The notes beneath the pieces are model-generated. The model worked only from the letters and a program-made list of their open reading frames with translations. It searched no databases and was not told the origin of the DNA. Source: Anaerolineales bacterium (GTDB taxonomy: Bacteria > Chloroflexota > Anaerolineae > Anaerolineales > RBG-16-64-43). From it: a stretch of 43,168 bases of DNA. The translations under genes and the position numbers were made by a program. Positions 1 through 43,168 of the stretch are shown here, one piece after another. Each line of letters opens with the position of its first letter. Position 1 is the stretch's first letter. The DNA lies in contig JBJYXS010000364.1 of assembly GCA_046260075.1 (NCBI GenBank), positions 1 through 43,168 of the forward strand. Reading direction: 5' to 3'.

Positions 1-1978
1 AGTATCCGCGCTCGGCCTTGTCCATCGAGAGGAACCCCAGCAATTGGTCGCCGGTCACCAGTGGCGCCCCGACCCAGGAGCCCACGTGCCATGTGGGACC
101 GATGGACTGCCAGTTGGGATCGGTATGTACGTCGGGGATGAAGTGCGGATGGCGCGTGGAGGCCATGTGCTGGATGCCCGTCAGGCGTTCGATCGGCAGA
201 TCCAGATGCGCGATCCAATCGGTGAGTCCGAATCGCTCGTATCCGCGGTGCGAGGCCACGCGCACCCGGTCTCCCTGCAGCAGCATGACGTTGGCGCTGT
301 CGAAGGGGACCACCCGGCCGATCTGTTCAAGCAGCGTTTCGAGGATCGTGCCGGCCCGCAGGGATCCGGAGAGGATCAACCCGATGTCGCGCAGCGTCTC
401 GGCCAGGATCCGCTGCTGCCGCTCGCTTTCGTACAGCCGGGCGTTAACCAGGGCCAGCGCCGCCTGTTCGGCGGGGACCCGCAGGCGCTGGAGTTCGAGC
501 GCGGTAAAGGTGCGGTTGTTCTGTCGGCTGTACAATCGCAGCAGCCCGAGGGCCTTTCCGCCGGCCCACAACGGGATCATCAACACCGCCCCATAATGCA
601 TGTGGCGCAGGATCTCGGCCTCGCTGGGATGGCAGTTCGGATCATCAACCCGCAGCAACAGCGGATCGCTTCCTTTTAACACCTGAGCGCTCACCGGGTG
701 GTCGTCCAGTGCATATCCTGCGCCGAACTCGCGGTCGGTCCGCTCGCCGAACGCGGAATAGGCCGCCAGAGTCCGCACCCGGACATGGTCGGGATCGACC
801 GAAGAGATGACGCAGGCGTCCATCCGCGCCGTCCAGACCAGCAGCACGGCGATCTGCTGCAGCAGTTCCTCCAAGTCGAGGGTCGAGGTGACCACCCGGG
901 CCATGTCGACGATCATCCGCAGGTCGGATTCCCGCTGCCGGCTTTCCTCCAACAGCCGCAAACGTTCGATTGTTCCGGCCGCCTGGACCGCATAAAGGGT
1001 CAACCCGTCCATCTCCGCCTGAGAAAACGTGTGCGGCAGCGTATAGCGGACCGAGAGGATGCCGATCACCTGGCTGCGGATCTTCAACGGCAAGCCGACC
1101 AGGGTGACCACTCCCTTGTCGCGCAGGACTTCCCGTTCGGCCGGACTCGGCAGTTCCTCAGCATTCAACACCTTCGGATCGCCGGTGGTGAGGATCTCTT
1201 GGATCAGCGATTCCGGATACGGAACGGTCTCGTCGATGATTTCGCGGCCGGATTTATCCAGGCCGTGGCTGAGGGTGATTCCGCCCTCGGGATCGATCAG
1301 ATAAACGATCGCTGATTGGGCGGAGGTGGCCATGAGGACGTATTTTGCGGTCAACTCCAGCGCTTGGGAGAATGTCGTGGCGGCGACGATCCGGCCGCCG
1401 AACTCGTAAAAGCGGGTCAATTGGATGTTGGCCGTCTGGGATTGCACGAACAGCCGCGATCCGAACAGCAGCACCGCAATGTGGCCGGCCAGCGACTGCA
1501 GCCAGGCGGCCTCCTCATCGGAAAACCGGCGCTCCTTCGTGTCGTTCAGATCCAGCACACCGAGGATCTGGCCGCCGGAGATGAGCGGCAGGCTGACTTG
1601 GGATTTCATTCCCAGACCGCGCAGGTATTCGCCCAGCACGGATTCCTCGGCTTCATTTTCGACGACGGTGATCTTGCGGGTTTGATACGCCCGCCCGGTG
1701 ATCGCCTCTCCGATCAACAGCCGCCGGCGCCGTTCCTCCGGTCCGGCGGTCGTTCCGGCTTCCGCCATCAGATGCAACACCTCCCCGCCGTCGCCGGTGA
1801 GGTAGATAGCCGCCGAGGGCATGCCGGAAAAGACCATCGCGGCCTCCAGCAGATCCGGCAGCAGGGTTTCGATGCTCCGGATGCTGGCGGCCTTCTCGAC
1901 CAGCTTGCCGAGGGTGTCGAGCAGGTCGGAAAGGCTTTTACCGAAGGGAGATGACGGGGTGCGGATCGTACGGGTCAT
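1..1978 (-). CDS. Multi-GAF-domain sensor protein; N-terminal 659 codons only, the C-terminus runs off the left edge
   Basis: I checked every minus-strand codon from ATG 1978-1976 to position 2 by hand and found no stop. The ORF is missing from the track because it has no stop inside the window. The translation (MTRTIRTPSSPFGKSLSDLLDTLGKL...GQILGVLDLND...SQVIGILSVRY...GKALGLLRLYS...DQLLGFLSMDKAERGY) shows repeated GAF-like blocks. Its ATG overlaps the rpe stop (ATGA at 1975-1978). The plus-strand ORFs at 18-1954 are Arg/Gly/Pro-rich antisense artefacts. Confidence 0.75.
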   Translation of the reverse strand, partial: MTRTIRTPSSPFGKSLSDLLDTLGKLVEKAASIRSIETLLPDLLEAAMVFSGMPSAAIYLTGDGGEVLHLMAEAGTTAGPEERRRRLLIGEAITGRAYQTRKITVVENEAEESVLGEYLRGLGMKSQVSLPLISGGQILGVLDLNDTKERRFSDEEAAWLQSLAGHIAVLLFGSRLFVQSQTANIQLTRFYEFGGRIVAATTFSQALELTAKYVLMATSAQSAIVYLIDPEGGITLSHGLDKSGREIIDETVPYPESLIQEILTTGDPKVLNAEELPSPAEREVLRDKGVVTLVGLPLKIRSQVIGILSVRYTLPHTFSQAEMDGLTLYAVQAAGTIERLRLLEESRQRESDLRMIVDMARVVTSTLDLEELLQQIAVLLVWTARMDACVISSVDPDHVRVRTLAAYSAFGERTDREFGAGYALDDHPVSAQVLKGSDPLLLRVDDPNCHPSEAEILRHMHYGAVLMIPLWAGGKALGLLRLYSRQNNRTFTALELQRLRVPAEQAALALVNARLYESERQQRILAETLRDIGLILSGSLRAGTILETLLEQIGRVVPFDSANVMLLQGDRVRVASHRGYERFGLTDWIAHLDLPIERLTGIQHMASTRHPHFIPDVHTDPNWQSIGPTWHVGSWVGAPLVTGDQLLGFLSMDKAERGY

Positions 1979-2667
1979 GTCTTGGCGAAGACGGATTCCG
2001 CCGCCCGGCGCATGTCGCGGACGGCTTCCGCAATGGGGACCTTGGCGCGGAAAATGGAGACGCCCGACACCAGCACGCTGGCGCCCGCCTCCGCCAACAG
2101 GGGTGCGTTTTCGTTCGTGATTCCTCCATCCACTTCCAGCTCGGCTTCAGATTCCGCGGCGTCGAGCCATTCGCGGATCCTGCGAACCCGCGCCGGACTG
2201 TCCGTCAGGAACGCCTGGCCGCCGAAACCGGGTTCGACCGACATCACCAATATCAAGTCCGCCAGTTTCAGGCCGGCTTGAATCGAAAGCAGGGGGGTTT
2301 TGGGACGCAGGGTCAATCCGCTGCGCGCTCCGTGGGTGCGGATCGCCTTCAGGGTGCCCAACACATCCTTGGAAGCTTCCACCTGAATGGTGATGATATC
2401 CGCGCCCGCCTCTGCGAATCGGGGAACGAACCGTTCCGGCTCATCGATCATCAGGTGGACGTCGACGACGGCGCCCGCTTCGTGGACCATCGGCGCCAAG
2501 GCCTCGACGACGAGCGGCCCGACGGATAGGTTCGGTACAAAATGGCCGTCCATGACGTCCATGTGGATGAATTCGGCGCCGGCATTGAGAGCCTCTGCGA
2601 CCTGATCGCCCAGATGGAGGAAATCGGCGGCTAAAATGGACGGAGCAATTTTAATTTTTCTCGCCAT
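1975..2667 (-). CDS. rpe: Ribulose-phosphate 3-epimerase
   Basis: 230 aa. Starts MARKIKIAPSILAADF..., followed by HMDVMDGHFVPN, MSVEPGFGGQAF and EVDGGI. These are the canonical Rpe motifs across the full length. Confidence 0.95.
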   Translation of the reverse strand: MARKIKIAPSILAADFLHLGDQVAEALNAGAEFIHMDVMDGHFVPNLSVGPLVVEALAPMVHEAGAVVDVHLMIDEPERFVPRFAEAGADIITIQVEASKDVLGTLKAIRTHGARSGLTLRPKTPLLSIQAGLKLADLILVMSVEPGFGGQAFLTDSPARVRRIREWLDAAESEAELEVDGGITNENAPLLAEAGASVLVSGVSIFRAKVPIAEAVRDMRRAAESVFAKT

Positions 2668-2938
2668 ACTCCCCCCTTCCCGGTGGAGGATTGCTCTTCA
2701 TGGCCCCCATTCTACCCCTATTGGAAGGATCCTCATCTTGAGGAAACATTGCGGCCTTTTTCATTTCCATAGGAAAACAAGGCCGCGAAGCTTATTCCGG
2801 ATTATTAAGACCCATTTTGTAGACTAGTAATTACTTGGAGTAGTATACAGTAGTCAACAATCCCATCCCCGGGTATTGGATACGTCCACACGATTCCGGG
2901 TAAACCGCACGCCCAAGACACGGCGAATGGCAGCGATC

Positions 2939-4246
2939 TTATTTTTGGGCATCGGCGACGATCGCCGCGATGGCCGCACCGATGCCCGATCCGTCCTTGA
3001 CCAGGCGCGTGGTCACGTTGCCGGCGGCTTTATCGAGGACGGCCTTGAGGCCGGCGCGGATCCCCGCGTCGTACCCCGGCATGTGCGCATACAGCGAACC
3101 ATCGATGGCCACCATGTGCGGCTGTTCCCCATCAGGGTCGAGGTAGCGCAGGATGCCCCCGAACGTGGCGCCTACCAGCCGGGCGGAGCGTCCCGCCACG
3201 CTCACAACCACTCGGCGGATGGCTTGTAATTGATCGTCCGCCAATCCGGAAAGACCCAGCTGGGTTTTTGCAATGGTTTGGGTATCCCGGCATTCCGGGC
3301 CGTCTTCGATAATCCGGCTCAGGTGGACGCCGGTAAGCGTCCCGCGGTCCCAGCCTCCGCCTTTTGCGGGCAGGAGCCGCTCGGCGGCCATTTCCCGCAA
3401 TACGGCCAGCACCACCTCTCCGAGGTATGCGCCCGACACCATCTTCTCCAGGAGCTGGGCGCCGGGCCGGTCGCTCCGTTCGTTCACCTCCTCATCGTAA
3501 GGGGCCAGCGCCACGCCGTCGAAATTGCCCGATTCCATATTCACGATCATGGGCGCGCTGGTGAGCGGATGGCGCGGCTCCAGATAGCAGGTGTTATGTC
3601 CCGTCCCGCAGATGCTGCCGAGATCCGCATTCCGGAACTGGTAGGCGGCCGCCAGCAGGGTTCCGACCGTATCGTTGATGACCGCCCGGGGGCGGACATG
3701 CCGCACACCGCGGCGTTCCAGCGCTTCCGCCAGGAGGGGCGTGATATCCCGGCCCTCGACGCCGCCCGTCCGGATCTCCTTCGTCCATTGGATCAGCACC
3801 GCCCGGTTGACCCCCTCCTGCCGGCAGGGGAAGGAAAAGGTATGCCCCAGCGGGATTTCCGCCTCGCAATCCGCCGCCACTTCGGCCACGTTATCCGCGA
3901 TGAAATCGAATAATTCCTCCGCACTGCTTTCCTCCCGGGTGTAGTCATAGGATCCGTTCGGAGCCTTCAGGCTGAAGGAACGGGGAGGATCGCACGTCAC
4001 GCCGCCGTCGGCCAAGCGGACTTTGAGGATGCGGACATTGGTGCCGCCGAAATCGACGGCCACGGCCTCCCCCCGTTCGTCCCCGCGCGGCGGGGCGATG
4101 TACGACGGCAGCATTTTTAATGAACTCGGATGTCCGGCCAGCCCGGCGCGCATGGCGGCGGTGAAGCGTTCCGCCATCTGCCGCAGGTATTCGCCGGTCG
4201 GATCCAACCGGTTGCAGCTTCCCCGCACATACTTCGCCAAGTTCAT
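2939..4246 (-). CDS. Hexokinase-family sugar kinase (eukaryote-type hexokinase fold, Pfam PF00349/PF03727)
   Basis: 435 aa carrying the hexokinase signature blocks DFGGTNVR, LGHTFSFPCRQ, INDTVGTLLA, GTGHNTCY, VNMESGNFDG, LEKMVSGAYLGE, AIDGSLY and KDGSGIGAAIAA. An AGGAG Shine-Dalgarno (SD) lies 6 nt before the ATG. Confidence 0.9.
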   Translation of the reverse strand: MNLAKYVRGSCNRLDPTGEYLRQMAERFTAAMRAGLAGHPSSLKMLPSYIAPPRGDERGEAVAVDFGGTNVRILKVRLADGGVTCDPPRSFSLKAPNGSYDYTREESSAEELFDFIADNVAEVAADCEAEIPLGHTFSFPCRQEGVNRAVLIQWTKEIRTGGVEGRDITPLLAEALERRGVRHVRPRAVINDTVGTLLAAAYQFRNADLGSICGTGHNTCYLEPRHPLTSAPMIVNMESGNFDGVALAPYDEEVNERSDRPGAQLLEKMVSGAYLGEVVLAVLREMAAERLLPAKGGGWDRGTLTGVHLSRIIEDGPECRDTQTIAKTQLGLSGLADDQLQAIRRVVVSVAGRSARLVGATFGGILRYLDPDGEQPHMVAIDGSLYAHMPGYDAGIRAGLKAVLDKAAGNVTTRLVKDGSGIGAAIAAIVADAQK

Positions 4247-4451
4247 GATCCGCTCCTGTACGATCGGACTCGCATCTTCCGTTCCGCCGCATTCCGCGGC
4301 GCGTGCTCATTGCCCGCCGGGCAGGCAGCGCCCGATTCATTATACTGATTCCGCAAGCGGCGAACACGGCCCGGCCGCACCGGCCGGAACCGGGGGACGG
4401 CGCAAGCGATCCGTGCAGGGACCGCTACACCGCCCGCCGCGGAACGCCTCC

Positions 4452-4480
4452 TTGCTCCGGCATCTCCGGGCCGGTATACT
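4452..4480 (+). promoter_or_regulatory. Sigma70-like promoter for the histidine kinase gene
   Basis: TTGCTC (4452-4457), 17-nt spacer, TATACT (4475-4480). It sits about 80 nt upstream of ATG 4562. Confidence 0.4.
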
Positions 4481-4561
4481 CTCGAACAAGACCGGCGGTT
4501 GGTTTCCATCCCGGCCGACGGTGAACCGCCGACCGGCCGTCCGCAAGGGACGGTCGGTCCC

Positions 4562-6166
4562 ATGAGTGCCGCGATGATTCCCGATTACCGCATCCAACAG
4601 CGCGACCTGCTGATCGAAATCCTCCGCACCATCACCGAAGAACTCGACCTGGACCGGGTGCTGGAAAAGATCCTCCGCATCTCGGTGGACATTCTCAACG
4701 GACAGGCGGGGATCATTGCACTGGCCGGCGGCGGACGGATGGATGCGCCGGCCTGGCGGATCGCCGCATCCGTCGGTGTTACGCCCGCGTTCCTGAAATC
4801 CCTGGAAGCCGTCCTCCGCGATCTGCCGGCGGCCGACACCCCTCAGCGCCGCCTTCTTCCGGAGATCGACCGGCGGCTGCAGCGGCTGACCCGGAAGGCA
4901 TCCCTGGGCTGGCTGGCCAGCCTCGGACTGCCGATGGTGGCCCGGGGATCGGTGGTGGGGGCGGCGTATATTTTCCGCACCGGGCCGGTGCGCTTTTCCG
5001 ACGACGAACGCGCCCTGCTGCAGGCATTCACCGACCAAGCCGCGGTGGCGGTATCCAACGCGCGGTTGTTCGCGCTCGTACGCGAGGAAAAGCAGCGCCT
5101 TAACGCCATCCTGGAATCCTCCGCCGAGGGGATCGCGATCCTCGGCTCCGACAACCGCATCCAGCGCTTCAACCGCGCCATCGCCCGTCTGACGGGCGTT
5201 CCCGCGGAGAAGGCCATCGGCGCACTGCACGACGACATCCTGCGATTCACCGGCATCGACACCGGACGCACCCTTTCGCAAGCCGAAGCCGGGGGATGGC
5301 CGCTTTCGGACCAGGCGTCATTGTATCTGGAGGCCGATCTGGCCCGCGATGCGGGCGGCCCCCTGAGCGTCGGCGTCACCTACGCCCCCGTGTTCGCCAA
5401 CGACCGGAGCCTGTTGAATATCGTGGTCGGCATGCGCGATCTGACCCGCTTCCGCGAAGCCGAGGAGATGAAGGATACGTTCATCTCCATCATCAGCCAT
5501 GAATTGAAAACTCCGGTGGCGCTGATCAAAGGGTACGCCAGCACGCTGCGCCGCGAGGACGTGGATTGGGAACGGTCGGTGGTGGACGACTCGCTGCAGG
5601 TGATCGAGGAGGAAGCCGACCGCCTGACCGCCCTGATCGAAGACCTGCTCGATGCTTCGCGCCTTCAGGCCGGCGGACTCTCGCCGAACTACGGCGATGT
5701 GGACATCCCGCGGCTGGCGGCGCGGGTGGCCGAACGGATGGCCCGTCAATTCCCGGACCGCACGATCCGCGCCGAATTCCCCGATTCCTTCCCGGCCGTC
5801 TCGGCGGACGAGCAGCGCATCAGTCAGGTCCTGTTCAACCTGGTCTCCAACGCCGTCAAATATTCCGCGGCCGGGACTCCGATCGATATCCGCGGCAGGG
5901 CGTCCGCCGAAACGGTGACCGTCTCCGTCGCCGACCGCGGATCCGGGATCGATCCCCAGGACATACCGCACGTTTTCGACCGGTTTTTCCGCGGAACGGA
6001 TGCGGCGAAACGCACCAAAGGCGCGGGGTTGGGCTTGTATCTGGCAAAGGCCGTCGTCGAAGCCCACGGCGGCAGGATCTGGATCGAATCACCCTCGGAA
6101 AAAGGCACCGTCGTCTCCTTCGAAATTCCGCGTGCCCCCCAACCGGCGGAATCCGACCGCCGCTGA
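4562..6166 (+). CDS. Sensor histidine kinase (GAF-PAS-HisKA-HATPase_c), cytoplasmic, with no adjacent response regulator
   Basis: The track ORF starts at TTG 4499; the first in-frame ATG is at 4562 (MSAAMIPDY...). H-box SHELKTPVALIKGY, N-box LVSNAVKYS, G1 DRGSGI, G2 GAGLGLYLAK. A GAF-like N-terminus and a PAS-like middle segment (EGIAILGSDNRIQRFNRA). Confidence 0.9.
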   Translation: MSAAMIPDYRIQQRDLLIEILRTITEELDLDRVLEKILRISVDILNGQAGIIALAGGGRMDAPAWRIAASVGVTPAFLKSLEAVLRDLPAADTPQRRLLPEIDRRLQRLTRKASLGWLASLGLPMVARGSVVGAAYIFRTGPVRFSDDERALLQAFTDQAAVAVSNARLFALVREEKQRLNAILESSAEGIAILGSDNRIQRFNRAIARLTGVPAEKAIGALHDDILRFTGIDTGRTLSQAEAGGWPLSDQASLYLEADLARDAGGPLSVGVTYAPVFANDRSLLNIVVGMRDLTRFREAEEMKDTFISIISHELKTPVALIKGYASTLRREDVDWERSVVDDSLQVIEEEADRLTALIEDLLDASRLQAGGLSPNYGDVDIPRLAARVAERMARQFPDRTIRAEFPDSFPAVSADEQRISQVLFNLVSNAVKYSAAGTPIDIRGRASAETVTVSVADRGSGIDPQDIPHVFDRFFRGTDAAKRTKGAGLGLYLAKAVVEAHGGRIWIESPSEKGTVVSFEIPRAPQPAESDRR

Positions 6167-6290
6167 CCGCCGATCGACGATTGTCTTTTTCCGATCCCCT
6201 TTCATCATTCTTCGACTGCATGCGGATGGACCGGTTCGCTCCCCGGCTATGGTCGATGGTCCATGGTCCATCGCCGATCTTTCCCCTGTC

Positions 6291-6319
6291 TTGATGAGAT
6301 CATCCCCGCCGGGTACAAT
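6291..6319 (+). promoter_or_regulatory. Sigma70-like promoter for the CpXC gene
   Basis: TTGATG (6291-6296), 17-nt spacer, TACAAT (6314-6319). Confidence 0.45.
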
Positions 6320-6375
6320 TCGCCATTCCTCCCTTGGTCAACCGCTCCTCCGGAGAATATGCTGAAAGGAATCTC

Positions 6376-7734
6376 ATGCCGCCTTTTACCACAACCATTA
6401 AGTGCCCGAACTGCTCCACGCCGCAGCCTGCCGCCATCGAGCAAGTCATCGACGTCGCCCAGGATCCCGCCGCTAAAACGCGCCTGCTGCAGGGACAGTT
6501 GAACTTCTTTGTGTGTCCGTCATGCGGCTTCCAGGGAACGCTGTCCACCCCGCTGGTGTACCACGACCCGGTGAAGGAATTATTGCTAACCTTTGTCCCG
6601 CCGGAAGCGCCGCTGACCGCCATGGAACAAGAGAAAGCCCTGGGAGCGTTGATCCAGCAGGTGATGCAATCCCTGCCCGCCGAACAGCGCAAAGGGTACC
6701 TCCTGCGCCCGCAGGCCGTCCTCACCGCACAGGGGCTGGTCGAACGGGTTCTGGAAGCCGATGGGATCACCAAGGAAATGCTGGAGCAACAACGCGCTAA
6801 ATCCCGGCTCGTCCGCGAGTTGATCGAGGCGGAACCGGACGCCCGGCGGGAACTGATCGCCAAACAGGATAAACGGATCGACGCGGATGTGCTGGCTCTG
6901 ATCTCCGTCATCGCCCGTTCGGCATCCGCCCAGAAGGATGAGGCCTTTGCCAAGCAGGCGCTCGCCGCCCGCGAAGATGTCCTCCACCAATCCACGGCCG
7001 GTAAACGATCCTTGGCCCAACAGGAGGAAATGGACCACGCCGCCCGCGATCTGCAGGGCCTGGGGAAGGAATTCAACATCGATTCGCTCGTCCGGCTGGT
7101 CGCCGCCGCCCCTTCGCTGGACCGGGTCACCGCTCTGGCGGCTCTCGCCTGGCAGGTGATGGATTATTCATTCTTCCAGCGCTTTACGGAAAATCTGGAA
7201 AAAGCCTCCGGAACCGAACGGGAGCGGCTGACGGCGATCCGCGACCGGGCCCTCCTCGAGGTGCAACGGGTGCAGCAGGCCGTGCAATCCGAAATGAACC
7301 TCACCGCCGGGGTGCTGCAGAGCATCCTCCAGGCGCCGGATCTGGATGCCGCCGTCGAGCAGTACCTGCCCGAATGCAACGATTTGTTCTTCGCCATCCT
7401 CGAAGCGAATCTGGAAACCGCCCGCCGAGAAAAGCAGGAAGAGAACGCGAAGCGGCTGGAGGAGGTCAAGACCAAGATCTTCGCCGCCCTGGAAAAATCC
7501 CTGCCCCCCGAATTGCGGCTCCTCCGCGAACTGCTCGAAAAGGAAACCGATGAACAGGCCGAGGCGTTGCTCTCCGAACGGGCGGCCGAAATCACGGAGG
7601 CCTTCGTCTCCGCGTTGAAGCACACCGTTGAGGACTTGGAATCCGGTCCGGAAGATCCGCGGGGCAAACGCATGAAGCGGCTGTTGGAACTCGCCGAAAA
7701 GCAGCTTGCGATGGCGAAGTTCGCCGGGAAGTAG
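6376..7734 (+). CDS. CpXC-type zinc-ribbon domain protein with a long acidic alpha-helical C-terminal extension
   Basis: ATG 6376 preceded by AAAGGAA. The N-terminus MPPFTTTIKCPNCS...FFVCPSCGF contains two CPxC motifs about 36 residues apart. The remaining ~330 aa are E/A/L/Q/R-rich and predicted helical. Function unknown. Confidence 0.7.
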   Translation: MPPFTTTIKCPNCSTPQPAAIEQVIDVAQDPAAKTRLLQGQLNFFVCPSCGFQGTLSTPLVYHDPVKELLLTFVPPEAPLTAMEQEKALGALIQQVMQSLPAEQRKGYLLRPQAVLTAQGLVERVLEADGITKEMLEQQRAKSRLVRELIEAEPDARRELIAKQDKRIDADVLALISVIARSASAQKDEAFAKQALAAREDVLHQSTAGKRSLAQQEEMDHAARDLQGLGKEFNIDSLVRLVAAAPSLDRVTALAALAWQVMDYSFFQRFTENLEKASGTERERLTAIRDRALLEVQRVQQAVQSEMNLTAGVLQSILQAPDLDAAVEQYLPECNDLFFAILEANLETARREKQEENAKRLEEVKTKIFAALEKSLPPELRLLRELLEKETDEQAEALLSERAAEITEAFVSALKHTVEDLESGPEDPRGKRMKRLLELAEKQLAMAKFAGK

Positions 7735-7795
7735 TCTCCGATCAGCGGACCGTCGATTCATATCCGGCCGATGCCCCGTTGCGGCGCGGCGGGCT

Positions 7796-9232
7796 CTACG
7801 GAACCGCCTGCCGGAGGATGAACAGGGTCACGGATTCCGCCGGAAAATCGACCGTCGTCTGGCCGTGGAAGGCCGTGTCCGCGATTTGTTCCGCGTTGTG
7901 CATGCTGTCGAACCGCCACGTCTCGGCGGCCGTTTGGTATGCCATCCCCTCGATCCGCAGCATTTTCGAAATATCCTTCGAATCCATGTTGATGACCATC
8001 AACGTCAGACTGCCGTCCGCGGTTTTCGCGGCGTAAATGTTCACATATTCCGTATCGCTGGAAGCATATACCAATTCGGAACCGAAACGGGAATACATGT
8101 CGAAGACGTACTTGATCGGCCGGATCGCCGACAGGCTGGTCATGCCCAGGCCGCCGGCCCCTTCCAGGCAGAAGTGCGCCGCGAGGTCCACCCGCTGGCG
8201 GGCCAACCTTCCCAAGACATCGGCGTACCAAATCGCGTTGTAAAAGGAATCCGGAGTGGCTTCCTCCCCCTCGCGGTTCGACCAATTGGAGTTCACTTCG
8301 GTGACGGCGATGGGCAGATCCCGTCCCAGTTCGTTGTGAACGATGTATCGCAGCCGGGGGATGATCGAATCCCATTCGGCGGAATTATCCCGTAAATCGG
8401 AGACGGCGACATCGGTTGCGCCGAAGGGATAGCGGTGGACGGATACGATGTCCACCAGGTCGCCGTTGGCCCGCAGGAACGCGCGCAGCCAATCCCGTCC
8501 GGCGCGGTCCGCGGGATCCGTCTGGGGATCGCCGGTGAACTGGCTGGTTTCCGGCCCGATCAGGAGGATAGAGGGATCCACTTCCCGCATGGCCGTCGCG
8601 AGGGCGCGCCATTCCCGGTTGAATATCTCCGTGTCGTAATCCGTCATCTGGTATTTCATGTCGTAGAGATCGGGTTCATTGCCGACCGCCCAATACCGGA
8701 TTCCATACTGCTTTTCGACATTGGCATACCGGACCACTTTTGCGGCGCTTTCCGGCGTGGCGCTCTTCAACTTGACATTCACCATCGGTTCGGCCCCCAG
8801 ATCCTCCGCCAATTCGATGAATTCGTCGAGCCGGCCCTCCACAAAGGTGTACTCATCCCCCCATGCGCCGCCCGGGTAGCGAAGCAGCCGGATGCCCGCC
8901 GCCTGAAGATCCGGCGTGACGCGCCGGGAAAGGTTTTGCCAGGGCCCGTAATTGGTCCCATAGATCAATGGGGAGATCTCGCCCAGCGGCCGGTCGGTCT
9001 GCACATACAATGCCTCCGGATAGGGCGACGGCGTGGCGGTCGGCGTATCGACCGGATACAGCGTCACGGCGGTATGCGCGGCCGTCGGCGAGCGGGTGGC
9101 CGGCGGGACCGGCTCGGTTGTGGGGGATTGTCCGGCCGAAGGTTCCTGCATAGCATTCGGGTTGCAGGAAACGGCCAAAACCGCCTGCAACCCGATAACG
9201 AAGGCTACGCGTAGGTTGGGGGAGATCCGCAT
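7796..9232 (-). CDS. Secreted lipoprotein glycoside hydrolase, clan GH-A TIM barrel plus C-terminal beta-sandwich; family not assignable by eye
   Basis: Lipobox LAVSC followed by a Pro/Thr linker. LRYPGGAWGDEY, acid/base-type WAVGNEPD and nucleophile-type AVTEVNS. It is the last gene of the ABC operon, starting 1 nt after the permease stop. Confidence 0.8.
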   Translation of the reverse strand: MRISPNLRVAFVIGLQAVLAVSCNPNAMQEPSAGQSPTTEPVPPATRSPTAAHTAVTLYPVDTPTATPSPYPEALYVQTDRPLGEISPLIYGTNYGPWQNLSRRVTPDLQAAGIRLLRYPGGAWGDEYTFVEGRLDEFIELAEDLGAEPMVNVKLKSATPESAAKVVRYANVEKQYGIRYWAVGNEPDLYDMKYQMTDYDTEIFNREWRALATAMREVDPSILLIGPETSQFTGDPQTDPADRAGRDWLRAFLRANGDLVDIVSVHRYPFGATDVAVSDLRDNSAEWDSIIPRLRYIVHNELGRDLPIAVTEVNSNWSNREGEEATPDSFYNAIWYADVLGRLARQRVDLAAHFCLEGAGGLGMTSLSAIRPIKYVFDMYSRFGSELVYASSDTEYVNIYAAKTADGSLTLMVINMDSKDISKMLRIEGMAYQTAAETWRFDSMHNAEQIADTAFHGQTTVDFPAESVTLFILRQAVP

Positions 9233-9233
9233 A

Positions 9234-10118
9234 CTATCCTTTGACGGACCCCTGGGTCAGCCCGGCGATGAACCGTTTTTGCAGCAGGAAGAACATCAAT
9301 GCGATGGGGAGGGCCACCACCAGCGACGCCGCCGCCATGTATTCGTAGCGCAATTGCGTTCCCGCGGCGCCGGTGATGTATTGGCGCACGCCGGCGGGAA
9401 TCGTCTTGATGCCCAGCGTGTACGAGAAGAACATCTCATCCCAGGCCGTCATGAAGATGTATATGGCGGTGGAGACGATGCCCGGGATGGCCAGCGGCAC
9501 CACGATGAAGACGAACGCCGTCAGCCGGGTGGCCCCGTCCACCATGGCCTGTTCTTCCAGGTCCACGGGAATGGAGGCGAAGAAACTCCGGAGAATCCAA
9601 ATGGAGATCGGCGTGTAGAAGCCGATGTAGAGGATGATGCCGCCGAAGTTCGATCCGACCAGGGGAATGCCGAAATTCCGCTTGATCCACATGAAAGTGA
9701 GGAACAGCGGAATGAAGAAGAGCGTGCCCGGGATCAACTGGGTCGCCAACACGGTGAGGCTGTAGGCGTCCGCGCCCCGGAAACGGTATCGAGCGAGGGC
9801 GTAAGCGGCCAATGCGGCGAACGCGGTCCCGACGATCGTCGCCACACCGACGACGGTCAGGCTGTTGGCAAAGAGGGTGTTGAACTTCAGGCTTTTCCAC
9901 ATTTCGGGATAATTCGCGAACCGCCATTCGGTCGGTAATAGGCTGCAGTACGGGCAGAGAATTTCGCCCCGGGGGGTCAGCGAGACGATCAGCATATACA
10001 GGATCGGCACGAGGATGATGCCGACCAGCACCCACAGGATGATGTTCCATAACCAATGAAGGATCATTCCCCTGGTCCTGAACGAGAACGAACGTCTTGT
10101 TACCGGCGTGGCCTTCAT
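9234..10118 (-). CDS. Carbohydrate ABC transporter permease (MalG-like)
   Basis: Polytopic membrane protein with the binding-protein-dependent transport signature region (EEQAMVDGATRLTAF). I prefer the start at ATG 10118 (MKATPV...), which is preceded by GAGGAGG, over the track start at 10190. Confidence 0.9.
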   Translation of the reverse strand: MKATPVTRRSFSFRTRGMILHWLWNIILWVLVGIILVPILYMLIVSLTPRGEILCPYCSLLPTEWRFANYPEMWKSLKFNTLFANSLTVVGVATIVGTAFAALAAYALARYRFRGADAYSLTVLATQLIPGTLFFIPLFLTFMWIKRNFGIPLVGSNFGGIILYIGFYTPISIWILRSFFASIPVDLEEQAMVDGATRLTAFVFIVVPLAIPGIVSTAIYIFMTAWDEMFFSYTLGIKTIPAGVRQYITGAAGTQLRYEYMAAASLVVALPIALMFFLLQKRFIAGLTQGSVKG

Positions 10119-10193
10119 GCTCTGTGTACCTCCTCGATGACGATTTCGAACGCAACTCCCCGGTTCCGCCCCGTCGGCGGATCCGGACACGGT

Positions 10194-11183
10194 TCATTCC
10201 GAAGTAAGGCCTTCGCGGAAGAACCGGTAATACAACCCGGTGAAGAATAAAGCGGCGATCATTATCAGCACCGATGCGGCCGCGCCGTAGCCGTACAATT
10301 GATAGCCGAAGGATTGCCGGGCGATGGTCACCATGATCAGATCCACGTACTTGCCCAGCTGGTCCGTCCCGAACAGGGTGATGGCGATGTTGTAGGGGCC
10401 GAAACCGAAGAAATTAAAGACGATTCCGAACAGCGTGGTGACCGCGATGATCGGAATGAGATAATGCCAGGTAATATAAAGGAATTTTTGAACATTATTG
10501 GCCCCGTCAATGTCGGCGGCTTCGTAGATGTCGGTCGGGATGATCTGCATCGCCGCCAGGAGCATGACCGTGGTGAACGGCAACCCGCGCCAGATGGCGG
10601 GTATGATCAACGCCGTGCGCGCGTTCTCGCCGATCAACCAGCGGATGGGCTGTTCGTTCAGGTGCAGCCAGTCGGTGATGACCCGGTTGGCCAGGCCGCC
10701 TTCCTGGGCCCAGATGAACCGCCAGATGACCCCCACGGCGAAGGTGGGGACCACCCAGGGGAGCAGGACGAGAGTCCGCGCCAGCCCCCGGCCGACGAAC
10801 TCCCGGTTCAACAGCAGGGCCAGAATCAGGCTGATGACCAGCGTGCCCACTTGCACCCACAACGTGAACCAAAACGAGTTGACGACGGATTGGGTGAGGT
10901 CGGAGATCAGCTTTTCCTCGGAACCGAGAAACAATCCGCCGAGAATCCGCTGGTAATGGTGCAAACCGACGAACGGCGAGGAAAACGGCGCCGCAAAGGT
11001 CTTTTGGGTCACATTGAGAAGCGACATGTAGATCGCTTCCCCGGTCGGAATCAGGTGCACCAGGAACATGACCAATACGGCCGGGGCGATAAACGCATAC
11101 GGAATCCGGTTGTGCCGGATGAATCGCCCGATGGATTGTTTTACGCTGCGCTTTTCCGGGGGTTCTTTTTTGCTCATCGTCAT
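10194..11183 (-). CDS. Carbohydrate ABC transporter permease (MalF-like)
   Basis: 329 aa, six-TM type, with the EAA-loop-like segment YEAADIDGANNVQKF. ATG 11177 is an alternative start. Confidence 0.9.
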   Translation of the reverse strand: MTMSKKEPPEKRSVKQSIGRFIRHNRIPYAFIAPAVLVMFLVHLIPTGEAIYMSLLNVTQKTFAAPFSSPFVGLHHYQRILGGLFLGSEEKLISDLTQSVVNSFWFTLWVQVGTLVISLILALLLNREFVGRGLARTLVLLPWVVPTFAVGVIWRFIWAQEGGLANRVITDWLHLNEQPIRWLIGENARTALIIPAIWRGLPFTTVMLLAAMQIIPTDIYEAADIDGANNVQKFLYITWHYLIPIIAVTTLFGIVFNFFGFGPYNIAITLFGTDQLGKYVDLIMVTIARQSFGYQLYGYGAAASVLIMIAALFFTGLYYRFFREGLTSE

Positions 11184-11200
11184 CCGCCTGTTAGTGGTAT

Positions 11201-11237
11201 GGGGGGGTTAGAAAAACCAAGTTCCTCTAACCCCCCC
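11201..11237. other. Intercistronic perfect 12-bp stem-loop between the SBP and permease genes
   Basis: GGGGGGGTTAGA (11201-11212), 13-nt loop, TCTAACCCCCCC (11226-11237). Confidence 0.7.
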
Positions 11238-11281
11238 ATTCGTAACTATAGGGGAAAACCGTAGAAAATCAAGCCGCGATG

Positions 11282-12700
11282 TTACGAAGCCAGCAGCTCA
11301 TCCACGGTCGCCGCCGCAGCATCCAGCCGTTGCTTGATCAGATCACGGGTGGGAGCTGCGCAGCCCGGCTCGCCCTGCACCGGGCAGGCTTCCGCCACAT
11401 CTTCCCAGATGGACGTGAAGGCGGTGTTGATGGCCGTCTCGATGGCGCCCCACTGTCCGGACGGAGCCGAGGTCTTGCCCTTCGCGGCCGCCGCGATGAA
11501 CGGAGCGTACATCGGATCGGACTTGAAGGGTTCGAGGGCTTCGTGCGTCACGGGGAGCAGACCGACGGCGTTGCCGTAGCGGATCTGCGCGTCCTTGCGC
11601 AGCAGGTATTTCACCAGCGCCCAGGCGGCGTCGTACGATTCGCAGGTGTCGAGGATGCCCAGGTCACTGCCGCCGATGAAGGTGTACTGCCCGCCGGGTC
11701 CGGCCGGGAATTCCGCCACACCGATGTCCTCTTCCGAAACCGTGTAGCCGCTGGCGGCCTGGTCGCGGATGTTGGGGACGACGTACGGGCCGGCCAGTTC
11801 GGTCGCCGCCAGGCCCTTGCCCAGGCGCTCGTCCGTGGTGGCCGAGTTCATCTCCAGCGTATCAGAAGCCGTCAGGCCGTCGGCGTACATGCTGACGTAG
11901 AATTCCACAGCATCGACCGCCTCTTCGGAGTTCAGGATGGCCTTGGTCATATCGGCATTCAGGATGTCTCCGCCGTATGCCCATATCCACTGCAGCTGGT
12001 TCTGCCAAACGTTCCAGTCGCCTTTTCCGGGGATGATCAGCGGGGCGACAACGCCCTTGGAAGGATCGTCCGGATCGACCGGAATCTGAGCGTCGCGGAT
12101 TTGCGCGAGAGCGGCCCGGTAGCTGTCGAGGTCGGCGAACGCCGTGGAGACGTCCACACCCGCCGCTTCGTAGACTTTCTTGTTGTAGTACAGAGCCCGC
12201 ACATCGCCGATCCACGGCATCGCGACCAGTGTGCCGTCGGACATACCGGTCATCCAGGAAGCGGGAACGAAGGCTTCTTCGCCGCCGACTTCCGCGATCT
12301 CTTCGGCCGTGAACTCATGCAGGCCGCCCATGGCGCCGAACGAGCCGACCCAAGTGGAGCCCATCTGGGTCACGCACGGGCCTTCACCGCCCTGTACGGC
12401 GGTGGTGATCTTGGTAAAGGCATCGCCCCAGCCGACGACTTCCGCGGTGACGTTGACGTTCGGGTACATCGCTTGGAAGGTCAACAGTTCCGCGTCAATC
12501 AATTCCTGCGGGGTGGGCCCATTGGGCATAATCCAGATCGTCACATCGCCCGTGAGATCGGGCTGCGCGGTGGCATCAACAACCACCGTTTCCTTGACAA
12601 CCTGAGTATCCGGGGTTGCAGTTGTGGCTGTGCCGCACGAAACGAGCAGCAGGCTCAGGATCGCCAGCAAGCCGAGGATAGATAGAAGTTTCTTATTCAT
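11282..12700 (-). CDS. Sugar ABC transporter extracellular solute-binding lipoprotein
   Basis: Signal peptide with lipobox LLVSCG. 472 aa family-1 SBP-like sequence, located upstream of the two permeases. Confidence 0.9.
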   Translation of the reverse strand: MNKKLLSILGLLAILSLLLVSCGTATTATPDTQVVKETVVVDATAQPDLTGDVTIWIMPNGPTPQELIDAELLTFQAMYPNVNVTAEVVGWGDAFTKITTAVQGGEGPCVTQMGSTWVGSFGAMGGLHEFTAEEIAEVGGEEAFVPASWMTGMSDGTLVAMPWIGDVRALYYNKKVYEAAGVDVSTAFADLDSYRAALAQIRDAQIPVDPDDPSKGVVAPLIIPGKGDWNVWQNQLQWIWAYGGDILNADMTKAILNSEEAVDAVEFYVSMYADGLTASDTLEMNSATTDERLGKGLAATELAGPYVVPNIRDQAASGYTVSEEDIGVAEFPAGPGGQYTFIGGSDLGILDTCESYDAAWALVKYLLRKDAQIRYGNAVGLLPVTHEALEPFKSDPMYAPFIAAAAKGKTSAPSGQWGAIETAINTAFTSIWEDVAEACPVQGEPGCAAPTRDLIKQRLDAAAATVDELLAS

Positions 12701-12913
12701 TGCTTCTTCTCTCCTTATCCTTTCTGTGGAGTCTTTGAAAAACGATCGGTACAGATGGTTTGCACGGAAAGAAAATCATTGCCTGATGGTGACGGTAACT
12801 CGATAGGGAACCACCTCCTTTCCTTGGTGAGCTTCGAAAAAATCCATCCTGTGCATCACGTACATGTGAAACCGTCGAACAAACCGCATCCGCGTTCGGA
12901 TGGCACTCCGTCC

Positions 12914-13918
12914 TCAGATGGCCAATCCCGACGAGGAACGGATGACCAGTTCCGTCGGCAACACCAGCCGGTGCGGCGGCATCATCCCCTCGGCGAGGAT
13001 CTGTATCAGCGTTTCCGCCGCCAGTTGCCCCAAACGCGGGATGTCCTGGCGGACGGTGGTCAGCGGCGGATCCATGTGCGAGGCGGCCGGAATATCGTCG
13101 AATCCCACCACCGCCACGTCCTCCGGAACCCGGCGGCCGGTTTCGTTCAGCGCGCGCAGGGCGCCCATCGCCATGCCGTCGCTGGCAACAAACACCGCAT
13201 CCGGATTTTGGGGGATAAGGCGCATCATGCTGTTGTATCCGCCGCTCTCGGTGAAATCCCCTTCGACGATCAGCGCCGGTTCGGGGCGCAGGCCCCGCTC
13301 GGTGAAGGCGCGTTTGTACCCTTCCAGACGGTCGATCCCGGCGATCATTTTGCTCGGACCGGTGATCGTGGCAATCCGCTGGCGCCCCAGCCGGAGCAGA
13401 TGCACCACCGCCTCGCGGGCTCCGTTCATGTTATCCGCATCGATGTAGTTCAGATTGTTGTTCGAGGGATGCCGCCCGATGAGCAGGAACGGAGTCTGCG
13501 ACGTCGTCAGCGCTTCCAGCAGCGGATCGTCGATCAGATACGAGGCAATGACCAGCCCGTCCAGCAGGCTGTTGGATGTCAATTGATGGACCGTCGATTG
13601 TTCCTGTTCGGGGTTGGTCAGCCACAACATCACGGAATAATCGTTTGCGTTGCAGGCCGTGGTGATGCCCTGCACCAGACCGGGATAATACGGGTCGGTG
13701 AACAGCGAGGATTGGGCCGTCGGAAAGATCAACCCGATGATCCGGGTCCGCCCGGAGGCCAGACCGCGCGCCACAGCACTGGGCTTGAAGTTCACCCGGC
13801 GGATCACTTCCAGCACCCGGGCGCGCGTCGATTCCCTGACGTGGGGATCATTGTTGATGACCCGCGACACCGTCGATCGGGAAACACCGGCCATCTTGGC
13901 GATTTCTTCAATCATCAT
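12914..13918 (-). CDS. LacI-family transcriptional regulator (CebR/CelR-like, judged from its operator)
   Basis: N-terminal HTH MMIEEIAKMAGVSRSTVSRVINND followed by a periplasmic-binding-protein-like sugar-binding core. 334 aa. Confidence 0.95.
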   Translation of the reverse strand: MMIEEIAKMAGVSRSTVSRVINNDPHVRESTRARVLEVIRRVNFKPSAVARGLASGRTRIIGLIFPTAQSSLFTDPYYPGLVQGITTACNANDYSVMLWLTNPEQEQSTVHQLTSNSLLDGLVIASYLIDDPLLEALTTSQTPFLLIGRHPSNNNLNYIDADNMNGAREAVVHLLRLGRQRIATITGPSKMIAGIDRLEGYKRAFTERGLRPEPALIVEGDFTESGGYNSMMRLIPQNPDAVFVASDGMAMGALRALNETGRRVPEDVAVVGFDDIPAASHMDPPLTTVRQDIPRLGQLAAETLIQILAEGMMPPHRLVLPTELVIRSSSGLAI

Positions 13919-13974
13919 TCGGGACGGCTCCGGAAAATGGGTGCTTTTTCAGCGGATTTCTATATATATTTTTA

Positions 13975-13988
13975 TGGGAACGCTCCCA
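13975..13988. promoter_or_regulatory. LacI-family operator O1, overlapping the -35 of the putative lacI-family promoter
   Basis: TGGGAACGCTCCCA is a 14-bp palindrome with a central CG. It differs at one position from the CebR/CelR box TGGGAGCGCTCCCA as I recall it. On the minus strand: TTGGGA, 17 nt, TATATA, then GGAG and ATG 13918. Confidence 0.6.
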
Positions 13989-14301
13989 ATTTTATATCAG
14001 GTAATAGGCAAAGTCAATAGATGCCTTGTTGTTTCAATTCCTCTGTTTGCCCAAAATTTGGTCAAAAATACTTTTGACTTTCAAGAAAAATTTTAATATT
14101 ATGACCATGGGATTATTGATATGGTTTTTTCCCCTAAAATACAGGGGGATTTATAATTTTATATTTTTGGGTATTTTTTCTCAACATTTTACAGCAATGA
14201 TAATAATTAACATTTGTTTCATGATTTGGTCATTTTGACCACAGCCATGGGAATCTGTGTTCATTTTCGAATAAATTAAGTGGACCGTTTGTGTCCATAA
14301 A

Positions 14302-14315
14302 TGAGAACGCTCTCA
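14302..14315. promoter_or_regulatory. Second LacI-family operator-like palindrome, O2
   Basis: TGAGAACGCTCTCA has the same TGnGAACGCTCnCA pattern as O1. It lies 327 bp from O1, on the far side of the AT-rich island. Confidence 0.45.
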
Positions 14316-14457
14316 TAAGGCGTTTTTTCCATATTTGTAACAGCCGTCATGTCACAATCTGCATTCCTGGAGGATCATCCAGGTATCTTTGGAGCCGTCC
14401 GCTGACTGATCCCCACAGGTTCGCCATAGTTGTGCCTGCCGCCCCCATTGAAACGAT

Positions 14458-14489
14458 AAAAAAAGCGGATCAGCGTATTGCTGATCCGC
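14458..14489 (-). terminator. Rho-independent terminator of the second SBP gene
   Basis: On the minus strand: GCGGATCAGC, loop AATAC, GCTGATCCGC, then T7. It begins 20 nt after the stop at 14510. Confidence 0.8.
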
Positions 14490-14509
14490 TTGCCAACGAG
14501 ATGGAGTGA

Positions 14510-15940
14510 TCAGGTTTCCGGTTCCGCGAAGATCGCGGTCAGGTCCTCTTCATAGGCGGTTATTTCCGCCTCCAAATCCAAACCTTCCATGGTGCGCAAC
14601 CGATCCGCGAATGCATTGCCTCTTGCCCATGCTTGCGAATAGTTGGGCATGTACACTTCTGTGGGCAGCGCCGCCGGGCGATTGAGGTTGTCGAGGACGA
14701 CATTCAGATGGAACATCGTGGAAAAGAGGGCCGCTTTGGCGGTTTTCCAAGTTTCCTGCTTGTCTTTCGCGGCGGGAACAGCGTCATATGCCGCCGGCGT
14801 TTCCTCGTCGCCGATCAGCAGCGGATCCACAGCGGCGGTCACGAGGTATTGCAGCACGGTGAAGGCTTCCTGCGGATGCCGGCTGGTTTGCAGGATCCGG
14901 AAGGCGGCTTCCTCGATGCGGGCGCTGACGGCCCCTTCGTAGGAAGGCAGAACGGCGATATCCCACGTTCCTTCCTCCTCCAGGTAGTCGGCATATTGAA
15001 ACGGCATGACGGCCATGGCCACCTTGCCGCTGTTGAAGGGTGCGCCGCCGCCGAACGCCGGGCTTTCTTCGACCGAAGCGTTCGCCATGAACGGCGCCTC
15101 GCCCCAGATCGCATCATAGGTCCATTGCCAAGCGATCTTCCATTCTTCCGGCGTCTTGGCGGCCTTGCGACCTTCCTCCCACATGGATCCATCCGACCAG
15201 TACCCACCCCAGTAATTCGGATGGTTGTAGCCCTGCCAGGTGAATCCGTATTGGCGGATATCTCCGCCGTCGAAACCGGGATCACCTGCATGGTTTCCGG
15301 CGCCGTCGATGGTCATCAGACGGGCGAGTTCCGCCAGGGTGTCCCAGCTCCACACGGCTTCTTGCCCGTCCGGCATGAGATGGCCTTTTCCGTACTGTGC
15401 CGGGGGATACGCATACCCGTACCGGTTGAACAATGAGACGTTGTAGAACACCACCGACGGATTCACCATAAACGGCAGGGCCGTCGTCTTGCCCTCCGGT
15501 TGATAGATATCCAACAAAGCGGCGGGGAAAACGGAGGTGTCGAAACCGGACATCGCAATGTACGGGTCGAGATCCAGCCACTGATCAGAAAAAGCGCTCG
15601 CCGCGACCATACCGGTCGGCCCGACGATATCCGGCCCCTCTCCCGCTTCGATCCGGGCGGCCAGGGTATCCCGGGCCAGCCCGCTGTAGACGGTCCCCAG
15701 CGTCAGTCGGATGTTGTTTTCCCTGCCGACAGTGGCATTAAACTCATCGACAACGGCCTGTTGGGCGTTTTGCCGGTTCGAATCGATTTCCATCCCCAGA
15801 CCGGTGAACCATTGGATTTCGACGGTCTCCGCCGTCTGGGCTGTCGTTGCGGTGGCGGCGGGGGTTTCCGCGGACGGTTTGCAGGAAGCCATCGCTGCTC
15901 CAACCGCCAGCACGCCGCATACTGTGAGATACCTGCGCAT
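14510..15940 (-). CDS. Extracellular solute-binding lipoprotein (family 1, sugar or oligosaccharide type), monocistronic
   Basis: I prefer the start at ATG 15940 (MRRYLTVCGVLAVGAAMASCK, lipobox), preceded by AAGGAG. The track start at 16045 adds a non-signal extension. Confidence 0.85.
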   Translation of the reverse strand: MRRYLTVCGVLAVGAAMASCKPSAETPAATATTAQTAETVEIQWFTGLGMEIDSNRQNAQQAVVDEFNATVGRENNIRLTLGTVYSGLARDTLAARIEAGEGPDIVGPTGMVAASAFSDQWLDLDPYIAMSGFDTSVFPAALLDIYQPEGKTTALPFMVNPSVVFYNVSLFNRYGYAYPPAQYGKGHLMPDGQEAVWSWDTLAELARLMTIDGAGNHAGDPGFDGGDIRQYGFTWQGYNHPNYWGGYWSDGSMWEEGRKAAKTPEEWKIAWQWTYDAIWGEAPFMANASVEESPAFGGGAPFNSGKVAMAVMPFQYADYLEEEGTWDIAVLPSYEGAVSARIEEAAFRILQTSRHPQEAFTVLQYLVTAAVDPLLIGDEETPAAYDAVPAAKDKQETWKTAKAALFSTMFHLNVVLDNLNRPAALPTEVYMPNYSQAWARGNAFADRLRTMEGLDLEAEITAYEEDLTAIFAEPET

Positions 15941-16315
15941 TAACGATCTCCTTTCCCATACCGTGCCGTCTGCAAGCATTCGGTCCGTATCCGGCGCCGG
16001 ATCCGATGGAACGGAAACGGCTTCCGCCGCCGCGGATGATGGCAATTCGTCCCGCCGGGGAATCGGCCCCTTCAGGGCGGATCATCCGCAGGAAGGCCGC
16101 CTGATGCGAACCGCACAATTATAATACAGAGAATCCGTGGTCCCTTGTATATTGCCGGCGGTCCGGGATGGCCGGCGGAGTATGCAAAACCGCTGCGGCG
16201 CCCCTCCGTCAAGGGATGATCCCCGCCGGCGGCCAATCGTCCTTGTGCCCTCCGTCAGGCGGTTTTTTTCGCCGTTTTCTCCGCCCGACTCCCGCAGAGG
16301 TTTTTCGGCGTTCTC

Positions 16316-16344
16316 TTGATGGCGGGAGGTCGACCCACTATAAT
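16316..16344 (+). promoter_or_regulatory. Sigma70-like promoter positioned to give a leaderless acuC-like mRNA
   Basis: TTGATG (16316-16321), 17-nt spacer, TATAAT (16339-16344). ATG 16351 begins 7 nt after the -10, and there is no SD. Confidence 0.5.
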
Positions 16345-16350
16345 CCCGGC

Positions 16351-17496
16351 ATGTCGCCCCGGAAATCACTCTTCCTGTATTGCCCCGAACTGGAGAAGTA
16401 TCCGTTTCCCTCCGATCACCCCTTTAATACATCCCGCGCTCCCAAAGCCCGCCGGCTGATCCGCTCCATGGGCTGGCTTTCCGGCGGGGATCAATCCGAA
16501 AGCGACGCGCCGCCGGCCGAACGCGCGGATCTGGAGAAATTTCACACCCCGCGCTACCTCGACGCCCTGCACGATGCATCGGAAGGCCGCTGGGAGCACG
16601 ATCTCCTGCAGATGGGAATCGGAACCGGCGATTGCCCGGTATTCCCCGGCATGTACGAGCATTCCGTGCGGGCGGCCGGCGCCACCCTGGCCGGAGCCGC
16701 CGCCATCCTCGAAGGACGGGCAACCGCCGTGTTCAATCCCCACGGGGGATTCCACCATGCTTTTCCGGAACGGGCGGCGGGATTTTGCTACATCAACGAT
16801 CCCGTGCTCGGATGCATGGCGCTGGCCTCGTCCGGCCGCAGGGTGTTGTATCTGGATATCGATGTGCACCACGGCGACGGCGTCGCCTACGCCTTCCGGG
16901 AGCGGGCGGATGTGATGACCATCTCGTTTCACGAGAATCCGCGCCTTCTCTTTCCGGGAACCGGTTTTGAAGATGAAATCGGCAAGGGCGCAGGGGAAGG
17001 GTTTTGCGTCAACGTCCCGTTGCCGCTCGCAACATACGATGCGGCATATCTCATGGCGGTCGACGAGATCGCCTTGCCGTTGATCGATTCCTACCAACCG
17101 GATGTCTTCGCCATCGAACTTGGCGCCGACGGATTGGCGCAAGATCCCCTGGCCCACTTGCAGTTGACCAATAACGTGTATGCGGAAGTGCTGCACCGCG
17201 TGATGCGGTTCGACAAACCGATCCTGATGACGGGCGGCGGCGGATACGACGTGCAAAACACGGTCCGGGCCTGGGCACTGGCCTGGAGCGTCCTGTCGGA
17301 GCAGGAAGACGCCGGGTATTCCGTCAACGCCGGCCTGGGCGGCGTGATGCTCTCCAGCCCGGATTGGCAGGGCGGATTGCGGGATCGGGAACTGGTGATC
17401 CCGGATCAAACGAAGGAAGCCGTGATAGAAGCGCTGGAGTATACCCTGCACAAGGTGAAACGCCTTGTCTTTCCGATCCATGGGTTGAAACCGTAA
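16351..17496 (+). CDS. acuC: Histone-deacetylase-family protein / acetoin utilization protein AcuC-like lysine deacetylase
   Basis: MSPRKSLFLYCPELEKY..., then the class I HDAC motifs GGFHHA, FCYINDP, DIDVHHGDG and GGGGY. The 61 codons that the track adds upstream are Arg/Pro-rich and improbable. Confidence 0.85.
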   Translation: MSPRKSLFLYCPELEKYPFPSDHPFNTSRAPKARRLIRSMGWLSGGDQSESDAPPAERADLEKFHTPRYLDALHDASEGRWEHDLLQMGIGTGDCPVFPGMYEHSVRAAGATLAGAAAILEGRATAVFNPHGGFHHAFPERAAGFCYINDPVLGCMALASSGRRVLYLDIDVHHGDGVAYAFRERADVMTISFHENPRLLFPGTGFEDEIGKGAGEGFCVNVPLPLATYDAAYLMAVDEIALPLIDSYQPDVFAIELGADGLAQDPLAHLQLTNNVYAEVLHRVMRFDKPILMTGGGGYDVQNTVRAWALAWSVLSEQEDAGYSVNAGLGGVMLSSPDWQGGLRDRELVIPDQTKEAVIEALEYTLHKVKRLVFPIHGLKP

Positions 17497-17520
17497 CGGG
17501 TTTGCCGGAGGAACCACAAC

Positions 17521-17565
17521 AAAAAAACCCCGGGGCACGGGAAATCCGTGCCCCGGGGTTTTTTA
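17521..17565. terminator. Bidirectional rho-independent terminator between acuC and the MFS gene
   Basis: A7, ACCCCGGGGCACGG, loop GAAAT, CCGTGCCCCGGGGT, T6. A 14-bp perfect stem flanked by an A-run and a T-run. Confidence 0.9.
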
Positions 17566-17580
17566 TTGCCGCATTTCGCT

Positions 17581-18975
17581 CTATTTGGCCTTAACCTGCC
17601 GGATCTGCGTTACCACCGCTGCTGCGACCAGGCAGGCAATCCCCGCCACCAGGAACGCGGTCCGGTAATCGCCGACGGTGAAGGTTTTTTCCACCAGCTC
17701 ACCCGCGGCGTCCTGGGCCTGATAGGGAACGTTATCAATGTCCCGCATCAGGACGGCCGCCAGGTCCGGGCCGGCGATTCCCCCGGCGCCGTAGGCGGTG
17801 AACATCCATCCGTAGTTTGCACCGATGTTCTTGGTGCCGAAGAAATCCGCCGTGAGGGCTGGGTAGAGTGCCAGGTATCCGCCGAAGCACAGCCCGACGA
17901 TCGACACGCCCAGCAGGTAGAGCGGATAGGCGTGGAACAGGTCGAGCGCCAGCATCGTCACCCCGCACAGGATGAACATGATGATGAGCGCGGATTTGCG
18001 GCCGATCTTGTCGGAGACGGTCCCCCATACGATCCGGCCCGTGGAATTGAAGATGGCCAGAATGGAAACCGCCATCGCCGCCGCCGCAGCGATCTGTCCG
18101 AAATCGGATTCGAGGATCGGCGGCGTCATGCCGGCGATCGAGAAGGATTGCCAGATCGGCGACGCCTTCATGATGACCTGCAACCCGGCCGCGCATCCGG
18201 CGAAGTAGGTGATCCACAACAGCCAAAAAGCCGGCGTGCGGACCATTTCTGCGGGCGAGAGATCCACCGCCGCGGACGCCTTTCCCTTCTTGGGCTGGGG
18301 CGGGGTCCACCCGGCGGGAACATACCCGTCCGGCGGGTTGCGCAGCAGCTGGGCTCCGGCCACGACGCACACCAGGAAGATCACCCCCAGGACCAGGAAG
18401 GTGTTGAACACGCCCAACTTCGGCAGCGGGAACAGGGATGCTCCCAGCAGTTGGTAGGATCCGCCGGAGATCATCGCCTTGGCCAACGGCGCGAAGAAGA
18501 ACGCGCCCGCCCCGAAACCCGCCACCGCCAGGCCGGTGATCAACCCGCGCTTGTCGGGGAACCATTTAACGCAGGTGGCGATCGGGCAGACGTACGCGGC
18601 GCCGATTCCCACGCCGCCCAGGATCGAGAACGTCACGATCAGCCACACCAACGCGGTGCCCGATGGAAATGCCTCGGTAAACTTGGCGAGGATCAATCCC
18701 GCGCCGAGGATGATCCCGCCGACGGTGGCCACGATACGCGGCCCCGTCCGGTCCTGGATCCTCCCGGCGAAAATCACCGCCAGGGCGAAGGCCGCCAGCA
18801 CGATTTGAGCGGGCAGGGTGACCATCGTCTCGCTCCAATCCGAAAACACGGCCTTAAGCGGCGTCTGGAACACGCTCCAGATGTACACCGCGCCGAGGCT
18901 GACCTGGATCACCAGCGCCCCGACGACCACCAACCATCGGTTCATCGTTTTTTCCGTTGCCATTTCCTCCTCCAT
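17581..18975 (-). CDS. MFS transporter, oxalate/formate antiporter (OFA)-like family
   Basis: Twelve-TM-type sequence whose N-terminus NRWLVVVGALVIQVSLGAVYIWSVF is typical of OFA-family MFS proteins. The start is uncertain: ATG 18963 (MATEKT) lies directly behind GGAGGAGGAA, which is formed by the MEEE codons. Confidence 0.85.
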   Translation of the reverse strand: MEEEMATEKTMNRWLVVVGALVIQVSLGAVYIWSVFQTPLKAVFSDWSETMVTLPAQIVLAAFALAVIFAGRIQDRTGPRIVATVGGIILGAGLILAKFTEAFPSGTALVWLIVTFSILGGVGIGAAYVCPIATCVKWFPDKRGLITGLAVAGFGAGAFFFAPLAKAMISGGSYQLLGASLFPLPKLGVFNTFLVLGVIFLVCVVAGAQLLRNPPDGYVPAGWTPPQPKKGKASAAVDLSPAEMVRTPAFWLLWITYFAGCAAGLQVIMKASPIWQSFSIAGMTPPILESDFGQIAAAAAMAVSILAIFNSTGRIVWGTVSDKIGRKSALIIMFILCGVTMLALDLFHAYPLYLLGVSIVGLCFGGYLALYPALTADFFGTKNIGANYGWMFTAYGAGGIAGPDLAAVLMRDIDNVPYQAQDAAGELVEKTFTVGDYRTAFLVAGIACLVAAAVVTQIRQVKAK

Positions 18976-19016
18976 GCTGTCTCATTGCCCGGCTCGACTG
19001 TCTTCCGGGTTGTTTT

Positions 19017-19055
19017 CAGAAAATCGGCCGGACGCTGTTGCCAATGCGTCCGGCC
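19017..19055 (-). terminator. Rho-independent terminator after acs
   Basis: On the minus strand: GGCCGGACGC, 10-nt loop, GCGTCCGGCC, then GATTTTCTG. Confidence 0.65.
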
Positions 19056-19081
19056 GTCGGTCGACCGAAGGATTTGGGGGG

Positions 19082-21061
19082 TTATCCACCCCGCCCCTTG
19101 ATCAGCTTCTCCACGATGCTGGGATCGGCCAGGGTGGTGATGTCGCCGAGGTTGTCGGTTTGATTCTCGGCGATCTTCCGCAGGATCCGGCGCATGATCT
19201 TGCCGGACCGCGTCTTGGGCAATCCCTCGGCGAACTGGATGATCTCCGGCGTGGCGATCGGGCCGATTTCCTTGCGGACATGCTTGACCAGTTCCTTCTT
19301 CAACTCGTCGCTCTCGGTGATGCCCGCCTTGAGGGTGACGAAGGCATACAGCGCCTGGCCCTTGATGTCGTGCGGCATCGGGCAGACGGCGGCTTCCGCC
19401 ACCTTCGGATGCGCCACCAGCGCGCTTTCCACCTCGGCGGTGCCGATGCGGTGCCCGGAGACGTTGACCACGTCGTCGATCCGGCCCATCAGCCAGTAAT
19501 CGCCGTCCTCGTCCATGCGGCAGCCGTCGCCGGTGAAGTACATGTTCTCGTACATGGTGAAGTAGGTGTCGATGAAGCGGTCGTGATCGCCCCAGGTGGT
19601 GCGCATCATCCCCGGCCAGGGCCGGCGGACGCAGAGTTTCCCGCCCTCGTTCGGGTCGCACGGCGTCCCGTCATCGCGCAGCACCACCGGATCCACGCCG
19701 AACCACGGACGGTTGGCGCTTCCCGGCTTGAGAGTCATCGCCCCCGGCAGCGGGGTGAACAGGAAGCCGCCGGTTTCCGTCTGCCAGTAGGTGTCCACAA
19801 TCGGACAGCGGCTGTGGCCGATCTTTTCGTAATACCAGATCCAGGCCTCGGGGTTGATCGGTTCCCCCACGGTGCCGAGTATCCGCAGGCTGTCGAGCTT
19901 GTATTTGGCCGGCCATTCCTCTCCGGAGCGCATCAGCGCGCGGATCGCGGTCGGCGCGGTGTAGAAAACGGTGACTCCGAATTTGTCGACCACCTGCCAG
20001 AACCGTCCGGCATCCGGGTAGGTCGGGATGCCTTCGAAGATGATCGTGGTCGCCCCATTGGCCAGCGGGCCGTAGACGATGTAGCTGTGGCCGGTGACCC
20101 AGCCGATGTCGGCTGTGCACCAATAGACGTCGTCCTCATGGATGTTGAACACTTGCTTATGGGAGAGCGCCACGTGCAGCAGGTACCCGGCGGTGGTGTG
20201 CACCACGCCCTTGGGCTTTCCGGTGGAACCGGAGGTGTAGAGGATGAACAGCAGATCCTCGGCCTTCATCTTCTCCGCCTCGCACTCCTCGGAGGCTTTG
20301 GCCATTTCCTCGTGCCACCAGGTATCCCTCCCGTCCTGCATGTTGCACGGATCGTCGCTCACCTTTACGGTGATGCAATGTTCGATGCTCGAGGTCTTCT
20401 TCATCGCCTCGTCGGCGATGTCCTTCAGTTTGATGTGCTTCCCGCCGCGGAGCGAGACATTGGAGGTGATGAGCAGCTTGCAGTCGGAGTCGTTCGCCCG
20501 GCCGCTGATCGCATCGGCGCTGAAGCCGCCGAAGATGACGTTGTGGATCGCGCCGATCCGCGTGCAGGCCAGCATGGCGATGGCCAACTCGGGAACCATG
20601 GGCATGTAGATCGCCACACGGTCGCCCTTTTTAATCCCCTTTGACTTCAACACGTTGGCGAACTTGCAGACTTCCTTATGCAGTTCTTCGTAGGTGATCT
20701 TGCGGGTGTTGGAGTCCTCGTCGCCCTGGAAGATGATTGCCGTCTTTTTTGCGGTGGGGGTGCCCAGGTGCCGGTCCAAGCAGTTGTAGGAGATGTTCAA
20801 TTCGCCGTCGGCGAACCAAGTGTGTTCGATGGTCCGGTTCTTTGTGTTCCAGGTGTACTCGAGACTCTTGGTGGGTTTTTTAAACCACGTCAGCATCTCG
20901 GCCTGTTTCAGCCAGAAGGCGTCCGGATCGTTGATCGATTGCTCCCACAGTTTTTGATATTCCTCGAGTGATTTCACATACGCGGTTTTCGTGACCGAAT
21001 CAGGGGGAGGGAACTTCCGATTTTCGGTCATCAGAGAACTGATAGATTTTCCTTGTGCCAT
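19082..21061 (-). CDS. acs: Acetyl-CoA synthetase (AMP-forming)
   Basis: MAQGKSISSLMTENRKFPPP... with WWHEEM, YTSGSTGKPKGV, DIGWVTGHSY and the C-terminal PKTRSGKIMRRILRKIA, which contains the regulatory acetyl-lysine motif. ATG 21061 is preceded by AAGGAG. Confidence 0.97.
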   Translation of the reverse strand: MAQGKSISSLMTENRKFPPPDSVTKTAYVKSLEEYQKLWEQSINDPDAFWLKQAEMLTWFKKPTKSLEYTWNTKNRTIEHTWFADGELNISYNCLDRHLGTPTAKKTAIIFQGDEDSNTRKITYEELHKEVCKFANVLKSKGIKKGDRVAIYMPMVPELAIAMLACTRIGAIHNVIFGGFSADAISGRANDSDCKLLITSNVSLRGGKHIKLKDIADEAMKKTSSIEHCITVKVSDDPCNMQDGRDTWWHEEMAKASEECEAEKMKAEDLLFILYTSGSTGKPKGVVHTTAGYLLHVALSHKQVFNIHEDDVYWCTADIGWVTGHSYIVYGPLANGATTIIFEGIPTYPDAGRFWQVVDKFGVTVFYTAPTAIRALMRSGEEWPAKYKLDSLRILGTVGEPINPEAWIWYYEKIGHSRCPIVDTYWQTETGGFLFTPLPGAMTLKPGSANRPWFGVDPVVLRDDGTPCDPNEGGKLCVRRPWPGMMRTTWGDHDRFIDTYFTMYENMYFTGDGCRMDEDGDYWLMGRIDDVVNVSGHRIGTAEVESALVAHPKVAEAAVCPMPHDIKGQALYAFVTLKAGITESDELKKELVKHVRKEIGPIATPEIIQFAEGLPKTRSGKIMRRILRKIAENQTDNLGDITTLADPSIVEKLIKGRGG

Positions 21062-21338
21062 GGCATCTCCTTTTGGCTGTCGGCCTGCGGCAAATAACGC
21101 ATGGAAGGCGTCCTGCGCGTTCCGGATCACGCAATTTACCGTTGGCTATGGGATTAATGACGGTATGAACGGCGGCTGTGGATCGCCGCCGCCGTGGATG
21201 TCGCATTCGCCGCGGCTATTCTAGTCGCGCCGATGGGGAGTGTCAATCCTGATCCTCACTTGGGAGCTTTCGGACCTCAAAGGAGATCGTGATTTTTTCA
21301 ACAATCTTTCTCTTTCCGCCGGACGACCGGATTTCCTG

Positions 21339-23780
21339 CTAAGCCAGTTCGGCCTCGACAGCCACTTCATCACCCTCTGCGGGCAGCGGGACAAGATTCC
21401 CCGGAATGGGCCGGCCGTTCACCTTGAGCGAGACCGCGTTCCCCTTTCCCTTGCGGACGACCGAGATCCTGTAGGTCACCCCGCGGAATTTTCGGACCGC
21501 CTGGAATCCGGGCCATTGTGACGGGATCACGGGCGCGATCTGCAGTCCTTGCAAGGTGGGCCGGATGCCGAGGATGTGCTGGGTGACGGCGCAAAAAGCC
21601 CATGCCGCCGTCCCGGTCAACCAGGAGTTCTTCGCCTCGCCGTGAGTCGGGGCGTCCTTTCCGGCGATCATCTGCGGATAGACGTACGGCTCGCAGCGGT
21701 GCAGATCGCTGATGGACTCCCGCGCCGACGGATTGATCCGGGTGTAATAATCGTGGGCCCGGTCTCCGTTTCCGGCCATCGTTTCAGCGATCATGATCCA
21801 GGGATTATTGTGGCAGAAGATTCCCGCGTTTTCCTTGTATCCGGGCGGATAGGAGGAAATCTCGCCGTATTCGATATAGTACCGGCTGAAGGCCGGCTGG
21901 TTGAGGACGATCCCGTGCCGTGTGGCAAGCCGCTCCTTCACCGATTCCAGAGCCCGTTGGGCGGTTCCGTCCTCGAATCCGATCCCCGCCATCGTGCAGA
22001 TCCCCTGGCTTTCGATGAAGATCTGGCCCTCGGCGCATTCCCGGGAACCGACCTTGCGTCCAAAATCGTCGTAGGCGCGGAGGAACCACTCGCCGTCCCA
22101 CCCGTGGCGCCGGACGGTTTTCCGCATCCGCGTGGCTTCCCAGCGGTACCGTTTGGCGTCCCCGCGGCGGTCGAGGAATTCGGCCAGGTCCGCCAACTCA
22201 TTGGCGGCCATGACGAACAGCCCGCCGATGAAGACCGACTCGGCCGTTTTGCCTTCCTTGTTGGTGGTGGTTTGAAAGGACTCGCCGGGAGTGTCGGAAA
22301 AGCAGTTCAGGTTCAGGCAATCGTTCCAATCCGCGCGGCCGATCAGCGGCAAACGGTGCGGGCCGAGCCGGCGTAGCGTGTACTGGACGGCCCGCTGCAG
22401 ATGTTCGAATAAGGGCTTGGCGGTGGCAGGCTGATTTTCATACGGGACCTTCTCATCGAGGATGGCGATGTCGCCGGTCTCCTTGATGTACGCGGCGACT
22501 CCCAGGATCAGCCACAATGGGTCATCGTTGAAATTGCTGCCGACGCCGTTGTTGCCGCGCTTGGTCAGCGGCTGATACTGGTGGAACGCGCCGCCGCTGC
22601 GCAATTGCGTGGCGGCCAGGTCGAGGATCCGTTCCCGGGCCCGTTGCGGAACCATATGAACAAATCCCAGCAGATCCTGATTGGAATCCCGGAACCCCAA
22701 ACCGCGTCCGACTCCGGATTCAAAGAACGAGGCCGAGCGCGACATGTTGAATGTGGCCATGCACTGATAGGCGTTCCAAATGTTCACCATCCGGTCGGTG
22801 TGCTTGTCGGGCGTCTTGACGTGAACGACGGAGAGGGTTTCGTCCCAATACTGCTGCAGTTCGCGGAAGGCCGTTTCCACCTTCCGGGAGGTGTCGTATT
22901 TGGCGATCGTCGCCTTCGCCGAACGCTTGTCGATCGTCTGCGAGCGGGGCGGAAGGAATTTGCGGTCCTTCGGATTCTCCTGATAACCGAGCAGATAGAT
23001 GATTTCCTTGGTCTGGCCCGGCTGGAGGGTCAACCGGACATGGTGTGATCCGATCGGCGCCCAACCGTGGGCGATCGAGTTCGCCGACCGCCCGCGTTCC
23101 ACCACCTGCGGGCTTTCCCAGCCGCGGTAGGCGCCGAGGAAGTCGTCGCGCTGGGTGTCGAAGCCGGCCGGTTTCTTGGAACAGGCGAAATACGCAAAGT
23201 GATCGCGGCGTTCGCGGTACTCGGTTTTGTGGTAGATCACCCCGTCTTCAACTTCGACCTCGCCCAGCGAAAAATTGCGCTGGAAGTTGGTCTGGTCGTC
23301 CCAGGCATCCCACAGGCAGAACTCCACCAAGGAAAACGCCGAGAGCCGGGCGGGCTTCTTGCGGCGGTTGGTGAGCGTCAGCTGCCAGATCTCCAACTGC
23401 TCGCCCATCGGCACAAAATAGCGGGTGCTGGCTTCGATCCCCTTGTAAGTGGAACCGATGACGGTGTATCCCATCCCGTGCCGGCAGCTGTAGCGTTCGG
23501 CCTTGTGCCGGGTGGGCATCCAGGAGGGGGACCAGAAAACACCGCTGGCGTTGTCGCGCAGGTAAATGTACCGTCCGCCCATGTCGAACGGCACATTGTT
23601 GTAGCGGTAGCGGGTGATCCGCCGAAGGCGCGCATCCTTGTAGAAGGAATAGCCGCCGGCGGTGTTGGAGATGATTCCGAAGTAGTCTTCGCAGCCGAGA
23701 TAGTTGATCCACGGCAGGGGAGTATCGGGCCGGGTGATGACGTACTCCCTGCGTTCATCGTCGAACTTGCCGTAACGCAT
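21339..23780 (-). CDS. GH94 glycoside phosphorylase (cellobiose/cellodextrin/chitobiose phosphorylase family)
   Basis: 813 aa counted from ATG 23780 (SD AGGAG). The N-terminus MRYGKFDDERREYVITRPDTPLPWINYLG...SNTAGGYSFYKDARLRRITRYRYNNVPFDMGGRY closely resembles characterised cellobiose phosphorylases as I recall them. The 71 extra codons in the track are spurious. Confidence 0.95.
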   Translation of the reverse strand: MRYGKFDDERREYVITRPDTPLPWINYLGCEDYFGIISNTAGGYSFYKDARLRRITRYRYNNVPFDMGGRYIYLRDNASGVFWSPSWMPTRHKAERYSCRHGMGYTVIGSTYKGIEASTRYFVPMGEQLEIWQLTLTNRRKKPARLSAFSLVEFCLWDAWDDQTNFQRNFSLGEVEVEDGVIYHKTEYRERRDHFAYFACSKKPAGFDTQRDDFLGAYRGWESPQVVERGRSANSIAHGWAPIGSHHVRLTLQPGQTKEIIYLLGYQENPKDRKFLPPRSQTIDKRSAKATIAKYDTSRKVETAFRELQQYWDETLSVVHVKTPDKHTDRMVNIWNAYQCMATFNMSRSASFFESGVGRGLGFRDSNQDLLGFVHMVPQRARERILDLAATQLRSGGAFHQYQPLTKRGNNGVGSNFNDDPLWLILGVAAYIKETGDIAILDEKVPYENQPATAKPLFEHLQRAVQYTLRRLGPHRLPLIGRADWNDCLNLNCFSDTPGESFQTTTNKEGKTAESVFIGGLFVMAANELADLAEFLDRRGDAKRYRWEATRMRKTVRRHGWDGEWFLRAYDDFGRKVGSRECAEGQIFIESQGICTMAGIGFEDGTAQRALESVKERLATRHGIVLNQPAFSRYYIEYGEISSYPPGYKENAGIFCHNNPWIMIAETMAGNGDRAHDYYTRINPSARESISDLHRCEPYVYPQMIAGKDAPTHGEAKNSWLTGTAAWAFCAVTQHILGIRPTLQGLQIAPVIPSQWPGFQAVRKFRGVTYRISVVRKGKGNAVSLKVNGRPIPGNLVPLPAEGDEVAVEAELA

Positions 23781-24079
23781 ACCAACTTCTCCTGGAGGGG
23801 GTTTTTCCCAATTTCGAGTCTGCCCCCTTCGCCGCCTTCTCGCGGCGGGCCGTATTATACACGGCCGAACGCCGGGGAGCACTCCTCCGCCATCTGCATG
23901 AGCAGACGGGCAAAGAATCTCCGGGCGCCGCCCCCCATCCGACCGCCGATGTACGGCTGCTCCGTAAAGCAGACCAAAGGATTCGGCCCGCACGCCGGCG
24001 ACGGAGAGGGAACTCCCGCTCCGTCACGGAGAATCGACCGAATCCGGTCCGGTCAACGGCGGCAACGATATAATGAAGT

Positions 24080-25603
24080 ATGCCCACCACCCCCCAACTC
24101 GTTGGATTTGACAACGAAAAATACCTCCGCGAGCAGACCGCGGCAATTCTCGAGCGTGTCCGGGCGTCCGGCAATAAACTCTATCTGGAATTCGGCGGCA
24201 AGCTGCTGTTCGACATGCATGCCTCGCGCGTCCTTCCCGGGTTCGACCCGTGCGTAAAAATGCGCCTGCTAAACAACCTCAAGGACCAAGCCGATATTAT
24301 CCTTTGTATTTACGCCGGCGACATCGAACGCCGAAAAGTGCGCGCGGATTTCGGGATCACGTATGACGACGATGCCATCAAACTCATTGATGATCTGGCG
24401 GAGCGCGGCGTGGCGGTGACGGCGGTGGTCATCACCCGTTTCGAGGATCAACCGGCAGCGATAATTTTTAAAAACAAGCTGGAACGGCGCGGTATGCGCG
24501 TCCTCACCCACAAGGTCATCCGCGGTTATCCGACCGATGTGGAACACATCGTCAGCGAAGCAGGCTACGGACGGAACGACTACATCGAAACAACGAAGCC
24601 TCTGGTAGTGGTCACCGCCCCCGGCCCCAACAGCGGCAAATTATCCACCTGCCTTTCACAGCTCTATCACGAAAACCGGCGCGGGATTAATGCCGGGTAC
24701 GCGAAATTCGAGACATTCCCGATCTGGAACCTGCCCCTCAAGCATCCGGTGAACGTCGCCTACGAAGCCGCCACCGCCGACATACAGGATTTCAATCTGA
24801 TCGATCCCCACCACTTGGAAGCCTACGGCAAGATCGCCGTTAATTACAACCGCGACGTGGATCTCTTCCCGGTGGTCAAACGCATTCTTGAAAAAATCAC
24901 CGGCGCGAAATCGGTCTACCAATCCCCGACCGACATGGGAGTCAACAAGGCCGGCTTCGGCATCGTCGACGACGAGGCGGTCCGCGCGGCGGCCAAGCAA
25001 GAAGTCATCCGCCGTTATTTCCGCAGCGCTTGCGAATACGCCATGGGCCTGGGCGAACAGGAGACGATCCGGCGCGAGGAATTGTTGATGCAGGAACTGG
25101 GGATCCAGGTACAGGACCGCTCCACGGTGCTTCCGGCCCGGGCGGCGGCCCGCGAGGCGGAGCAGACCGGGAAAGGCCACAAGGGGATCTTCGTCGGGGC
25201 GGCGATCAAGCTTCCGGACGGATCGATCGTCGTCGGCAAGAATTCGGTGCTGATGCACGCCGCCTCCGCAACCGTGCTGAACGCCATCAAGGCGCTGGCG
25301 GGGATTCCGGACCGGATGCACCTGCTGGCGCCGAACGTCATCGACGCGGTCGGCCGGTTTAAAAAGGAGACCTTCGCGGCCGGGAACGCCAGCCTTTCGC
25401 TCGATGAGGCTCTCATGGCCCTGGCCGTCAGCGCCACTACCAATCCCACGGCCCAGGAAGCGGTGGCCCGGCTCAAGGACCTGCGCTGCTGCGAGATGCA
25501 CCTGACCCACCTGCCGACCTCGGGCGACGAAGCCGGCCTGCGCCGCCTGGGCGTCAACCTGACCAGCGAACCGCAATTCGCCGGCAAGAACCTGTCGGGG
25601 TGA
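24080..25603 (+). CDS. DUF1846 / UPF0371-family protein, function unknown
   Basis: 507 aa. GFDNEKYLREQ..., LYLEFGGKLLFD, VTAPGPNSGKLSTCLSQLYHE and FPIWNLPLKHPVNVAYEAATADI match my recollection of the UPF0371 family. Confidence 0.8.
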   Translation: MPTTPQLVGFDNEKYLREQTAAILERVRASGNKLYLEFGGKLLFDMHASRVLPGFDPCVKMRLLNNLKDQADIILCIYAGDIERRKVRADFGITYDDDAIKLIDDLAERGVAVTAVVITRFEDQPAAIIFKNKLERRGMRVLTHKVIRGYPTDVEHIVSEAGYGRNDYIETTKPLVVVTAPGPNSGKLSTCLSQLYHENRRGINAGYAKFETFPIWNLPLKHPVNVAYEAATADIQDFNLIDPHHLEAYGKIAVNYNRDVDLFPVVKRILEKITGAKSVYQSPTDMGVNKAGFGIVDDEAVRAAAKQEVIRRYFRSACEYAMGLGEQETIRREELLMQELGIQVQDRSTVLPARAAAREAEQTGKGHKGIFVGAAIKLPDGSIVVGKNSVLMHAASATVLNAIKALAGIPDRMHLLAPNVIDAVGRFKKETFAAGNASLSLDEALMALAVSATTNPTAQEAVARLKDLRCCEMHLTHLPTSGDEAGLRRLGVNLTSEPQFAGKNLSG

Positions 25604-25684
25604 ACATCGCTCCAAAAGCGGATCCGGAGAGCGCTTCTCACCCCCCTTCCGGCGCCCCGGAATTTTCTATCCAACCGCTTTTGC

Positions 25685-25713
25685 TTGACATTCCCCTCCC
25701 CCGCGGTTAGAAT
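25685..25713 (+). promoter_or_regulatory. Sigma70-like promoter of the tRNA operon
   Basis: TTGACA (25685-25690), 17-nt spacer, TAGAAT (25708-25713). It sits 36 nt upstream of tRNA-Phe. Confidence 0.6.
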
Positions 25714-25748
25714 TCCCGCGCTGTTAAGCTGGGCATCCGATCCCATCC

Positions 25749-25821
25749 GCCGAGATAGCTCAGTTGGTAGAGCACGCGACTGAAAATCGCGGTGTCCCCA
25801 GTTCGATTCTGGGTCTCGGCA
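25749..25821 (+). tRNA. tRNA-Phe (GAA)
   Basis: Cloverleaf read by eye: acceptor GCCGAGA/TCTCGGC, D-arm GCTC-AGTTGGTA-GAGC, anticodon loop CTGAAAA, T-arm CCCAG-TTCGATT-CTGGG. No encoded CCA. Confidence 0.95.
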
Positions 25822-25842
25822 CCTCCGCGGAAGCGGGATTTT

Positions 25843-25914
<72 letters not shown>

Positions 25915-25949
25915 CTATAAACGCCCCGGAAACGGGGCGTCTGTTTCTC

Positions 25950-26020
25950 GGCGACGTCGCCAAGTGGCAAGGCAGGGGTCTGCAAAACCCCCACCGTGGG
26001 TTCGAATCCCACCGTCGCCT
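25950..26020 (+). tRNA. tRNA-Cys (GCA)
   Basis: Acceptor GGCGACG/CGTCGCC, anticodon stem-loop GGGGT-CTGCAAA-ACCCC, T-arm GTGGG-TTCGAAT-CCCAC. Confidence 0.95.
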
Positions 26021-26145
26021 CTCTCGCGGGCGGCCTTCTCGGGCCGCCCGTTGGCTTTAAATAAAGGACGGGATGTACTGGATAAATCAAGACTGACGGG
26101 GGTTTTTCACTATAGAAAATCCTGTACATCCTGAGTCATCCTGTC
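26003..26145 (+). repeat. Direct repeat copy 1: 3' part of tRNA-Cys plus 125 nt downstream
   Basis: 143 nt, identical to 26271-26413 except at two positions (26078 C/T and 26102 G/A). Confidence 0.9.
26027..26050 (+). terminator. Terminator-like hairpin after tRNA-Cys; repeated at 26295-26318
   Basis: CGGGCGGCC, loop TTCTCG, GGCCGCCCG, followed by TTGGCTTT. Confidence 0.55.
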
Positions 26146-26192
26146 AATCCTGTCTATCATTACTCCCTCTTGAAATAGTCAGCCGCCTATCC

Positions 26193-26288
26193 GGCAACCT
26201 CGCCAAACGGCAAGGCAGGGGGATTGTAAAACCCGTGGGTTCCCTGGCCCACACGGCAACGCCGTGCGGGCGAATCCCACCGTCGCCT
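26193..26288 (+). pseudogene. Decayed tRNA-Cys copy with a ~29-nt hairpin insertion in the T-loop
   Basis: It aligns to tRNA-Cys but has two acceptor-stem mismatches (GGCAACC against CGTCGCC). The anticodon region is altered to GGGGGATTGTAAAACCC. The T-arm GTGGGTTC/GAATCCCAC is split by the insertion CCTGGCCCACACGGCAACGCCGTGCGGG. Confidence 0.6.
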
Positions 26289-26413
26289 CTCTCGCGGGCG
26301 GCCTTCTCGGGCCGCCCGTTGGCTTTAAATAAAGGACGGGATGTATTGGATAAATCAAGACTGACGGGGATTTTTCACTATAGAAAATCCTGTACATCCT
26401 GAGTCATCCTGTC
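26271..26413 (+). repeat. Direct repeat copy 2
   Basis: See copy 1. The offset between copies is 268 bp. Confidence 0.9.
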
Positions 26414-26507
26414 CATTACTGCTCCCTGTCCATCCTGTCCACTCCCATCGGGGGTACAATCAACAGGCAGTAGGAGCTCATCCCGGCCAATCACCGGAGG
26501 TAATCCG

Positions 26508-27437
26508 ATGCTGCTGATGTTCCGCAACGAAGAACAGGTGCTGAAACCGCTGTCCGAACCGGCCCCCGGATGCTGGCTGCACGCCGTGGATCCGACACCG
26601 GCGGAAATCGACCGGCTGACCGGGCTCGGGTTCTCCGGCGAAAACATCGCCTATGCGATGGATCCGGACGAACGGCCGCGGGCGGAACACGAAGGCGACG
26701 ACTGGCTGGTCCTCCTGCGCATCCCCTATTTCCGGGGCGAGGTGGACGACATCCCGTACGCCACCATGCCGCTCGGCGTGTTGTTCAACACCGAGTACAT
26801 CGTCACCGTCTGCCGGACCAACAACGAGGTGCTGCAGGAGTTCGTCCTCGGCCGGGTGCGCGATCTGTCGACCGCCAAACACAACCGCTTCGTTTTGCAG
26901 CTGCTGCTGAATTCTTCCCTCCGGTTCCTTTCCTACCTGCGCGAGATCAGCCGCGTGGTGGAAGCCCTCGAAGACCGCCTGCAACAGTCGATTCGCAACC
27001 AGGAGGTCCTCGAGCTGCTCCGCTACCAGAAGAGCCTGACCTACTTCACCACCGCCCTGAAGGCCAACGCGCTGATGATGGAACGCCTGCAGAAAAGCCT
27101 TTTGTTCCAGAAGTATCCGGAGGATGCGGACCTGTTGGACGACGCCATCACCGAAACCATGCAGGCGATCGAAATGACCAGCATCGAGAGCAACATCCTC
27201 AGCGGGATGATGGACGCCTTCGCCTCGATCATCTCCAACAACCTCAACCAGGTGATGAAACTGCTGACCTCGATCACGATCGTGCTCAGTTTTCCGGCGC
27301 TGGTAGCCGCCCTGTACGGGATGAACGTGACGCTGCCTTTCGCCGGGCAGGCTTGGGCGTTCGCCTTCATCCTCGGCGTGGCGGTGGTCCTTTCGATTAC
27401 GGTGGTGTTCATCCTGCGGAAATTGGATTGGTTTTAA
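26508..27437 (+). CDS. corA: CorA-family divalent cation (Mg2+/Co2+) transporter
   Basis: 309 aa. YGMNV signature in ALYGMNVTLPF between two C-terminal TM helices. GGAGG lies 7 nt upstream of the ATG. Confidence 0.9.
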   Translation: MLLMFRNEEQVLKPLSEPAPGCWLHAVDPTPAEIDRLTGLGFSGENIAYAMDPDERPRAEHEGDDWLVLLRIPYFRGEVDDIPYATMPLGVLFNTEYIVTVCRTNNEVLQEFVLGRVRDLSTAKHNRFVLQLLLNSSLRFLSYLREISRVVEALEDRLQQSIRNQEVLELLRYQKSLTYFTTALKANALMMERLQKSLLFQKYPEDADLLDDAITETMQAIEMTSIESNILSGMMDAFASIISNNLNQVMKLLTSITIVLSFPALVAALYGMNVTLPFAGQAWAFAFILGVAVVLSITVVFILRKLDWF

Positions 27438-27466
27438 AACCGGGGATTTGTTATATGGAATCGCAG

Positions 27467-27490
27467 GGCGCAGCGGCGCTGCGCCTTTTT
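27467..27490 (+). terminator. Rho-independent terminator after corA
   Basis: GGCGCAGC, loop GGC, GCTGCGCC, T5. A near-identical palindrome, GGGCGCAGC-ACC-GCTGCGCCC, follows at 27498-27518. Confidence 0.7.
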
Positions 27491-27519
27491 CATTTCCGGG
27501 CGCAGCACCGCTGCGCCCC

Positions 27520-28761
27520 TCAGCGGTGCAGGCGCGGCATGCGTTTCTTCCAGGCGGTGGGGATGATCTTGTCGAGCGCATCGTCGGCCGTGATGATCCC
27601 TTGCAGGCGGTTCTGCTCATCGACCACCGGAACGGCCTGCAGGTTGTACTTGGAAACGGCGTGCGCCGCGTCGTCCTGGCTGTCTTCCGGCCGGATGGAG
27701 ACCACGCGCCCATGCATGAATTCCGTCACCGCGGTGGCGGGATCCGCCAAGACAAGATCCCGCAGGGAGAACACTCCCAACAGGCGGCCGCCTTCATCGG
27801 TGACGTAAATGTAGAATAGGTTCTGGATCTTCGGCCCCTCGCGCCGCAGCACCGCCATGGCCTGGGCGGCGGTGAGTTTGGGCGGAACGGCCAGGAATTC
27901 GGTGTTCATCAGGCCGCCGGCCGAATCCTCGGGGTAGGTGAGGAGCTTGCGCACGTCCGCCGCCTCCTCACGGCCCATCAGATTCAGCAGCCCCTGCGAA
28001 CGGTCCTTCGGGAGTTCGGCCAGCAGGTCAGCCGCCTCGTCGGGGGCCATCTCCTCCAGCACGTCGGCCACTTTCTCGTCCGGAAGGTGTTCCACCAGAT
28101 CGGCCTGCACTTCCGGATCGGTCTCCTCGAGCACGTCGGCCAGCTTTTCCACGACCATCTGGTCCACCAGTTGATCGCTGCTGTTCTGACTCGCCAGATC
28201 GCGAAGGATGTCGGCCAGGTCCGCCGGGTGCAGATCGGCGAGCTTCTCGCCGGCGACTTTCAGCCGCAAGGGGCTCTGTCCGGGCAGCATCTCCACGTTT
28301 TCCCAGGAAATCGTTCCCGCGGTGGGTCGGCCGCCGCGGAAGCCGAAGAGGTTCCGGAGCCAGCTCCGGCTTCCATCGCCGCAAACGGCGACATTGGCGA
28401 TGTAAATGTCGTTGTCGATGCGGGTCAGTTCGACATCCTTCACCCGCACCGCGCGCACGCCGTTGGTGTCGATGACCGGCTTGCCGAGCACGTCGCGCGC
28501 CAGGAACAGATCTTCCTTGGCGGGTTTGTAGGACGGCAGGTCCCTTAGTCGGTATTTTAGAGGGATGGCGGGGGCGATCAATACCGTCGCGGCCGATACC
28601 GGGATCAGCATCTGATGCCCGTTAGTTCGGACGACCATCGCGACGATCAGCGGATGGGCGATGGGATGTTTTTCGGCGGCGATCAGGTCGGTGAGGATGC
28701 CGATCTGCCGGCCGCTGACGTCGGCTATCGGGCGGCCAATGAGTTCGCGGACATATGCCAT
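27520..28761 (-). CDS. Soluble PRC-barrel / MgtE N-terminal domain / tandem CBS protein; an MgtE cytosolic sensor module with no transmembrane domain
   Basis: ATG 28761 (MAYVRELIGRP...) is preceded by GGAGGAGG. There are two PRC-like segments, then the MgtE_N-like LHPADLADIL...EEMAPDEAADLLAELP...LLTYPEDSAGGLMNTEF, then a CBS pair. The protein ends after ...DKIIPTAWKKRMPRLHR without any TM helices. Confidence 0.85.
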   Translation of the reverse strand: MAYVRELIGRPIADVSGRQIGILTDLIAAEKHPIAHPLIVAMVVRTNGHQMLIPVSAATVLIAPAIPLKYRLRDLPSYKPAKEDLFLARDVLGKPVIDTNGVRAVRVKDVELTRIDNDIYIANVAVCGDGSRSWLRNLFGFRGGRPTAGTISWENVEMLPGQSPLRLKVAGEKLADLHPADLADILRDLASQNSSDQLVDQMVVEKLADVLEETDPEVQADLVEHLPDEKVADVLEEMAPDEAADLLAELPKDRSQGLLNLMGREEAADVRKLLTYPEDSAGGLMNTEFLAVPPKLTAAQAMAVLRREGPKIQNLFYIYVTDEGGRLLGVFSLRDLVLADPATAVTEFMHGRVVSIRPEDSQDDAAHAVSKYNLQAVPVVDEQNRLQGIITADDALDKIIPTAWKKRMPRLHR

Positions 28762-28781
28762 GCCTTGTCCTCCTCCAGCCC

Positions 28782-28815
28782 AAAACAAAGCCCCCGCGTC
28801 AGATGAAGCGGGGGC
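28782..28815 (-). terminator. Intrinsic terminator inside the 5' leader, ending about 20 nt before the start codon of the MgtE_N/CBS gene
   Basis: On the minus strand: CCCCCGC, loop TTCATCTGAC, GCGGGGG, then CTTTGTTTTGGG. The SD GGAGGAGG follows immediately. Confidence 0.6.
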
Positions 28816-28984
28816 AGGCTGGTACGATCACGGCCTGGCCGGCGTCTCAACAGACGGCAGGAAGGTTCTGCAATCGAGGACTCTCGGGTTGGTCCGGGTC
28901 AAGCGAAAGATTGTTGTCCATGGTGTCGGCTCTTTTGCTGATGACCGACGTGCGCTCCTGGGTTGCGGATTTCTTTTCGGAGCG

Positions 28985-29013
28985 AATATACCCCCGGATA
29001 TGGGCGGTGTCAA
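28985..29013 (-). promoter_or_regulatory. Sigma70-like promoter driving a ~215-nt leader
   Basis: On the minus strand: TTGACA (29013-29008), 17-nt spacer, TATATT (28990-28985). Confidence 0.55.
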
Positions 29014-29154
29014 GCAAAAAAAAGGAAAATCGAAGCGAAAGAGGACATGGATCGGAGTGGTGGGCGCTGGGCGACGGGCGGTATTTCTCATCATCATGTC
29101 CGCTAGTCGGGGAAAACCGCCCCCGCCTTTCCAGCCATCCACGGTATGCGGATC

Positions 29155-30858
29155 CTATATCGCTTTCAGGTTGAGTTCCGCTAGATACTTCTCCCGGTTG
29201 GCGCCGCGCGCGATCTTGCCGGAGCTGGTTTTCAACAACCAGCCGCGGTCCACCACCCGGACCTGGCGCAGGGCGATGTCGGATCCGCGGGTCACCCGCC
29301 GCCGGATCTCCTCCGCCAGTTGCTCTCCGTCGCGCTCACCCCCATCGGCGGCGGTTTCCGGAGAATCCCGCTCCGCCACGATCACGACGTTTTCGGTTCC
29401 CATTTCCTCGCTGTACACTCCGAAGGCGACCACCCGTCCGGGATGCACACCCGGCACCTCCGAGGCCAGCAATTCCAGGTCCTGGGGATACACGTTCTTT
29501 CCCCCCACGATGATGAGGTCCTTCTTCCGTCCGGTGATGTACACCTCGCCGCCGGCCAGGTACCCGAGGTCGCCGGTGAGGAACCAGCCCTCGTGGAAGG
29601 CCTTCGCGGTCAGGTCGGGCCTGCGGTAATACTCCGTCAGCATGCAATCGCTGCGCAACATCACCTCCCCCAAATGGCGTTCGGGAAGTTCCGCGCGCGC
29701 ATCATCGACGATCCGCACCGCGGCGTTCTCCACCGGGGGGCCGCAGGAGAGCATGTTCATCGCTTCCTCACCGTCTTGCGACGGGCGGGCGACCCGGTCG
29801 ACGAGCAGCCCGCGCTGGCTGACCGCGTCGACCGTCACCGGCGCCCCGATCCCGCCTTGGGTGACGGCGAAAACGTTCTCGGCCATCGCGTAGCATGTGG
29901 CCAGCGCGCTCTCCCGCAACCCGAATCCCCGGAACCGGTCCAGGAACTTGCGGTGGCTCTGGTAATGCATCGGTTCGGAGCAGTTGATGATCGCCCGCCA
30001 GGAGGAAAGATCCACATCCTCCAGCTGGCGGTCGCGGATTTTCTGCGCGCAGAAGTTATAGGCGAAGTTCGGCAGCCAGGAGAGGGTCCCGCGGTGAGCC
30101 GACACCGCCTGCAGCAATTTGTACGGCGCGCGGACCCAATCGAAGGGCGACATCAGGACGAGCGGGATTCCCTCCAGAATCGGCAGCAGAAAGCCCGCGA
30201 TCAACCCCATATCGTGATAGAGCGGCAGCCAGGAAACGATCGTATCCTCCGGGCGCAGCCGGACGGCCCGGCCGTATACATCCAACTGCCGGAAGACGGC
30301 GCGATGGGAAAGCGCCACTCCCTTCTGCAAACCCGTGGTGCCGGAGGAATGCTGCAGCAGTACGATGTCGCCGGGTTCGCGTTCCCGGCCGCGCATCGCG
30401 GAAAAATCCGGGGCGGGGCAAGTAGCAACGTCCGTCGTCTGCAGCACGCTGCGCACCGGCCCGCCGGACGGGATGGCGTCCTGCACTTCATTCAGAAACT
30501 CCGGATAGGTCACCACCGCAGCCGGCTGGGTTACGGAAAATAATGATTTAAGCGACCGGCGGTAGGATTCCGGCGAGAGTTTTTCGGTGAGAAACGGCAT
30601 GATGGATGGAATCGCCCCGTGCAACACCGCGCCGAAGAACGACTCCGCCAACGCCTCGGAATGTTGGAGGATGAGGATGACGACTTCCCCGGGCTGCACG
30701 CCCGCTTTTTGCAGCGCGTCCGCGTAACCGGCGGCTCCGCAGACCAGATCCCGGTAGGACATCGCCCGCTCGGGTGTCCGCGGGTGCATCCAGTGGACTG
30801 CGGTTTGTTCCGGGGAACGGGTGTAGAGGTCTTCCAGACGCGCAAAAAAGGTGGTCAC
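29155..30858 (-). CDS. Adenylate-forming enzyme, fatty-acyl-AMP/acyl-ACP ligase (FAAL)-like
   Basis: 567 aa. LLQHSSGTTGLQKGV (A3 motif), YHDMGL, GWFLTGDLGY, GRKKDLIIVGGKNVYPQDLE and the C-terminal KTSSGKIAR. The GTG start overlaps the ACP stop (GTGA at 30855-30858). Confidence 0.85.
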   Translation of the reverse strand: MTTFFARLEDLYTRSPEQTAVHWMHPRTPERAMSYRDLVCGAAGYADALQKAGVQPGEVVILILQHSEALAESFFGAVLHGAIPSIMPFLTEKLSPESYRRSLKSLFSVTQPAAVVTYPEFLNEVQDAIPSGGPVRSVLQTTDVATCPAPDFSAMRGREREPGDIVLLQHSSGTTGLQKGVALSHRAVFRQLDVYGRAVRLRPEDTIVSWLPLYHDMGLIAGFLLPILEGIPLVLMSPFDWVRAPYKLLQAVSAHRGTLSWLPNFAYNFCAQKIRDRQLEDVDLSSWRAIINCSEPMHYQSHRKFLDRFRGFGLRESALATCYAMAENVFAVTQGGIGAPVTVDAVSQRGLLVDRVARPSQDGEEAMNMLSCGPPVENAAVRIVDDARAELPERHLGEVMLRSDCMLTEYYRRPDLTAKAFHEGWFLTGDLGYLAGGEVYITGRKKDLIIVGGKNVYPQDLELLASEVPGVHPGRVVAFGVYSEEMGTENVVIVAERDSPETAADGGERDGEQLAEEIRRRVTRGSDIALRQVRVVDRGWLLKTSSGKIARGANREKYLAELNLKAI

Positions 30859-31109
30859 TGCGGGGTTTGCCTGGCTTGGATCACCGCCGCCAACTCCGAC
30901 AGCGTATCGAAGGTCTGGGCGTTCAGCTCCGTATCATCGATGTGCACGCCGAAGGTGTCTTCCACGAACAGCGAGAGATCCACCAGGTGGAAGGAATCGA
31001 TCAATCCGGAGGAAATCAGTTTATCGTCCGGGGCGATGGCGCGCTGGGGTTGTTTGAGCACCTGTTCGGCGATATAGGCGGCCAACTGCGATTCGATTTC
31101 TTGGGTCAT
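30855..31109 (-). CDS. Acyl/peptidyl carrier protein
   Basis: 84 aa. The phosphopantetheine-attachment context SSGLIDSFHLVDL sits at about residue 38, and the protein has an acidic helical character. Confidence 0.8.
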   Translation of the reverse strand: MTQEIESQLAAYIAEQVLKQPQRAIAPDDKLISSGLIDSFHLVDLSLFVEDTFGVHIDDTELNAQTFDTLSELAAVIQARQTPQ

Positions 31110-31124
31110 CGGATTCTTGGCTCC

Positions 31125-32108
31125 TCAGGGTAGGTTCGGTCCGATCAGCTCCCGCCGGGCGCCGTCCAGCACCTGCAGCGCGGTCAGGTTGCGGATCATC
31201 CATCCGCTCCATTTGGAGTCGGGAAGGTCGAAGAAGTAGTTGTGGTCGCCGGGCGCCTGGGTGAGGTGGAAACCATCCTTGCTCAACCCGTGATAGCGCA
31301 CCGTCTGCACCGCTCCCCAGAAATTCCACAACGGGATGTCGTATTCCCAAGCCAGCTGGGCGATCAGCGCGTTGATCCGGTGGCCGCCTTCGAGATTGTC
31401 GGCCTTGGTCGCCACGACCGGCACCACCCCCTGGCCGACCGTGTACTCGATCACCTGGCGCAGATAAGTTTCGTACTTGACCACGTCCCCATCCCAGGCT
31501 TCCTCGAAACTGATCAGCGCCAGGCTGGGATTGTTCAGCCGCAGCTCGCACGCCAGCGGACTTTCCGACGATTCGCAAAAATCCGGATCCGCCCGCAGCG
31601 GATTTAAAGCGGCCGCCACGTTCAATCCCCCCTTCACCGCCAGGCTTTGACGGCCGAAGGAGCCTGCAAACCAGTCGATCGTGGTCTGCAGATCCGCATA
31701 CGGCCCGAGCCGGTACTTCTCCGGATCCTCGTAGCCGGCCAGGAAGAAGGTGGTGATGTTCTGACAATCGCCGATCTTGGAAAACACGCGCTCGTCGCGC
31801 CCCATCGCGGCGCCGGTTTGGAAAATCGCCTGAGCCCGGCCGGCGAAGGATGGAACCGCCGGGTACGTTTGCCATTCGTCCCCTTCCGGGGAGGGACGCA
31901 GGGTGGCCGTGGGGGTCGCCGTCGAACGGCCGGTCGGCGTGGACGCCGACGATTCCAGAGCCGCCGTCGAACCCGCGGACGGTGTGGCGGCCGGATCGGA
32001 GGGCTCGGCGCCGGGAGTCGCGCCGGCCGCCCGTCCTTCGCAAGCGGTCAGTATCATCAACGCTGCTCCCCAGACGGCGGCGGTGCGCGGCAAACGGTTA
32101 GCGGGCAT
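31125..32108 (-). CDS. Lipoprotein with an SGNH/GDSL-like fold in which block I reads GDC (Cys in place of Ser)
   Basis: Lipobox ILTAC followed by an S/T/P/A-rich linker. Block I-like FSKIGDCQN, block III-like VATKADN, block V-like SKDGFHLT (DxxH). Confidence 0.6.
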   Translation of the reverse strand: MPANRLPRTAAVWGAALMILTACEGRAAGATPGAEPSDPAATPSAGSTAALESSASTPTGRSTATPTATLRPSPEGDEWQTYPAVPSFAGRAQAIFQTGAAMGRDERVFSKIGDCQNITTFFLAGYEDPEKYRLGPYADLQTTIDWFAGSFGRQSLAVKGGLNVAAALNPLRADPDFCESSESPLACELRLNNPSLALISFEEAWDGDVVKYETYLRQVIEYTVGQGVVPVVATKADNLEGGHRINALIAQLAWEYDIPLWNFWGAVQTVRYHGLSKDGFHLTQAPGDHNYFFDLPDSKWSGWMIRNLTALQVLDGARRELIGPNLP

Positions 32109-33204
32109 TCTTCTCTTTTACAATCTCCATCATCAACCGCTCCGCCAGCAGGATTTCCCCCTCCGGTGTGCGGTGAATGGCGCTGTTGGTGAACTCCTCC
32201 GCCGGAACCAAGTCCCAGTAATCGAAACAGGTCACCTGATGGATCAGGCACCATTCCGCCAGCAAGGAGCGGTACGCATCATACGCCCAGCGCGGGTAGA
32301 AAAAATTATACCGGATGTCGCTGTTGGCTCCCCGGCTGATGTACACCGGTTCGTTGACGATCCACAGGGGAACCTCGCCCGCCAACGCCCGGCCGGCCGC
32401 GAGCACATCGAAGGCCAGGTCGTCCGGGTTAAGTTCCGGCGGCTGCAGTCCGTAGAAATCCGTTTCCTCCTCCAGATCCTCCTGCGGCGGATCGTATCTC
32501 TCCGGGATCGCCTGATCCACGCCGGTGGCGGCCCATAAGAATCCGTACAACTGCAGGCGGATCCAATCCGCCAACGACCGCCGCTCGCCCACCAGAGTCC
32601 GGTCCCACACCGTCGGTGTGATCAGCCGCGGATCGTCGGGATCCGACGCCAACCCATATTCCGCGATCAGTTCCCGCACCACCGCGGCATTGTGCTGCAG
32701 GATCGGCGAAGCCAATTGCTTGGACGGCGGGAGCGACTCCAGGGTGATCAGCCAGATGACAAGATCGGGATCGTACCGCATGGCATAGCGCAGCATCATC
32801 AGATCTTTCGTCGTCGACATCGTCGGGTACCCGAGGTTGTAGACATGAACCGCGCCGCCGCTTTCCCGGGTGATGTGTGCGGCCAACGTCTCCTCCGGAT
32901 CCAACAGAAACCCCCAGGTGGACGAATCCCCGATCAGCACCACGCGGAACGCATCCGGCTTCCGCGGGGCGGAGATTTCGTGTGCGGCGAACATCGCCTC
33001 CAGGTTGAACAGGCTCAGGTTGTAATCGGACGCGGGGTCTTCGCCGTACGGCAGCCGCACGCGCCCCGGGACCAGCCGGTTGTAGATGGAGATCCGTCCC
33101 AGCGCGGGAAGCAGGTCGACGGCGGCGAACAGCCCGTTGAGGGCCAGGAACAGAACCAGCGCCTTGACCAGCACGTTGCGCAGAAAGCGGTTGCGTTCAG
33201 ACAT
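32098..33204 (-). CDS. Membrane-anchored SGNH hydrolase/acyltransferase, DltD/AlgJ-like
   Basis: N-terminal TM helix (VLVKALVLFLALNGLFAAV). Block I VVLIGDSSTWG, and a C-terminal NSAIHRTPEGEILLAERL block V-like His region. It overlaps the next gene by 11 nt. Confidence 0.65.
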   Translation of the reverse strand: MSERNRFLRNVLVKALVLFLALNGLFAAVDLLPALGRISIYNRLVPGRVRLPYGEDPASDYNLSLFNLEAMFAAHEISAPRKPDAFRVVLIGDSSTWGFLLDPEETLAAHITRESGGAVHVYNLGYPTMSTTKDLMMLRYAMRYDPDLVIWLITLESLPPSKQLASPILQHNAAVVRELIAEYGLASDPDDPRLITPTVWDRTLVGERRSLADWIRLQLYGFLWAATGVDQAIPERYDPPQEDLEEETDFYGLQPPELNPDDLAFDVLAAGRALAGEVPLWIVNEPVYISRGANSDIRYNFFYPRWAYDAYRSLLAEWCLIHQVTCFDYWDLVPAEEFTNSAIHRTPEGEILLAERLMMEIVKEKNAR

Positions 33205-33222
33205 GCGGAGAAACCGTCCTTA

Positions 33223-34665
33223 TCATCTGAAAATCCCGAACAGGCGGAGGAACACATCCGCCGAAGCCGCCGGGCTGGGGAGGGCGAACCAAACCCAGCC
33301 GAGGACGACGAAGTGGAACGTCGCCAGTATGGACGCCGCCGTGTAGGCCTTCTTCCACGCCGGCCGGCCCTCCATGCGCGGCATCCAACTCCGACTCCAT
33401 TCCCCCCAGCGGTTGTGCACGAACAGCCCGGCTCCGTGCCACAGCCCCCAGATCAGGAAATTCCACGACACGCCGTGCCACAGGCCGATCAGGGCCATCG
33501 TCGAAAACTGGCCGGCCAGGATGATGAGCCACATCGGGATCCGCCGCGGAGCAGAGCGCAGGGCGCGGGTCAGGGGGTTGAAAAAGTAGGAACGGAACCA
33601 TTGCGCCAGGGTGATATGCCAGGAATTCCAGAAGGCGGTGAGGTTCGGCTGCGTGTACGGGCGGTTGAAATTTTCGGGAAGGGCGATGCCCGCCCATTGC
33701 CCCAATCCCAGGGCGATGTCGGTGTAGCCCGAAAAATCAAAATAGATCCGCAGGGCGTAGGCGTACAGGAACAGCCATAACCATCCGGCGTCCGTCGTTT
33801 GCGCGGCGAGGGATACGTTCAAGGCCATCACCGCCAACCCATCGGCCAGTACGAACTTTTTAAAGATCCCCACCAGGATTCGTTGACCGCCCGGCAGGAA
33901 CGAATCGGCCGGACGGCTCGCGCCGGAGTGCAGGCCTTTGAGAAACCGGTCCACCCGGTCGATCGGCCCGGCCGTGACGGCCGGGTAAAAGACGACGTAG
34001 GTGAGAAAGTCGCGCAGCGAACAATCGGGCAACCGGCCCGTCATCCGGTCCCGCAGGGCATGAACCAGGCGGAAGGCGATGTAGGAAAAACCCAGCCAGC
34101 GGATATCCAGCGGCGAGGCCAGTCCGGGATCCTGTCCGTTCATCCGGCGCAGGACCGCCGCGGCCGCCTGGGCCAGGCCGTCCGTCTTCAACACCACCAG
34201 CAGGGCAAGGACGATGAAGACCGCCGCCGCAAGAGTCCGCCGGCCGGACCGTACGCTGCGCAATACGGCAGCCAGCACCAGCAGGAAAAGCAGCGCCGAA
34301 ACAACCCGGCCGATCTCCGGAGGGCGGCCCGGAATCAGGACGGCGGAGGAACCAAGATAGCGCGTCGCCGCCAAGCCCAGGATAAGTGCCGCGGCGACTG
34401 CGGCCGTCCCCGCATCCGCGCCGGTCACTCTCCAACGGGCGGGTTCCGGCGGGTTGTCTTTCCGGGCGGTAAGCGCCCAGATCAACACGGTCAGCCCGAT
34501 GGAAGCGGTCGGCAGCCAGAAATCGAGATGGCGGACGGGCAACGCCGGCTGCAGCGCATATACGGCCAGCAGGCTGGCGATGAAAAGAATCCATCGGCGG
34601 GCCCGGGGTATTCCGCCCGCCGCCAGGGAAACCGCCGCCAGTACGAAGATGTCGGTTAGTGTCAT
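33223..34665 (-). CDS. MBOAT-family membrane-bound O-acyltransferase (DltB/AlgI-like)
   Basis: 480 aa, polytopic. FWNSWHITLAQWFRSYFFNPL and GLWHGVSWNFLIWGLWHGAG are the conserved MBOAT His blocks. Confidence 0.9.
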   Translation of the reverse strand: MTLTDIFVLAAVSLAAGGIPRARRWILFIASLLAVYALQPALPVRHLDFWLPTASIGLTVLIWALTARKDNPPEPARWRVTGADAGTAAVAAALILGLAATRYLGSSAVLIPGRPPEIGRVVSALLFLLVLAAVLRSVRSGRRTLAAAVFIVLALLVVLKTDGLAQAAAAVLRRMNGQDPGLASPLDIRWLGFSYIAFRLVHALRDRMTGRLPDCSLRDFLTYVVFYPAVTAGPIDRVDRFLKGLHSGASRPADSFLPGGQRILVGIFKKFVLADGLAVMALNVSLAAQTTDAGWLWLFLYAYALRIYFDFSGYTDIALGLGQWAGIALPENFNRPYTQPNLTAFWNSWHITLAQWFRSYFFNPLTRALRSAPRRIPMWLIILAGQFSTMALIGLWHGVSWNFLIWGLWHGAGLFVHNRWGEWSRSWMPRMEGRPAWKKAYTAASILATFHFVVLGWVWFALPSPAASADVFLRLFGIFR

Positions 34666-34696
34666 AAACGGGGTGGGAACTGCCGACCGGAGATTC

Positions 34697-34831
34697 TCAG
34701 AATCCCTGGTAGATCCACTGCGGGGATTGGTCCGCCGTGAATACCAGGATGAAAACGGCCATCAGGCACAGGGCCAATGCGCAGAGGTTCTCCCGCGAAA
34801 ACAGCCACCGGCCGATCCGGCCGAAGATCAT
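34697..34831 (-). CDS. DltX-like single-TM microprotein ending in the hexapeptide WIYQGF (44 aa; 51 aa if ATG 34852 is used)
   Basis: MIFGRIGRWLFSRENLCALALCLMAVFILVFTADQSPQWIYQGF*. Its ATG overlaps the TGA of the upstream lipoprotein gene (ATGA at 34828-34831), and it ends 31 nt upstream of the MBOAT gene. In the track it is buried in the C-terminus of the 119-aa Arg-rich ORF 34697-35056. Confidence 0.5.
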   Translation of the reverse strand: MIFGRIGRWLFSRENLCALALCLMAVFILVFTADQSPQWIYQGF

Positions 34832-35196
34832 TGATATCCGCACATTCTCCATTCGCCGCCCTCTTTCAAGACCTTGTACGTGCGGTCGGCCAGGTCGATC
34901 TCCTGGATCTCGCCGTTGTAATCCAGCGTGGCTTTGCCCGTGCATTCGACCAGCTGGTATTCCCCTTCGGCGCCCGCCACCTGACAGGCGATGTTTTCCA
35001 GCGTGGCCGGATACATCGCAAACGTGTCGACGTCCGTGAGGGCGCCGGTTTCCCACGCCGCGCAGGAAACGGTCACGGCTTTGGTGGCGTCTTTATCCAC
35101 CAATGCGCGGAAATAGGCTTCCACGGCTTTCTCCGGGCCGGCGGATCCGCCGCAGGCAGCGAGGAGCAGGAGGATCAGCAGAATGGATTTTCTCAT
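34828..35196 (-). CDS. Small lipoprotein (NTF2/DUF4878-like), first gene of the cluster
   Basis: MRKSILLILLLLAACGG lipobox, followed by AVEAYFRALVDKD. 122 aa from ATG 35196; the track start at 35214 adds 6 residues. Confidence 0.6.
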   Translation of the reverse strand: MRKSILLILLLLAACGGSAGPEKAVEAYFRALVDKDATKAVTVSCAAWETGALTDVDTFAMYPATLENIACQVAGAEGEYQLVECTGKATLDYNGEIQEIDLADRTYKVLKEGGEWRMCGYQ

Positions 35197-35283
35197 TGTG
35201 TCTCTCTTCCACAAGGCCGGACGATCCGGCGGGATGAGATCGTTGACCGATCGGAATTATTGTAACATCCCCAAACACCGCAG

Positions 35284-36321
35284 TCAGACTTCTTCCAAGA
35301 TACGCGCCAACACATCCGCCAGCTCCTCCGGCTGGTCGAAGAATACGTCGTGGGCCGATTCTTCGAACCAGATCATCCGCTTTCCCTGCGGAGCATCCAG
35401 ACCTTCGTAATACGCGCGCGTCAGCTCCGCAGGGGCATTGTAATCGTAGCGCCCCGAGAGGAAGTACACCGGCACGTCGATCCGCGGCGCACTCTCGAAA
35501 AAATCCACTTCCATTAATTCCGGCCACAGCCGGCGCAACGAGTTTCCGCTGCCCAACGGCCACCAGGCGGCGTCGGCCAATGAGTATTCGGGGGCCTCGA
35601 GCAGCATCCGCAGTTCGTGCCTGTAACTCTTGGCCGTGCGGTATACGCCCCCGAAGGCCAGCAGCCAACGCCTTTGGGTCGTCAAATCGTCGTACCAGCT
35701 CCCGGCCCGGTAGGCCGGATCGATTCCGGCCAATTCCTCCGCGGCCTCCCGGTTGCCCGTCTCGAGCGCGATACGCCGGACATACTCCAACGACAGCTTC
35801 TCTCCTTCGGCGTAATCCACGATCTGGCCCACGCCGATGTAGCCGAGGAAATCCTCCGGACGGTCCTGGACGGTCCACAATCCCAAAACGGTTCCCCACG
35901 AAAATCCCATCAGATAGATCTTCCGGCCGCCGAACCTATCCCGCAGGTAAGCCACCAATTCCCGGGCGTCACTCCGCATCCGATCCAGGGTCAGGCCGGT
36001 ATCGCCCGCATTGAGGGTGTTGGTCTTTCCGGAGCCGCGCTGATCCCAACCCACCACCGTGAAATGATCCTCCAAGGCGGGGCATTGAATCCGCAGCTTG
36101 GCCAGGTTGGCGCTCCCCGGCCCGCCGTGCAGGAACAGCAGGACGGGATTCCCGGCGTTGCTTCCCCGGATAGAGATCCACTGCCGCAAGCCGCCCAGTT
36201 CCACCTGCGTCAGTTCGTTGATCGACGCCGGACCCGGATGGGCGAGCGGTGCGCGTCCGCAGCGGAAAGACAGCCCGCCCAGCACCGCCGCGGCAGCCAA
36301 CAGCAACAATCCGATCCACAT
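35284..36321 (-). CDS. Alpha/beta hydrolase (proline-iminopeptidase-like), signal- or TM-anchored
   Basis: ATG 36321 (MWIGLLLLAAAAVLGG) is preceded by GAAGGAGAA. HGGPG oxyanion motif and nucleophile elbow GFSWG. Confidence 0.8.
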   Translation of the reverse strand: MWIGLLLLAAAAVLGGLSFRCGRAPLAHPGPASINELTQVELGGLRQWISIRGSNAGNPVLLFLHGGPGSANLAKLRIQCPALEDHFTVVGWDQRGSGKTNTLNAGDTGLTLDRMRSDARELVAYLRDRFGGRKIYLMGFSWGTVLGLWTVQDRPEDFLGYIGVGQIVDYAEGEKLSLEYVRRIALETGNREAAEELAGIDPAYRAGSWYDDLTTQRRWLLAFGGVYRTAKSYRHELRMLLEAPEYSLADAAWWPLGSGNSLRRLWPELMEVDFFESAPRIDVPVYFLSGRYDYNAPAELTRAYYEGLDAPQGKRMIWFEESAHDVFFDQPEELADVLARILEEV

Positions 36322-36427
36322 CCTGTTTCTCCTTCGACCTTTCATACATGGATTCCAAAAAGAAACATCATCCGCTTAACTCTGCTTCGCATCCTCCCCG
36401 TACTCCCGGCGCCCGGCGTTTTTGGGG

Positions 36428-36456
36428 TTGACAAGCCGGCGCGATGTGATTATTAT
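36428..36456 (+). promoter_or_regulatory. Sigma70-like promoter of the PadR gene, with AT-rich direct repeats over and downstream of the -10
   Basis: TTGACA (36428-36433), 17-nt spacer, TATTAT (36451-36456). TATTATATGT (36451-36460) and TATTATATATGT (36465-36476) are direct repeats. ATGT occurs three times, at 36444, 36457 and 36473. Confidence 0.6.
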
Positions 36457-36499
36457 ATGTATAGTATTATATATGTCAAGTCCTATATTAGGAGAACTC

Positions 36500-37057
36500 A
36501 TGTCCCTCGAACATGCCATTCTGGGTTTTCTGAACTACCAGCCGTTTTCGGGATACGACCTCAAGAAGGTATTCGACACCACGGTCCGCCACTTCTGGCC
36601 GGCCGACCAGAGTCAGATCTACCGCACCCTGGGCCGGCTGGCCGAGCAAGGCTGCGTGAAGATGGAAAAGGTCGAGCAATCCAATCGGCCGGACCGCAAG
36701 GTCTACCACATCACCCCGGCCGGACGCCGGGAACTGGCACAATGGATGGCCGGCGCCCCACCGAAGGATCCGACCCGCAGCTCGGCGCTGGTGCAGGTTT
36801 TTTTCCTCGGCCGGCTGAGCGACGAGGAAATACTGGCCAAATTCGAAGGATATGCCGCAACGGTGCGCGGGATCATCGCTCTCTATGACGAACTGCCGGA
36901 AAAAATCGACGGGTATGCCCGGATCGTTGATTCTCCGCGCGAGGTGTTTTTCTGGCTGTCGACCCTGGATCTGGGCAAGCGCACCATGCGCGCCAATCTG
37001 GAGTGGGCCGAACACATTATTTCCCAGATTAAAAGCAAAAAAATTCCGCGCAAATAG
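36500..37057 (+). CDS. PadR-family transcriptional regulator
   Basis: MSLEHAILGFLNYQPFSGYDLKK...QIYRTLGRLAEQGCV...KVYHITPAGRREL is a winged-helix PadR N-domain, followed by a C-terminal helical domain. GGAG lies 5 nt upstream of the ATG. Confidence 0.9.
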   Translation: MSLEHAILGFLNYQPFSGYDLKKVFDTTVRHFWPADQSQIYRTLGRLAEQGCVKMEKVEQSNRPDRKVYHITPAGRRELAQWMAGAPPKDPTRSSALVQVFFLGRLSDEEILAKFEGYAATVRGIIALYDELPEKIDGYARIVDSPREVFFWLSTLDLGKRTMRANLEWAEHIISQIKSKKIPRK

Positions 37058-37097
37058 CGGCCGTACCCGCCGCTGATCCGCGTCAGGAGATATTTCC

Positions 37098-38701
37098 ATG
37101 GTTGCAAATCTAAAAAAACGCATTCCGGTGATACTGATCACCTGCCTGATCCTGATGGTTTCCGCAACGGCGGTCATGCTGTGGCTCTCCCGGGGATCGG
37201 GACCGGTGACGGTTCCCCCGGGTTCGCAAGCGGGCGATCTCTTCCTCCATCCCTGTCCGATCAAGTTGGACGGCGTCGAATACGCGGCCGATTGCGGAAC
37301 GCTGGTCGTGCCCGAGGTGCGCAGCGATCCGGATTCCCGCCTGATCGCCCTGCCCGTGCGGCGGATCCATTCGCCTGCTCCGGATCCCGCCGAACCGGTT
37401 TTCTTCCTTGACGGCGGACCCGGGGCGAGCAATATGGCCAAGACGCCGGAGACCTGGCTGCTGGAAAACCACGACTTCGTCAATGTGGGGTATCGCGGCG
37501 TGGACGGGACCCCGCGGCTGGATTGCCTAGTATTTTCCGACGCGGTGCATGGAAAGGGCGGCGATCTGCTCAGCCCCGTCTCGCTGGATTCGATCGGCGA
37601 AGCAGCCGCGGCCTGCGCAGAAGGCTTGCAGGCTGCGGGCTTCGACCTGGCGGGATACTCCATTCCGGAGGTGATCGAGGATATGGAGGCGGCCCGCGCC
37701 GGATTCGGATATGAACGGATCCACCTGCTCAGCGAAAGCTACGGAACGCGCGTCGCCCAAGTTTATTCGTATTGCATCCGGAAAGCCTGTTGCGCAGTGC
37801 GATGATCGGCGTCAACCCGCCCGGACACTTCCTCTGGCTGCCCCAGGATGTCGACGAACAAGTGGAGTACTACGCCGGCCTGTGCCGCAAGGATGCCGAC
37901 TGCGCCGCCCGCCTGCCCGACCTGGCCGGAACGATGCGGAAGGTCAACCAAAACATGCCCCGGAGCTGGCTGGGGGTGCCGATCGATCCCGGCAAGGTCC
38001 GTCTGATCGCCTTCGTCCTGCTTTACCACCGCACCACCGCGCCGATGGTCTTCGACGCCTATGCCGCCGCGGAAAACGGCGACGCCAGCGGCTTGGCTCT
38101 GATGTCGCTGTCGTACGATTTCATCGTGCCCAACATGATGGTCTGGGGCGAGTTCCTGGCTATCGGCTACAGCGCCGATTCCGAACCCGGCCGTGATTAC
38201 CGCGCCGACCTCTCCGCTCCGGATTCGATCCTCGGATCGCCGATGGCCGAACTCATCTGGGGTTCGGCGGCGGACTACTGGCCGCCGATCGTCGCGGACG
38301 GGGAAACCCGCGCAATCCGCCCGACCGGCGTCGAAACCCTGCTCATCAGCGGCAGCATCGACTTCTCCACCCCGGCCCGCTTCGCCGAGCGGGAGCTGCT
38401 GCCCGCGCTGGAAAACGGCCGGCATGTGATCATCGCCGAACAGGGACACACGGAGGATTTCTGGAGTTACCAGTCCGCCGCAGCGGAACGACTCCTGACA
38501 AGCTTCTACGACACCGGAACAGCCGATGATTCCCTGTACGAATACCTGCCGATGGATTTTCATCCACCGGTCAGCTTCCCGCAGTTGGCGAAAATCGCCT
38601 GCGGCGCCGTCTTGCTGCTGCTGCTCGGATTGGGGTTGGCGGCGTGGGGGATCGTCCGAGCATTTCGCCGCCGTTGGAGACCTACGGAACGGGGAGGATG
38701 A
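37098..38701 (+). pseudogene. Alpha/beta hydrolase (N- and C-terminal TM anchors) split by a frameshift near 37770-37775
   Basis: ORF 37098-37805 carries the oxyanion LDGGPGAS and the nucleophile elbow SESYG. ORF 37772-38701, in the other frame, carries the Asp (ISGSIDFSTP) and His (EQGHTEDF) regions. Adding one T to the short T-run in TATTCGTATTGCAT would give ...VAQVYSYLHPESLLRS... as a single ~535-aa ORF. Confidence 0.7.
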
Positions 38702-40802
38702 CGGTGAAACGGGTACCGTGTCCGATTTCGCTGTCGGCCAGGATCTGACCATTGTGCTGTTTGATGATCTGATGGCAGACCGACAGGCCGAGTCCGGTGC
38801 CCTGGCCGGGCAGTTTGGTGGTGAAGAACGGCTCGAAGATCCGCGGCAGGTTTTCCGCGGAAATCCCCTTGCCGGTATCTTCGAAAACCACCAACACCTC
38901 GCGTTCGCGGCGGCGCGTGGAAATCCGGATTTCCCCCGGCAGCCCCTCCAGCGCATCGAAGGCGTTCAGAATCAGGTTCAGCCACACGCCCTGCAGGTGG
39001 TCGCCGCTGGCCATAACGCGCGGAAGATCCGGATCCGGATCGAAGGCCACGGCGATTGATCGCGACATCACCTCATGTTGCACCAGTTCCAGCGTCTTAC
39101 GGACGGTCTCATTGATGTCGGTGCGGTCGAACCGGTACTGCTCCTTGCGGGCGAAATCCAGAAGGTTGCGCACCACCTGGGCGGCGCGGCTGCCTGCCGT
39201 CAGGATCAGATCGACCGACTCCTGCCATTCGCTGTCAGGCGGGATCGAACGCTGCATCAATTGGGCGTTGGCGATGACCGCGGTGAGCGGGTTGTTGATT
39301 TCGTGCGCCACCCCCGCGGCCAGTTGGCCCACCGCAGCCAGTTTTTCGGATTGGGCCAGATTCGCCTCGAGGTGCCGCCGCTCGGTCACATCCTCTTCGA
39401 ACAGGATCACCTGATCCACCTGCCCGATCGCGTCGAGAATCGGATAGGTGCCGATCTCCCATTCATTCGTCCCGGCGTCGGTGTCCGTCCGCCGCACCGC
39501 GCGCGTGGTGCTGTGTCCGGTTTGGAACGTTTCCGCCACCAGACACTCCGGGCAGGGGCTGATCCGGCCGAACAGCGCTTCGTAGCAGCACCGTCCCACC
39601 AGCAGCCGCGGACGGGATTGGGCACGCTGGGCCCGGCTGCGGTTGATCGCCCGCAAGGCATAGGCTCGGTCCACGATGTATAACGAGGCGGGGATGTTGT
39701 CGAACAGCGCCCGCAGCGTATTGCGGGAATTCAGCAGCTCCTCGCGGTTGACCTTCAGATCCAGGTTGACTACCTTCATCTGCTGAATCAGGCGCTTGTT
39801 GTACATCGCATCGGCCATCGATGTGGCCAGCAGACAGATCAGCTCCTGGTCGTACGGGGTGAAGGACCCGCCGTGCTTGTTGAACATGTCGAGCAGGCCG
39901 ATCGGCATATCGCCCGAACGAAGCGGAGCGCACAAGTAGGACCGCGGCCTTCTTCCGAGAACTTTATCCGCCTCCGTCACGACCGATGGCGGATCCACCG
40001 CCGGATCCGCCGGATCGCTCCAGCGGACGGGCCGGGGATCCTGCAGGCACTCCGACACCGGGCTGCCTTCCAGCCGCAGGGTCTCCTTGCGGAGCCAATC
40101 CTGGGAGTCGCCGAGGATTTTCCGCTCGAAGACCTCCCCCTCTTTGCCGACAAGGACCAGACAGGCGAACTCGCAATCCATGATTTGGCGGACTCCGGCG
40201 ACCATCGCTTTCTGAATGTCATCCAATTCAAGGTCGGAGGAGAGGATGGAGGCGATCATGTGCAGCGAGGCCAGCTCTTTATCGGCCGCATGCAGCGATT
40301 CCGTTGAGCGGGATATCCGCAAGGTTCTTCCCGCCACACGCGCCAGTTCCAGCAGCCGGTCGTATGCGGCGGGGGAAAAGGGATCCCCGGCGACGAGCAG
40401 CACACCTTGCCGGGAAGAGCGGGCGATGAGCGGGATGGCCGCAGCCAACTCCAGTTTGGGATCGGGGGGATCTTCTTCACCGGTTTGCTGTACGCGCCGG
40501 ACGACGTTCCGCAGGGGATGGGCCGGATCATCCCGGATGCGGTCCCAGGCCGCGGGAATGTTCCGCACGGCAATATGCACCGGTTGCTTTTCTTCGCTCC
40601 CTTGAACGATGATGGCGCCGCCCGGGCGGCGGACGGCCTGCAAGACGAAATCCAGGGCTTCCAGCGCCGCGGCGGGGAGTCCCTCCAATTCCGCTTTCAC
40701 GGGCTTCCGCCGGCGAAGGACTTTCCGCCGTCTGGAATCGCCCGCGCCCGTCCGGCGCTCGACGGACGGGCCGGACCGGGTTTCCTTTTTTTTGGGACAC
40801 AT
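38682..40802 (-). CDS. Sensor histidine kinase (GAF-GAF-PAS-HisKA-HATPase_c) with a four-Cys motif in the PAS region
   Basis: H-box [12 protein letters not shown]-box [12 protein letters not shown]1 EDTGKGI, G2 GTGLGLSV. The start is uncertain because there is no SD before ATG 40802. Its 3' end overlaps the convergent hydrolase ORF by 20 nt. Confidence 0.9.
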
Positions 40803-40812
40803 GAGTGAACGC

Positions 40813-41532
40813 CTATTCGGGTTCCGCGGTTACCGTATATCCGTATCCGGGAACCGTCCGGATGAATGTCGGCGTGCGCGGATCGAGCTCCACCAACTCA
40901 CGCAAGTTCTTCACATGCACACGGACCAAATCCGGGGATCCGGTATCGGTCGGGTAATCCCAGACTTCATTCAGTAACCGCATGGGGGAGTAGATTTGGC
41001 CGGGGTGACTCATTAAATGGTAGAGCAGGTCGTACTGTACCGGTGTCAGGCGGACTTTACCACGGTGAGGGGTCTGCAGTTCGAACGTCGACGTGTCCAA
41101 CGAATATTCTCCGACCTGCATGGCGCTTTCCGGCTGTGGAGAGGCCGCCGTCTGCCGCCGGGTTCGCCGCAGGATGGCGCGGACCCGCAGAATCAGTTCG
41201 TCGATGTTGAAGGGTTTGCAGAGGTAATCGTCCGCGCCGGCATTGAACCCGGTGATCTTATCTTCATCCTTGACCTTCGCGGTGAGAAAGAGAACCGGGA
41301 TGGGCATCAGCACCGGATCGGCGCGGATTTCACGGCAGACCGCAAAGCCGTCCATGCCCGGCATGATGACATCCAAGATGATCAGGTCCGGCCGGTGTCG
41401 GCGGGCGGCCTTCAGCCCCTCCACTCCGCTGGAAGCCAAGTCCACCCGGAATTCCTCGCCCCGAAGGCTGCGTTCGATCGTCCGGGCGACAATGTCATCG
41501 TCCTCAATGACCAGTATGTTCGCCAGATCCAT
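40813..41532 (-). CDS. OmpR-family response regulator (REC plus winged-helix)
   Basis: MDLANILVIEDDD..., DLIILDVIMPGMDG, LTAKV, then the C-terminal LTPVQYDLLYHLM...TVPGYGY. The start at 41532 overlaps the upstream kinase by 29 nt. The track start at 41733 is improbable. Confidence 0.95.
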   Translation of the reverse strand: MDLANILVIEDDDIVARTIERSLRGEEFRVDLASSGVEGLKAARRHRPDLIILDVIMPGMDGFAVCREIRADPVLMPIPVLFLTAKVKDEDKITGFNAGADDYLCKPFNIDELILRVRAILRRTRRQTAASPQPESAMQVGEYSLDTSTFELQTPHRGKVRLTPVQYDLLYHLMSHPGQIYSPMRLLNEVWDYPTDTGSPDLVRVHVKNLRELVELDPRTPTFIRTVPGYGYTVTAEPE

Positions 41533-43153
41533 TGCCGACCTCCGTGGGAAGCACCACTTCGACGATTGTACCAAAATCCGGCGAACTGGTTGCACGTATC
41601 TGTCCGCTGTGTTGCCGGACGATCTCTCGACAAATGCTGTACTCCATCCCGTTCCCGCGCCCCGCCACGGCGCCTGCGAAATGCGGTTCGAACAGCGATT
41701 CCAGTTCGTGCGCGGGAATCGCACGGCCGTCATCCCCCACCTCCACCCTCACCGCGTTCGATCCGCCGGAACTGGAGCGGACGAAAATCCTATGCGGCTT
41801 CCCGTCAGATACGGCGTCGCGCGCCAGGAGCAACAGGTTGACCCACAGGTCTTCCAGACGCACGGGATAACCCTTCACATCCGGCAGATCCTCCGCGAAC
41901 TCCGTCTCTAAACCTCCTCCGCCGGCTTGAATCGGCGCGCCGACCATGCGCACCGCCTTGCGGATGGTCTCGTTCACCGAAAGGACCTGCATTTCTTCGG
42001 GACTGGCCCGCGAAAATTCCAGCAGATCCTGGACGGCCTGTTGGGCCTTCCAACCGGCCTGCTCGATGATCGCCGCGCTCTCCCGCCCCGGCGATCCCGC
42101 CTTCTGCGTTCGGCCGAGGATCTGGCTTTCCGCGATGATGGCGGTTAGCGGGTTGTTGATCTGGTGGGCGACTCCCGACGCCAGTTCGCCAAGCGCCGCC
42201 AGGCGCGCCGATTCCACCAGGCTCGCCTGCGCAGCCTGAATCTGCTCTTCGGCCTGTTTCCGCATGGTGATGTCCCGGGTAACGTCGATGAATCCCAGGG
42301 ATAATCCGCCGGTGAATTCATCATGCAATTCCGTAATCCGCGATCCGATCCACACCGTCTCCCCCCGGTTGGTGCGCGCCCGGCGTTCCACCTCTGCCGG
42401 AGCGCTGGCGCCCGCCGACACCGGCACCGGGGGCGGATCGAACAGCCCGGCGTAGATGTCGTTCACCGGTTTCCCGATCATTTGTGCGGCAGGCCAACCG
42501 TACAACTGCTCCGCCGCCGGATTCCAGTAAGTAATGCGGCCGTCCGTGTCCCAGACCACCACCGCATCCCGGACGTTGTCCAGAAGCAGGGCTTGGTAGC
42601 GGATCTTTTCCAGCGACCGGATCCGTTCGATGTGATAGGCGTAATTGCGGACCGCCTTGCTGATGAGCACCGGCAGTTCGAACACCGTCTCCGGGCTCTT
42701 CACCAGGTAATCGGTGGCGCCCTGCTGGATCGCCTGGGCGGCCACCCGTTCATCGCCCCGTCCGGTGACGATGATCACCGGGATTTGCCGTTCTTCTTCC
42801 GCCATCCGGCGCAGCGCGTCGAGCCCCGTCCCGTCCGGAAAGCTGTAGTCGAGCAACAACGCGTCAAACCGCTGCTGATCGAGCAGCGCCCACATTTCCT
42901 TTAGGTTGGCCGCCCGTTCCAGGGAATAATTCTCGGCGAATCCCAAAACATCCTTCACCAGCGAGGAATAGTTGATATCATCGTCAACCAATAGAACGCG
43001 GCATTTCGCCTTCCGGACGTCCAGTCCGTTGTTCGCGTCGCCGCAGTCCGGTGCCCGATCCGCGGCATCCGGATCTACAGCCGGACGACTCACAGTAGTA
43101 TTCATGCCATCACCTGTTTTCCATTTTCCTCCGACGTAGACGACGATGGACAT
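41504..43153 (-). CDS. Hybrid REC-PAS-HisKA-HATPase_c histidine kinase with a degenerate ATP-lid G2 box
   Basis: N-terminal receiver (RVLLVDDD..., LLLDYSFPDGTG, IIVTGRGD, DYLVKS), PAS (VVVWDTDGRITYWNPAAEQLYGW) and H-box SGVAHQINNPL. The G2 region reads AGRGNGMEYSICR instead of GxGLGL. ATG 43105 is an alternative start. Confidence 0.85.
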   Translation of the reverse strand: MSIVVYVGGKWKTGDGMNTTVSRPAVDPDAADRAPDCGDANNGLDVRKAKCRVLLVDDDINYSSLVKDVLGFAENYSLERAANLKEMWALLDQQRFDALLLDYSFPDGTGLDALRRMAEEERQIPVIIVTGRGDERVAAQAIQQGATDYLVKSPETVFELPVLISKAVRNYAYHIERIRSLEKIRYQALLLDNVRDAVVVWDTDGRITYWNPAAEQLYGWPAAQMIGKPVNDIYAGLFDPPPVPVSAGASAPAEVERRARTNRGETVWIGSRITELHDEFTGGLSLGFIDVTRDITMRKQAEEQIQAAQASLVESARLAALGELASGVAHQINNPLTAIIAESQILGRTQKAGSPGRESAAIIEQAGWKAQQAVQDLLEFSRASPEEMQVLSVNETIRKAVRMVGAPIQAGGGGLETEFAEDLPDVKGYPVRLEDLWVNLLLLARDAVSDGKPHRIFVRSSSGGSNAVRVEVGDDGRAIPAHELESLFEPHFAGAVAGRGNGMEYSICREIVRQHSGQIRATSSPDFGTIVEVVLPTEVGNGSGEHTGH

Positions 43154-43168
43154 CGGCAGCGACCAAAA

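What the first reader, a model, noticed from the sequence alone, without database searches (positions are those of the whole stretch)
29155..35196. dlt-like acyl-shuttle envelope-acylation operon built around a FAAL-type adenylase, outside the Firmicute context
Seven minus-strand genes are packed with overlaps or very short gaps: ATGA at 34828-34831, a 31-nt gap, an 18-nt gap, an 11-nt overlap, a 15-nt gap, and GTGA at 30855-30858.

The gene order is:
- lipoprotein
- 44-aa transmembrane microprotein ending WIYQGF
- MBOAT
- membrane-anchored GDSS SGNH protein (DltD/AlgJ-like)
- SGNH-like lipoprotein with GDC
- carrier protein
- 567-aa adenylate-forming enzyme

This reproduces the logic of dltXABCD. 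In that system an adenylase loads a carrier protein, the MBOAT passes the acyl group across the membrane to a Tyr on the microprotein, and an SGNH enzyme delivers it to a polymer.

The cluster differs from dlt in several ways. The adenylase looks like a fatty-acyl-AMP/ACP ligase (LLQHSSGTTGLQKGV, YHDMGL, 567 aa) rather than a ~500-aa D-Ala ligase. There are two extracytoplasmic SGNH-type proteins plus an extra lipoprotein. The gene order is different. The host is GC-rich and its other genes do not look like those of a teichoic-acid-bearing Firmicute. Both the cargo (fatty acid, hydroxy acid or amino acid) and the acceptor polymer are unknown.
Basis: partly seen in the sequence, partly recalled or inferred. 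Interest (0 to 1): 0.85.

Follow-up and report, generated by a model that had tools for sequence, protein, structure and literature searches.

The report
FAAL-fed Dlt-like envelope acylation operon
A seven-gene operon conserved across Chloroflexota bacteria looks like the Gram-positive Dlt machine that decorates the cell surface with D-alanine, but its loading enzyme is of the fatty-acid-activating type, so it probably carries a different, likely lipid-like, acyl group across the membrane to an unknown surface target.

Summary
In detail: seven minus-strand genes (35196..29155) have junctions of -4, 31, 18, -11, 15 and -4 nt and carry the stated domains.

The window comes from an Anaerolineales (Chloroflexota) metagenome contig.

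- **MBOAT:** its only solved relatives are DltB (E 1e-55). The positions of both DltB active-site histidines are invariant. It lacks the fused C-terminal FxYxxF motif that four carrier-less MBOATs from other phyla show.
- **Microprotein:** a roughly 40-aa single-pass protein ending in invariant WIYQGF precedes the MBOAT in 75 of 80 Chloroflexota species genomes. Its motif codons vary synonymously. *B. thuringiensis* DltX ends FIYNEF.
- **Adenylase:** it is a genuine FAAL, with the FAAL-specific insertion present and its best PDB hits all FAALs. It is not a DltA.
- **SGNH1:** a TM-anchored SGNH protein whose full-length structural matches are DltD.
- **SGNH2:** an SGNH-fold lipoprotein with an invariant Cys (GDC) at the nucleophile position.
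- **Synteny:** 29 of 56 well-flanked loci keep the exact seven-gene order, and 42 of 56 have the FAAL within 10 kb.

I found no description of such a system in the literature. A 2025 paper states that non-Dlt MBOAT/SGNH pathways lack a carrier protein and a microprotein.

Verdict: a new variant of the Dlt-type acyl relay. Cargo and acceptor are unknown.

The parts
34828..35196 (-). lipo1: a 122-aa lipoprotein (lipobox LLAAC) with 4 further conserved Cys. Function unknown. It is the first gene of the operon.
   Evidence: ORF and lipobox. Only sub-threshold family hits: Rv0361 C-terminal domain E 0.002, DUF6692 E 0.017. Present in 53 of 56 well-flanked orthologous loci, usually directly upstream of the microprotein. 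Conserved Cys pattern.
34697..34831 (-). DltX-like acyl-shuttle microprotein. It is 44 aa, or 51 aa from the alternative ATG at 34852. It has a basic N-terminus, one TM helix, and an extracytoplasmic tail ending in invariant P-x-W-I-Y-Q-G-F-COOH. The proposed acyl-accepting residue is Tyr40.
   Evidence: An ORF ending WIYQGF lies upstream of the MBOAT in 77 of 82 loci; four of the other five have the MBOAT at or near a contig edge and one (L062) is unexplained. A17, P36, W38, I39, Y40, Q41 and G42 are invariant. Motif codons vary synonymously while the peptide stays fixed. There are 101 clusters at 50% identity in 1.84 billion proteins, and the match ends at the C-terminus in all but one. B. 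thuringiensis DltX ends FIYNEF and S. thermophilus DltX ends FLYFGF (PMC5541007, PMC11035591). No Pfam, NCBIfam or PDB hit.
33223..34665 (-). DltB-like MBOAT, 480 aa, with about 68 extra N-terminal residues relative to DltB. Putative catalytic His397, with His350 and Tyr195. No fused C-terminal shuttle motif.
   Evidence: PF03062 E 2.5e-19. TIGR04091 (DltB) E 4.4e-63 at 214 bits, below the 375-bit cut-off. The profile against PDB hits only DltB: 6bug E 1.4e-55 and 8jem. DltB H336, H289 and Y128 align to invariant H397, H350 and Y195. None of 79 orthologues ends in aromatic-x-Y-x-x-aromatic, whereas four carrier-less MBOATs from other phyla end PF[LI]YF[QR]F.
32098..33204 (-). SGNH1: an SGNH-fold protein anchored by an N-terminal TM helix (G91-D92-S93 and His343 invariant). 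It occupies the DltD-analogous position and architecture. Proposed to take the acyl group from the microprotein Tyr onto Ser93 and pass it to the acceptor.
   Evidence: Weak PF13472 hit, E 3.7e-5. Invariant columns. AF2 model pLDDT 91.2, pTM 0.90, with helix 2-28 as the anchor. Foldseek hits generic SGNH esterases; the matches spanning most of the length (alignments of about 355-375 columns, gaps included) to proteins of similar size are DltD (6pfx, 3bma, 6o93, 7dxm; TMq 0.35-0.46). No sequence-level PDB or DltD Pfam hit. Present in 56 of 56 loci directly after the MBOAT.
31125..32108 (-). SGNH2: an SGNH-fold lipoprotein (lipobox LTAC, then a low-complexity linker) with an invariant Cys in place of the block-I Ser nucleophile (G-D-C) and a conserved block V D278-x-x-H281. 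A second extracytoplasmic acyl-handling enzyme.
   Evidence: GDC in 55 of 55 sequences. D278 in 50 of 55 and H281 in 52 of 55. AF2 pLDDT 83, with the core above 90. Foldseek finds TesA-like SGNH folds, E about 1e-3, TMt about 0.6. hhalign finds no significant similarity to SGNH1. Present in 48 of 56 loci. Extra paralogues, some fused to PD40 beta-propeller repeats, occur in some loci.
30855..31109 (-). Stand-alone acyl carrier protein, 84 aa. The phosphopantetheine site is Ser39 in GLIDSFHLVDL.
   Evidence: PF00550 E 3.9e-7. It scores below the cut-off for every named ACP and DltC model. S39 in 46 of 47; F40, L42, D44 and E50 in 47 of 47. Its stop overlaps the FAAL start (GTGA). Found in 41 of 56 loci, and the CP-to-FAAL distance is 0-83 nt in 36 of 40.
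29155..30858 (-). Fatty acyl-AMP ligase (FAAL), 567 aa, GTG start. It carries the FAAL-specific insertion (about residues 347-369), the LPLYHDMGL motif and the C-terminal SSGK lysine. Proposed to load the adjacent carrier protein.
   Evidence: Best NCBIfam hits are FAAL models: PRK09192 1.2e-106, FadD32, FadD28. Best PDB hits are 3pbk E. coli FAAL 7e-70, 7r7g, 3kxw and FadD32; no DltA among the 60 hits shown, of 94 with E <= 1e-10. The insertion is shared with EcFAAL and absent from E. coli FadD. Orthologues are 48-81% identical, and the FAAL lies within 10 kb in 42 of 56 loci.
35259..35287 (-). Weak sigma-70-like promoter candidate upstream of lipo1 (CTGACT-17-TACAAT, with a TG extension).
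   Evidence: Consensus scan only, 9 of 12 matches. Not tested further.

Best explanation
This is a carrier-protein-dependent MBOAT, microprotein and SGNH acyl relay. Its logic is that of DltXABCD, but it is fed by a fatty-acyl-AMP ligase instead of the D-alanine ligase DltA.

Proposed steps:
1. In the cytoplasm the FAAL adenylates a carboxylic acid that has no alpha-amino group. This is most likely an aliphatic or fatty acid of unknown chain length. The FAAL then loads it as a thioester on Ser39-phosphopantetheine of the adjacent carrier protein.
2. The acyl-carrier protein docks on the cytoplasmic face of the DltB-like MBOAT. The MBOAT (His397/His350) transfers the acyl group through its tunnel onto Tyr40 of the extracytoplasmic WIYQGF tail of the microprotein.
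3. The acyl-Tyr tail swings to the membrane-anchored SGNH1. SGNH1 takes the acyl group on Ser93 and delivers it to an envelope acceptor.
4. The Cys-containing SGNH2 lipoprotein, and its paralogues where present, either relays the acyl group to a further acceptor via a thioester or edits and removes it. The small lipoprotein lipo1 is an accessory of unknown role.

Shown here: the gene set, their families and folds, the conserved catalytic positions, the topology signals and the conserved synteny.

Inferred: every chemical step, the cargo and the acceptor.
For: **Operon structure.** The junctions are tight or overlapping.

**Conservation.** The best 80 genome hits are all Chloroflexota. By record name they are Anaerolineae, plus Thermoflexales and Ca. 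Aquidulcis, which NCBI taxonomy places in Thermoflexia and Ca. Limnocylindria. In 56 loci with enough flank:
- SGNH1 56, microprotein 55, lipo1 53, SGNH2 48, FAAL 42, CP 41
- 29 loci keep the exact seven-gene order

**MBOAT.** Its only solved relatives are DltB, at E 1.4e-55, and the DltB active-site positions are invariant. The MBOAT is of the split type. None of 79 orthologues carries the fused motif, whereas four carrier-less MBOATs from Bacillus, Deinococcus, Leptospira and Bacteroides end in PF[LI]YF[QR]F and have no CP or adenylase neighbours.

**Microprotein.** The peptide WIYQGF-COOH is invariant while its codons vary synonymously. It has the same length class, N-in/C-out layout and Tyr position as DltX, whose tail is FIYNEF or FLYFGF.

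**FAAL.** It has the FAAL-specific insertion and its closest relatives are FAALs. It is translationally coupled to a stand-alone carrier protein.

**SGNH1.** It is an SGNH fold on an N-terminal TM anchor, and DltD is the full-length structural match.

**SGNH2.** It is an SGNH fold with an invariant GDC and DxxH.

**Established mechanism.** The Dlt and PatAB mechanisms, with an acyl-Tyr intermediate on the FxYxxF motif, are established (PMC12148441).
Against: - There is no experimental evidence of any kind.
- The microprotein matches no DltX model, and hhalign aligns only the six-residue motif (E 0.07).
- SGNH1 has no sequence-level similarity to DltD, and its Foldseek TM-scores are modest.
- SGNH1 block V reads S-A-I-H rather than D-x-x-H.
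- The MBOAT, CP and FAAL all score below the curated cut-offs of the named NCBIfam equivalogs.
- In 14 of 56 loci no CP or FAAL lies within 10 kb.
- In cultured Leptolinea sp. HRD-7 the parts are scattered over a 212-kb replicon, and no CP gene precedes the FAAL.
- FAAL-clade enzymes can also activate non-fatty acids. McyG is an example (its substrate is from my own knowledge, not tested here). The cargo class is therefore not secure.
Confidence: 0.72

Rival explanations
1. This is a genuine D-alanylation (Dlt) system of Chloroflexota. The divergent adenylase still activates D-alanine or another amino acid and esterifies a teichoic-acid-like polymer.
For: The MBOAT's only solved relatives are DltB. 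The microprotein motif and architecture resemble DltX. dlt operons are already known outside Firmicutes, for example in Dickeya and Pectobacterium (PMC5541007).
Against: - The adenylase is FAAL-type. It has the FAAL-specific insertion and the LPLYHDMGL motif, and FAALs are its best PDB and NCBIfam hits. No DltA appears among the 60 PDB hits shown, of 94 with E <= 1e-10.
- By family knowledge, the position of the alpha-amino-binding Asp of amino-acid-activating A domains and DltA (the FDxS motif) is taken here by the Y-H of acyl-activating enzymes. This is an inference from the alignment.
- The MBOAT and CP score far below the DltB and DltC equivalog cut-offs.
- There are two extra lipoproteins and a different gene order.
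Confidence: 0.07
2. The FAAL/CP pair belongs to a separate lipid or secondary-metabolite pathway that merely sits next to an acyl-CoA-dependent, acetylating MBOAT-SGNH system.
For: In 14 of 56 loci the lipo1-microprotein-MBOAT-SGNH1 core lacks CP and FAAL within 10 kb. In Leptolinea sp. HRD-7 the genes are dispersed. Published surveys describe bacterial FAALs as PKS/NRPS-associated (PMC8460268).
Against: - CP-FAAL lies downstream on the same strand in about 75% of species-level genomes from at least three lineages, at MBOAT identities as low as about 46%.
- The spacing into the CP gene is compatible with translational coupling: 15 nt, then a GTGA overlap.
- No PKS, NRPS, ketosynthase or other acyl-ACP consumer was seen in the window or in the sampled inserts.
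- This MBOAT lacks the fused shuttle motif shared by the four carrier-less MBOATs examined here and, according to the literature, by the acyl-CoA-dependent MBOATs. It has the split DltB/DltX arrangement that goes with a carrier-protein donor.
Confidence: 0.13
3. The system is primarily hydrolytic or remodelling rather than a polymer-acylation relay. Examples would be extracytoplasmic lipid or lipoprotein editing by the two SGNH enzymes, with the MBOAT re-acylating a membrane lipid.
For: Both SGNH models match esterases and thioesterases such as TesA best. SGNH2 paralogues vary in number. MBOATs in eukaryotes acylate lipids. This last point is general family knowledge and was not tested here.
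Against: - The invariant C-terminal Tyr motif on a separate microprotein is, so far, known only as an acyl shuttle between an MBOAT and an SGNH transferase.
- The dedicated CP and FAAL argue for supply of a specific acyl group.
- DltD and PatB are themselves SGNH-fold transferases that resemble esterases.
Confidence: 0.08

Closest known systems
DltXABCD teichoic-acid D-alanylation pathway (Firmicutes; also Dickeya, Pectobacterium and Bordetella)
   Same: - Five functional roles are shared: adenylase, stand-alone carrier protein, MBOAT homologous to DltB with the same active-site His/His/Tyr positions, a single-pass microprotein of about 40-50 aa whose extracytoplasmic C-terminus ends in aromatic-I-Y-x-x-F, and an SGNH protein on an N-terminal TM anchor.
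- The MBOAT lacks a fused shuttle motif, as DltB does.
   Different: - The adenylase is a 567-aa FAAL carrying the FAAL-specific insertion, not a DltA of about 500 aa.
- The CP is a generic ACP, not a DltC equivalog.
- The MBOAT has about 68 extra N-terminal residues and scores below the DltB cut-off.
- The microprotein and SGNH1 match no DltX or DltD model.
- Two extra lipoproteins are present, one of them a Cys-SGNH.
- The gene order differs: lipo1-X-B-D-SGNH2-C-A rather than X-A-B-C-D.
- The host phylum is Chloroflexota, and no teichoic acid is known to me there.
Acyl-CoA-dependent MBOAT-SGNH O-acetylation systems (PatA/PatB peptidoglycan, AlgI/J/F/X alginate, WssH/I cellulose)
   Same: An MBOAT plus one or more extracytoplasmic SGNH transferases, with a Tyr-containing hexapeptide shuttle motif that follows a TM helix and a Pro.
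   Different: Those MBOATs carry the motif fused to their own C-terminus; four examples end PF[LI]YF[QR]F. They use acetyl-CoA and have no carrier protein or adenylase. Here the motif sits on a separate microprotein and a CP/FAAL pair is encoded in the operon.
Stand-alone FAAL + ACP loading modules (E. coli and Legionella FAALs, mycobacterial FadD32/FadD28, cyanobacterial lipopeptide starters)
   Same: The sequence family, the FAAL-specific insertion, the YHDMGL motif and an adjacent carrier protein as presumed acceptor.
   Different: Known FAALs hand the acyl chain to PKS or NRPS machinery, or to lipid-synthesis acyltransferases. Here the only plausible downstream consumer in the cluster is an MBOAT that exports the acyl group.
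Eukaryotic protein-lipidating MBOATs (Porcupine, HHAT, GOAT)
   Same: If the cargo is a fatty acid, this would be an MBOAT moving a fatty acyl group from the cytoplasmic side to an acceptor on the other side of the membrane.
   Different: Those enzymes use acyl-CoA, have no microprotein or SGNH partner, and acylate the protein directly. Homology to them is only at the superfamily level.

Membership tests
Dlt system (dltXABCD) | A DltA-type D-alanine--carrier-protein ligase | tested here: not met
   The best NCBIfam and PDB hits are FAALs, and no DltA appears among the 60 PDB hits shown, of 94 with E <= 1e-10. The FAAL-specific insertion is present.
Dlt system (dltXABCD) | A DltB MBOAT with a catalytic His pair and no fused shuttle motif | tested here: inconclusive
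   Homology to DltB is clear: PDB profile E 1.4e-55, invariant H397, H350 and Y195, and no C-terminal motif in 79 of 79 orthologues. However, TIGR04091 scores 214 bits against a 375-bit cut-off, so this is not a DltB equivalog.
Dlt system (dltXABCD) | A DltC carrier protein | tested here: inconclusive
   PP-binding domain with a conserved Ser39. The DltC models (E 1.6e-5 and 1.3e-4) score no better than generic ACP models, and all are below their cut-offs.
Dlt system (dltXABCD) | DltX: a single-pass microprotein under about 50 aa with an extracytoplasmic C-terminal FxYxxF acyl-shuttle motif, encoded in the operon | tested here: met
   The protein is 38-51 aa with a basic N-terminus, one TM helix and an invariant W-I-Y-Q-G-F-COOH tail, and it lies directly upstream of the MBOAT. 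The first motif residue is Trp rather than Phe. DltX examples end FIYNEF and FLYFGF.
Dlt system (dltXABCD) | Sequence membership of the DltX (Pfam DUF3687) and DltD Pfam families | tested here: not met
   The microprotein has no Pfam hit even at E <= 10, and SGNH1 has no DltD hit. hhalign against B. thuringiensis DltX aligns only the motif, E 0.07.
Dlt system (dltXABCD) | DltD: an SGNH-fold transferase on an N-terminal TM anchor with catalytic Ser and His | tested here: inconclusive
   The AF2 model (pLDDT 91) is an SGNH fold with TM helix 2-28. The DltD structures are the only full-length matches, but TMq is only 0.35-0.46. S93 and H343 are invariant, and the block V Asp is replaced by Ser.
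Dlt system (dltXABCD) | The acceptor is (lipo)teichoic acid and the cargo is D-alanine | not testable with these tools
   The 43-kb window contains no teichoic-acid genes. Envelope chemistry cannot be read from sequence.
Fatty acyl-AMP ligase (FAAL) | A FAAL-specific insertion in the N-terminal domain | tested here: met
   A segment of about 23 residues (about 347-369) aligns gap-free with E. coli FAAL 3pbk and is absent from E. coli FadD.
Fatty acyl-AMP ligase (FAAL) | The closest characterised relatives are FAALs and the acceptor is an ACP | tested here: met
   PDB hits: 3pbk 7e-70, 7r7g, 3kxw and FadD32. NCBIfam FAAL models are the best hits, though below cut-off. The adjacent CP gene overlaps the FAAL start.
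Fatty acyl-AMP ligase (FAAL) | Rejection of CoA, and a fatty-acid substrate | not testable with these tools
   This needs biochemistry. The blocked-CoA-pocket residues described in PMC8460268 were not mapped.
Fatty acyl-AMP ligase (FAAL) | A PKS/NRPS genomic context, said to be typical of bacterial FAALs | tested here: not met
   No PKS or NRPS gene was seen in the window or in the loci examined. The conserved neighbours are the MBOAT, the SGNH proteins and lipoproteins.
Acyl-CoA-dependent MBOAT-SGNH acetylation systems (PatAB/AlgIJFX/Wss) | An MBOAT with two extra C-terminal TM helices ending in a fused FxYxxF motif, and no carrier protein | tested here: not met
   The window MBOAT ends ...FLRLFGIFR, 18 residues after the DltB-homologous core. 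None of 79 orthologues has the motif, and CP and FAAL are present. The comparison MBOATs from four phyla end PF[LI]YF[QR]F.
SGNH/GDSL hydrolase superfamily (SGNH2) | SGNH fold with a block I Gly-Asp-Ser nucleophile and a block V DxxH | tested here: inconclusive
   The fold is met (Foldseek TesA-like) and DxxH is conserved. The nucleophile position is an invariant Cys, GDC in 55 of 55 sequences.

The most novel reading that the evidence does not exclude
Chloroflexota use this operon to export a medium- or long-chain fatty acyl group. The route runs from acyl-ACP through an MBOAT onto a microprotein tyrosine, and then via a Ser-SGNH and a Cys-SGNH (a thioester step) onto an extracytoplasmic acceptor. 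That acceptor could be a wall glycopolymer, peptidoglycan or lipoproteins.

This would be a bacterial, carrier-protein-fed counterpart of Wnt, Hedgehog or ghrelin lipidation, and a previously unknown way of lipid-anchoring or hydrophobising the envelope of these filamentous bacteria.
Probability: 0.35. Interest if true: 0.87.

Novelty: new variant of a known kind. Interest (0 to 1): 0.7.

Why it matters
The Dlt pathway has been treated as the only bacterial MBOAT/SGNH acylation route that uses a carrier protein and a separate Tyr-shuttle microprotein. PMC12148441 says explicitly that the other pathways lack both.

This operon would be a second such family, and it is widespread. There are more than 100 microprotein clusters, and at least 4,500 homologues each of the MBOAT and SGNH1 were retrieved. 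It sits in a different phylum and is coupled to a different class of activating enzyme.

- The acyl-Tyr shuttle would be a general, modular way of moving different acyl groups across the membrane, not only D-alanine and acetate.
- FAALs would gain a PKS/NRPS-independent role in envelope biology.
- It would point to an unknown acyl modification of the poorly understood Chloroflexota envelope.

The family also gives names and testable functions to four sets of proteins that are annotated as hypothetical in nearly all sources seen here: lipo1, the microprotein, SGNH1 and SGNH2. The Cys-for-Ser SGNH enzyme is of mechanistic interest in its own right.

Tried and rejected
- **Microprotein vs known families.** Pfam at E <= 10, NCBIfam and a PDB profile search found nothing relevant. 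hhalign against B. thuringiensis DltX aligned only the six-residue motif, E 0.07. Homology to DltX therefore cannot be claimed.
- **SGNH1 vs PDB.** The SGNH1 profile found only spurious WD40 matches.
- **SGNH1 vs SGNH2.** hhalign found no significant relation.
- **Literature.** The following searches found no description of such a cluster: MBOAT + FAAL + ACP; MBOAT + Chloroflex*; dltB + ACP + fatty acyl + SGNH; FAAL + O-acyltransferase; 'dlt-like'. The two FAAL surveys do not mention MBOAT or Dlt. Schultz et al. 2023 (PMC10664464) is not held.
- **Range outside Chloroflexota.** The single genome scan keeps only the best 80 of at least 569 hits, and all 80 are Chloroflexota. Plasmid searches gave only carrier-less, fused-motif MBOATs in other phyla, plus Leptolinea. 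Cluster look-up of divergent microproteins returned no taxon names. Presence in other phyla is therefore neither shown nor excluded.
- **M-box upstream of mgtE.** I considered an M-box riboswitch just downstream of the operon. There is no Rfam hit at gathering threshold or at E <= 1.
- **Upstream alpha/beta-hydrolase (35284-36345).** I considered it part of the unit, but it is conserved only in the closest relatives.
- **ORFs at 44-1954.** The three tandem ORFs look like antisense artefacts of a GC-rich gene.
- **Internal terminators.** Terminator-like hairpins inside the operon are not enriched over shuffles: 12 found against 7.1 +/- 2.6 expected.

Full report
**Observation.** The seven minus-strand ORFs are present at the stated coordinates, with junctions of -4 (ATGA), 31, 18, -11, 15 and -4 (GTGA) nt. 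All the quoted motifs are in the translations: LAAC and LTAC lipoboxes, WIYQGF-stop, LIGDSS, IGDCQN, GLIDSFHLVDL, LLQHSSGTTGLQKGV and LPLYHDMGL.

Pfam and NCBIfam give the following:
- MBOAT: PF03062, E 2.5e-19. The only NCBIfam hit is the DltB model TIGR04091, E 4.4e-63, at 214 bits against a 375-bit cut-off.
- Carrier protein: PP-binding, E 3.9e-7.
- Adenylase: AMP-binding, E 1.5e-50, with FAAL models on top (PRK09192, E 1.2e-106).
- Both SGNH proteins: only weak GDSL hits.
- Microprotein and lipo1: no significant hit (nothing at all for the microprotein).

The microprotein start is ambiguous. It could be ATG 34831 (44 aa). It could also be ATG 34852 (51 aa), which has an AAGAGG 8 nt upstream and is the start used by the source assembly's gene caller.

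A weak promoter-like site lies upstream of lipo1, and a strong one lies only after the FAAL stop, in front of mgtE. Internal terminator-like hairpins are not enriched over shuffles.

**Source and surroundings.** The identical MBOAT is on an ENA metagenome contig with the same gene order. Its relatives that carry an organism name are from Anaerolineales and other Chloroflexota MAGs. The rest of the window encodes unrelated functions:
- ribulose-phosphate epimerase and hexokinase
- sensor kinases
- a sugar ABC transporter with a LacI regulator
- a GH94 phosphorylase
- acetyl-CoA synthetase
- CorA, MgtE and PadR
- three tRNAs

No envelope-polymer synthesis genes flank the operon, so it is a self-contained unit.

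**Conservation.** A scan of one genome per species with an MBOAT profile returned at least 569 relatives. The best 80 were all Chloroflexota, at 46-68% identity. By record name they are Anaerolineae, plus Thermoflexales and Ca. Aquidulcis, which NCBI taxonomy places in Thermoflexia and Ca. Limnocylindria.

tblastn with the seven window proteins shows a near-universal collinear core of lipo1, microprotein, MBOAT and SGNH1. Counts in the 56 loci with at least 0.9 kb upstream and 6 kb downstream are:

| Component | Loci with it (of 56) |
|---|---|
| SGNH1 | 56 |
| microprotein | 55 |
| lipo1 | 53 |
| SGNH2 | 48 |
| FAAL | 42 |
| CP | 41 |

- Twenty-nine loci have exactly the window's order.
- The CP-to-FAAL distance is 0-83 nt in 36 of 40 loci.
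- Where extra genes sit between SGNH2 and the CP, most are further SGNH2-like lipoproteins, some fused to PD40 repeats.
- Where CP and FAAL are missing, the core is followed by unrelated genes.
- In cultured Leptolinea sp. HRD-7 the FAAL, the MBOAT core and SGNH1 lie at three places on one 212-kb replicon.

**The microprotein.** An ORF ending in WIYQGF (once WIYQGY) lies just upstream of the MBOAT in 77 of 82 loci. Four of the other five have the MBOAT at or near a contig edge and one (L062) is unexplained. In an alignment of 38 members, A17, P36, W38, I39, Y40, Q41 and G42 are invariant. The six motif codons vary freely at synonymous sites (Ile 3 codons, Tyr 2, Gln 2, Gly 4, Phe 2) while the peptide is fixed. 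Selection is therefore on the protein.

A full HMMER scan of 1.84 billion representatives found 101 clusters. All but one are small proteins of 36-88 aa (the exception is 165 aa), and the match ends at the C-terminus in all but one. Even the most divergent keep W[IV]YQ[GN]F.

The layout is a basic N-terminus, one hydrophobic helix and a tail of about 13 residues. This is the layout described for DltX of B. thuringiensis: MERLKEIWSRP, then a TM helix, then GFHDTNTSTFIYNEF (PMC5541007). The Tyr is at the same distance from the C-terminus. S. thermophilus DltX ends FLYFGF (PMC11035591).

Sequence methods do not connect the two families. hhalign aligns only the motif, E 0.07. The microprotein works like a DltX by every structural criterion I could test, but homology is not shown.

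**The MBOAT.** A family profile hits only DltB among solved structures: 6bug at E 1.4e-55, and 8jem. The DltB residues His336, His289 and Tyr128, named as the active site and aromatic cluster in PMC11035591, align with invariant His397, His350 and Tyr195. The homologous core ends 18 residues before the C-terminus, so there is no room for the two extra helices and fused motif of the acetyl-CoA-dependent MBOATs.

As an in-session control I looked at four MBOATs on plasmids of Bacillus thuringiensis, Deinococcus, Leptospira and Bacteroides. They have SGNH, DHHW or DUF1574 neighbours but no carrier protein or adenylase. All four end in PF[LI]YF[QR]F. None of the 79 Chloroflexota orthologues does. 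The window's MBOAT is therefore the split, DltB-like kind.

**The adenylase and carrier protein.** The best solved relatives are bona fide FAALs: E. coli 3pbk at 7e-70, a PKS-loading FAAL 7r7g, Legionella 3kxw and FadD32. No DltA appears among the 60 hits shown, of 94 with E <= 1e-10. An alignment with E. coli FAAL and E. coli FadD shows the FAAL-specific insertion of about 23 residues, shared with the FAAL and absent from FadD, together with the FAAL-type LPLYHDMGL motif.

By family knowledge, the position where amino-acid-activating enzymes (NRPS A domains, DltA) carry the alpha-amino-binding Asp is occupied by the Tyr-His of acyl-activating enzymes. That argues against D-alanine or other alpha-amino acids. 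This is an inference, not a test.

The carrier protein has a conserved Ser39 and a conserved downstream helix. It is no closer to DltC than to other ACPs.

The eLife 2021 FAAL study describes typical bacterial FAALs as always sitting in a PKS/NRPS context. Neither that study nor a 2026 survey mentions MBOATs. No PKS or NRPS is present here.

**The two SGNH proteins.**
- *SGNH1.* G91-D92-S93 and His343 are invariant. The confident AF2 model (pLDDT 91.2) is an SGNH fold on an N-terminal TM helix. Foldseek finds generic SGNH esterases, and DltD as the matches spanning most of the length to proteins of similar size (6pfx, 3bma, 6o93, 7dxm; TMq up to 0.46). There is no sequence-level link to DltD.
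- *SGNH2.* It is a lipoprotein whose core models as a TesA-like SGNH fold. The block I nucleophile is an invariant Cys, GDC in 55 of 55, and block V D-x-x-H is conserved.
- The two are not detectably related to each other.

**Mechanism.** The established Dlt and PatAB chemistry runs from the acyl donor to the MBOAT, then to the Tyr of the hexapeptide motif, then to the SGNH Ser, then to the polymer (PMC12148441). Putting the anatomy here together with that chemistry, the best-supported reading is as follows:
1. The FAAL loads the carrier protein.
2. The MBOAT moves the acyl group onto microprotein Tyr40 outside the membrane.
3. SGNH1 Ser93 takes it and transfers it to an envelope acceptor.
4. 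SGNH2 Cys114 acts as a second relay or an editing enzyme, and lipo1 is an accessory.

The shown parts are the families, folds, conserved residues, topology signals and synteny. The inferred parts are all transfers, the cargo and the acceptor. The cargo is most likely an aliphatic carboxylic acid, but its chain length is unknown and non-fatty acids are not excluded.

The rivals are less well supported:
- true D-alanylation
- a coincidentally adjacent FAAL/ACP pair next to an acetyl-CoA system
- a mainly hydrolytic or lipid-remodelling role

The 14 of 56 loci without a nearby CP/FAAL pair keep the second rival alive.

**Comparison and novelty.** The system works like Dlt, but it fails the defining DltA test and falls below the equivalog thresholds for DltB and DltC. 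I do not file it as a dlt operon.

It is not a PatAB, Alg or Wss-type system either, because it has no fused motif and it has a carrier protein. PMC12148441 states that the MBOAT/SGNH pathways other than Dlt lack a carrier protein and a DltX-like microprotein. My literature searches found no description of a FAAL-fed version or of any MBOAT system in Chloroflexota.

I therefore rate it a new variant of a known kind, of substantial interest to the envelope-acylation and FAAL fields. The caveat is that everything beyond anatomy is inference.

Noticed in passing
window 28765-29013 (minus strand), upstream of mgtE (27520-28788): A near-consensus promoter (TTGACA-17-TATATT) is followed by a leader of about 200 nt. 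The leader ends in a GC-rich hairpin plus a U-run just before the Mg2+ transporter gene mgtE. This looks like an attenuator or riboswitch, but it matches no Rfam family, including the M-box, and its folding z-score is only -1.75.
   Followed up: partly
window 31125-32108; L045:13427-16495, L051:13541-16540, L079:14388-17492, L073:14550-16622: The SGNH2 family has an invariant Gly-Asp-Cys where SGNH hydrolases have Gly-Asp-Ser. In several genomes it is amplified within the cluster into 2-3 lipoprotein paralogues, including forms of about 690 aa with PD40 beta-propeller repeats.
   Followed up: partly
L085 (AP024711.1, Leptolinea sp. HRD-7) 8422-10401 and 10400-11850; L083 8911-10020; L090 4995-6677: A cultured Anaerolineae isolate carries lipo1, a 47-aa microprotein (BCY19582.1, ending WIYQGF) and the MBOAT, all annotated 'hypothetical protein'. 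A block of tandemly repeated units of about 200-370 bp follows them. The SGNH1 and FAAL orthologues lie 120 kb and 35 kb away on the same 212-kb replicon, and no CP ORF precedes the FAAL.
   Followed up: partly
L086:5722-7128, L087:5728-7131, L088:1590-2981, L089:5611-7098: MBOATs on plasmids of Bacillus thuringiensis, Deinococcus actinosclerus, Leptospira interrogans and Bacteroides finegoldii all end in P-F-[LI]-Y-F-[QR]-F. Each is paired with a different partner family: DHHW, a protein annotated 'FtsQ', DUF1574, or SGNH. These are uncharacterised acetylation-type systems.
   Followed up: no
window 35284-36345 (minus strand): A secreted alpha/beta-hydrolase gene (Abhydrolase_1) ends 87 nt upstream of lipo1 on the same strand. 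It is conserved at this position only in the closest relatives (L005, L006), so it is probably not part of the unit.
   Followed up: partly
window 25749-26020 (+ strand): A cluster of three tRNA genes lies between DUF1846 and corA.
   Followed up: no
window 14001-15000: A local GC dip to 0.48, against about 0.61 elsewhere, falls between the LacI regulator gene and the 3' part of a 511-aa ORF with no Pfam hit that looks like a secreted solute-binding lipoprotein (14510-16045, minus strand).
   Followed up: no

What the first reader, a model, noticed from the sequence alone, without database searches (positions are those of the whole stretch)
34697..34852. Hidden 44-51 aa microprotein with a C-terminal WIYQGF hexapeptide directly upstream of the MBOAT gene
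The ORF track shows only a 119-aa Arg/Gly-rich ORF here. Its last 44 codons have a quite different character: MIFGRIGRWLFSRENL (basic), then one TM helix (CALALCLMAVFILVF), then TADQSPQWIYQGF and a stop.

The ATG overlaps the stop of the upstream lipoprotein gene (ATGA), which is a translational-coupling signature. The predicted topology is N-terminus in, C-terminus out.

From memory, DltX microproteins are ~40-50 aa, have a single TM helix, and end in a conserved aromatic-I-Y-x-x-F hexapeptide whose Tyr carries D-Ala between DltB and DltD. WIYQGF fits that pattern. If this is real, it is the acyl-shuttle of the operon, and it would be missed by any gene caller with a length cut-off.
Basis: partly seen in the sequence, partly recalled or inferred. 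Interest (0 to 1): 0.8.

Follow-up and report, generated by a model that had tools for sequence, protein, structure and literature searches.

The report
DltX-like acyl-shuttle microprotein, Anaerolineales operon
A real, strongly conserved 44-residue membrane protein gene sits just upstream of a DltB-type acyltransferase gene and ends in the tyrosine hexapeptide these enzymes use to pass acyl groups across the membrane, so Chloroflexi probably run a DltX-style shuttle in a pathway fed by a fatty-acid-type ligase rather than by D-alanine.

Summary
On the minus strand, 34831..34697 encodes MIFGRIGRWLFSRENLCALALCLMAVFILVFTADQSPQWIYQGF*. Its ATG overlaps the stop of the upstream lipoprotein gene (ATGA).

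It is a genuine gene:
- 62 of 78 related Chloroflexota loci carry the same micro-ORF directly before the MBOAT gene.
- In the P-x-W-I-Y-Q-G-F codons, positions 1 and 2 are invariant while position 3 varies freely.
- A profile search finds 163 clusters at 50% identity. Tyr is invariant and WIYQGF dominates.

It is not hidden. NCBI already annotates this 44-aa protein as a hypothetical protein (MFN2299621.1).

The context fits a DltX-type acyl-Tyr shuttle:
- The MBOAT is DltB-like, keeps both key His residues, and has no fused FxYxxF tail.
- It is followed by a membrane-anchored SGNH-fold protein, an SGNH-like lipoprotein, an ACP and an adenylating enzyme.

That enzyme is FAAL-type, not DltA-type, so the cargo is probably not D-alanine.

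By sequence the protein is not a member of Pfam DltX (PF12459). None of 144 family members hits it, and profile comparisons align only the tail.

Verdict: a new sequence family that most likely works like DltX, in a non-Dlt, ACP-dependent MBOAT–SGNH pathway. Function is inferred, not shown.

The parts
34697..34831 (-). Microprotein CDS: 44 codons plus TGA, MIFGRIGRWLFSRENLCALALCLMAVFILVFTADQSPQWIYQGF*
   Evidence: Translation. Homologues. Present in 62 of 78 loci. Codon-position selection. Annotated as MFN2299621.1. Start-codon survey favours this ATG.
34832..34852 (-). In-frame upstream extension (MENVRIS) that would give a 51-aa product; probably not translated as part of the protein
   Evidence: It lies inside the lipoprotein gene. 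An equivalent start is absent from most orthologous loci.
34700..34717 (-). C-terminal hexapeptide W39-I-Y41-Q-G-F44, the proposed acyl-shuttle motif. The Tyr41 codon is TAC at 34711-34709.
   Evidence: Sequence. Y is invariant and W, I, Q, G, F are each at least 90% conserved in 144 sequences. Hexapeptide counts. Positions 1 and 2 are invariant while position 3 varies.
34739..34786 (-). Single transmembrane helix, residues about 16-31 (LCALALCLMAVFILVF)
   Evidence: Kyte-Doolittle maximum of 3.13 at residues 16-30. AF2 helix with pLDDT 86-88. Substitutions across homologues are hydrophobic-for-hydrophobic.
34784..34798 (-). Conserved juxtamembrane cytoplasmic motif S-R-E-N-L, residues 12-16; role unknown
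   Evidence: Invariant in close homologues. E14 and A18 are over 90% conserved in 144 sequences. No counterpart in B. cereus-group DltX.
34828..35196 (-). Small lipoprotein-like gene (lipobox LAAC, four conserved Cys). Its stop overlaps the microprotein start.
   Evidence: ORF. ATG at 35196. Conserved in 61 of 78 loci. Conservation pattern. Only weak family hits.
33223..34665 (-). DltB-like MBOAT, 480 aa, with His350 and His397 matching DltB His289 and His336. It ends ...FLRLFGIFR with no FxYxxF tail.
   Evidence: Pfam MBOAT 2.5e-19. TIGR04091 DltB 4.4e-63, 213.8 bits, below the 375-bit cutoff. PDB DltB 6BUG/8JEM at about 1e-37. Residue positions.
32098..33204 (-). N-terminally membrane-anchored SGNH/GDSL-fold protein, 368 aa (G92-D93-S94, His344); proposed acceptor of the acyl group from the shuttle (DltD role)
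   Evidence: Lipase_GDSL_2 hit in 47 of 51 homologues. Invariant residues. AF2 pLDDT 88. Foldseek hits are all SGNH fold, including DltD 3BMA at E=1.3e-3.
31125..32108 (-). Second, SGNH-like lipoprotein, 327 aa, with G-D-C in place of G-D-S; accessory role unknown
   Evidence: Weak GDSL hits. Conserved in 56 of 78 loci. Conservation pattern.
30855..31109 (-). Acyl carrier protein, 84 aa, with a GLIDS phosphopantetheine-site motif
   Evidence: PP-binding 3.9e-07. ACP families, with DltC models matched only below their cutoffs. Found in 45 of 78 loci.
29155..30858 (-). FAAL-type adenylating enzyme, 567 aa, presumed to load the ACP
   Evidence: AMP-binding 1.5e-50. Fatty acyl-AMP ligase PRK09192 1.2e-106. 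The closest PDB chains are FAALs (3PBK 7e-70, 3KXW, FadD32); no DltA among the best 60.
35259..35287 (-). Sigma-70-like promoter match upstream of the lipoprotein gene; possible operon start
   Evidence: Consensus scan, 9 of 12 matches with a TG extension. Weak evidence only.

Best explanation
Window 34831..34697 (minus strand) is a real gene for a 44-residue, single-pass, N-in/C-out membrane microprotein.

**Proposed function.** It acts as the trans-acting acyl shuttle of a seven-gene envelope-acylation operon: lipoprotein, microprotein, DltB-like MBOAT, membrane-anchored SGNH protein, SGNH-like lipoprotein, ACP, FAAL-type ligase.

**Proposed mechanism** (by analogy with DltX/DltB/DltD and PatA/PatB):
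1. The ligase adenylates a carboxylic acid, probably a fatty or other non-D-Ala acid, and loads it on the ACP.
2. The ACP docks on the cytoplasmic face of the MBOAT.
3. The MBOAT (His397/His350) transfers the acyl group to the hydroxyl of Tyr41. Tyr41 lies in the extracytoplasmic C-terminal WIYQGF tail of the microprotein, which reaches into the MBOAT funnel.
4. The tail swings to the SGNH protein and acylates its Ser94.
5. The SGNH protein passes the acyl group to an unknown envelope acceptor.

**Shown here:** the gene is real and under purifying selection. The motif, topology signals, synteny and partner folds are also shown.

**Inferred:** acylation of Tyr41, complex formation, the nature of the acyl group, and the acceptor.
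For: **The gene is real**
- 13 close homologues have an invariant TADQSPQWIYQGF tail.
- 62 of 78 loci found through the MBOAT carry the micro-ORF 0-164 nt upstream of the MBOAT gene. A 63rd has SIYQGF.
- In the tail codons, positions 1 and 2 have about 0 bits of entropy and position 3 has 0.6-2.0 bits.
- There are 163 clusters in 1.84 billion representatives. Tyr is invariant, and 135 of the 163 sequences tallied end in WIYQGF.

**The motif matches the published shuttle**
- FXYXXF with an acyl-Tyr intermediate, in DltX and at the C-terminus of PatA (PMC12148441).
- FIYNEF in B. thuringiensis DltX and FLYFGF in S. thermophilus.
- F-for-W variants (FIYEGF) occur in the same operon type.

**The architecture matches DltX**
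- 44 vs 48 aa, basic N-terminus, one TM helix, and Tyr 10-12 residues after the helix.

**The MBOAT needs a trans shuttle**
- It is DltB-like to the end of the DltB model, with only 20 residues left over and no FxYxxF tail.

**The partners are present**
- SGNH fold with GDS and His, plus ACP and ligase.

**Linkage**
- The micro-ORF stays attached to the MBOAT gene even where the lipoprotein gene has moved.
- Chance control: 1 of 706 ORF segments in the window ends in this motif.
Against: - No hit to Pfam DltX PF12459 or to any NCBIfam model, for the window protein or for 144 family members. Genuine DltX scores 2e-21.
- hhalign aligns only the last 18 columns, at 7% probability.
- The family HMM scores real DltX at 1.5-6 bits, barely above scrambled-tail controls.
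- BLASTP finds nothing.
- Position 1 of the motif is W, not F.
- Five related Chloroflexota loci have an MBOAT+SGNH pair with no micro-ORF, ACP or ligase within about 6 kb. A locally encoded shuttle is therefore not universal.
- The SGNH protein lacks the Asp of the DxxH block.
- There is no expression, acylation or interaction evidence.
- A complex prediction could not be run.
Confidence: 0.78

Rival explanations
1. It is a genuine, conserved small membrane subunit of the MBOAT complex, but with a role other than acyl shuttle, for example assembly, stability or regulation. On this view the resemblance of its tail to FxYxxF is coincidental.
For: There is no detectable sequence homology to DltX. 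A second strongly conserved motif, SRENL, on the cytoplasmic side has no counterpart in DltX. Related MBOAT+SGNH cassettes exist without the microprotein.
Against: The most conserved part is the extreme C-terminal hexapeptide with an invariant Tyr, placed as in DltX and PatA. The MBOAT lacks its own motif. Only 1 of 706 ORF segments in the window ends this way.
Confidence: 0.1
2. It is an orthologous DltX in a true D-alanylation (Dlt) operon of a Chloroflexi bacterium.
For: The MBOAT's only NCBIfam match is DltB (4.4e-63), and DltB is its only PDB relative. The ACP weakly matches DltC models. DltD 3BMA is among the structural neighbours of the SGNH protein.
Against: The adenylating enzyme is FAAL-type (PRK09192 1.2e-106; PDB FAALs 7e-70), and DltA is not among the best 60 PDB hits. 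The DltB, DltC and DltD models are all below their curated cutoffs or not hit. PF12459 is negative. Gene order differs from dltXABCD, and two extra lipoproteins are present.
Confidence: 0.06
3. It is a translated upstream ORF or leader peptide whose role is to regulate or couple translation of the MBOAT gene, rather than a stable functional protein.
For: It lies immediately 5' of the MBOAT gene (31-nt gap here) and is often coupled to the preceding gene: a 4-nt overlap in 13 of 53 loci and a 0-30 nt gap in 34 of 53. A hairpin-like repeat lies in its 5' end.
Against: Amino-acid-level purifying selection acts on a TM helix and two motifs over 163 clusters. Topology signals are typical of an inserted membrane protein. 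The same motif is catalytic in known systems.
Confidence: 0.03
4. It is not a separate gene. Either the 119-aa Arg/Gly-rich ORF (34697..35056) is the real product, or the ORF is a by-product of 61.6% G+C DNA.
For: The mechanical ORF list shows only the 119-aa ORF in this frame.
Against: The upstream 75 codons overlap the conserved lipoprotein gene in another frame. In many orthologous loci a stop lies just before the 38-45-aa start. The third-codon-position pattern shows selection on the short frame. PGAP and JGI call the short gene.
Confidence: 0.01

Closest known systems
DltX of Firmicutes (Pfam PF12459; dltXABCD operon)
   Same: - A single-pass microprotein of about 45 aa with a basic N-terminus inside.
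- An extracytoplasmic tail ending at the very C-terminus in aromatic-[IL]-Y-x-x-F with an invariant Tyr.
- Encoded with a DltB-type MBOAT that lacks its own motif, a carrier protein, an adenylating enzyme and an SGNH protein.

   Different: - No significant sequence similarity.
- W instead of F at motif position 1.
- An extra conserved SRENL motif.
- The gene sits directly before the MBOAT gene, not before the ligase gene.
- The ligase is FAAL-type, not DltA.
- Two extra lipoproteins are present.
- The host is Anaerolineales (Chloroflexota), where no teichoic acid D-alanylation is documented in the literature I could search.
PatA/PatB-type (and, per the paper, other) bacterial MBOAT-SGNH pairs with the FxYxxF motif fused to the MBOAT C-terminus
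   Same: The same proposed chemistry: an MBOAT His-dependent transfer to the Tyr of a C-terminal hexapeptide, then to the Ser of an SGNH partner (PMC12148441).
   Different: Here the motif is on a separate microprotein. The MBOAT ends without it. An ACP and a ligase replace the acyl-CoA donor. The paper states that such pathways lack a DltX-like microprotein.
DltX-like small proteins of Gram-negative dlt operons (Dickeya, Pectobacterium), as mentioned in PMC5541007
   Same: They are reported to share DltX topology without sequence similarity. They are a precedent for functional DltX analogues outside the Pfam family.
   Different: Those operons are described as dlt (D-alanylation) operons. I did not examine their sequences. 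The present operon uses a FAAL-type ligase.

Membership tests
DltX (Pfam PF12459 / NCBI 'teichoic acid D-Ala incorporation-associated protein DltX') | Significant match to the family HMM | tested here: not met
   No hit at E<=1 for the 44- or 51-aa protein. None of 144 family members hits PF12459 at E<=10. In the positive control, B. thuringiensis DltX scores 2e-21 and 75.7 bits. In the reverse search, the family HMM scores DltX at 1.5-6 bits, similar to scrambled controls. hhalign probability is 7%.
DltX (Pfam PF12459 / NCBI 'teichoic acid D-Ala incorporation-associated protein DltX') | Single-pass membrane microprotein of about 40-50 aa, N-terminus in, C-terminus out | tested here: met
   44 aa. 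Hydrophobic peak at residues 16-30. N flank +2, C flank -1. AF2 predicts a single long helix. Topology is predicted, not measured.
DltX (Pfam PF12459 / NCBI 'teichoic acid D-Ala incorporation-associated protein DltX') | C-terminal hexapeptide FxYxxF at the extreme C-terminus with an invariant Tyr | tested here: met
   The tail is WIYQGF-stop. Y is invariant, the final F is at least 90% conserved, and position 1 is W (at least 90%) or F in a few sequences. It departs from the strict consensus at position 1 (W for F).
DltX (Pfam PF12459 / NCBI 'teichoic acid D-Ala incorporation-associated protein DltX') | The Tyr is acylated by the MBOAT and donates to the SGNH protein; the three proteins form a heterotrimeric complex | not testable with these tools
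   This needs biochemistry or multimer modelling.
Dlt D-alanylation pathway (DltA/B/C/D) | DltA-type D-alanine--D-alanyl carrier protein ligase | tested here: not met
   The best families are fatty acyl-AMP ligases (PRK09192 1.2e-106). The closest PDB chains are FAALs, and no DltA is among the best 60.
Dlt D-alanylation pathway (DltA/B/C/D) | DltB equivalog (TIGR04091 at or above its cutoff) | tested here: not met
   213.8 bits against a cutoff of 375. It is clearly homologous (PDB DltB at 1e-37, with both key His residues conserved) but not an equivalog.
Dlt D-alanylation pathway (DltA/B/C/D) | DltC and DltD family matches | tested here: not met
   The ACP scores 24.8 and 22 bits against DltC models with cutoffs of 68 and 52. 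DltD PF04914 is hit by 1 of 51 homologues at E=0.21. By structure, DltD 3BMA is only rank 19 among generic SGNH folds.
Bacterial MBOAT-SGNH acyltransferase systems with a Tyr acyl-shuttle motif (general class) | MBOAT with catalytic His, plus an extracytoplasmic SGNH partner encoded together | tested here: met
   MBOAT His397 and His350 align with DltB His336 and His289. The SGNH fold has GDS and His, with pLDDT 88. The pair is adjacent in 68 of 78 loci.
Bacterial MBOAT-SGNH acyltransferase systems with a Tyr acyl-shuttle motif (general class) | FxYxxF-type motif at an extracytoplasmic C-terminus, either fused to the MBOAT or on a partner microprotein | tested here: met
   It is not on the MBOAT, which ends ...FLRLFGIFR. 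It is on the adjacent microprotein.

The most novel reading that the evidence does not exclude
This microprotein would define a previously unnamed, Chloroflexota-wide family of split acyl-shuttle proteins. The family has at least 163 clusters at 50% identity.

The shuttles would serve a new class of ACP-dependent MBOAT-SGNH pathway. In it, a FAAL-activated fatty (or other non-amino-acid) acyl group is carried across the cytoplasmic membrane on a tyrosine and attached to an unknown envelope polymer or lipoprotein.

Together with the FVYQGL small proteins seen next to Actinomycetota MBOATs, this would mean that trans-encoded Tyr shuttles are a general, overlooked component of bacterial envelope acylation, not a peculiarity of teichoic acid D-alanylation.
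Probability: 0.45. Interest if true: 0.75.

Novelty: new variant of a known kind. Interest (0 to 1): 0.62.

Why it matters
The Tyr acyl-shuttle mechanism was worked out only recently, for DltX/DltB/DltD and for PatA/PatB. The literature I could read states that MBOAT pathways other than Dlt lack a DltX-like microprotein (PMC12148441).

This finding would change that picture in three ways:
- A separate, strongly conserved shuttle-like microprotein exists in a different phylum and in an operon fed by a FAAL-type ligase and an ACP. That would extend the split-shuttle design beyond D-alanylation.
- It assigns a testable function to a large set of 'hypothetical' 38-51-aa proteins.
- It points to an uncharacterised envelope acylation, possibly a lipidation, in Anaerolineae, whose cell envelope chemistry is poorly known.

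It also gives a simple search rule for finding more such shuttles: a TM helix followed by x-[ILV]-Y-x-x-[FL]-stop next to an MBOAT gene that lacks the motif.

Tried and rejected
**Searches that found nothing**
- Pfam and NCBIfam scans of the microprotein and of 144 relatives: no DltX hit.
- PDB sequence searches with the family profile and with genuine DltX: no DltX chain found, only noise.
- BLASTP, hhalign and a reverse HMM search against B. cereus-group DltX: no significant similarity beyond the in-register tail. The DltX set I could fetch was narrow, B. cereus group only.
- PDB profile search with the SGNH family: nothing by sequence. The fold had to be shown by AF2 plus Foldseek.
- Rfam scan of 34000-35600, both strands: only sub-threshold noise.
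- Literature searches for Chloroflexi dlt genes, FAAL+MBOAT operons, 'DltX-like' and 'acyl shuttle': nothing describing this family.

**Could not be run or read**
- The key primary paper, Schultz et al. 2023 (PMC10664464), is not held. I could not check whether it already surveyed such microproteins.

**Readings rejected**
- The 119-aa ORF as the real gene.
- The plus-strand ORFs that overlap the region. These are artefacts of 61.6% G+C DNA.
Full report
**1. The observation**

The feature is on the minus strand. Translating 34852..34697 gives MENVRISMIFGRIGRWLFSRENLCALALCLMAVFILVFTADQSPQWIYQGF*. The mechanical ORF list shows only a 119-aa GTG-started ORF in this frame, 34697..35056.

The ATG at 34831-34829 overlaps the TGA of the upstream 128-aa ORF (34828..35214) as ATGA. 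That upstream ORF has a lipobox (LLLAAC), and its likely ATG is at 35196.

Residues 16-30 form the hydrophobic maximum (Kyte-Doolittle 3.13). The N flank has net charge +2 and the C flank -1. AF2 predicts one long helix over that segment.

Among 706 stop-to-stop segments of at least 30 aa in all six frames of the window, this is the only one ending in [FWY]xYxxF. The description is accurate.

**2. Is it a gene?**

A search of 5.8 billion proteins with the 44-aa sequence returned 13 homologues at 61-96% identity. All end in TADQSPQWIYQGF and all contain SRENL.

Using the neighbouring MBOAT protein, I fetched 77 loci from GTDB species genomes. Almost all are Anaerolineae or other Chloroflexota MAGs, with MBOAT identity of 42-68%.

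With L001 added (78 loci in all), 62 have a micro-ORF ending WIYQGF or WIYQAF, stopping 0-164 nt before the MBOAT start in all but one. One more has SIYQGF, and three are cut by contig ends.

Over 64 micro-ORFs, the codons for P-x-W-I-Y-Q-G-F have about zero entropy at positions 1 and 2. At position 3 they have 0.6-2.0 bits. The one exception is the single-codon Trp. This is the signature of purifying selection in this frame, and it dismisses the overlapping plus-strand ORFs.

A profile search against 1.84 billion cluster representatives found 163 proteins at E<=1e-3, 72 of them at E<=1e-10. Almost all are 36-90 aa. Tail counts were:
- WIYQGF: 135
- Others: WIYQAF, WLYQGF, WVYQGF, WIYQNF, WIYHGF, WIYQGY, FIYQAF, FIYEGF, FLYEGF and others

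Tyr is the only invariant residue in a 144-sequence alignment.

**3. Which start, and is it hidden?**

In many orthologous loci the only start codon in the ORF gives a 38-45-aa product. That start begins between 3 nt before and about 20 nt after the end of the lipoprotein stop codon. The 51-aa start exists only in close relatives and lies inside the lipoprotein gene. The 44-aa form is therefore favoured.

The 4-nt overlap occurs in 13 of 53 loci and a 0-30 nt gap in 34 of 53.

The exact 44-aa protein is already in NCBI as MFN2299621.1, 'hypothetical protein ACK2UB_12305 [Anaerolineales bacterium]', on a 43168-bp contig. That contig is this window. JGI and ENA callers also called its relatives. 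It is unnamed, not uncalled.

**4. Context**

All genes are on the minus strand and tightly packed:
- **Lipoprotein**, 34828..35196.
- **Microprotein**.
- **MBOAT**, 33223..34665: Pfam MBOAT 2.5e-19; its only NCBIfam hit is DltB TIGR04091 at 4.4e-63 and 213.8 bits, below the 375-bit cutoff.
- **368-aa protein**, 32098..33204.
- **327-aa lipoprotein**, 31125..32108, with weak GDSL hits.
- **ACP**, 84 aa, 30855..31109.
- **AMP-binding enzyme**, 567 aa, 29155..30858.

*The MBOAT.* It aligns with S. thermophilus DltB structures (6BUG, 8JEM) at about 1e-37. His350 and His397 match DltB His289 and His336, the residues named as key in PMC11035591. The DltB model is matched up to position 376 of 380, at residue 460 of 480. 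The protein ends ...FLRLFGIFR. It therefore has no room for the two extra helices and no fused FxYxxF motif.

*The 368-aa protein.* It has an N-terminal TM helix. G92-D93-S94 and His344 are invariant or nearly so, and 47 of 51 homologues hit Lipase_GDSL_2. The AF2 model has pLDDT 88. Its Foldseek neighbours are all SGNH-fold enzymes, including DltD 3BMA at rank 19 with E=1.3e-3.

*The ligase.* It is FAAL-type. Its best NCBIfam family is PRK09192 at 1.2e-106. Its closest PDB chains are E. coli FAAL 3PBK (7e-70), PKS-loading FAALs, 3KXW and FadD32. No DltA is among the best 60.

*Synteny across the 78 loci*:

| Gene | Loci with it |
|---|---|
| SGNH368 | 68 |
| Lipoprotein | 61 |
| Second SGNH-like lipoprotein | 56 |
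| ACP | 45 |
| Ligase | 43 |

Where the lipoprotein gene has moved downstream, the micro-ORF still sits immediately before the MBOAT gene.

**5. Mechanism**

The published mechanism for bacterial MBOAT-SGNH pairs is as follows:
- The MBOAT transfers the acyl group to the Tyr of a C-terminal FXYXXF hexapeptide on the outer face.
- The hexapeptide then donates it to the Ser of the SGNH partner.

In Dlt the hexapeptide is on the microprotein DltX. In PatA and other MBOATs it is fused to the MBOAT on two extra helices (PMC12148441). Known tails include FIYNEF (B. thuringiensis DltX), FLYFGF (S. thermophilus DltX) and FIYANF (N. gonorrhoeae PatA).

The window protein has the same size, topology signals and TM-to-Tyr spacing (10 vs 12 residues). 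Its tail is W-I-Y-Q-G-F-COOH. It is encoded with a DltB-type MBOAT that lacks its own tail, an SGNH partner and a carrier protein.

The best-supported reading is that Tyr41 carries the acyl group from the MBOAT to Ser94 of the 368-aa SGNH protein. Because the ligase is FAAL-type, the cargo is probably a fatty or other carboxylic acid rather than D-alanine. The acceptor is unknown. None of these chemical steps is shown here.

**6. Membership versus mechanism**

By sequence this is not a demonstrable DltX:
- PF12459 is not hit by the window protein or by any of 144 relatives, even at E<=10. B. thuringiensis DltX scores 2e-21.
- hhalign against a (narrow) DltX alignment aligns only the last 18 columns, in register, at 7% probability.
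- The family HMM scores real DltX at 1.5-6 bits, against 1.3-1.5 bits for tail-scrambled and Y45F controls.

The family also has its own conserved cytoplasmic motif, [ST]RENLxAL, which is absent from DltX.

The MBOAT is closest to DltB, so the microprotein may be a very diverged DltX homologue. With 44 residues this cannot be decided. I file it as a new sequence family that works like DltX.

**7. Evidence against and gaps**

- Five Chloroflexota loci (L062, L063, L065, L067, L068) have only an MBOAT+SGNH pair next to gyrA. They have no micro-ORF, ACP, ligase or lipoprotein within the fetched flanks. Either a shuttle is encoded elsewhere or that variant works differently.
- The SGNH protein lacks the Asp of the DxxH block.
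- No expression data exist.
- The primary DltX mechanism paper is not held.

**8. Novelty**

In the searchable literature I found no description of DltX-like microproteins outside dlt operons, nor of FAAL-ACP-MBOAT-SGNH operons in Chloroflexi. One paper states that non-Dlt MBOAT/SGNH pathways lack such a microprotein.

I rate this a new variant of a known kind, of moderate to high interest.

Noticed in passing
L072 (stop 6588), L074 (stop 3057), L075 (stop 7287), L077 (stop 8125), L078 (stop 7936): In Actinomycetota (Ilumatobacter/Acidimicrobiia) loci with a distant MBOAT (32-36% identity), a small ORF with one TM helix ends in FVYQGL-stop. It lies after the gene downstream of the MBOAT, and a HAD-like gene lies upstream. 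This looks like another split shuttle family, with L as the last residue.
   Followed up: partly
L062, L063, L065, L067, L068 (MBOAT at about 5800-7400): Chloroflexota two-gene MBOAT+SGNH cassettes. In L065, L067 and L068 the next long ORF downstream begins with a GyrA-like N-terminal sequence (my reading; no family search was run on it). They have no micro-ORF, ACP, FAAL or lipoprotein within the fetched flanks, and the MBOAT has no FxYxxF tail. How these work without a local shuttle is unexplained.
   Followed up: partly
window 34784-34798 (-): A second conserved motif, [ST]-R-E-N-L-x-A-L, lies at the cytoplasmic end of the TM helix. E14 and A18 are over 90% conserved in 144 sequences. It has no counterpart in B. 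cereus-group DltX. It could be a contact with the MBOAT or the ACP.
   Followed up: no
window 31125-32108 (-): A 327-aa lipoprotein (lipobox LTAC, Ala/Pro/Thr-rich linker) has weak GDSL hits. Where block I would be expected (placement by my reading of the sequence), it reads G-D-C instead of G-D-S. The Cys is at least 80% conserved over 56 sequences, and several other Cys residues are conserved.
   Followed up: partly
window 34828-35196 (-): A small lipoprotein (about 122 aa) with four conserved Cys and a conserved G-x-W-x-x-C C-terminus. It has no informative family hit. It is conserved in 61 of 78 loci, but in eight loci it sits downstream of the SGNH gene instead of upstream of the micro-ORF.
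   Followed up: partly
window 32098-33204 (-), residues 340-344: The membrane-anchored SGNH protein reads N-S-A-I-H344 where SGNH block V normally has D-x-x-H. Asp328 is invariant and may substitute.
   Followed up: no
L049 5880-5972; L025 about 5880-6000: In L049 the micro-ORF has only 30 codons after a stop and no start codon, though the tail is intact. This may be a pseudogene or an assembly error. L025 carries the variant tail SIYQGF.
   Followed up: no
L079 1686-1802: The FIYEGF-tailed relative P0160 sits in the same operon type (SGNH, 122-aa gene, microprotein, MBOAT, 379-aa SGNH-like, ACP, AMP ligase). This shows that F and W are interchangeable at motif position 1.
   Followed up: yes
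window 35284-38701 and 38682-40802 (-): In close relatives (L001, L002) a GAF-PAS histidine kinase lies directly upstream of the lipoprotein gene. In L001 a response regulator gene precedes the kinase. In the window the same kinase (706 aa) is separated from the operon by an insertion holding an alpha/beta hydrolase gene, a divergently transcribed PadR-family regulator, and one or two further ORFs (one with a TAP-like hydrolase hit).
   Followed up: partly
window 34808-34824 (-): A G+C-rich inverted repeat (TCGGCCGGATCGGCCGG followed by a T-rich stretch) lies inside the first codons of the micro-ORF. The terminator scan flags it. The encoded residues (GRIGRW) are not conserved, so it is probably chance.
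   Followed up: no
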